Under the pieces are notes generated by a model that saw nothing but the letters and a program-made list of their open reading frames with translations, searched no databases and was not told the origin of the DNA. The position numbers were made by a program, and so were the translations under genes. Source: Xylella taiwanensis (GTDB lineage Bacteria > Pseudomonadota > Gammaproteobacteria > Xanthomonadales > Xanthomonadaceae). From it: a DNA stretch of 32,000 nucleotides. The number at the start of each line of letters is the position of its first letter. The stretch's first letter is position 1. Below are positions 1-32,000 of the stretch, one piece after another. The stretch spans positions 2,550,001 to 2,582,000 of the forward strand of contig NZ_CP053627.1 in NCBI RefSeq assembly GCF_013177435.1, written 5' to 3'.

Positions 1-759
1 AACCAGCATGCTGATGAAGCGGTCATTTACACCGCCCACTGGGATCACCTCGGCAAACCAACCGACAACCTCAGTAATGACTACACCGAGATGGCGAACA
101 ATGGTATCGGCGTGGCCGGAATCTTGGAAATCGCTGGCACATTCACCCACCAACGGCCGCGCCCGGAACGTTCGGTAGTGTTCTTAGCAACAGCATTTAA
201 AGAATCGGGCATGCTCGGCTCCAAATACTACGTGCAGCATCCCAGCTTCCCGCTCGACAAGATTGCTGGAGTCATCAACCTGGATACGATGTCGGCAAGC
301 AAACGGACACGCGATCTGACCGTTATCGGCTTCGGCAGCTCGCAACTGGAAGACATTCTCAAACCCGTCGCCGCACTCCAGGGACGCACCCTGCATGGTG
401 AAACGTCCCCGCAAAACGGCGCATATTTCCGATCGGACCATATCAACTTCGCCAAAGCGGGTGTGCCTGCGTTGTACACCCATGGCGGGGAATTTCTGCG
501 TAATGGCAGCACCATCGCTTGGCACAAGACTAATAAAAACGATGCCCCACCGCGTTACCACCCAAACGACATATACAACCCGGCAACCTGGACGTTAGAC
601 GGCACCGTCGATGACCTGCAAGCGCTGTACGAGGTGGGTCGCGCCCTAACGATCGGCGGGCAATGGCCAAATTGGTACGCAGGACATCCGTTCAAAGCCA
701 CACGCGACCGAATGATGGCGAGCAAACCGACACTGATGCTAAATACGGCAGCACAGTGA
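1..759 (+). CDS. M28-family metallopeptidase (aminopeptidase-like), 5'-truncated by the window edge
   Basis: Frame 1 is open from nt 1 (NQHADEAVIYTAHWDHLGKP...). M28-like motifs are HWDHLG, NNGIGVAGILEIA and ESGMLGSKYY. Stop codon at 757-759. Confidence 0.75.
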   Translation, partial: NQHADEAVIYTAHWDHLGKPTDNLSNDYTEMANNGIGVAGILEIAGTFTHQRPRPERSVVFLATAFKESGMLGSKYYVQHPSFPLDKIAGVINLDTMSASKRTRDLTVIGFGSSQLEDILKPVAALQGRTLHGETSPQNGAYFRSDHINFAKAGVPALYTHGGEFLRNGSTIAWHKTNKNDAPPRYHPNDIYNPATWTLDGTVDDLQALYEVGRALTIGGQWPNWYAGHPFKATRDRMMASKPTLMLNTAAQ

Positions 760-2049
760 TATGACCATAAACGAATGAAACAAGAGGCACTGCAACATCT
801 GGAACAACTTAAAACGACTCACGGCAATTCCATCCATGCGGGCCTACCGATCCCAAACACCCATTCAGCTTGGCCACCCTGTATATGCCTTGTTATGCGT
901 GTCTAGAACCTTCCCATATCCTGATGGCCGCTACCTGGTGCACTTGATATTAATCTGTCACAGCTCAACCTCCGCATCGACATCAGATAGTCAAGCAACC
1001 GTGTACACCATGAACAAGCACTGCACCTTTGGGCAACGTTTGGCATTGATGATTACAGCGGTGGAACATCATTGGCCCCTGAACAATATGGTTGAAGCAA
1101 CAACCGGTCATACCCTCACCAGCATGATATTGAGTGGGTTGCAGATCGACCCACACTCAACATTCGATAGAAAGCACCACACTGGCTCATGCCGGATCGC
1201 CCGTGAATCAACAAGCAATAACCGCCCAAGTGAACGATGCATCTCTTGCCCATATGCCCCCACCGCTGTCTCTTCATGCTCAACGACGGTCACGCATCCC
1301 ATTCAAGCAAGCGTAAGACGCTGACAACACACCGAACATAAACACGACAGTCCAATCGTGCTGACCGACAGGCAAGAACATTCGCATGTGTCACCACAGG
1401 ATTGCGTTTCCCAAAGCAAGTGATCCACGTAGTACCAGGAGAATGGCCGCATGGCATGCAATCAACACGGCGCAGGAACCTCTCCTGAAGGACAACATGA
1501 CGTGTCGTGCGCCAATCGCACATAGGCACCAGCGACCTCACACCCCATCATGCAGGTAAGAATGTCATGCTCTTGGGCGGAGCAACACTAGCTGTTCTTC
1601 CACTATTGTAGACAACCTATCCATCAAAGCGACCAACCCCAAGCACTGCGGTAAAGGGATTCGATACGCACTGTATCCAGACAACGCTCACAACACCCAG
1701 AGGCAAACAAGCAAGTGACGTCATCAACACATTGAATGACGTCACCGTGAGGCAACGCATATGCACCCCATCTCAGCAATGCAAATTGAAAACAGACTCA
1801 CCGTGCCAGTCAGTTGACCAAGCGTAAAGTCGCATGGGACATAAGGACACCGTTGCAATGTACCCGCATCTGCAACACACGACACACCGTAACCAAACGT
1901 CACGACACAGACCAACGTAGCCGTCATCACGTCTGGATAACCCGCTCACATCAAAAAATATAGGGGAGCGGTATTTTGTGCACACCTCCCAGGTACCGTG
2001 ATACCACACCGGACTGAGTCCCCCATACACATACCCCCCAACATCCTCC

Positions 2050-3168
2050 ATGCCTATTTCCTTCCTACGGCCTTTACGCACCCCCTGCTGTTTCCTAACA
2101 CTGCTCACAGCCCTGACGACAGTGGCAACAGCACCGCCAGTCTATGCTGGCAACCTCACCTATGCTGGAATCAACCTCTCTGGCGGAGAATTCAGTCCGA
2201 GTCAGAAACCAGGTGTCCTCTATAAGGACTATATTTATCCAAGTCCATCCGACTACGCTTACTTTGCCCAAAAAGGCATGAATACCGTGCGCCTCCCTGT
2301 GCTTTGGGAACGCATTCAGCCCACATTGAATGATGAACTGGATGCCACGCAACTCAGTCTGATTCTTAAAGCCGTCGAGCAAGCTAAAGCTAACAAACTG
2401 TTTGTTGTTCTCGACATCCATAACTACGGTCAACACAACGATGCGCTGATCGGCAGTGACAAGGTCCCTATCAGCGCCTTCGCTGATCTATGGAAACGTC
2501 TGTCCCTGCACTTTGCCAATGACAAATCAGTCATCTGCGGACTGATGAACGAGCCTCATGAGATCACCTCAACTGATTGGGTTCAGGCTGCCCAGGCAGC
2601 CATCAACGCGATCCGCAGCACGGGTGCAAATAACCTTGTGTTAGTGCCAGGCACTGCTTACAGCACCGCGCAAAGCTGGAATGGCACCTACTACGGCACC
2701 CCTAATGCCGAAGCGCTGCTGAAAATCCATGATCCGGCCGGAAACCTCGCGTTTGAAGTACACCAGTATCTGGATGAAGATAGCAGCGGCACTAAGGACG
2801 AATGCACCAGCACCACTGCCGGTGCCGAGAAGCTCAGTGCATTCACCGACTGGCTACGCAAGTATCACAAAATGGGGTTCCTTGGCGAGTTTGCTGCCGG
2901 CAACAACGATACCTGTAACCAGGCTCTGGAAGGCATGCTCAGCTATATCGAGCAAAACAAAGACGTCTGGCTTGGGTGGACGTCGTGGGTATCAAACCCC
3001 TGGTTTGGGCCTGATTATCCATTCAATCTGCATCCGAACGATGACGGCACCGATAAGCCGCAGATGACAATCCTGGAGCCACACGCACGTAAGATCACCA
3101 AAATAAAAAACACATCTACAAACATTAAGAACAATCAAAGCAACGTAATCCAACCGATACGAAAGTAG
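2050..3168 (+). CDS. Secreted glycoside hydrolase family 5 endoglucanase (cellulase)
   Basis: 372 aa ORF. N-terminal signal peptide ends in VYA/G. GH5 motifs are NTVRLPVLWERIQP, VVLDIHNYG, GLMNEPH (acid/base Glu) and FLGEFA (nucleophile Glu). Confidence 0.85.
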   Translation: MPISFLRPLRTPCCFLTLLTALTTVATAPPVYAGNLTYAGINLSGGEFSPSQKPGVLYKDYIYPSPSDYAYFAQKGMNTVRLPVLWERIQPTLNDELDATQLSLILKAVEQAKANKLFVVLDIHNYGQHNDALIGSDKVPISAFADLWKRLSLHFANDKSVICGLMNEPHEITSTDWVQAAQAAINAIRSTGANNLVLVPGTAYSTAQSWNGTYYGTPNAEALLKIHDPAGNLAFEVHQYLDEDSSGTKDECTSTTAGAEKLSAFTDWLRKYHKMGFLGEFAAGNNDTCNQALEGMLSYIEQNKDVWLGWTSWVSNPWFGPDYPFNLHPNDDGTDKPQMTILEPHARKITKIKNTSTNIKNNQSNVIQPIRK

Positions 3169-3589
3169 AGCCCTCCTCTTCCTCTTGCGTTCTCACAACC
3201 ATTCACTCTAACCGTGTCCGTGTCCCCAGGCCGTATCAGCATTGATCCTGTCAGTTCCTTTTAGAAATGCAGGGTCCATACTTCAAGGCATTGCTTCACA
3301 ACCGCTACACACTGAGTGAGCCGGCCATATCCAATGTGAACACATCACCATGCTTCACCCAAACAAAGCCAACACACCAAACCAAATAGCGAGGTACACC
3401 GCGTTTCGTCAACCCAACGTTATGTGTGCCGCACCCCACTGCACGCGAAAGTCCCTTTACTATCACGTGCAGTATCCGTCATAGGATCCTATTGAGCCGA
3501 CTTGCACGGCGTTAACACCGATAGGACAGATGTGTGACAACACACCCCACCGTGTGCTTAGCATCTGAACGATCTCTTACGACCGCACC

Positions 3590-3910
3590 ATGTGTTGGAA
3601 GATCGTTGACAAGGCATGCAACGCTGACATCCTGATCAGCTTCATGCAGGGCTTATCGGTGGTGCCAAAAACAAATTTTCCCTGGTACTTGATCACCTAC
3701 GTACACATCACACCAAGCCACTGTGCACTTGAAAAAGCCCCTTCGCCATATATCAAAGCGTGTGAATACTTTTTCTGAATCCCAAGCATGGGAGTTCTTG
3801 GTCACCCCACGAAGCCATTCACAGCAGACGTTTCAACTTGATCCAGCTGACCTTATCCACAATTGCTGTGGATAAGCTTGTTGGTAAGAGCGTTGCCATA
3901 CTGACAGATA
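3590..3910 (+). pseudogene. Degenerate IS630/DDE_3-type transposase C-terminal remnant, spread over two frames
   Basis: ILISFMQGL...KTNFPWYLITYVHITPSH resembles the F..FL..L...K.IFLVLDN...H.S block. After a frame change, FLNPKHGSSWSPHEAIHSRRF resembles PYSPELNPIE.VW..LK...NRRF. There is no intact ORF. Confidence 0.35.
3852..3876. promoter_or_regulatory. Perfect 10-bp inverted repeat holding two convergent consensus DnaA boxes (TTATCCACA / TGTGGATAA)
   Basis: CTTATCCACA (3852-3861), loop ATTGC, TGTGGATAAG (3867-3876). The sequence match is exact. The function is unknown. Confidence 0.3.
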
Positions 3911-4469
3911 AAAGGCTTTAACCATATGTCGAAAAAAACGGCAAAACGGGAGAAGGGGCTTAGAGCGCGAACATTTTTTTGAAAAATATTTAAATCTGCC
4001 TTACTGAAGGTCACGGTGGCGGACAACCACCGCCAGCCGTGTGATGACACCCAACAATGCAGTTGGGATCAGCTACGTGCCAATATGACGCTGCGCCACA
4101 GCCTCGACCAGAATCACGAACAGGCGATTCAGCATCAGTATCCAAAAGATGAACTCCAGCAGCACGACAAGCGTTACGGTGCCAAGGTTGATCTCGAACT
4201 CATGACCATCATCCTCGTACTTGAACTAGATTCAATCCTCACCCAAGTTATTTTTGGCATTCATGACACGATCTCTAATCTTCGTGAACACATCATCTCC
4301 TTGCTGAAGCATTCAAACTAAACCAAGTGTGTGCCAACCAACACAGGGGACAACCACCAGCACCAGGGACTGTTAACACGCATGGTGCCGAGGCGACGTC
4401 CTTGCGGCACTGAACGTATGAAGAGCACAGCAGCCCAATTCGAGTAGCGCGAACACTCTATTTTTTAAG

Positions 4470-5110
4470 CACTCTGCCGAAGCAATACGGCAACGTCAGT
4501 CTGACGAATCTACAGATGCTCGACGCCATCCTGTATCTCACTGAGTACGGCTTGACCTGCCCAGGTGCTTCGGCCACTGGTAGACAATCTACACACCCAT
4601 GAGCGGCTGGGTGAAGTGGGTCACACCGGATCAAACCCGATCCCTACGAACACGACAGCGGAGTGATAACGCCTGTGGCTGAGCACCGCGCGTCTTCTTG
4701 GACAGGGGACGTTGTCTGCCCGATCTGTCTTCTATTTTCCAGAAACGCTCGCACTCAAACGCCACGGCATGATCTACGGCAAGTTGTTGGTCTCCATCGC
4801 CCCATTGGTACACCAACAGATCGAAGTGAAACCCTATCACCCTGTCTGTCATCAGCACCACAAGCTCGTGATCTTGTATTGCTTCGATCAGCCCTGCTGA
4901 CCCTGATCACTCATGACACACTGCAACCACAACGATTGACCTGTGCTGCCGAGCACTTCGTGGTTCTCCCATGCCACGACGAACACAGCCACTCGTACCA
5001 CCGGACAGCGCCTACATGCATGCACCTGAAACCGGTGCCAATCAAAGAATCCCATCTACAGTGCGCTTTCCAGAAACGACCCAATGGACGGTGATACGCA
5101 GATCGCCCAC
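4470..5110 (+). pseudogene. Degenerate IS5-family (DUF4096-type N-terminus) transposase remnant with a frameshift and an in-frame stop
   Basis: Translation gives LQMLDAILYLTEYG. After a frame change it gives LDLPRCFGHW*TIYTPMSGWVKWVTPD, which matches the conserved LDAILYVLRTGC.WR.LP..FG.W.TIYTRM.RW.K.GV block. A weaker C-terminal echo (QCAFQKRPNGR*YADR versus ENAF.KLK..R.IATRYDK) lies near 5050-5110. Confidence 0.5.
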
Positions 5111-5429
5111 ACTGTGTTGGCAGGACGCTGCAAGCGCCTAGATTGTCTTCGGGAAACCGCAGGCAAGACGAATAGCATGAAGCTGACATCCCCCCCTGGA
5201 ACGCACCGTCACCATCGCAATCAACGACGTGACATGTGTCACCTGCCCCAATAGCGGCACAGCGCTGCACGCTGAGAGCAACGCACCGAATGGGAAACAA
5301 ACATGCGCCCCAGGGGCTCACGCGATGCCGGCAACGCACATGCACCACCACTCAATGGTTCACTCTGCAAGCACCAGCAAACGCCCCACAGGGGCATCCG
5401 ATGCTCCCCCGCAGTGCGTCAACATCCGC

Positions 5430-7052
<1,623 letters not shown>

Positions 7053-10000
7053 CTAAGCAGCACTACGTAGCGATTCGGCTAACGACTCGATACTCGCCGC
7101 CTTCGGTTTCACCAGCCAGAACCTCCCGATGTAATCCCGGAATTCGTCGAGAATCTGTTGTGCCCAAATGCTTCCCGTCAGCGCACGATGGCGGACGACC
7201 AGTGTATGCAAGTGCTGGCGATAATTCTCAAAGCCCTCAACAGAGACACGATGGATGTCGATCAACTCGTGGTTGTAGCGATCCACGAAGTCACGTTCAA
7301 TGTCCAGGACATACGCCAAGCCACCTGTGAACCCAGCACCGAAATTCAAGCCGACTTTGCCCAGCACGAGGACAACACCGTCAGTCATATACTCGCAGCA
7401 GTGATCCCCAGCACCTTCGATCACGGCCAAGGCACCGGAATTACGCACCGCAAAGCGCTCACCAACACGCCCAGCAGCAAATAGCTCGCCACCCGTCGCA
7501 CCGTACAAACAGGTATTGCCGACAATGGGTGTATTGCGTGCCTCGAAGCGCGCCCCGCGCGGCGGGCGCACCACCAGGCAGCCACCAGCCATCCCCTTGC
7601 CAACATAGTCGTTGGCTTCACCCTCCAGTTCCAGATGCAAGCCACCCACGTTGAATGCACCAAAACTTTGGCCCGCAGTCCCACGGAAACGCAAGTGCAA
7701 CGGCGCATCTTCCATGCCGTGGTTGCCATGCACACGGGCAATCGCGCCAGACAAGCGCGCACCGATCGAACGGTCTGTATTGTGGATCAGGAAGCGGTAG
7801 TCGCCACCAGCTTTATTGGCAATGGCATCGGCAAGCAAACTGTCTATCTGTACCGCCAGGCTATCCGGTGACTCATAGAGACGCTGTGCAGCGCAGTGAC
7901 TGCCTTCGTAACAGGCATTCGTCAACAACCGCGACAGGTTCACCCGCACTCCCTCGCGTGGAGCAACCTCCAACTGCTGCAACAAATCGGTGCGTCCGAT
8001 GATGTCATCCAACGACATGGCACCGAGGTAAGACAACCACTGCCGTACTTCCTCGGCAAGCAGACGAAAGAAATTCTCTACGCGCTCGGGCAAACCGGTG
8101 AAGTAGTTGCTACGCAAACGTTCGTCTTGCGTCGCAACACCGGTAGCACAATTGTTGAGGTGGCAGATACGCAGGTACTTACAGCCCAGCACAATCATCG
8201 GCGCAGTGCCGAAGCCAAAGCTGTTGGCACCCAACAACGCTGCCTTGACCACATCCAAACCAGTCTTCAAACCGCCATCAGTCTGCAAGATGGTGCGCTC
8301 ACGCAAGCCATTGGCAACCAGTGCCTGATGTACCTCGGCCACACCCAACTCCCACGGCACACCAGCGTAGCGGATCGAACTCACTGGAGAGGCACCGGTA
8401 CCGCCATCGTGACCAGAGACCGTAATCAGGTCAGCCCCCGCCTTGACCACACCCGCCGCGATCGTGCCCACGCCAACGTGCGAGACCAATTTGACTGACA
8501 CCAGGGCCTGCGGATTCACTTGCTTGAGGTCGTAAATCAACTGTGCCAGATCTTCGATCGAGTAAATATCGTGGTGCGGCGGTGGGCTGATCAGACCAAT
8601 GCCCGGTTTGGCGTAGCGCAACCGTGCGATCAGGTCATTGACCTTATGGCCAGGCAACTGGCCTCCCTCACCCGGCTTGGCACCCTGGGCAATCTTAATT
8701 TGCAGTACCTCGGCATTGATCAGGTATTCCGGGGTGACGCCGAAGCGGCCTGAAGCGACTTGTTTAATTTTTGAACGCTTCTCGGTGCCATAGCGTGCAG
8801 GATCCTCTCCCCCTTCACCGGAATTGGAACGCCCACCCAGACGATTCATTGCAATGGCGAGTGCTTCATGCGCTTCCGGTGACAATGCACCCAAGCTGAT
8901 CGCCGCCGTATCGAAACGGCGTAGGAGATCAGTCGCCGGAGCAATTCGATCCAACGGGGTCGGCGTATCCGCCTGCTTCAATTGCAGCAAATCACGCAAT
9001 GCCGATGGCGGACGCGTATGTACAGCCTCCCTATAGCGGTGCCAGTCGGCTGCATCCCCTGTCCGTGTCGCCTGTTGCAGTGCCATCACCACATCCGGGT
9101 TGTACATATGGTACTCACCGCCATGCACGTACTTCAGCAAACCACCAACCTCGGGTTTGATCTGATCGTTCCAAGCGCGTGCGGTCAGCTCACATCCATC
9201 AGCATGCAGCTGCATCAAACTGACACCGCTGATCCGCGCCGGAGTGTCCGGGAAGCACAACGCAACCACCTCCGGATCTAAACCAACGATTTCAAATAAC
9301 TGCGCGCCACGATAGCTGGCAATCGTACAGATACCCATCTTGGAGATAATTTTGGACAGCCCCTTGTAGATCCCCTTACGGTAGCTGCGACCAATCTGCG
9401 ACTGCTCACCTCCCTTCTTCAGCTTCAGGATGCCCCGTCGTCCCAAGTCAAACAGCGTCTGGTAGGACAGGTACGGATATACCGCCGTCGCTCCAAAGCC
9501 CAGCAGGCAAGCCATATGGTGCGGATCGCGAGCCGTGCCTGTCTCGATGATCAGGTTGACATCGCAACGCAACCCCACCCGGCGCAAGTGCTGATGCACC
9601 GCACCGGTCGCAAGTAATGCATGCGCCATCGGCCGCTCCGGAACCGGGTAGCGATCAGACAGTAGCAACATCACGATGCCATCGCGCGCCGCTTGTTCCG
9701 CCTCATCACACATCCTCTCGAGCCCAGCCTTCAAACCTTCGCCAACACTGTAAGAAAGGTCGATGAGTCGATTCTTTTCAAGATATTGCGGCATCCTCAG
9801 CAACTGACGCAGTTTACGTTGGCTGAGTACCGGCGAATCGAGAATGACGTGATTGACCGTTTCCGGACCCGCGTGGAAGATGTTGGTCTCCCGGCCAAGC
9901 TGGGTCGTGAGGGACATTGCGATGTTTTCGCGCAACGGATCGATCGGCGGATTCGTGACCTGCGCAAACGCTTGCCGAAAGTAGTCGTACAAGGGTCGGA

Positions 10001-11522
10001 TGTGGACGCTGAGCACCGCCATTGGGGTATCGTCCCCCATTGAGCCAGTCGCTTCCTGCTCGGTTTCGGCAAGTGGGCGCAATACCTGTTCCACTTCCTC
10101 GGTGCTGAGCTGAAACAGTTTTTGATAGCTGCGTAATGTCTGCTCGGAGAACGGCTCCTCGACCAAAGATGGATCGATCAATTCGGTTTGCAGATAGGTC
10201 ACACCCTGTTGCAACCACTGTTTGTAGGGCGCGCGCGCGCGGTTGACACGGTCGATCGCCTCGGAATCGAGCAGATCGCCGCGCTTCAGATCGATTGCCA
10301 TCATCTCGCCGGGACCAAGCTTGCCCTTACGGATCACACGCTCAGCCGGCAACTCCCATACCCCGGCCTCAGAGGCGACAAGAAAATGACGATCGGCAGT
10401 CAATACCCAGCGCGCCGGGCGCAGCCCATTGCGATCAAGCATGCAAGCCGCATAACGGCCATCGTAGGCGACGATACCGGCTGGACCGTCCCACGGCTCC
10501 GCATTCAGGCCATAAAACTCATAGAACGCTGCCAAATCGGCATCTTTGAATTCCAGCGTCCTGGTCGCCGGCGGCACCAGAATGCGCAGTGCCTGTAACA
10601 GGTCCATGCCACCAGCGATCAACAGTTCAAGCATGTTGTCCAGACTCTGCGAGTCAGAGCCTTTCATCGAAATCACCGGATCGAACTCGGCCATGTCGAA
10701 ACGCACGCTTCGCCAAACCTTACTGCGCGCCTGCGCCCAGCGGCGGTTGCCTTCGATCGTGTTGATTTCACCATTATGGGCAAGCAACCGGAATGGATGC
10801 GCCAACGGCCAGCGCGGCAAGGTGTTGGTCGAAAAGCGTTGATGGAACACGATCACGCTGGAAGACAGGTCGCTGCGCTGCAAATCCGGATAAAACACAG
10901 GCAATTTATCCGGCAACACCATGCCTTTATAAGAAACCGCATACGGTGAAAGCGTAGTGACGTGAAAATCATGGTAGTCGCACAGCTGCTGCTCGGCACG
11001 GCGACGCGCCAGGAACAACGCCAACGCGAACGCATCCTCACATTGTTCAGGATCGACATCGACGAATAACTGCTCGATGTGCGGCAACGTGTCACGTGCC
11101 AATTGACCACACACACTGTGATCGATTGGCACCACACGCCAGCCATACCGTTGCACGCCCACACGTTGCAATTCAGTTTCCAACACGTGACGACACTGTG
11201 CCGCAGCTGCACCTTCACACGGCAGAAACACCATACCGGCCGCATAACGGGAACCGAGCGCGATACCGGCCTCACAGGCCAACGCACGCAGGAAAGCATC
11301 AGGTTTACGCATCAACAGGCCGCAGCCGTCACCGGTCAGTCCATCGGCAGCAACACCGCCACGATGCGTCATGCGCGAGAGCGCAGCAATGGCAATCTCA
11401 ATCAGCGCGCGGGAAGGCTGGTCGTCCAACTGCGCAACCATGCCGAAGCCGCATGCGTCACGCTCGTCGCTGACGTCATACAGCATACTGTCTTCAATTC
11501 CTTGACGGATGTGGGAAACCAT
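7053..11522 (-). CDS. gltB: Glutamate synthase (NADPH) large subunit
   Basis: About 1490 aa. It has the Ntn-amidotransferase start ...ERDACGFGMVAQ, FMN and Fe-S central domains, and the GXGXG C-terminal domain. The likely start is M at 11522 or at 11486. The ORF-track start at 11666 is probably too far upstream. Confidence 0.9.
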   Translation of the reverse strand: MVSHIRQGIEDSMLYDVSDERDACGFGMVAQLDDQPSRALIEIAIAALSRMTHRGGVAADGLTGDGCGLLMRKPDAFLRALACEAGIALGSRYAAGMVFLPCEGAAAAQCRHVLETELQRVGVQRYGWRVVPIDHSVCGQLARDTLPHIEQLFVDVDPEQCEDAFALALFLARRRAEQQLCDYHDFHVTTLSPYAVSYKGMVLPDKLPVFYPDLQRSDLSSSVIVFHQRFSTNTLPRWPLAHPFRLLAHNGEINTIEGNRRWAQARSKVWRSVRFDMAEFDPVISMKGSDSQSLDNMLELLIAGGMDLLQALRILVPPATRTLEFKDADLAAFYEFYGLNAEPWDGPAGIVAYDGRYAACMLDRNGLRPARWVLTADRHFLVASEAGVWELPAERVIRKGKLGPGEMMAIDLKRGDLLDSEAIDRVNRARAPYKQWLQQGVTYLQTELIDPSLVEEPFSEQTLRSYQKLFQLSTEEVEQVLRPLAETEQEATGSMGDDTPMAVLSVHIRPLYDYFRQAFAQVTNPPIDPLRENIAMSLTTQLGRETNIFHAGPETVNHVILDSPVLSQRKLRQLLRMPQYLEKNRLIDLSYSVGEGLKAGLERMCDEAEQAARDGIVMLLLSDRYPVPERPMAHALLATGAVHQHLRRVGLRCDVNLIIETGTARDPHHMACLLGFGATAVYPYLSYQTLFDLGRRGILKLKKGGEQSQIGRSYRKGIYKGLSKIISKMGICTIASYRGAQLFEIVGLDPEVVALCFPDTPARISGVSLMQLHADGCELTARAWNDQIKPEVGGLLKYVHGGEYHMYNPDVVMALQQATRTGDAADWHRYREAVHTRPPSALRDLLQLKQADTPTPLDRIAPATDLLRRFDTAAISLGALSPEAHEALAIAMNRLGGRSNSGEGGEDPARYGTEKRSKIKQVASGRFGVTPEYLINAEVLQIKIAQGAKPGEGGQLPGHKVNDLIARLRYAKPGIGLISPPPHHDIYSIEDLAQLIYDLKQVNPQALVSVKLVSHVGVGTIAAGVVKAGADLITVSGHDGGTGASPVSSIRYAGVPWELGVAEVHQALVANGLRERTILQTDGGLKTGLDVVKAALLGANSFGFGTAPMIVLGCKYLRICHLNNCATGVATQDERLRSNYFTGLPERVENFFRLLAEEVRQWLSYLGAMSLDDIIGRTDLLQQLEVAPREGVRVNLSRLLTNACYEGSHCAAQRLYESPDSLAVQIDSLLADAIANKAGGDYRFLIHNTDRSIGARLSGAIARVHGNHGMEDAPLHLRFRGTAGQSFGAFNVGGLHLELEGEANDYVGKGMAGGCLVVRPPRGARFEARNTPIVGNTCLYGATGGELFAAGRVGERFAVRNSGALAVIEGAGDHCCEYMTDGVVLVLGKVGLNFGAGFTGGLAYVLDIERDFVDRYNHELIDIHRVSVEGFENYRQHLHTLVVRHRALTGSIWAQQILDEFRDYIGRFWLVKPKAASIESLAESLRSAA

Positions 11523-12457
11523 GGATGCCTTATTGCGATCATTGGAAAGCGGCAATACCTTATCCGCCGCTCTTGCCGTGGAGCGTTCTGAATAAATCGC
11601 CTGGTCCCCGACTAAATCACAGTTGCTCCAGCACCGCAACTCACTGTTACACCTGCAACGAGACACACCACACGGTACTTTGTCACAGCAAAGCCACGTT
11701 CACTTCCTGAGATACTCAACGTAGGCATTTTCAAGCGTGGCAGTGTGGCCAACACCACACAACGTGCTGCACCTCTCAATGACATTGAAAGACGCGACTC
11801 GCATCGAAATCCCTGCCGGCTGACCACATACTTCACTGTCAAAATGAGCGTTGCGCTATATGGAATATGCTCAGTTGTGGTCAGTGTTTGATCACACACG
11901 GGACTGACAGGATATCGACACTACCAAGTCAAACTGCCTCATTAGCATCACACCTCCAATCAGCCATGATTGCGCACCCTGCACCCATCAAACATCGCCT
12001 GGCCAATCAAACGTCCCCTGCACACTGAAAGATTTGGGCGCCCCGCTTGCAGTTGCAGCGCTAGACGCTGCTGTTCCATATGTGATGTTTGGATCGATCA
12101 ACACGTGTTGTGTCGTTTTGTGTCGTTGCCATCCGATGCAAGCTCATGTGGTGAGTTCAGTACGATTATCAGCGAGCTCCAATATGCCCGCCCAACCCAT
12201 CAACGCAAGGCATGATGTCAGCTGCTCACGCTCAGATTGCGACTGCAGCGCATCAATCATGTTGAAGACGATGAGCAGCAGATCCAATGCCACACCCACC
12301 TATGCCTCCAGCACCAATACATCGACAAAATCAACGCGCCCCAGCAATTCGCATTGCAATCTGATTCTCATGTCCGATCAAGACAAGGGTCGACAGCCCC
12401 TGCACCATCGACCGTCAACAAGGGCTACCATGACCACACCTCATCGCCATCTCTGCT

Positions 12458-13312
12458 ATGCCGCCGACCTCCCCGTTTCCTGTCACATCATCAATAGCAT
12501 TCATCGGCGGCGGCAACATGGCACGCAGCCTGATCGCAGGGATGATCCGCCAAGGCGCACCGAACACGTCGATCCGGGTCATCGAACCCGTCGCCGCACG
12601 GCGGGACGCACTCATCGCCGACTTCAACGTGAAGGCCGTCGCCGCAGCCGCTGAGGCTGTCACTGACGCCACCACATGGGTGCTCGCAGTGAAACCCCAA
12701 GCAATGCCTGACGTGTGTGCCGCACTGCCCATTCAGATGCAGCGCAACGCACCGCTGATTATCTCAATCGCTGCAGGCATCACCACATCCACACTCAAAC
12801 ACTGGCTCGGTGACACATGTGCGATTGTACGCGCCATGCCGAACATCCCAGCCCTACTAGGTGCCGGCGTGGCCGGACTGTTCGCCACCTCACAAGCCAC
12901 TGCCACACAACGTACCCTCGCTGAGCGACTATTGGGCAGTGTAGGCAAAACCATCTGGATCACCGACGAAGCGTTGCTGGACGCCATCACTGCCGTGTCA
13001 GGCAGCGGGCCAGCCTACGTGTTTTTGCTCGCCGAAGCGATGGAAGCAGCAGCAATCATGCAGGGACTGTCTCCCCAGAACGCACGCACCCTGGTCCAGC
13101 ACACCGTGTTGGGCGCCGCACGCATGCTGACCGAGTCCGGTGAAACACCGGCCGAACTGCGCCACCACGTCACTTCACCTCACGGGACCACTGCAGCAGC
13201 GATCGCGACATTTCAAGAGGGTGGTTTCGAAACACTTGTCGCGAAAGCGATAGACGCTGCCACACAGCGCGGGCGCGCACTGGGAAGTACAAACAGCACT
13301 CGACCTACCTGA
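12458..13312 (+). CDS. proC: Pyrroline-5-carboxylate reductase
   Basis: 284 aa with IAFIGGGNMARSLIAG (NADP-binding), SGSGPAYVFLLAEAM and VTSPHGTTAAAI motifs. Confidence 0.9.
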   Translation: MPPTSPFPVTSSIAFIGGGNMARSLIAGMIRQGAPNTSIRVIEPVAARRDALIADFNVKAVAAAAEAVTDATTWVLAVKPQAMPDVCAALPIQMQRNAPLIISIAAGITTSTLKHWLGDTCAIVRAMPNIPALLGAGVAGLFATSQATATQRTLAERLLGSVGKTIWITDEALLDAITAVSGSGPAYVFLLAEAMEAAAIMQGLSPQNARTLVQHTVLGAARMLTESGETPAELRHHVTSPHGTTAAAIATFQEGGFETLVAKAIDAATQRGRALGSTNSTRPT

Positions 13313-14437
13313 GCACTCACAGGTCTCCCGATATCGGACACAATCGCAACGCCAGTGATTCGGACACTGCAATGAATCAACACTCCAATACCGTAGCGGT
13401 GATATCCCGGCAGAGCACATCCCCAACTTCGGGCCCATCAACCCGACACGATGCACATTCCATTGTTCCGCAACACCAGCTTGAATCAGCTCCTCATACC
13501 TCGTTTGTTACCGCAGGCACACTTTAGAACAACTCACAAAAGTCCTTTAAAACTCAAGCAGGTAATACCCAAGACACTGTTTAGCCCTGCTACCACGTGC
13601 ATGTCATGCACGTTCGCAACGATGCTGAATTTTTTAACTGCTCTTTGGAGTGATAGCAGGACATTCGCTTCATTCTCAACGATCTCCTGCACACGTGATT
13701 GAGATGCGCAATCGCCGCACACATCTAGGCATCGGTTGCGGAATTGCCACTTAGAACACACCGAGGCAGCTCATATACATAATAAATTTTGAGTGTGGCC
13801 GACATCGGCAACAAAGGAAGAACTGTGAACGAGCACTCCCCCCCCCTACTTCGCACGACGACACGTCACACCTACACATGTGCTGACAGCACGCAAGACA
13901 GATATCAACAGAACAGACATGCCACCATCACATGAGAGACACCCCCGTCATGCAGCGATCTCACTCACACTGAGTCAGGCACCACTGTGAATTTTCAAAA
14001 TGATGCAGCATCACAACACCCCACCGCATCTTCATCTGCACTGTCATCGACATGTCCAAGAAGCTGGGAAATAGGCCACTCTAGTCAAGCAACACACGTC
14101 TTCAAAGCACAACAGCCCCATTCATCACGAAAAGTCATAACCACATGAAGATTCTGTAAAATTATTATTGACAACACGATCAACAGTATCCAACACTCAA
14201 TTCAAACCTAGCCGGACAGCCAAGTGAAAAGCGGTAGATACCCGGTTTTAGAAAGACGTGCGATTGAGACCGGCCCCCACCGAATCAATCGGTCAGGGAT
14301 GAAAGTAATAAACCAGCAGCAATCAGACCCGCGGAGCAGCAATCCCTCCGCAACGGCACGGTCCTGGGCGGACGTTGCTACGGCGGCGGCCGCTCGCCGT
14401 ACTACCTAAGTACTCATTTACTCAACGAGATTGAGCA

Positions 14438-17044
14438 ATGTATAAGCATACGACAAAGCTAGCATTCTGTATTTCATCAGTACTTTATTGGGCCGCTTCC
14501 GCAATGGCAGCCTCACCCCCTGACACCGTAACCAAACTGGACACCGTCACCGTCACAGGTTACCGCGCCTCACTGGAGAAGGCGCAGTCGATCAAACGCT
14601 CCACCAATTCGATCGTTGATGCGATCAGCGCCGAGGATATCGGCAAATTTCCAGACACCAATGCTGCCGAATCGTTATCCCATCTACCCGGCATCAGCGT
14701 GGACCGTCAGTTCGGCGAAGGCGAAAAAATCAGCATCAACGGCACCGATCCAGCCCTAAACCGCGTCTTGCTCAACGGCCAAACCATCGCCTCAGGTGAC
14801 TGGGGTGGCAACCCGACCGACACCAGCGGCCGCACCTTCAATTACACCCTACTGTCTCCGGAAATCATCGGTCTGATGGAGGTTTATAAAACACCGGAAG
14901 CGCGCATTGACGAAGGCTCGATCGGCGGCACCGTGATCGTCCATACACGTCAACCGCTGGATCTGCCGAAAAACACCATACGCGGCTCACTCGGCTACAA
15001 CTACAACGACCATTCAAAAAAAAGCAATCCACGCGGCTCAGTATTATGGAGTTGGAAAAACGACAGTGAGAGCTTCGGTGCATTGGTTTCAGCCACCCAC
15101 GACAAACAAGACATTGCACGCGCAGGCATTGAGTTCTTCGGCTATACCACCGGTGCAAATATTTCCCCCAATGCGACCATCACTGGCGACGGCAGCAGTG
15201 CAACAACTGCAAAAATACCGGCTGGCATCAACAGCGCGTTCTTTCAACAAACCCGCGAGCGCAACGGTCTGCAAGGCGCACTCCAGTGGAAGCCGAACGA
15301 GCAAAACGAATTCAACCTGACCGGCATCTACATCAAAGGCAAATACAACAATTTCAGCGAGTCACGCTATATCTGCCCGGCCTGCAACAATGACTTAAAC
15401 AAAGTTTCCACAGCCAATGTACAAAACGGCTACATCACTTCAGCCACGGTCTCAGACGGCACAGCCGGACAGCCTTACGCACAGCTCGATGCGAATTACC
15501 GTATGAGCACCGTCACCACAAAGAGCTTGAATCTGCGCCATAACTGGTCCGGAAACAAATGGGTATTCACGTCCCAGGCTGGTACGACAAAAGCCACTGG
15601 CGGCAAAGATCCCGAATACTTGATGAAGTTTCTGCTGCAAGAAGGCGGATATCGCTTCAATTACGATGGCACAAATACCGGGGTTACTTACGATAACAAC
15701 AGCGCATCCAACTGGGCCCTAAAGAGTGATCAGCAAGCGGGTGGCCTTGAGTACACCAAGACTAACGACCAGGAAAACTATTTCCAGTTCGACGCCGCAC
15801 GCGACCTCAACTGGGGCCCATTAAACAAACTGCAATTCGGCTATAAATACATCGACCATAAGAACAGCCAAACCTCGCGCGGTAACGCACTATTTGCCAA
15901 CCAAGATGTCCTATTAACCGCGTTTAATCCTGGCATGACGCCCGGAGGGCTGTACGACGGACTCGGTGCCAGCGGTGATCTGGTCAACTGGCAGACAGCC
16001 AACCTTCATTCGGTCCTCTCCTATCTCAACACATTGCCGCCAGCCATCTTGGAAACCAAGTCTGACCAGCAATTCAACGTCACAGAAATCACCAATAACC
16101 TGTATACACAGTTGAATTTCGATGCTGGCAAATGGCGCGGCAACATCGGTGTTCGTTACGTGGACACCAAGGACAACATCCTGTACTGGCAAAGCACCAC
16201 AGTGAACGACACCGTCAACTATCGCCCGGTACAAGACTCCAAGCGTTATTCCAAACCGCTACCAAGCCTCAACATTGCCTATGACCTAACCAACGACAGC
16301 GTGCTGCGCTTCTCGGCGGCCCGCGTCATCGCCCGTCCACGTTACGCTGACCTAGCTGGCTCCTTTTCGCTGAACAGTACCTCGGATGATCTCACGGCAA
16401 GCGGCGGCAACCCGAACCTGAAACCCTACCAATCCACCAACTATGACCTGGCCGCTGAGTGGTATTTCGCTCCCTCAAGCATGTTGTCGGCGGAAGCGTT
16501 TTACCGCGACATCAGCTCTTACATCGTCAGCACGACCACCACCGAAACACTCAGCGACCCATCAAACAACATCTTCAACAAAACGTACACCGTCACCCGC
16601 CCAATGAATGCCTCCGGCGCCAAAGTGACCGGCCTTTCGCTGAACTACCAGCACGCATTCGCCTATGGCTTTGGCCTAGCGACGAACTACACCTATGCTC
16701 GATCCAGCTCCAACGATGGTCTGAACCTACCCTACCTGTCCAAGAACACCTACAACGTGATCCCCTATTGGGAACAGGGGCCCTGGGCAGTGCGCCTCAA
16801 CTACAGCTACCGATCAAAGTACTTCACCCAAATCGGACGGCTAAATTCGAAGATTTTCACAGATGCTTACAAGGAACTCGACCTGACCGCCTCTTACAAA
16901 TTTAACGATTGGGTCAGCCTAAGCATCAGCGCCACCAACCTGCTGAATTCAACCTACTACTGGTACAACGAGGTGAAGTACGCCCCGATCGGCATGTACA
17001 AAAATGGCCGTGGCTACCAAGCACAGATGAACTTCAAATTCTGA
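14438..17044 (+). CDS. TonB-dependent outer-membrane receptor
   Basis: 868 aa. It has a signal peptide, the TonB-box-like DTVTVTG, a plug domain (NSIVDAISAEDIGKFPDTNAAESLSHLPGISV) and a beta-barrel ending in a terminal aromatic residue (...QAQMNFKF). Confidence 0.9.
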   Translation: MYKHTTKLAFCISSVLYWAASAMAASPPDTVTKLDTVTVTGYRASLEKAQSIKRSTNSIVDAISAEDIGKFPDTNAAESLSHLPGISVDRQFGEGEKISINGTDPALNRVLLNGQTIASGDWGGNPTDTSGRTFNYTLLSPEIIGLMEVYKTPEARIDEGSIGGTVIVHTRQPLDLPKNTIRGSLGYNYNDHSKKSNPRGSVLWSWKNDSESFGALVSATHDKQDIARAGIEFFGYTTGANISPNATITGDGSSATTAKIPAGINSAFFQQTRERNGLQGALQWKPNEQNEFNLTGIYIKGKYNNFSESRYICPACNNDLNKVSTANVQNGYITSATVSDGTAGQPYAQLDANYRMSTVTTKSLNLRHNWSGNKWVFTSQAGTTKATGGKDPEYLMKFLLQEGGYRFNYDGTNTGVTYDNNSASNWALKSDQQAGGLEYTKTNDQENYFQFDAARDLNWGPLNKLQFGYKYIDHKNSQTSRGNALFANQDVLLTAFNPGMTPGGLYDGLGASGDLVNWQTANLHSVLSYLNTLPPAILETKSDQQFNVTEITNNLYTQLNFDAGKWRGNIGVRYVDTKDNILYWQSTTVNDTVNYRPVQDSKRYSKPLPSLNIAYDLTNDSVLRFSAARVIARPRYADLAGSFSLNSTSDDLTASGGNPNLKPYQSTNYDLAAEWYFAPSSMLSAEAFYRDISSYIVSTTTTETLSDPSNNIFNKTYTVTRPMNASGAKVTGLSLNYQHAFAYGFGLATNYTYARSSSNDGLNLPYLSKNTYNVIPYWEQGPWAVRLNYSYRSKYFTQIGRLNSKIFTDAYKELDLTASYKFNDWVSLSISATNLLNSTYYWYNEVKYAPIGMYKNGRGYQAQMNFKF

Positions 17045-17055
17045 TGCTGTCACCG

Positions 17056-17084
17056 GCGCGCCACTGCTTAAAGTGGCGCGCTTT
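17056..17084 (+). terminator. GC-rich hairpin between the TonB-dependent receptor and fucosidase genes (terminator or attenuator-like)
   Basis: GCGCGCCAC (17056-17064), loop TGCTTAAA, GTGGCGCGC (17073-17081), followed by only TTT. Confidence 0.4.
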
Positions 17085-17137
17085 CCGGGTGCAAGCCGTT
17101 CCAATCAGGGCATCGGAGATCACAGGAGCACCATCCC

Positions 17138-18985
17138 ATGACACTCGACTCCCGTCTTCCCATGGACACATCCAGCCGCGATACCAGAACCACACACCCA
17201 CCCTTAACACACGCACTGGTCCTGCTGCTCACCCTATTGCCGCTGTCCACATTTGCAACCCAAACACCAACCGCAACCACTGCCTCCCCTGAGCAACTCG
17301 ATCAACAGTGGCTGCAAGCCACCGCTCAATACGCGTCTGAACGCAATCATCTCGTACACACTGCACACGATGGTGCAACACACGGACCGTTCCGCCCCGA
17401 CTGGACATCGCTGCAACAATACCGCTCCCCCGATTGGTACAACAACGCAAAGTTCGGCATCTTCATCCACTGGGGTGTCTTCTCCGTCCCCGCATTCGGC
17501 AGTGAGTGGTACTCACGCAACATGTATCAAAAGGGCTCGAAGGAATATCAGCACCATCTTGCCAGCTACGGCCCGCACACCACATTCGGCTACAAAGAGT
17601 TGATACCGCAGTTCACCGCATCCAAGTTTGACCCAAAGGCCTGGGCCAAGCTCTTCAAACAGGCAGGTGCCCGCTATGTGGTCCCAGTGGCCGAACACCA
17701 TGACGGATTTGCGTTGTACGACTCACACCTTTCGGACTGGACCGCAGTAAAGATCGGTCCCAAACGTGATCTGCTTGGCGACCTATCCAAAGCAATCCGA
17801 GCCGAAGGTCTACACTTCGGCCTATCCTCCCACCGCGCCGAACACAATTGGTTTTTTGACGGTGGCCGTCAGTTTGACTCAGATGTCAACGATCCACGCT
17901 ACGCCGATTTATACGGCCCAGCACAGATGCGCTTGGCAGGCAAGAACGACGAAGACGTCGCCAACGACTGGACACCCGTTTCCCAAGCCTGGCTCAACGA
18001 CTGGTTGGCGCGCACGATAGAACTGATCGACCGCTACTCCCCCGAACTGATCTATTTCGACTGGTGGATTGCGCACCCGACATTCCGCAATACACTGCCC
18101 ACCATGCTGGCCTACTACTACAACCACGGCGCAGCTCAACATTCCTGCGGCATCACCATTCAAAACACACCCTCAGCTGAGGGACGCCCACCGCATCACT
18201 CCTTGAAAACCCACAGCAACACCACAGTTCCCGCCACATCGCTTGAGCCCGCCACATCAATCCACGTGACACACCTGACCTCTTCCAGCACACCACCCTC
18301 TCCATGCGGCGTCGTGGTCAACTACAAACTCGGCGCATTCCCTGATGGCGCCGGCACCTTGGACATCGAGCGTGGCCAACTCACTGGCATCCATCCCACC
18401 CACTGGCAAACCGACACCTCAATCAGCAATACCTCCTGGGGATACATCGAAAACGACAGCTATAAGTCACCCGCCTTCATCATCCACATGCTCGCTGACG
18501 TCGTCGCCAAGAACGGCAACTTGCTGCTCAACATCGGTCCACGCGCCGACGGCAGCATCCCAGACAACGAACGCAACATCCTGCTCAACATCGGCACATG
18601 GCTGAACATCAACGGTGAAGCTATCTACGACACGCAACCCTGGCGTACCTATGGCGAAGGTCCCACTGAAGTCGCCAGCGGCACGTTCCAAGACACCAAA
18701 ACCAAACCCTATACCGCGGCAGACTTCCGTTTCACCGTGCACGGCAATTCCCTATACGCGATCGAATTGGGATGGCCGACAAACGGCCACGCAGTGATCC
18801 ACTCCATCAAAGCATCCGACAACGTGTCCAGCGTAACGCTGCTGGCAGACAACCGCACAGTGCCATTTGAACAACACAACGACGGCCTGCACCTGCATCT
18901 GCCCAACACGCCAGTAGGCGAACATGCCTACGTCTTCCGTATCAATAGGTACTCCCATTCATCAATACGGGACAAGACACCATAA
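17138..18985 (+). CDS. Alpha-L-fucosidase, glycoside hydrolase family 29, with an atypical internal low-complexity segment
   Basis: 615 aa. GH29 motifs are FGIFIHWGVFSVPAFGSEWYSRNMY, VAEHHDGFALYDS, ELIYFDWW and LLLNIGPRADGSIP. The N-terminus is signal-like. Confidence 0.85.
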   Translation: MTLDSRLPMDTSSRDTRTTHPPLTHALVLLLTLLPLSTFATQTPTATTASPEQLDQQWLQATAQYASERNHLVHTAHDGATHGPFRPDWTSLQQYRSPDWYNNAKFGIFIHWGVFSVPAFGSEWYSRNMYQKGSKEYQHHLASYGPHTTFGYKELIPQFTASKFDPKAWAKLFKQAGARYVVPVAEHHDGFALYDSHLSDWTAVKIGPKRDLLGDLSKAIRAEGLHFGLSSHRAEHNWFFDGGRQFDSDVNDPRYADLYGPAQMRLAGKNDEDVANDWTPVSQAWLNDWLARTIELIDRYSPELIYFDWWIAHPTFRNTLPTMLAYYYNHGAAQHSCGITIQNTPSAEGRPPHHSLKTHSNTTVPATSLEPATSIHVTHLTSSSTPPSPCGVVVNYKLGAFPDGAGTLDIERGQLTGIHPTHWQTDTSISNTSWGYIENDSYKSPAFIIHMLADVVAKNGNLLLNIGPRADGSIPDNERNILLNIGTWLNINGEAIYDTQPWRTYGEGPTEVASGTFQDTKTKPYTAADFRFTVHGNSLYAIELGWPTNGHAVIHSIKASDNVSSVTLLADNRTVPFEQHNDGLHLHLPNTPVGEHAYVFRINRYSHSSIRDKTP

Positions 18986-19794
18986 ACCACGCACAGCGTC
19001 GGCAACCAGCTGCGTGACATCACTATAGACGTCACCAACATCAACCTTGAGAGCACCCCATCAAAAGTGGGAAAACATCCAACACACATCACCCACCACA
19101 TTCATGACCGCTGCAGCGCATGATGCACGTCAAGTCAATCAAACCGGCGCAAACAAATGACATCCACCACCCTTCTCCGACCGATATTTCTACCTGCTGC
19201 ATCGCTCTGCCCAGAGCTGATACATCACACCCATATACGTTAAAGAGCACATGCAACGCATTGCCATAGATGGCACATACCGGGACTGCTTACCCTCAGC
19301 ACCCCCTAAAAGGCGATCCAACAGCAGCACCATGTTCTCAACAGGGCGTGTGCTCAAAAGTCTGTACTTGACTCCTACGCATTCCAAAGCGCACACAGCA
19401 CAGTGATGCTGGATGGCGATCACCGCAGGCTGCGCAATCCACCCATCAATACAGCGCATGGCATGACAACAAGATGGCGATACATCCAAAGAGAACAATA
19501 TTAAGGACACATTCCCCGTGAACAGCGCACACAGCCCCTTTCACTGACCAGACAATGCCCACAGGCGAGCAGACAAGCCACCAGACACGTTCGCCCAACG
19601 CACACCTTAACATCCCGATATGCCCATTCAACTTCGCTGTTCTTTAGAACGCACCATAGAGTTGGATCACTCCTTAAAAAAATTAAAACTCCTACGCACA
19701 GGACGCATTCACCACCCTCATATCAACCTGTTAAACCCGTCACGACAGCCCCTTCATTAAACCCATCACCCTGCAACAACAAGCAGAGCACTGA

Positions 19795-19823
19795 GTGACA
19801 ATTCAACCTCGATCCCATAGAAT
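19795..19823 (+). promoter_or_regulatory. Candidate sigma70 promoter for ssrA
   Basis: GTGACA (19795-19800), a 17-nt spacer, then TAGAAT (19818-19823). It lies about 75 nt upstream of the mature tmRNA 5' end. Confidence 0.35.
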
Positions 19824-19898
19824 CTGCCGACCTAGCGCACTTCTAGCCAACGTCTGCTCAGCAAGACACTCTGAACCGTTGTGGTTCATCGCATCACC

Positions 19899-20251
19899 GG
19901 GGGTGCACTGGTTTCGACGGGGGTCACAAAATCGCTTGGTGCATGCCGAGGGGGCCGCTTTCCTCGTAAATCCAGCAGCACACTTATAGTTGCCAACGAA
20001 GACAACTACGCTCTGGCCGCTTAAGGCCTAAGCCTCGAAACTGCTTGTATCCGTGCTCGCAGCGTAGAGTCATCATCACGGAATCGCTGATGCTGGCCGT
20101 CTGCCCACCATCCGTTAAATCCAGCAGACTGGTTTCCGGGTGCGCTTTGCCTGTCGTGCTGCCCGGCGGCAAGATTTAACGGCAGGATAAGCATGTAGGG
20201 CCGGGGATGGAGTACTTTCGGACGGCGGTTCGATTCCGCCCACCTCCACCA
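19899..20251 (+). ncRNA. ssrA: tmRNA (transfer-messenger RNA)
   Basis: 5' GGGGGTGCACTGGTTTCGACGGGGG and 3' GGACGGCGGTTCGATTCCGCCCACCTCCACCA form the tRNA-like acceptor and T arm. The internal tag ORF GCC AAC GAA GAC AAC TAC GCT CTG GCC GCT TAA (19992-20024) encodes ANEDNYALAA. Confidence 0.92.
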
Positions 20252-20258
20252 ATCACTA

Positions 20259-20289
20259 AACCCCAATCGTTCTCGGTTGGGGTTTTTTT
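20259..20289 (+). terminator. Rho-independent terminator of ssrA, possibly bidirectional
   Basis: CCCCAA (20261-20266) pairs with TTGGGG (20277-20282), followed by T7 (20283-20289). An A-run lies on the other side. Confidence 0.6.
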
Positions 20290-20623
20290 CTTGCCAGATC
20301 ACCCCGGTTCCCGCGTGTTCGCGGGGATTCGTACGGAAGCCTGCGGACTTTGGCATCCGGCCCCATTCTAGGCCGCCGTCCTTTTTCTCCTGAATGCACC
20401 CGAAGTCCGCAAAGGCCACAAACACGACCATTACAGAGCAACGGTTTACACGTGGACAAATCAAACGCTTGGATCGAAGCATTGCCCAACCAAACGAAAC
20501 CACACCGCTCACGCAGACACCACAGCGGTTTAAAAATCGACACGACCGCCCTCTTGGTGCATGGCATGGGCGGGCCGCGTCGGCCAGATTTAGTTTTTTT
20601 ACTCAATGCAATGCATGATTTTT

Positions 20624-21157
20624 CTAACGCACCTCACTTGGAATCTGCGTCTCTGGCTTACGGTATGAATGCAGTTTTCTTTCAAATTCCCAGGGCTTTA
20701 AAGGATGCGTTTTACCATGCATTTCTTTATAAACCCATTGTTCGGTTTTTTTAATGGCATCAAGAAATTCTTGATCTAATGTCCACGCCTTAGAGTGAAT
20801 CACCCAGGGATTTTCTCGATATAAAGCAACCGTGACGTCGAAGTACTGTTCTACATTTTTTGCAGCCTCATATCGGGCGATGAGGCTGTCAATCTCTGGC
20901 AAAAAATAACACAGCGCTAATCCCAGTTCCGGCACCGTCATCCGGGTGTCCGCATCAAGGGTTTGACCAGATTGCTCATTCAGAAGCAGATCAATGCTAA
21001 TAACAAAAATAAAGTGCTTTGATGAGAAGCGTGCTTCTTTCACTCTTCCGTGTGGATGTACAGGGTGACTTTCAACAAAGCCAAATTCAGCAAACTTGCG
21101 ATGGCATGCGACTTGTTTTAACCAGTCTTTTTCCACTGTGGGGGATGGATTGCTCAT
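20624..21157 (-). CDS. Orphan CDI immunity protein, type 1 (diverged paralog of 27876-28433)
   Basis: 177 aa, mostly identical by eye to the immunity ORF following the resident cdiA. Its ATG overlaps the upstream toxin-fragment stop (ATGA). Confidence 0.7.
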   Translation of the reverse strand: MSNPSPTVEKDWLKQVACHRKFAEFGFVESHPVHPHGRVKEARFSSKHFIFVISIDLLLNEQSGQTLDADTRMTVPELGLALCYFLPEIDSLIARYEAAKNVEQYFDVTVALYRENPWVIHSKAWTLDQEFLDAIKKTEQWVYKEMHGKTHPLKPWEFERKLHSYRKPETQIPSEVR

Positions 21158-21470
21158 AGTTTCACCATTTTTCCTGTAGCTGCGTCATAAACATATCCAT
21201 TCTTTTTGAGATACTCGATTTCACGTCCAAAGCCGGTCAGGGTTCCATCTGGTCCATAAATGTTTCCTGATTTCTTTCGATCTGGATTAAAAGGGGCTTT
21301 GTTTGGCGTTGTTGCCAGCACAATGTCATCTCCTCTTTTTATAGCGGCATCAAGGAAGGGTTTATTGACCTGTTGCCAGAATTTCTCTGGGCCTAATGCG
21401 GCGTACAGACTATCTGGGGTATTCAGTAAATTAAACGAACCAGGTTGTGTGGGGCCATCAATGATCATTC
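21154..21470 (-). CDS. Orphan cdiA-CT fragment, type 1 toxin domain (no start codon or pretoxin region)
   Basis: MIIDGPTQPGSFNLLNTPDSLYAALGPEKFWQQVNKPFLDAAIKRGDDIVLATTPN... is colinear with the last ~105 aa of the resident CdiA (28430-28745). Homology begins abruptly near 21470. Confidence 0.65.
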
Positions 21471-21471
21471 G

Positions 21472-21637
21472 GGCGACGCTAATTAACAACACACCCTATT
21501 TTATTCAACAGCCTTGAATAAAACCCCAGGATGGGTATTCACCGTCACACTCGCACCGGCGCCGCCCCCTTTAGGGACGCGGCACCAGTGGATTAACACC
21601 GCTCAGCTCAAGAGGCAGTGCAGTCAATGAGGCATCA
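21472..21637. repeat. Cassette-junction repeat, copy A
   Basis: About 160 bp, shared with 25117-25279 and 26019-26178. In every copy it sits immediately 3' of a type-2 immunity gene. Confidence 0.8.
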
Positions 21638-22039
21638 TCAAAAACACCAATCGTAATAATCCTCACCATGATCTCCTACTCCTTTCGATACCCAGACGGC
21701 AACGAATGGACACTCGTCGATCACTAACCAAATTCCATTCAATAGCGCTTCATCCGAAGCAGGAAAACAGCTTCCAAACATCTCTAGCAACGCCTCGGTG
21801 GGACCCTCCATGATAAGTCCGTCCTTTCTATTACCAAGCTTGAAACGACCCTCATCAAGTAATTTCCCGATGATCAACAAGAAATCGTTTTTTCTTTCCT
21901 CAAACGAGTCCAGATCCACTTGAGTATCAGAAACTCCATGTGCCCTCCCTACATACTCCCAAAGAATATGCAAAGGCTGTCCTTCACTGTCACAAATAAA
22001 ATCTATCTGCTCTTGGATTAACACAAAATCACCTATCAC
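21638..22039 (-). CDS. CDI immunity protein, type 2 (copy d)
   Basis: 133 aa: MIGDFVLIQEQIDF...SFEERKNDF...GKLLDEG...FPASDEAL...CPFVAVWV...GEDYYDWCF. Its start overlaps the stop of the upstream toxin fragment. Confidence 0.7.
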   Translation of the reverse strand: MIGDFVLIQEQIDFICDSEGQPLHILWEYVGRAHGVSDTQVDLDSFEERKNDFLLIIGKLLDEGRFKLGNRKDGLIMEGPTEALLEMFGSCFPASDEALLNGIWLVIDECPFVAVWVSKGVGDHGEDYYDWCF

Positions 22040-22398
22040 CTAAATTTAAGTTCGACTGTTTTATTTGTAATCTCCATCAAAGAAGGATTATTTGCTATAT
22101 CAATCGTCCACCTCGCTTTAGTCGCTGCTTCTGAAGAAGACACAGACCTCAAACGCACACTGGTTCCATCACTGAGTTTAGCCAGATAAACCCCTGGGCT
22201 TACCTGATTTAAAGGCACATCTCCGGCTAATTGCTGTGCATAGTTTTTAATATCCTGATCCGTTAAGACCTGGGAATCAAATACCTTAGTCGTGCCGCTC
22301 CTATTACTTCCCCCTCTCACTTTGGGGTCATACGGGGTGGCTTTGACATTGACATTGCTTCGATTCAACAGCGATGCTTGCAGCAACATCGCATGCAA
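22036..22398 (-). CDS. Orphan cdiA-CT fragment, type 2 toxin domain (copy d)
   Basis: ...PYDPKVRGGSNRSGTTKVFDSQVLTDQDIKNYAQQLAGDVPLNQVSPGVYLAKLSDGTSVRLRSVSSSEAATKARWTIDI...VELKFR is homologous to the C-terminus of 26589-27804. It lacks a pretoxin region, and only TTG and internal ATG starts are available. Confidence 0.65.
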   Translation of the reverse strand: MHAMLLQASLLNRSNVNVKATPYDPKVRGGSNRSGTTKVFDSQVLTDQDIKNYAQQLAGDVPLNQVSPGVYLAKLSDGTSVRLRSVSSSEAATKARWTIDIANNPSLMEITNKTVELKFR

Positions 22399-22468
22399 GC
22401 ACCTAAAAGAAGAAAATCCATCGCGTTTAATGATTTCACTGACGCAGTGTCAAGCCAATCAAACAACC

Positions 22469-22860
22469 TCACGTCCACTCATAATAATCTTCTCCATTTT
22501 CGCCTTCTCCTTTAAACACCCATACCGCTCCTGCCGGACACTCATCTGTAAAAAACCAAATTCCGACTTCGAGTCCTTCATCTGAAGCAGGAAACGCTTT
22601 TCTAAATAGATCGACTAATTCTTCGATGGTGCCCGTAATAAATTCACCTTTTTTGGCAAGCTTCAGCTTGCCCTCATCAAGTAATTTACCCAATAAAAAC
22701 AGGAAATCGTTTTTTCTTTCCTCAAACGAGTCCGGATCTACTTGCGCAGCAGAAACTCCATAGGCATTCCCTATATAACTCCAAGATAAATTAACCCCCC
22801 CCCCAAATCCTCATAAATAAAATCTATCTGTTCTTGAGTCAACATCACATCACCTCTCAC
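22469..22860 (-). pseudogene. CDI immunity protein, type 2 (copy c), frameshifted at a G10 homopolymer
   Basis: The GTG start at 22860 gives VRGDVMLTQEQIDFIYEDLGGG and then a stop. After the tract, the other frame reads VNLSWSYIGNAYGVSAAQVDPDSFEERKNDFLFLLGKLLDEG... through to the stop at 22469. One extra G restores exact colinearity with copy b. Confidence 0.75.
22795..22804. repeat. Homopolymer tract, C10 on the plus strand and G10 on the coding strand
   Basis: Read directly from the sequence: ttaa cccccccccc aaatcc. Confidence 0.95.
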
Positions 22861-23186
22861 CTAAATTTAAGTTCAACTCTTTGATTTGTAATTTCTCGCA
22901 AAGAAGGATTATCTTCTATATCAATCGTCCACCTCGCTTTAGTCGCTGCTTCTGAAGAAGACACAGACCTCAAACGCACACTGGTTCCATCACTGAGTTT
23001 AGCCAGATAAACCCCTGGGCTGACCTGCTTTAAAGGCACATCTCCGGCTAATTGCTGCGCGTAGTTTTTAATATCCTGATCAGTTAAGGCCTCTGATTTA
23101 AACACCTTCACATTACCCGCTTTATTACTTCCCCCTTTCACTTTGGGGTCATACGGGATGGCTTTGAACTCCACGCCTGCAATCAC
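22857..23186 (-). CDS. Orphan cdiA-CT fragment, type 2 toxin domain (copy c)
   Basis: IAGVEFKAIPYDPKVKGGSNKAGNVKVFKSEALTDQDIKNYAQQLAGDVPLKQVSPGVYLAKLSDGTSVRLRSVSSS...VELKFR. There is no pretoxin region. Confidence 0.65.
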   Translation of the reverse strand: MIAGVEFKAIPYDPKVKGGSNKAGNVKVFKSEALTDQDIKNYAQQLAGDVPLKQVSPGVYLAKLSDGTSVRLRSVSSSEAATKARWTIDIEDNPSLREITNQRVELKFR

Positions 23187-23250
23187 TCATTCATGATTGG
23201 GCTGATTTAACTAGCCGCTGGCAACACCATATCACCAGCGGCCTTGATGC

Positions 23251-23673
23251 TTATCCAAACAAATTACGCAAAGATTTCTTGACCTCGTCCACTGTGATTA
23301 TATCTTCGCACTCTTCGTAATCATCATAATCCTCGTAATCCTCGGGTCTGTTGTAATCATAATCTATATTGATTTTACCTGTGGGATAGACAGTAAATGT
23401 CAAACCCCAGATACGATGCCCAGTGCACTTTATAAGATCATCTCTAAGATATAAAACAGCAAAGTAACTACGAGTACTAAAACCATCAGAATCACCGATA
23501 TTTTTCTTATCCACACACCCGTCTTTTAATAACCAACATTCAGATGAAACCAATTTTGAATAAACCTCATATTTACCCACCACCTCATCCCAAGCACGCT
23601 CACCTGCAAAGGCTATAAGATCTTCTCCAATTGTTTGATAAGCCTCTTCTACATTTTGAAATTCATGATTCAT
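23251..23673 (-). CDS. Putative immunity protein for the nuclease orphan toxin (acidic C-terminal region)
   Basis: 140 aa. Its ATG overlaps the toxin stop (ATGA at 23670-23673). The C-terminal region is acidic (NRPEDYEDYDDYEECED). It may be YezG/DUF600-like, but that is a weak impression only. Confidence 0.6.
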   Translation of the reverse strand: MNHEFQNVEEAYQTIGEDLIAFAGERAWDEVVGKYEVYSKLVSSECWLLKDGCVDKKNIGDSDGFSTRSYFAVLYLRDDLIKCTGHRIWGLTFTVYPTGKINIDYDYNRPEDYEDYDDYEECEDIITVDEVKKSLRNLFG

Positions 23674-25039
23674 TGGTTAAATTCCCTTGAAATCTTTTTC
23701 CCGTCAATCTCTGCTTTAACCACAAACTTATTCGGCCTCACACCACCAGTGGCCGGATATAAAACATCAATATTTACACTCACGGACTTACCGTCCTGCA
23801 ATGCTTGATGCAACTGTTGTTCCATTTTTCTCCACCCGCTTCGGTTCAAAATCTCTGCCTGCGGCACGAGATTGATCCTATCACCAGCTCCGCCTAGGCT
23901 GGAGGCAATCAAATGCCCGCCTTCATCGCCCAGTTCGCCACATTTACCGACACAGCGTTGCTGGTAGGTATTGCGATCCATCTTTTTTGAAATCAAATCT
24001 GCTTGCACATTTTTTACTCGGCCTGCTGTGTCTGTCACATACCCATGACCGTTATCCAACACATAGGCTGTCTTAGGTTCCAGAGAACCATTGACCGCTT
24101 TATCCCAACCAGTGTTCTTGCTGCCTGTGGTGATTTGTTTGACCTGGCTGACATCGGCCCGCTTGGCTAACTGATCAGTCAATGCCTGACGCCGGGCGAC
24201 AACATCGGTTGCACCGGAGATCCAGCGACCGCCGATTTTGGCCGCTCTCACGCCGTATTTGGCCAGGTTGCCGATCATCACCGAGGCGATGTATTCCTCG
24301 CCTTTTTCTAGGGCCACTTGTTCTATGGTCTTTTCCCCTGAACGAATCGCTTTGATGTCTTGCCAGGCGTCATAGGCGGTCAGGCCTTTATCGGCTAACC
24401 AAAGGGCACCAATGAGCACGGGGACGAAGACCGCGTTGTTTTCGGTTTCCAGCCGGGCTGCTGCACTGCTCACCGCCGCTTCGCCACCGGCGGCGGCGGT
24501 GATGCCGGCCACCAGGCTGGTGACGGTATCGGTGCGCTGTTGTTTTTCCGCGGCGCTCAGGCTGGCGACGTCGGCGCCGGTGGTGCGGTCTAGTAGGTTA
24601 TTGATGACCACGGCCGCCGCCGCGCCAGTCGCGCCGGCGCCGCACCCTTGGCCTTGGGCGGCAGCACCAGCGCAGCCCAGCAGGCCTTGCAGGGCCGCAC
24701 GGGCCGGTTCGCTGTCTAGTTGGTCGGCCAGTGTTTTGACTTGGCTGGCGCCTAGGCTTTGCAGGTAGTTAACCGCAGCGCCTTGAAGCATTTGGGTGGC
24801 GCTGCCGGTCACGTGGCTGCCTGCGGCCAGGTTCAGGGCGGTCACAATCGTTCTGCCGGTGCCGCCTACGTCCCAGGTGGCGTTGTCTTGGAGGCGCTGT
24901 TGTAGGGCCGCGATTAGGGCCGGGTCACGTTGGTGTTCGGGTTTGGCGCGTTCGCTGTCTAGGGCCTGTTGGGTTTGGGTGGCTTCTTGAGCACGGTTGT
25001 TAATAAAGGTGCCGACTTCGCGCTGTAGGCCGCTGACGA
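23670..25039 (-). CDS. Orphan cdiA-CT module: pretoxin region with ETENN motif, a shared ~75 aa linker, and an Endonuclease_NS_2-like (His-Me finger) nuclease toxin
   Basis: The frame stays open upstream of the ORF-track start (a GTG at 24845) to about 25039, where homology to cdiA stops. ETENN is at 24435-24449. The C-terminal domain has DEGGHLIASSLGGAGDRINLVPQAEILN, which matches the D.GHLIA...GG...N.NL.PQ...N nuclease signature. Confidence 0.8.
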
Positions 25040-25116
25040 CGTTTTATGACTTCCCGCTTTATATCCGGATAGGGTTGATTTTAGATTTAAACCAAAAATA
25101 ATCCATTGATGATTTA

Positions 25117-25279
25117 GGCGACGCGACCCAAACACACCCTACTTTATTCAACAGCCTTGAATAAAACACCTTGATGGGTATTCACCGTCACACTCGCACC
25201 GGCACCACCCCCTTAGGGACGCTGCACCGGTGCAGCAACGCCGCTCACCTCAAGAGGCAGTGCAATTACTGAGGCATCA
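25117..25279. repeat. Cassette-junction repeat, copy B
   Basis: Shared with copies A and C. It contains the hairpin TTATTCAA-CAGCC-TTGAATAA (25144-25164) and the 16-bp palindrome GCTGCACCGGTGCAGC (25221-25236). Confidence 0.8.
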
Positions 25280-25684
25280 TCAAAAACACCACCCGTAATC
25301 ATCCTCATCAGGTTCTCCTTCTACTTCTCTTGTAAACAACCAGGCTGCAACGAATGGACAATCTGCAAAGAACCAAAGTCCTGCCTCTAGCGCTTCATCC
25401 GAAGCAGGAAAACATTGCCTGAACCGCTCCACCAATTCCTCGGTGGGACCCTCTATGATAACCTCGTCCTTTCTATGACCAAGCTTAAGCTTGCCCTCAT
25501 CAAGTAATTTCCCCAATGCAAAGAAGAAATCGTTTCTTCTTTCCTCAAACGAGTTCGGATCTACATCCACAGAAGAAACTCCATGCACCTCCCCTACATA
25601 ATCCCAAACATGATGAAACCCCGCCCTTAAATCCTCATAAATAAAATCTATCTGCTCTTGAGTTAACACAAAATCACCTATCAT
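25280..25684 (-). CDS. CDI immunity protein, type 2 (copy b)
   Basis: 134 aa: MIGDFVLTQEQIDFIYEDL...SFEERRNDF...GKLLDEGKLKLG...FPASDEAL...CPFVAAW...DYGWCF. Confidence 0.7.
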   Translation of the reverse strand: MIGDFVLTQEQIDFIYEDLRAGFHHVWDYVGEVHGVSSVDVDPNSFEERRNDFFFALGKLLDEGKLKLGHRKDEVIIEGPTEELVERFRQCFPASDEALEAGLWFFADCPFVAAWLFTREVEGEPDEDDYGWCF

Positions 25685-25959
25685 CTAAATTTAAGTTCAA
25701 CTTTTCGATTTGTAATTTCTCTCAAAGAAGGATTATTTTCTATAACAACTGTCCATCTTGCTCCTGTCACTTCATTTGAAGAAGAAACAGACCTCAAATG
25801 TAAAATGGTTCCATCATTCAGGTCGGCCCTATAAATCCCTGGCCTCATCTCCTTTAAAGGGACGTCTCCTGCCAATTCCTGTGCATAGTTTTTAATTTTC
25901 TGGTCGGTTAAGGCCTGAGAATCAAATACCTTCACATGACCCGCTTTATTACTTCCCCC
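25681..25959 (-). CDS. Orphan cdiA-CT fragment, type 2 toxin domain (copy b, the most truncated and most divergent)
   Basis: GGSNKAGHVKVFDSQALTDQKIKNYAQELAGDVPLKEMRPGIYRADLNDGTILHLRSVSSSNEVTGARWTVVIENNPSLREITNRKVELKFR. Homology starts at the GGSN motif. Confidence 0.6.
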   Translation of the reverse strand, partial: GGSNKAGHVKVFDSQALTDQKIKNYAQELAGDVPLKEMRPGIYRADLNDGTILHLRSVSSSNEVTGARWTVVIENNPSLREITNRKVELKFR

Positions 25960-26018
25960 TTCGGAGCAGGGCGAGATATGTTTTAGATTGATACCAGAAA
26001 TAAACTATTTATTATTTA

Positions 26019-26178
26019 GGCGACACCAATCAAAAACACTATAAATTTATTCAACAACGTTTAAATAAAACACCAGGATAGACGGCAATACCCGCACCGG
26101 CGCCGCCCCCTTTAGGGACACGGCACGGGTGCAGCAACACCGCTCACCTCAAGAGGCAGTGCAATTACTGAAGCATCA
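26019..26178. repeat. Cassette-junction repeat, copy C
   Basis: Shared with copies A and B, and more diverged in the AT-rich hairpin part. Confidence 0.8.
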
Positions 26179-26592
26179 TCAAAAACACCAATCGTAATCA
26201 TCCTCACCATGTTCTCCTACGCCTTTTAATACCCAGACGGCAACGAATGGACAATCTGTAAAGAACCAGAGTCCTCCCACTTCCTGATCAATCTCTTCAT
26301 CTGAAGCAGGAAAACATTGCCTGAATCGCTCCACTAGCTCCTCGATGGAACCCTCCAAGATACGCTCGTCCTTTCTATGACCAAGCTTAAGGTGACCCTC
26401 ATCCATTAATTTCCCGATGATAAACAGGAAATCGTTTTTTCTTTCCTCAAATGAATCCGGCTCCGCTTGATCAGTAGAAAGTCCATACGCATCCCCTATA
26501 TGAAACCAAAGAAAATGCAAAGGCTCCCCTGCCCTGTCACTGTCAGCAATAAAATCTATCTGCTCTTGGGTTAACACAAAATCACCTATCAC
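26179..26592 (-). CDS. CDI immunity protein, type 2 (copy a)
   Basis: 137 aa. Its GTG start overlaps the toxin stop (GTGA). It has the same conserved N- and C-terminal blocks as copies b to d. Confidence 0.7.
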   Translation of the reverse strand: MIGDFVLTQEQIDFIADSDRAGEPLHFLWFHIGDAYGLSTDQAEPDSFEERKNDFLFIIGKLMDEGHLKLGHRKDERILEGSIEELVERFRQCFPASDEEIDQEVGGLWFFTDCPFVAVWVLKGVGEHGEDDYDWCF

Positions 26593-27804
26593 CTAAATTT
26601 AAGTTCAACAGATCTTTGATTTACAACACCCTTCAGAGATGGATTGTCTAATACTTGAATAGTCCACCTCGCTGCGGTCTCTTTTTGTGAAGAAGAAACA
26701 GACCTCAAATGCACCCTAGTTCCATCACTGAGTTTAGCCATATAAACACCTGGACTCACCTGCTTTAAAGGGACATCTCCGGCTAATTGCTGTGCATAGT
26801 CTCTGATGTTCTGATCGGTTAACTTCTGCGAATCCAACACCTTAGTCGTCCCACTCCTATTACTTCCCCCTGAAGAGCCGCGCGGGGTGATTTTTACCTC
26901 TATGCCTGCAACGACTAATTCATCCTTTGAGTTACGCTTGCCAAAGAAATCTTTGAACTCGTCAAATCGCTTTTTTTGCTGCTGCGCCAGAACACTGCCA
27001 AGCGGCTTTGAGGTTAAATCCGGCCCTTTAGGATTGTGTGCAATTTGATCAAGGGCTTGTTTCTCGGCTTTGGCAATGTCATCGGCTTTGCCGGAGATCC
27101 AGCGACCGCCGATTTTGGCCGCTCTCACGCCGTATTTGGCCAGGTTGCCGATCATCACCGAGGCGATGTATTCCTCGCCTTTTTCTAGGGCCACTTGTTC
27201 TATGGTCTTTTCCCCTGAACGAATCGCTTTGATGTCTTGCCAGGCGTCATAGGCGGTCAGGCCTTTATCGGCTAACCAAAGGGCCCCAATAAGCACGGGG
27301 ACGAAGACCGCGTTGTTTTCGGTTTCTAGGCGGGCTGCTGCACTGCTCACCGCCGCGTCGCCACCGGCGGCAGCGGTGATGCCGGCCACCAGGCTGGTGA
27401 CGGTATCGGTGCGCTGTTGTTTTTCCGCGGCGCTCAGGCTGGCGACGTCGGCGCCGGTGGCGCGGTCCAGTAGGTTATTGATGACCACGGCCGCCGCCGC
27501 GCCAGTCGCGCCGGCGCCGCACCCTTGGCCTTGGGCGGCAGCACCAGCGCAGCCCAGCAGGCCTTGCAGGGCCGCACGGGCTGGTTCGCTGTCTAGTTGG
27601 TCGGCCAGTGTTTTGACTTGGCTGGCGCCTAGGCTTTGCAGGTAGTTGACCGCAGCGCCTTGAAGCATTTGGGTGGCGCTGCCGGTCACGTGGCTGCCGG
27701 CGGCCAGGTTCAGGGCGGTCACAATCGTTCTGCCGGTGCCGCCTACGTCCCAAGTGGCGTTGTCTTGGAGGCGTTGTTGTAGGGCCGCGATCAGGGCCGG
27801 GTCA
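26589..27804 (-). CDS. Orphan cdiA-CT module: pretoxin region with ETENN motif, the shared linker, and a type 2 toxin domain (copy a, the only copy still fused to a pretoxin region)
   Basis: Near-identical to 24214-24927 through ...GGRWISG, then diverges into ...VAGIEVKITPRGSSGGSNRSGTTKVLDSQKLTDQNIRDYAQQLAGDVPLKQVSPGVYMAKLSDGTRVHLRSVSSS...VELKFR. ETENN is at 27312-27326. Homology to cdiA upstream ends at 27804. Confidence 0.8.
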
Positions 27805-27875
27805 GGCTACCGCCGCCCTACCCTTGGGCGGCAGCGCAGCTCAGATTTAGTTCTTTTACTCAATGCATGATTTTT

Positions 27876-28433
27876 CTAACGCACCTCACTTGGAATCTGC
27901 GTCTCTGGCTTACGGTATGAATGCAGCCTTCTTTTAAATTCCCAGCGCTTTAAAGGTCGCATTCCACCCCGCATTTCGTTATAAACCCATTGTTGAGTTT
28001 TTTTAATGGCATCAAGAAATTCTTGATCTAATGTCCACGCCTTGGAGTGAATCACCCAGGGATTTTCTCGATATAAAGCAACCGTGACGTCGAAGTACTG
28101 CTCTATATTGTCTTTACCCTCATATCGATTACCCTCATATCGAGCGATGAGGGTGTCAATCTCTGGCAAAAAATAACACAGCGCTAATCCCAGTTCCGGC
28201 ACCGTCATCCGGGTGTCCGCATCAAGGGTTTGTCCATATGGCTCATTCAGAAGCAGATCAATGCCAATGACAAAAATGAAATGCTTTGATGAAAACTCGG
28301 CTTCTTTCAGTCTTCCCCTTGGATCTACAGGATAACTTTCAACAAAACCAAACTCAGCAAACTTGCGATGACATTCAACTTGTTTTAACCAGTATTTTTC
28401 CACTGTTTCCACTGTGAAAGATTGATTGCTCAT
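27876..28433 (-). CDS. cdiI: CDI immunity protein, type 1 (cognate partner of the resident CdiA-CT)
   Basis: 185 aa. Its ATG overlaps the cdiA stop (ATGA at 28430-28433). The gene is AT-rich compared with cdiA. Confidence 0.75.
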   Translation of the reverse strand: MSNQSFTVETVEKYWLKQVECHRKFAEFGFVESYPVDPRGRLKEAEFSSKHFIFVIGIDLLLNEPYGQTLDADTRMTVPELGLALCYFLPEIDTLIARYEGNRYEGKDNIEQYFDVTVALYRENPWVIHSKAWTLDQEFLDAIKKTQQWVYNEMRGGMRPLKRWEFKRRLHSYRKPETQIPSEVR

Positions 28434-31400
28434 GGCTTCACCATTTTTCCTGTAGCTGCGTCATAAACATATCCATGTTTTCCGAGATACTCCATTTCAC
28501 GGCCAAAGCCAGTCAGGGTTCCATCTAGTCTATAAATATTTCCTAATTCCTTGGAGTTTGGAATAAAGCGGTCGTAGTTTGGCGTTGTTGCCAGCACAAT
28601 GTCATCTCCTCTTTTTATAGCGGCATCAAGGAAGGGTTTATTGACCTGTTGCCAGAATTTCTCTGGGCCTAATGCGGCGTACAGACTATCTGGGGTATTC
28701 AGTAAATTAAACGAGCCAGGTTGTGTGGGGCCATCAATAATCATTGACTTGGGCAAGCTCAGTTCCGTGATGATGCGATCAGTGTCATTTTTAAAGGTTC
28801 CGAGCACCGTGGTGGTCTTATCAGGATTAGCCTTGATGACCACACCACTGGTTGTTCTGATTTCTGCCGGCAAGAGGTAAGCGGCACCATCTCGATAGAA
28901 GTGCTGAGCTTGTTGCGCACTGGCAATCGCCTCCGCACGGCCCAGCTGATAGGCCTTAGACGCGGCCATGCCTTCCAAGACATCTTTACTCAGATTGATG
29001 CCTACGTTGGTAAGGGCCGCGCCGCCTTTGGCCACACCGCCCACCCCCAAGACAACTGAACCAATATCCCAGACCAGGGTGCCAAGATCGCGACCGTATT
29101 GCTCGGCATGCTGATTACCTCCAACGGTCAGGGCCGTCTGCATGCGATCAATCTTGTGATCTATCTCCTGAAAAACGCTGTCGCTTAATTGCTGGCGTAC
29201 TTCTGGGTTGGTGATCAGCTCCTTCAGGCCACGAAGGCCAGCCATGGGGTTGGAGAGAAATTGCACCAGTCCTTGAATATCGCTGAGGCCTGATTCGGCT
29301 AAGCCTTTGACTAATCCAACGCCCGTTAATCCTTCTTGTCTTGCATAAATGGAACCCCATTTGGCCGCCACTTGCAGCGATTCCAAGAGGCCATTGGCCG
29401 CTGCAAGCTCCTGATTCATTTGCGCGTTTTGCTGGGTGGCAAGCCAGTTGTTATCCAGCGCCGCAGTGGCTGCATGGGTGGCGCTGGCTGCATGGGCATC
29501 GCCGGCGCTGGCAATGCCCGTGACCAGGGAAAGAATCAGGTTGCGTTTTGCTTCACGCTGCTGGGCGGTTTCATCGGGCGTGGTGGCGCTGAATAAACCG
29601 GTGAGTACGCTGGAGGCCGCCGCGCCCGTGGCCCCGCTGCCGCAGCCTTGCTGGCTGGCCGCAGCACCGGCGCACGCCACGATGGCATGCAAGGCCGCGT
29701 GTAAGGGCGTGCCTTCGGTGAGTTGCCCGTTGGCGACCAGGTGACCGATATAGGAGGCGCCTTGTTGCTGTACGTAGTTCACCAGCATGGTGTTAGCTAC
29801 CTCGCGCGTGGCAGCGCTGGCATTGCCACTGATGCCGGCGGCTAAGGCGGTAGTGATTTGCCGATAGGTGCCGCCGGGGGCCCAAGTGGCGTTGTCTTGG
29901 AGGCGCTGTTGTAGGGCCGCGATCAGGGCCGGGTCACGTTGGTGTTCGGGTTTGGCGCGTTCGCTGTCTAGGGCCTGTTGGGTTTGGGTGGCTTCTTGAG
30001 CGCGGTTGTTAATAAAGGTGCCGACTTCGCGCTGTAGGCCGCTGACGATGGTAAAGCCGGCTTTGATCTCTTGTTCGTTGAAGATCGGCTGCAGGGTGTG
30101 GCTGGTGTCTTGGCCGGTGAGCACGTCGTGGTTGAGGGCGGCGATGGTCTCGGCGGCGGTCTGCCCGGTGCGGGCCTGTTGGCCGGCTTGGTCACGGATG
30201 GTGATGGCGCCAGCGCTGATGCCGCTTTGGGTGGTGCTGTGGCTGGCGTCGCGGGCGTTGATGACGCCGGGGGGAGCCACGCTCACGCCGTGATAGCCCG
30301 GCAGTTGGGTGCCAGGCACCTGTTCTGCGGTGGCGGCGCGGCCTTGTTGGTCGGTCCCCACGCCGCCGGGGCCGCGGCTGTAGCCGCCGCCTAGGCTCAC
30401 GTGGCTGGCGCTGTAGGAGGCGTGGTTGTCCAGCGCTGTTTCGCTCAGGGTGGCGGTGTCCAGGACGTTCAGGCCCGCTTGGGCGGCGGCGGCGCTGGAG
30501 GTGATCAGGCCGCCCATCAGGGTGGTGTGCCCGCCCACGGTCACTTGAAAGCCCCCATCACCAGCCAGCAGGCCGCTTTGTTCGGTAACGCTGCTGTAGT
30601 CGCTGCGGATGGTGTGATGGTTGAGGTGGGCGCTGCCAGAAACACCAACCCCAGCGGTGAAGCTGCCGCCGATGCTTTGATCTTTGCTGCGGTACTGGTG
30701 GGTGTCTTGGAGGCTTTCGATGTCTAGGTTGCCGCCAATGGTGGCCATCAGCTGGGGGGCGCTGGCCACGGCGCCGCGTAGGATGGTGTTGCCCCCAGAT
30801 TCCAGCACCAGCAAGCGACCGCCCTGCACGCGGGTGTTGGTCCAGGTGACATCGGTACTGGCGCCGCTGCCTTTGGAGGCGCTGCCCTGGACGGTGAAGC
30901 CGGCGCTGGCGCCGCCGGTGCCCAGGTTCACCGCCACTCCCACGCCGTGACCGCTGCCGCGGCTGTCGCGGGTCATCTGTTCGGTGTTTTTGGCCGCCGC
31001 CATGACAAGGTCGCCATCGGCTTTGAGGTGGGTGACGTTGCCAGCGCTGATCTGGGTGCCGCTCAGGGTCAGGGTGGACTGTTCACCGGCGCCGGTGGCG
31101 CTGATGGTGATGTTGCCGCCGGCGTGGAGGGTGGATGCAACGGCGCGGTCGCTGTGGGTGGTGGTGGTGCTGTGGTATTGGGTGGTGCCCAGGGTCGCCG
31201 TGAGGTTTACGCCGCCCAGGACCTTGGGGTCGCTGCCGATGGCATCTACGGCGTTTCTGGCGGCCAGGGCGGCGGTGATTCCCGCTAGGGCCTGGAGGCG
31301 GGGGGTGGAGGTCCGCCCGGCGGCCGCTGTCATGTGCTGGGTGGTTTGGAAGGCCGCAATCGCTGGATTGCTCAGGCTCGCGGTCAGGCCGCTTTGGCGA

Positions 31401-32000
31401 AACTTAGTTTCCTGAGTGGTGTGCTCGGTCTCACGGGCTTCGACAATGGCTACTTTTTTGCCGTGGATGTCAATGTTGCCTTCCGGGGCAATCAGGTCGA
31501 TGCCAGGGGCCTGGACGGCGCCTTTGCTGGAGGAGATGAAGATGTTGCCATTGAGGGCGGCCACGGTGTTGCCGGTCAAGTAGGTGGCGTGGTGGCTGCC
31601 TTGTTGGCTGGCTTTTTGGGAGCCCACGGTGAAGCCGGCGCCAGAACCGAACACGCCGCTGCGGCGCTGGGTGGTGCTGTAGCTGGAGCTGTGGGTGTTT
31701 TGGGCGCCGAACATGCCCACGCCGTGGGTGCCTTCAATGTGGGGGTTGCCATCGGCTATAAAGTCGGTGCCAACGCTGTAAACCTTGTCGCCTGTGACGG
31801 TGACCTTGGTGCCGCCCAGGACGCTGCCCAGGGCAATGGTGTCTTGGCTGCTGGCGGTGCTGTGGCTACGGCTGGAGCCCCATAGGCCGCTGCGCCGGCT
31901 GGTGCGTTCTTCTTGGCCGCTGCGCCGTTCTTGGCCGGCCACCAGGGCCACGGTGCCGTCAGCAGAACTGATGTTCAGCTTGCCTTGGCGGCTGTCCAGG
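28430..32000 (-). CDS. cdiA: CdiA / filamentous-hemagglutinin family exoprotein, C-terminal ~1190 codons (5' end lies outside the window)
   Basis: The frame is open to nt 32000 (...DSRQGKLNISSADGTVALVAGQ...). It contains Gly/Ser/Thr-rich FHA-type repeats, a pretoxin region ending in an LDNN motif (29447-29458), and then a ~338 aa variable CT. Confidence 0.88.
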   Translation of the reverse strand, partial: LDSRQGKLNISSADGTVALVAGQERRSGQEERTSRRSGLWGSSRSHSTASSQDTIALGSVLGGTKVTVTGDKVYSVGTDFIADGNPHIEGTHGVGMFGAQNTHSSSYSTTQRRSGVFGSGAGFTVGSQKASQQGSHHATYLTGNTVAALNGNIFISSSKGAVQAPGIDLIAPEGNIDIHGKKVAIVEARETEHTTQETKFRQSGLTASLSNPAIAAFQTTQHMTAAAGRTSTPRLQALAGITAALAARNAVDAIGSDPKVLGGVNLTATLGTTQYHSTTTTHSDRAVASTLHAGGNITISATGAGEQSTLTLSGTQISAGNVTHLKADGDLVMAAAKNTEQMTRDSRGSGHGVGVAVNLGTGGASAGFTVQGSASKGSGASTDVTWTNTRVQGGRLLVLESGGNTILRGAVASAPQLMATIGGNLDIESLQDTHQYRSKDQSIGGSFTAGVGVSGSAHLNHHTIRSDYSSVTEQSGLLAGDGGFQVTVGGHTTLMGGLITSSAAAAQAGLNVLDTATLSETALDNHASYSASHVSLGGGYSRGPGGVGTDQQGRAATAEQVPGTQLPGYHGVSVAPPGVINARDASHSTTQSGISAGAITIRDQAGQQARTGQTAAETIAALNHDVLTGQDTSHTLQPIFNEQEIKAGFTIVSGLQREVGTFINNRAQEATQTQQALDSERAKPEHQRDPALIAALQQRLQDNATWAPGGTYRQITTALAAGISGNASAATREVANTMLVNYVQQQGASYIGHLVANGQLTEGTPLHAALHAIVACAGAAASQQGCGSGATGAAASSVLTGLFSATTPDETAQQREAKRNLILSLVTGIASAGDAHAASATHAATAALDNNWLATQQNAQMNQELAAANGLLESLQVAAKWGSIYARQEGLTGVGLVKGLAESGLSDIQGLVQFLSNPMAGLRGLKELITNPEVRQQLSDSVFQEIDHKIDRMQTALTVGGNQHAEQYGRDLGTLVWDIGSVVLGVGGVAKGGAALTNVGINLSKDVLEGMAASKAYQLGRAEAIASAQQAQHFYRDGAAYLLPAEIRTTSGVVIKANPDKTTTVLGTFKNDTDRIITELSLPKSMIIDGPTQPGSFNLLNTPDSLYAALGPEKFWQQVNKPFLDAAIKRGDDIVLATTPNYDRFIPNSKELGNIYRLDGTLTGFGREMEYLGKHGYVYDAATGKMVKP

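Follow-up and report, generated by a model that had tools for sequence, protein, structure and literature searches.

The 3′ end of a probable CDI locus in Xylella taiwanensis: cdiA, its immunity gene and six orphan toxin/immunity modules

Architecture of the locus

The window analyzed here, a stretch of 32,000 nucleotides from the pear pathogen Xylella taiwanensis, carries the 3′ end of a CDI locus on its minus strand, where the last 1,190 codons of cdiA are followed by an immunity gene and then by six toxin-fragment/immunity pairs of three types. Our reading, to which we give a probability of roughly 85%, is that the locus encodes a CdiA with a type 1 toxin, its cognate immunity protein and six orphan modules that would work as outlined below. 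An earlier note on this DNA had described a cdiA-CT/cdiI pair with six orphan cassettes of three types on a single strand, and the ORF layout, self-BLASTN and Pfam agree with that description. What was observed directly is the gene anatomy, together with the homologies, the compatibility of the reading frames, and the differences from strain to strain and from locus to locus. The locus is a genuine and well-formed case of an already described phenomenon, one that is routine in Xylella, and in mechanism it adds nothing to the established picture of CDI orphan modules.

The window is 100% identical to the X. taiwanensis genome CP087686.1. In an independent complete genome, the array is the same base for base, save for one G in a tract within the gene for immunity 2c (imm2c), so its arrangement is not an assembly artefact. 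At the far end, the array is bounded by the tmRNA gene, ssrA, on the plus strand (19899–20251; Rfam RF00023, 195.8 bits; ARAGORN tag peptide ANEDNYALAA), with a gap of ~370 bp between the two. No duplicate of the tmRNA 3′ end, as would mark an island att site, was found in the two contigs carrying cdiA 5′ ends (L005, L006) or at the second CDI locus of the genome (L036). GC content is 0.66 in the cdiA body, 0.62–0.68 in the pretoxin regions, 0.37–0.50 in the toxin tips and immunity genes, and 0.545 in the rest of the window. As had been noted, the cdiA body is thus GC-rich and the tips and immunity genes AT-rich (~66% versus 37–50% GC), and relative to that body the low GC of the latter is a foreign composition.

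All seven toxin/immunity junctions, read directly, are the 4-nt overlaps that the earlier note had reported, being ATGA at cdiA/imm1, tox2b/imm2b, orphan3/imm3 and tox1′/imm1′ and GTGA at the other three. Public annotation places the starts of the four type 2 immunity genes 15 nt later, at a GTG that comes after AGGTGA, so a start within the overlap can be taken as firm for types 1, 3 and 1′ only.

The resident cdiA and the type 1 toxin

All array features given from here on lie on the minus strand. The 3′ part of cdiA, a filamentous-haemagglutinin gene (28430–32000; Fil_haemagg_2, 5e-40), has a frame open to the window edge; the full gene is ~3,670 codons long, and the remainder outside the window was read from contigs L001 and L002. 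Its pretoxin region, PT_A (29447–29866), ends in ALDNN (29447–29461), a putative VENN-equivalent motif. Both ALDNN in the resident gene and ETENN in the orphans stand where conservation ends; neither a canonical VENN nor a PT-VENN domain (Pfam) was detected, and DUF637 scores 19.8–19.9 bits (19.9 in orphan 2), which is sub-threshold against its cut-off of 26.6. The N-terminal part of the resident CdiA-CT (28746–29446) is entry-domain-like, with a phmmer match of 1.5e-12 to residues 50–184 of PDB 7vmc_B ('tRNA nuclease CdiA').

The type 1 toxin tip itself (28430–28745) is without a Pfam family or solved-fold match. Judged by its homologues, the type 1 toxin is widespread: at E ≤ 1e-3 these form 1,404 clusters at 50% identity, are always C-terminal, and elsewhere end full TPS/ESPR proteins of 2,639 and 4,049 aa. 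Immunity 1 (27876–28433; 185 aa), which has an ATGA overlap with the cdiA stop, has no match in Pfam, NCBIfam or PDB and is present in 22 X. taiwanensis contigs. A second copy of this pair closes the array, with toxin fragment 1′ (21154–21492; homology begins at 21469) at 81% amino acid identity to the resident tip and, across an ATGA overlap, immunity 1′ (20624–21157; 177 aa) at 81.6% identity to immunity 1 (dN/dS 0.42). By self-BLASTN, the two type 1 units (20567–21469 and 27825–28745) share 87.7% nucleotide identity.

NCBIfam gave no match for any module of the array. AF2 models of toxins 1 and 2 (pLDDT 84 and 75) found no PDB match below E = 0.4 (for type 1, none below 1e-3), and HigB2 and RCL-like folds, considered for these two toxins, were set aside as weak matches. 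The type 1 and type 2 toxins are flagged here as two domains without a curated family or solved fold.

Type 2 cassettes and DUF596 immunity

The first orphan after the resident pair, orphan 2 (26589–27804), consists of a 70-nt cdiA piece, the pretoxin region PT_B (ETENN at 27312–27326), a CT N-domain shared with orphan 3, and toxin 2a; its ORF spans 26589–27722 and the frame is open to 27803. Immunity 2a (26179–26592) belongs to DUF596/Imm-NMB0513 (3.4e-11, 43.6 bits), and its match to PDB 2o5h (1.6e-4) supplies the link to the NMB0513 family. The toxin 2b fragment (25681–25973), where an 84-aa ORF covers 25681–25935 and homology begins at 25973, is followed by immunity 2b (25280–25684; DUF596, 4.6e-6, 27.2 bits). 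Two further fragments, toxin 2c (22857–23186) and toxin 2d (22036–22398), are placed by ORF layout. Immunity 2c (22469–22860) is frameshifted, as the earlier note had it; the break lies in a run of 10 G (C on the plus strand) at 22795–22804, which counts 9 G in the other genome, and a run of 11 or 8 G would yield a 130-aa DUF596 protein. The C-terminal part of immunity 2c matches DUF596 at 1.9e-16 (60.4 bits) and, like 2a and 2b, exceeds the gathering cut-off of 25 bits for PF04591 (DUF596). Immunity 2d (21638–22039) is a DUF596 relative, 56–66% identical to 2a, 2b and 2c; it has no Pfam match at E ≤ 0.01, but the public product of the same gene (L001 16410–16796) carries a precomputed PF04591 match.

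By self-BLASTN, the four type 2 units share 74–79% mutual identity. DUF596 is listed as Imm-NMB0513, a polymorphic-toxin immunity family (PMC3482391), and in Stenotrophomonas, DUF596 genes are listed as non-cognate cdiI (PMC11893273). The type 2 toxin matches no Pfam family, and in one word-index search its matches were mostly in Xylella.

The type 3 nuclease cassette

Orphan 3 (23670–25039) is built of a 182-nt cdiA piece, PT_B (ETENN at 24435–24449), the CT N-domain that it has in common with orphan 2, and an Endonuclea_NS_2 nuclease, with an ORF at 23670–24845 in a frame open to 25037. The toxin matches Endonuclea_NS_2 (PF13930) at 3.1e-27, with 95.8 bits against a cut-off of 27, and EssD (8guo_B) at 3.8e-18 over residues 256–387. 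These two matches bear out the nuclease call made from the letters alone, and type 3 is a predicted EssD-like Endonuclea_NS_2 (ββα-Me) nuclease. Immunity 3 (23251–23673; 140 aa; ATGA overlap) has a sub-threshold YezG-like match (E = 0.056) and no other. The profile search of the modules against Pfam that the earlier note had proposed thus returned Fil_haemagg_2, DUF596 and Endonuclea_NS_2, with nothing for the toxins of types 1 and 2. In orphans 2 and 3, no TPS or FHA domain was found.

A likely recombination substrate and the proposed working of the array

A segment of cdiA directly upstream of PT_A (29867–30048), ending at codons …QDNATW, is repeated at the 5′ ends of both long orphans, with 96.2% identity to 24858–25039 in orphan 3 (182 nt) and 92.9% identity to 27735–27804 in orphan 2 (70 nt). 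The translations of the repeated segments are identical and in frame with cdiA, and divergence sets in exactly after …QDNATW; beyond this point, self-BLASTN finds only ~75% identity over 85 nt between PT_A and the pretoxin region of the orphans. The orphans themselves have a stretch in common (24203–24927 and 27080–27804, 97.5% identity by self-BLASTN). Since near-identical, in-frame segments occur in both long orphans, toxin switching by homologous recombination is directly possible, and cdiA 29867–30048 is the likely crossover substrate. The suggestion that the array is a reservoir for toxin switching therefore has direct sequence support in the 182-nt (96%) and 70-nt (93%) in-frame segments.

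From this arrangement we infer secretion, toxicity, protection and actual switching as follows. A CdiA-type two-partner-secretion exoprotein of ~3,670 codons would end in a variable C-terminal type 1 toxin, which in the producer would be neutralized by the immunity protein whose gene overlaps the cdiA stop by 4 nt. In their anatomy, two of the orphan modules contain a short cdiA piece, a complete and different pretoxin region, the shared CT N-domain and then either the type 2 toxin or the EssD-like DNase, whereas the other four have just the final 84–110 codons of a toxin, of type 2 or type 1; behind every module stands its own immunity gene. If transcribed, the orphan immunity genes would protect the cell from neighbors deploying those toxin variants. 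Recombination between cdiA 29867–30048 and the 5′ end of orphan 2 or 3 (for orphan 2, over cdiA 29867–29936) would delete the DNA between them, and would leave a cdiA whose reading frame is preserved and whose pretoxin region, toxin and set of immunity genes are new. Growth of the array may have come from successive displacement, and also from exchange with the second CDI locus of the genome.

The 5′ end of cdiA, the missing cdiB and the integrity of the array

The same cdiA gene has an N-terminal product of 452/456 aa, outside the window, which carries ESPR and TPS domains. The earlier note had held that the absence of a TPS domain or a cdiB upstream of 32000 would count against a CDI locus; as the TPS domain is present, this refutation does not apply, though cdiB is absent within 10 kb. 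No cdiB (ShlB/POTRA ORF) lies within 10 kb upstream of either X. taiwanensis copy of the 5′ end, and none lies downstream of the array, where the tmRNA and housekeeping genes are found. The two 5′-end copies, one in a type I R-M island (L005) and the other beside housekeeping genes (L006), match each other exactly over a stretch that begins 473 nt before the start and reaches a C tract, where both contigs stop, and either could be this locus. The upstream context comes from contigs encoding cdiA; a scan with the N-terminal region of a genome collection that apparently lacks Xylella matched only other genera. X. fastidiosa Ann-1 likewise has no cdiB linked upstream. In relatives from Stenotrophomonas, Mycetohabitans and Duganella (L007, L012, L015), cdiB is directly upstream. 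Secretion of CdiA must here rely on a putative unlinked TpsB.

In CP087686.1, a C10 tract (L001 343–352) just after the TPS domain splits cdiA into products of 456 aa and 3,225 aa. As sequenced with C10, the resident toxin may not be exported, and given this frameshift upstream of the window, the "resident" cdiA is, as far as its sequence goes, not demonstrably active. The gene of X. fastidiosa Ann-1 is also interrupted, by a TAA stop codon, which for this strain rules out the idea that X. fastidiosa has a frameshift hot spot in a conserved C tract.

These lesions raise the question of whether the locus is a decaying, non-functional remnant in which cdiA is a pseudogene and the cassettes are recombination debris with no role in immunity or switching. 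The frameshifts in cdiA and imm2c, the broken Ann-1 gene and the lack of a linked cdiB would all fit such decay, as would the absence of any promoter excess in the array, where 12 promoter-like sites compare with 9.8 ± 3.2 in shuffles. A terminator scan was likewise no better than shuffles. However, another X. taiwanensis assembly with a C9 tract has an intact cdiA, different by a single C, and of the seven immunity ORFs all but one are intact. Estimates of dN/dS are 0.31–0.84 between paralogous immunity genes and 0.33–0.57 between toxin tips, below 1 in every pair, which suggests coding constraint on both. In addition, the orphan frames are open and in register with cdiA, and such arrays are kept at two loci in the genome and across the genus. 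We therefore regard decay as unlikely.

The two homopolymer tracts, C9/C10 after the TPS domain of cdiA and G9/G10 (in frame at 11 or 8) in the orphan imm2c, bear on a further proposal, that the Xylella haemagglutinin adhesins are CDI effectors with a toxin and immunity repertoire made phase-variable by homopolymer slippage and served by an unlinked TpsB. We hold this to be unlikely; were it true, the weapon and individual shields would be switched on and off stochastically within a clonal xylem population.

Comparison with related loci

The CDI array with orphan modules, our preferred reading, is not isolated in its genome. It consists of three blocks that are collinear with the second X. taiwanensis locus (L036), at 84–99% nucleotide identity. 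The second locus holds the longer array, and X. fastidiosa strains have 6–8 DUF596 genes in ~9 kb; the claim that the array is unusually dense thus does not hold. The strain comparison proposed in the earlier note, meant to detect cassette gain, loss and swapping, shows that cassette content differs between X. fastidiosa strains at the homologous locus; the array of the two X. taiwanensis genomes compared is the same but for one G. In X. fastidiosa, a DUF596 gene directly follows full-length CdiA proteins of 3,442 and 3,539 aa. The X. fastidiosa haemagglutinin loci (HxfA/HxfB family, L032–L035) and L036 resemble the present locus in encoding an ESPR/TPS/FHA protein of 3,100–3,500 aa followed by 6–14 small pairs of toxin fragment and DUF596 gene, plus long orphans, an Endonuclea_NS_2 remnant among them. 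They differ in adjoining a rhomboid gene, whereas the window array adjoins ssrA, which also lacks the lipase-like CT and the five DUF769 lipoprotein genes in tandem at the start of L036.

Orphan cdiA-CT/cdiI modules are reportedly described first by Poole and colleagues in 2011. Those of enterobacteria, downstream of cdiBAI in E. coli EC93 and EC869, Yersinia and Dickeya, have been reviewed (PMC7662968). As in Xylella, they are tandem 3′ cdiA fragments without a start or TPS domain, each followed by an immunity gene, and some retain cdiA sequence upstream of the VENN-equivalent motif; homology to the full-length gene gives recombination a way to replace the toxin. The motif is VENN in enterobacteria but ALDNN or ETENN in the Xylella array, which also differs in having no IS, transposase or integrase genes between cassettes, no adjacent cdiB, and cassettes in common with a second locus of the same genome. 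Moreover, unlike enterobacterial orphans, those of Xylella carry a whole divergent pretoxin region, so that a swap would replace the pretoxin region and CT together.

In the S. maltophilia complex, CDI loci contain multiple non-cognate cdiI genes (PMC11893273). The Stenotrophomonas TPS domain is 58–62% identical to that of Xylella, and DUF596 genes pile up there, too, as non-cognate copies; in contrast to Xylella, which has none at this position, Stenotrophomonas has cdiB directly upstream. The tpsA loci of Neisseria meningitidis have downstream tpsC cassettes with intervening DUF596/NMB0513 ORFs. The likeness to the Xylella array lies in DUF596 and in truncated 3′ pieces of tpsA that recur as cassettes, each with a small immunity ORF behind it; the differences are a tpsB beside tpsA, another genus and another toxin set.

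Re-reading the haemagglutinin fragments

Source databases call the fragments 'hemagglutinin', and the paper that describes the X. taiwanensis genome reports 12 haemagglutinin copies, treated there as a copy-number expansion (PMC8176220), from which one could take the fragments to be extra adhesin genes (homologues of PD1792 and PD2118) that act by dosage in aggregation and virulence and encode no toxins. We consider this very improbable, as the fragments lack a signal peptide, the TPS domain and nearly all FHA repeats; they retain the pretoxin region and the end that bears the toxin, a small immunity-family gene comes after each fragment, and one of them is a nuclease. That the pairs are instead chromosomal type II toxin-antitoxin modules lying by chance beside a haemagglutinin gene, as their small size, tight coupling and 4-nt overlaps might suggest, is scarcely credible, since the toxin gene precedes its partner, the toxins run on from cdiA pretoxin sequence as 3′ fragments, type 1 tip homologues sit at the C-termini of TPS proteins, and no TA-family Pfam match was obtained.

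With the orphan-module reading, the '12 haemagglutinin copies' (PMC8176220) become mostly orphan CDI toxin fragments and immunity genes and not extra adhesins. By implication, the anti-virulence haemagglutinin adhesin family of X. fastidiosa would be part of a system for competition between bacteria whose immunity repertoires are large and vary from strain to strain. This may matter for biocontrol strains, and for strain exclusion and co-infection in insect vectors and in xylem. A smaller matter of naming concerns DUF769 (PF05590), the database name for the type 2 toxin, which gave no match to it even at E ≤ 10. The tandem 272-aa lipoproteins of the second locus match DUF769 at 2e-114, and the DUF769 names on the type 2 fragments look mis-propagated.

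Organization of the array

The minus strand of the window carries a cdiA tail followed by an array of orphan toxin/immunity cassettes; the observation is confirmed, and its interpretation as an orphan array is supported. Every element claimed in the earlier note is found at its position in the layout of open reading frames, where the cdiA frame stays open up to the window edge and includes a Fil_haemagg_2 domain, and self-BLASTN bears out the three cassette types and their boundaries. All seven toxin/immunity junctions read as the proposed four-nucleotide overlap (ATGA in four, GTGA in three), although for the four type 2 immunity genes the overlapping start competes with a second candidate, a GTG 15 nt downstream that follows AGGTGA and is preferred by public annotation. 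The toxin tips and immunity genes are AT-rich, as had been noted, with a GC content of 0.37-0.50 compared to 0.66 in the cdiA body, while the pretoxin regions lie at 0.62-0.68. Promoter-like and terminator-like sites within the array occur at chance level. Immunity genes 2a, 2b, and 2d are each followed, at a distance of 50-80 nt, by a conserved GC-rich hairpin without a U tract (-21 to -24 kcal/mol; 26095-26132, 25197-25233, and ~21565, respectively), which lies in a conserved spacer of ~200 nt.

It is textbook knowledge that CDI loci can carry orphan modules, which have been proposed to serve as replaceable toxin tips (PMC7662968); we found no paper that describes the Xylella arrays as orphan CDI modules. 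In the genome paper on X. taiwanensis, 12 haemagglutinin copies are counted and treated as a family expansion, with its meaning left open (PMC8176220); orphan fragments explain this expansion. To this picture, our analysis adds a presumably unlinked transporter, polymorphic homopolymers, and two uncharacterised toxin domains.

Identity of the toxin and immunity modules

The toxin of orphan 3 is a nuclease, as predicted, matching Endonuclea_NS_2 (3e-27) and being related to the T7SS toxin EssD (3.8e-18), while immunity 3 has only a sub-threshold YezG-like match. The immunity proteins of type 2 are members of Pfam DUF596 and also match PDB 2o5h. DUF596 is the Imm-NMB0513 family (Zhang et al., 2012; PMC3482391), and in Stenotrophomonas its members have been described as non-cognate cdiI genes that accumulate (PMC11893273). 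The type 2 toxin fragments (22036-23186 and 25681-25935) carry the name DUF769 in NCBI and UniRef, an identity that we reject, as Pfam DUF769 gives no match at E values up to 10. Pfam DUF769 instead matches a family of 272-aa lipoproteins at a second CDI locus of X. taiwanensis CP087686.1 (L036), and the name appears to have been mis-propagated to the toxin fragments from neighbouring genes. When the type 2 toxin is modelled with AF2 (pLDDT 75), the PDB yields no significant neighbour.

The resident CT is bipartite, and its N-terminal portion shows homology to the same portion of an E. coli CdiA-CT of known structure (7vmc_B, 1.5e-12). The last ~110 residues form the type 1 tip, a member of an uncurated family of 1,404 clusters at 50% identity, whose homologues are always C-terminal and in some cases sit on full ESPR/TPS/FHA proteins. 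A model of this tip (pLDDT 84) finds no match in the PDB, and immunity 1 matches no family in Pfam, NCBIfam, or the PDB.

Orphan anatomy and a possible route to toxin switching

A stretch of 725 nt is common to orphans 2 and 3 (97.5% identity). It comprises a pretoxin region, with ETENN at its end, and a CT N-domain of ~75 residues, and past the residues RWISG the two orphans split into different toxins. Their 5′ ends match cdiA 29867-30048 over 70 nt (93% identity) and 182 nt (96%), respectively, with open frames that keep the register of cdiA, and the identity stops exactly after QDNATW. Past this point, the resident gene has another allele of the pretoxin region, in which the sole alignable 85 nt are ~75% identical. 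Because the 5′ homology is in frame and the pretoxin allele beyond it divergent, one crossover within the matching segment would remove the cassettes in between and leave cdiA joined in frame to a new set of pretoxin, toxin, and immunity genes. No such 5′ homology is present in the four short toxin fragments, which can only contribute their immunity genes.

Probable exchange with a second locus and variation among strains

The second locus (L036 1-19000; CP087686.1 130285-150614) holds an array longer than that of the window, in which a cdiA with a GHSRG lipase-like CT is followed by five tandem DUF769 lipoprotein genes (272 aa, 2e-114), a nuclease orphan of 982 aa, and some nine further fragment/DUF596 pairs. 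These lipoproteins look like periplasmic immunity proteins. The array of the window breaks down into three blocks, which are collinear with segments of L036 (84-99% identity). Over 1,707 nt, the resident cdiA body shares 99.3% identity with the 982-aa orphan; between the resident pretoxin with its entry region and a 436-aa orphan of L036, identity is 98.9%. Given these collinear, near-identical blocks, we infer that the two loci exchange sequence. X. fastidiosa strains carry six to eight DUF596 genes in ~9 kb after a haemagglutinin of 3,442-3,539 aa, with a cassette content that varies by strain. As these arrays and that of L036 are comparable to or longer than the one described here, the suggestion that the latter is unusually dense fails within the genus.

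Homopolymer tracts and coding constraint

The two complete X. taiwanensis genomes available differ at only three places in 20.5 kb, one being a SNP and the other two long homopolymers. The frameshift recognised earlier in immunity 2c falls within a coding-strand stretch of ten G (22795-22804), where 11 or 8 G would give the full 130-aa protein; the two genomes have 10 and 9 G, both out of frame. The other tract lies in cdiA just after the TPS domain, ~6.1 kb past the right edge of the window, and as C10 in CP087686.1 (343-352 of the upstream cdiA region, L001) it splits cdiA by frameshift into products of 456 and 3,225 aa, while C9 in CP011800.1 leaves a single open frame of ~3,670 codons. In a third assembly (GCA_021206295.1), two draft contigs stop exactly in this C tract. 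These differences in tract length could reflect slippage or homopolymer sequencing error. The cdiA of X. fastidiosa Ann-1 (10001-17600 of its homologous locus, L037; CP006696.1) runs for 395 codons before it is broken by a TAA, not by a tract, and then resumes for 2,121 codons in a different frame. Values of dN/dS are 0.31-0.84 among the paralogous immunity genes and 0.33-0.57 among the toxin tips, which is compatible with retained coding constraint and is no proof of present function.

Transporter gene and chromosomal setting

The two draft contigs carry cdiA 5′ regions (L005 and L006) whose sequences agree fully from 473 nt before the start codon up to the C tract, and which have different upstream contexts, a type I restriction-modification island versus housekeeping genes. 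Unlike in the canonical system, neither copy has a ShlB/POTRA gene within 10 kb upstream, and no cdiB lies upstream in X. fastidiosa Ann-1 (L037); the nearest relatives outside Xylella have a ShlB/POTRA gene directly upstream.

At its other end, the array is directly flanked by the tmRNA gene ssrA (19899-20251, plus strand; tag peptide ANEDNYALAA), and starts ~370 bp past it on the minus strand. While ssrA is a classic insertion site of islands, no repeat of the tmRNA 3′ end is found in the available loci (L005, L006, and L036). The window is 100% identical to CP087686.1 across 14,125 bases, and its first 19,000 nt carry ordinary chromosomal genes, those for an M28 peptidase, a GH5 cellulase, gltD, gltB, proC, a TonB-dependent receptor, and an alpha-L-fucosidase. 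A further C9 tract occurs at 13838-13846, in intergenic DNA ~590 nt ahead of the gene for the TonB-dependent receptor (14438-17044).

Follow-up and report, generated by a model that had tools for sequence, protein, structure and literature searches.

The window, a stretch of 32,000 nucleotides from Xylella taiwanensis, very probably contains the orphan-cassette array of a contact-dependent growth inhibition (CDI, type Vb secretion) locus of this species, with four pairs of a DUF769 toxin domain and a DUF596 immunity gene. At 21638-27836 on the minus strand there are four complete copies of a toxin domain of about 95 aa, each of them followed by an acidic protein of about 130 aa (Table 1). The family membership, the architecture and the divergence of the alleles are established by the comparisons reported below, and the sequence-only reading, which had taken the region for toxin/immunity pairs, is borne out at the level of sequence, the pairs appearing to belong to a polymorphic-toxin system of the CDI type. 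A CdiA fragment with Fil_haemagg_2 stands first, and the CT/immunity pairs come after it one by one on a shared strand. A public contig (L016) has the window sequence with 100% identity, and its cdiA gene encodes 3225 aa; cdiB and the TPS domain of this cdiA fall beyond the window.

Table 1. Features in and around the array (positions are those of the window).
Feature	Position	Strand	Evidence
cdiA, 3' part, filamentous-haemagglutinin type, running off the window	28430-31951	-	ORF; Fil_haemagg_2, 5e-40
Resident CdiA: LDNN pretoxin motif and own C-terminal toxin without known family	within 28430-31951	-	
cdiI (185 aa), cognate to the toxin of the resident CdiA	27876-28433	-	no family match
Orphan 1: pretoxin region, ETENN motif, entry domain, DUF769 toxin (26592-26885)	26589-27836	-	ORF 26589-27722; profile, 6.6e-39
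Immunity gene 1, DUF596, 132 aa from the conserved start	26179-26577	-	longest ORF starts at 26592
Orphan 2: bare DUF769 toxin domain	25681-26001	-	tblastn; profile 25684-25974, 2.9e-37
Immunity gene 2, DUF596, 129 aa	25280-25669	-	PF04591, 4.6e-6, 27.2 bits
Orphan 3: pretoxin/ETENN/entry module as in orphan 1, Endonuclea_NS_2 DNase-type toxin	23670-25040	-	PF13930, 3.1e-27
Presumed immunity gene of the Endonuclea_NS_2 orphan, 140 aa	23251-23673	-	position only; no family match
Orphan 4: bare DUF769 toxin domain	22857-23192	-	tblastn; profile 22860-23150, 3.6e-39
Immunity gene 3, DUF596, frameshifted here	22469-22845	-	C-terminal fragment PF04591, 1.9e-16
Orphan 5: bare DUF769 toxin domain, equal to public protein P0004	22036-22398	-	tblastn; profile 22039-22329, 1e-39
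Immunity gene 4, DUF596, 128 aa	21638-22024	-	family profile, 3e-38
Orphan 6: resident-type CdiA toxin fragment and diverged cdiI copy; array end	20624-21468	-	tblastn
tmRNA gene ssrA, bordering the distal array end	19899-20251	+	Rfam RF00023, 195.8 bits; ARAGORN

The four toxin-domain copies noticed from the sequence alone were all recovered on the minus strand, by the family profile as well as by tblastn. The profile matches span positions 4/5-100 of 100 with E values of 1e-37 to 1e-39, and the copies share 63-86% pairwise identity, a similarity far beyond chance. The first copy is indeed fused to a pretoxin/ETENN module, as had been proposed, and orphan 1 has no secretion domain. Over its first 228 aa it shares 94.8% identity with orphan 3, whose Endonuclea_NS_2 toxin interrupts the DUF769 series, and a DNA repeat of 714 bp common to the two orphans (98% identical) extends to 27804, in agreement with the module boundary set there earlier. 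Moreover, a 182-bp stretch of orphan 3 (24858-25039) is 96% identical to positions 29867-30048 in cdiA. At the other end of the array, the toxin fragment of orphan 6 (21160-21468) has 87% aa identity to the resident CdiA toxin, and the cdiI copy next to it (20624-21157) is a diverged duplicate of the resident cdiI with 82% aa identity. The array is flanked by the full-length cdiA/cdiI pair on one side and by ssrA on the other.

The pair had been regarded as one that could not be placed in a family, but both partners can be placed, the toxin in DUF769 of NCBI and the immunity protein in DUF596/Imm-NMB0513 of Pfam. Since the family is only catalogued, the earlier claim on function stands, whereas the claim of an unplaced and unusual pair falls. 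Judged by its sequence, the toxin is the domain labelled DUF769 by NCBI, known in E. coli as CdiA-CT type 1 and listed with unknown activity (Halvorsen et al. 2024, PMC11630599, Table 2), and by description it probably corresponds to the Ntox20 family in Zhang et al. 2012. A profile search against 1.84 billion cluster representatives found 167 clusters, and the E. coli cluster "DUF769 domain-containing protein" matched the Xylella profile over the whole domain. In 109 of 115 near-full-length matches the domain runs to the very C-terminus of its protein. Among the 48 scanned carriers of at least 300 aa, DUF637 and PT-VENN were found in 13 each, Fil_haemagg_2 in 11, TPS in five, T7SS_signal in three, Pyocin_S in two, and PT-HINT and PAAR in one each. 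No model in the local Pfam and NCBIfam collections matched the toxin, so the DUF769 label rests on the NCBI names and on our own profile. The likeness to Ntox20/Imm-NMB0513 (PMC3482391), likewise by description, lies in a mostly-beta toxin with a conserved Arg, T5SS/FilH carriers and the DUF596 partner, which was described there as the partner of Ntox20 in beta- and gamma-proteobacteria; MafB-linked members were not present among the carriers scanned.

The partner protein is Pfam DUF596, alias Imm-NMB0513, with a winged-helix fold (PDB 2O5H). PF04591 exceeds its cutoff in three of the immunity copies, and for immunity 1 the match has an E value of 3.4e-11 and scores 43.6 bits where the cutoff is 25, with PDB 2O5H at 1.6e-4. 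Immunity 4 was not matched by PF04591 in the local hmmscan; it is 64% identical to immunity 1, and the identical public gene carries a precomputed PF04591 annotation. An ORF for an immunity protein follows every toxin copy, as had been stated, although the third is not intact in this strain, owing to a frameshift in a G10 run (C10 on the plus strand, 22795-22804); in the sister strain the run is G11 and the gene is intact, encoding 125 aa. The overlapping start proposed earlier, (G/A)TGA, exists as an ORF start, but the conserved (A/G)TG start lies 15 nt further downstream. In the 12 junctions compared this start is preceded by AGGTGAT, and it gives immunity proteins of 132, 129 and 128 aa, matching the public annotation. 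Contrary to the earlier description of a variable middle third, the middle of the immunity protein (SFEERKNDF...GKLLDEGKLKLG...FPASDE) is its conserved part, and the variability is found at about residues 15-45 and 100-125. The immunity proteins have a pI of 4.2 (4.25 for immunity 1), in comparison with 9.2-10.1 for the toxins.

The toxin probably acts in the cytoplasm, because its entry module is common to it and the Endonuclea_NS_2 DNase orphan, because it occurs fused to Pyocin_S translocation domains, because a basic toxin is paired with an acidic immunity protein, and because it is hydrophilic (GRAVY -0.4 to -0.6; maximum 19-residue hydropathy at most 0.57) and has no transmembrane segment. 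It is probably an enzyme directed at nucleic acids, and we tentatively consider that it might be of the nuclease type, in which case an RNase would be the most likely kind. The invariant residues K20, R66, S69, S71, R78, W79, T80, E99 and K101 are retained in all four copies, and the conserved residues include neither a histidine nor an acidic metal-binding cluster. The AlphaFold model (pLDDT 87.8, pTM 0.80) predicts one long helix and then an antiparallel sheet; Foldseek gave no fold match in the PDB (best E 0.66), so that nuclease activity has no structural support from this confident model, which matches neither a nuclease nor any other PDB fold.

The speculation that the toxin is an RNase of the BECR fold (barnase/EndoU/colicin E5-D/RelE), which would cut tRNA, rRNA or ribosome-bound mRNA by Lys, Arg, Ser and Thr on a face of the beta-sheet, seems unlikely and gains no support from the Foldseek result or from hhalign. 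The domain is small, basic and alpha+beta with the helix before the sheet, conservation falls on K, R, S, T and E without His, hhalign aligns the hairpin LRS...ARWTI with KLRSSGYRLVY of RelE, and HigB2 is among the top Foldseek rows; however, those rows score E 0.8, a probability of 0.08 and TM 0.21-0.23, no BECR member is significant despite the pLDDT 88 of the model, the hhalign probabilities are 0.3% for RelE and 0.1% for YoeB, and in 76 members of the toxin family no BECR family of Pfam was matched even at E<=10. Furthermore, Zhang et al. described Ntox20 just as "mostly beta, conserved R", and it is not among the eight new Ntox families that they assigned to BECR by profile-profile methods (PMC3482391). 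Still less probable is an effector that does not act on nucleic acids, depolarising the membrane or working in the periplasm, for which the mostly-beta Ntox25, earlier predicted to be an RNase and in fact an ionophore (PMC11630599), and the lack of any nuclease fold match to the model would speak. The hydrophilic character of the toxin, an immunity protein that is strongly acidic, akin to a soluble crystallised winged-helix protein and not itself an integral membrane protein, the entry module shared with a DNase and the existence of Pyocin_S carriers all argue against it.

Tip replacement between X. taiwanensis strains is shown by strain L017. Its cdiA gene is 99.4% identical to that of the window, and at window position 28911 the sequence changes over to a fifth DUF769 allele, which is accompanied by a DUF596 gene of its own; collinearity with the window resumes at 25961. 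DUF769 is thus the tip of full-length CdiA in this sister strain, as it is in X. fastidiosa. The proposal that the array holds immunity against circulating alleles fits these sequences and is supported because the fifth allele is carried on the same full-length cdiA.

The four pairs are old alleles under constraint. The term "amplified" used for them before is at odds with the pairwise dS of the toxin copies (0.25-0.69, dN/dS about 0.36), which speaks for old alleles and against recent duplication; for the immunity genes dS is 0.31-0.37 and dN/dS 0.53-0.81. Tandem amplification within the genome with rapid diversification, as opposed to alleles that already existed being acquired or displaced one after another, is quite unlikely: although the copies are arranged head to tail, all on the same strand, and their junction sequences are identical, and toxins 3 and 4 are adjacent and form the closest pair (86% aa identity, dS 0.25), these dS values of toxins and immunity genes contradict it, as do the different toxin family in the middle of the series, the fact that the alleles have closer relatives outside the array, in other strains and species of Xylella, and the fifth allele swapped in at the cdiA tip of the sister strain. 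It is also improbable that the orphan copies are recombination debris, neither expressed nor selected and giving no immunity. All four toxin domains are full length and keep every invariant residue, dN/dS is about 0.36 in the toxins and below 1 in the immunity genes, three immunity ORFs are intact, each with the conserved Shine-Dalgarno sequence and start, and the organisation is maintained across genera; against this stand three toxin copies without pretoxin or secretion part, promoter-like and terminator-like sites that are no commoner than by chance, and the frameshift in immunity gene 3, although that frameshift amounts to one G within a homopolymer and the sister strain does not have it. 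With a frameshift in one immunity gene and no delivery module on three of the toxin copies, part of the array may nevertheless be decaying and not maintained.

Four co-resident variants had been considered unusual, but multi-pair arrays are normal in the DUF769/DUF596 family. There are five to six pairs per locus in X. fastidiosa, two to three in Serratia and Pasteurella, and six toxin and 14 immunity copies in Nicoletella. A DUF596 gene follows the DUF769 domain in all nine downstream ORFs tested from Serratia, Klebsiella, Nicoletella and Pasteurella, and in E. coli and X. fastidiosa the gene downstream of the toxin is DUF596 by precomputed annotation. The E. coli CdiA-CT type 1/DUF769 orphan resembles the pairs described here in the toxin domain (E = 1.9e-34), in the downstream DUF596 gene and in its position after cdiA-cdiI, whereas the sequence identity is about 55%, the pretoxin motifs are VENN with other entry domains (PMC11630599 and the loci) instead of ETENN/LDNN, and each of the E. 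coli loci examined has one DUF769 orphan instead of four. The haemagglutinin (TPS) loci of X. fastidiosa share the toxin and immunity families, the junction sequence and the genus; the difference is that there the full-length TPS protein ends in DUF769 and the site is beside a rhomboid gene, while in the window the CdiA tip is a different, unannotated toxin, DUF769 occurs only in orphans and the neighbour is ssrA. The orphan array of E. coli EC869 (Poole et al. 2011) reportedly consists of displaced CT/immunity modules downstream of cdiBAI, some of them with pretoxin homology for recombination. Classic orphan arrays, as far as is known, mix unrelated toxin families, in contrast to the many stacked alleles of one family found here and generally for DUF769/DUF596. 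Non-cognate cdiI genes of Stenotrophomonas are comparable to the displaced modules downstream of cdiBAI, and DUF596 cdiI genes that belong to functionally uncharacterised CdiA-CT groups rank among the commonest of them (PMC11893273).

With such a layout normal for the family, the finding is real but ordinary, and it concerns a toxin family that is catalogued but biochemically uncharacterised. We assume that the basic domain would be active when it is C-terminal on full-length CdiA, and that it would be delivered to neighbouring cells behind a cytoplasm-entry domain and arrest their growth, while the acidic winged-helix protein from the tightly coupled downstream gene would bind and block only the cognate allele. 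The four orphan pairs would then be displaced or acquired alleles and not fresh duplications, which may provide X. taiwanensis with standing immunity against the DUF769 alleles of other strains and may also serve as a reservoir for the exchange of cdiA tips by homologous recombination via the common pretoxin/entry sequences.

The orphan array stands directly 3′ of a cdiA/cdiI pair that shares its strand, the cdiA being of the filamentous-haemagglutinin type and full-length, and the minus strand carries all the relevant genes. Over 19,965 bp the window matches the NCBI contig CP087686.1 at 100% identity, a contig whose proteins are named Xylella taiwanensis and in which the haemagglutinin-type gene encodes 3225 aa; the window holds just the 3′ part of this cdiA, its TPS domain and an adjacent cdiB would lie farther out, and a TPS domain was observed in the homologues of X. 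fastidiosa and E. coli only. Every CT module is directly followed by a small immunity ORF, and the orphans are without the secretion and filament part. As judged by eye, the pretoxin motif is ETENN in orphans 1 and 3 and LDNN in the resident cdiA, and the Pfam PT-VENN model gives no match to it. Searched against the window, the family profiles match just four full-length toxin domains (E 1e-37 to 1e-39) and as many partners, so that the repeat is real and beyond chance. A promoter and terminator scan gave uninformative counts, at chance level. The tmRNA gene ssrA is a frequent integration site of islands.

Features of the orphan array and its surroundings (window positions)
Feature	Position	Strand	Remark
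Filamentous-haemagglutinin-type cdiA, 3′ 3.5 kb	28430-31951	-	Fil_haemagg_2 at 5e-40
185-aa ORF, resident cdiI	27876-28433	-	directly after the cdiA part
Orphan 1: pretoxin with ETENN, ~100 aa of entry-type sequence, DUF769 toxin	26589-27836	-	followed by ~130-aa partner
Orphan 2: bare DUF769 fragment	25681-26001	-	with partner
Orphan 3: orphan-1-type pretoxin/ETENN/entry module and Endonuclea_NS_2 toxin	23670-25040	-	PF13930, 3e-27
140-aa ORF 3′ of the Endonuclea_NS_2 orphan	23251-23673	-	presumed immunity gene
Orphan 4: bare DUF769 fragment	22857-23192	-	with partner
Immunity gene 3 (DUF596)	22469-22845	-	frameshifted
Orphan 5: bare DUF769 fragment	22036-22398	-	with partner
Orphan 6: resident-toxin fragment and diverged partner copy	20624-21468	-	last orphan, beside ssrA
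tmRNA gene ssrA, tag ANEDNYALAA	19899-20251		just beyond the last orphan

Apart from the DUF769 copies, neither Pfam nor NCBIfam has a match for the toxin domain of the resident CdiA (28430-28911) or for its immunity protein of 185 aa, and a second copy of this pair, with 82–87% protein identity to it, makes up orphan 6. The resident toxin and its partner are a second uncharacterised toxin/immunity family at the locus. The 140-aa ORF has a very acidic C-terminus and is without family match except a weak YezG-like one (E 0.056); presumably it encodes the immunity protein of the Endonuclea_NS_2 toxin. Outside the CDI region, a C9 homopolymer is found at window positions 13838-13846.

The sequence-only reading had described a compact toxin/immunity pair that could not be placed in a family. 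Both members do have one: the partner is DUF596 (PF04591), and the toxin matches P0035, an E. coli/Citrobacter cluster of 283 members named "DUF769 domain-containing protein", at E = 1.9e-34 along the entire domain (profile positions 4-94). The profile, built from 27 toxin sequences, was searched against 1.84 billion cluster representatives with a cut-off of E ≤ 1e-3 and returned 167 clusters (50% identity). The members from Xenorhabdus and Erwinia are likewise labelled DUF769, the close homologues in Xylella and Ralstonia carry the name "DUF769 domain-containing protein" or "hemagglutinin", and E. coli alone accounts for over a thousand sequence blocks with DUF769. Pfam and NCBIfam gave only chance matches to the toxin, for example Med12; in the Pfam-A copy used, 76 members yielded no DUF769 match even at E ≤ 10, and the DUF769 model is apparently absent from that copy. 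The E. coli relationship was established through protein clusters; megablast of the region against E. coli genomes was without match, and distant blastn with a Klebsiella cassette likewise. Table 2 of Halvorsen et al. 2024 (PMC11630599) assigns DUF769 to type 1 of the E. coli CdiA-CT toxins and gives its activity as "unknown". Zhang et al. 2012 (PMC3482391) characterised Ntox20 as "mostly beta; conserved R; T5SS; Imm-NMB0513", which the toxin resembles in its model of mostly strands, its invariant R66, its T5SS/FilH carriers and its DUF596 partner; the two are equated by description only. As to a link with the Neisseria NMB0513 loci, the homologue search returned no Neisseria proteins.

The domain ends at the last residue of the protein in 109 of the 115 near-full-length matches. 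Among the 48 scanned carriers of at least 300 aa, DUF637 and PT-VENN were found in 13 each, Fil_haemagg_2 in 11, TPS in 5, T7SS_signal in 3, Pyocin_S in 2, and PT-HINT and PAAR in one each, and the named carriers come from Brenneria, Serratia, Xenorhabdus, Acinetobacter, Moraxella, Enterobacillus, Variovorax, Ralstonia and the actinobacterium Plantibacter. These carriers span four secretion/delivery system types: DUF769 is used by pyocins as well as by T5SS, T6SS and T7SS carriers, and both Proteobacteria and Actinobacteria have it. It is present on an S-type pyocin of Serratia oryzae (P0046/P0186), on actinobacterial T7SS-signal proteins of Plantibacter flavus (P0127) and on a metagenomic PAAR protein (P0049), which indicates that DUF769 is not confined to CDI or to the Proteobacteria.

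In the case of the partners, the PF04591 model (gathering score 25 bits) scores 43.6 bits with immunity 1, 27.2 bits with immunity 2 and 60.4 bits with the fragment of immunity 3; immunity 4 had no match in the local hmmscan, its identical public gene has a precomputed PF04591 assignment, and it shares 64% identity with immunity 1. Immunity 1 is also related to 2O5H, a winged-helix protein of solved structure, which it matches at E = 1.6e-4 across 79 residues. According to Zhang et al. 2012 (PMC3482391), Imm-NMB0513 has a winged-helix fold, corresponds to Pfam DUF596, and acts as immunity protein to Ntox20 in beta-/gamma-proteobacteria and also to Ntox7. Judged from these profile matches, the partners in the window belong to Pfam DUF596, that is Imm-NMB0513, with a winged-helix relationship. 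They are very acidic (pI 4.2), and W109, W120 and W135 are invariant among 15 immunity sequences. Their variability peaks at about residues 15-45 and 100-125 and the middle is conserved, contrary to the variable middle third that had been proposed. A partner ORF with an overlapping start had been read after each toxin. Four partners are indeed recognised by profile, but partner 3 is frameshifted in the window strain; the overlapping start does exist as a (G/A)TGA ORF start, but it is probably unused, given a junction conserved in 12 cases from three Xylella genomes, TGA-TAGGTGAT-N3-(A/G)TG-TTA-AC, which supplies a Shine-Dalgarno sequence and, 15 nt downstream of the overlapping start, another start. 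The downstream start gives products of 132, 129 and 128 aa as in the public annotation, and the overlapping start is absent altogether from some alleles. The frameshift in partner 3 lies in a coding-strand G10 tract (plus-strand C10, 22795-22804), which is G11 in a sister strain of X. taiwanensis, where the gene is intact (125 aa) and the remainder of the 400-nt stretch is identical. The difference between G10 and G11 may reflect either phase variation of immunity by slipped strands or an assembly error in the homopolymer, and the tract may render immunity to one allele phase-variable.

Four co-resident variants of one family had been considered unusual, a view that other genomes do not bear out. 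Counted as profile matches per locus, the toxin and the immunity gene are each present in 5–6 copies as consecutive pairs in three X. fastidiosa genomes, where two loci start with the C-terminus of a full-length TPS protein; there are 6 toxin and 14 immunity copies within 8.3 kb in Nicoletella semolina (L009, 8480-16776), an extreme case, two and three in Pasteurella oralis, and two and two in Serratia marcescens. Up to five immunity genes follow each other in N. semolina with no toxin copy between them. In X. taiwanensis itself at least 9 different DUF596 clusters occur, each on about 32 contigs, and together with the multi-copy loci elsewhere this makes four co-resident variants typical. In all nine cases tested (Serratia, Klebsiella, Nicoletella, Pasteurella), the ORF directly 3′ of the toxin was DUF596, and the gene order in E. 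coli is cdiA, cdiI, DUF769 orphan, DUF596. A single-protein scan of genome contigs returned loci in Serratia, Klebsiella, Nicoletella, Veillonella and Pasteurella and no Xylella locus. From these gene neighbourhoods, the toxin/DUF596 pairing is universal and arrays are the norm for the family.

The view of the array as an amplification does not agree with the divergence of its copies, since the pairwise dS is 0.25–0.69 among the toxins and 0.31–0.37 among the immunity genes. With dN/dS of about 0.36 for the toxins and 0.53–0.81 for the immunity genes, the copies in the window are old alleles under constraint and not the products of recent amplification. A second X. taiwanensis genome, L017, bears on how such alleles are used. 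As far as window position 28911, inside the entry region, its cdiA shares 99.4% identity with that of the window, and then it continues in frame into a fifth DUF769 allele, which has 71–78% identity to the four of the window and its own DUF596 gene; collinearity restarts at 25961 with 99.97% identity. In place of window 25961-28911, L017 (5462-6428) has one DUF769 and one DUF596 replacing the resident toxin domain, cdiI, orphan 1 and immunity 1. Because the fifth allele is carried on a shared cdiA, the tip has been exchanged within the species and DUF769 is displayed on a full-length protein; the two strains present a natural cdiA tip swap. In addition, the DNA of orphan 1 is repeated in orphan 3 (27091-27804 and 24214-24927, 714 bp, 98% identity) and that of cdiA upstream of orphan 3 (29867-30048 and 24858-25039, 182 bp, 96% identity), and both repeats could be substrates for deletion or tip replacement. 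The immunity genes of several alleles are kept in both strains. The proposal that immunity is held against alleles circulating in the population gains support from the fifth allele on the CdiA of L017 and from the tip exchange, and the array's second role suggested by these data is that of a reservoir of toxin tips.

The literature searched on DUF769, DUF596, Ntox20, NMB0513 and CDI in Xylella contains no functional study of the toxin and gives it no activity. Orphan 1 and the Endonuclea_NS_2 orphan share 94.8% identity over their first 228 aa, including the entry region after ETENN, and E. coli toxins of the Endonuclea_NS_2 type are classed as DNases (PMC11630599). DUF769 is also found behind Pyocin_S translocation domains, the toxin is basic (pI 9.2–10.1), hydrophilic and without a transmembrane segment, and the partner is related to a soluble crystallised protein. 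The entry module shared with a DNase, the Pyocin_S carriers, the basic hydrophilic toxin and the acidic soluble partner together argue for an enzyme that quite probably acts in the cytoplasm and is neutralised by stoichiometric binding of the cognate DUF596 protein. We tentatively suggest RNA or another nucleic acid as the most likely target, although with somewhat less than even confidence. The AlphaFold2 model made from a 76-sequence alignment (pLDDT 87.8, pTM 0.80), which superseded an earlier one from a shallow alignment (pLDDT 74.6), has the predicted order strand, strand, long helix, three strands, short helix and two strands, seven strands in all. R66 and W79 are invariant in the 76 sequences, and K20, S69, S71, R78, T80, E99 and K101 are nearly so. 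The most variable positions among 36 Xylella alleles (54, 62, 64, 72-74 and 84) flank this conserved core, an arrangement that would be compatible with binding of the immunity protein over the active surface.

Modelling and fold comparison, as the sequence-only reading had proposed, gave a confident model that has no match in PDB or BFVD. Foldseek with the pLDDT 87.8 model against PDB gave nothing significant (best E 0.66, TM ≤ 0.34), the first model was likewise without match in PDB, and one model searched against BFVD had no significant match; by sequence, the single-sequence search of PDB was empty for the toxin and the profile search returned nothing below E 0.26. The guess of a BECR-type RNase finds no significant similarity in Foldseek, hhalign or Pfam: the HigB2 rows of Foldseek had a probability of only 0.08 and TM of 0.21–0.23, hhalign gave 0.3% against RelE and 0.1% against YoeB, and no BECR family of Pfam matched. 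The pairing by hhalign of LRS...ARWTI of the toxin with the RelE hairpin KLRSSGYRLVY is a lead, not evidence, and with the comparison to RelE and YoeB insignificant a BECR fold is not claimed. The conserved R, SSS and E also recall an R-S-E ADP-ribosyltransferase, which was rejected by reasoning only, because S69-71 follows R66 at a distance of three residues, the domain has ~90 aa and there is no ART match. For a fold and biochemical activity that are new among polymorphic toxins speak the model that matches nothing in PDB or BFVD, the absence of Pfam/NCBIfam coverage, and the core K20, R66-S-x-S-x-S71, R78-W-T80 and E99-x-K101, which resembles no known catalytic signature; we regard such novelty as a real possibility, though less likely than not. 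The cytoplasmic enzyme neutralised by its DUF596 partner is the reading that we prefer.

Taken together, the window is a typical CDI orphan array, whose genes the public annotation already assigns to DUF769 and DUF596. The sequence-only reading had recognised it correctly as a toxin/immunity array, with catalogued families, a known architecture and a normal multiplicity. What keeps its interest is the activity and the unmatched fold of DUF769 and the clear tip exchange within the species. For the family, the broad distribution, the absence of a functional study from the literature searched and the unmatched fold make DUF769 a reasonable biochemical and structural target, independent of this locus. 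Orphan arrays are thought to serve a population logic, in which tips are exchanged and immunity to several alleles is retained. The comparison of the two X. taiwanensis strains is a clean natural case of cdiA tip exchange within a species, in a quarantine plant pathogen for which the competition between strains in xylem and insect vectors is relevant.
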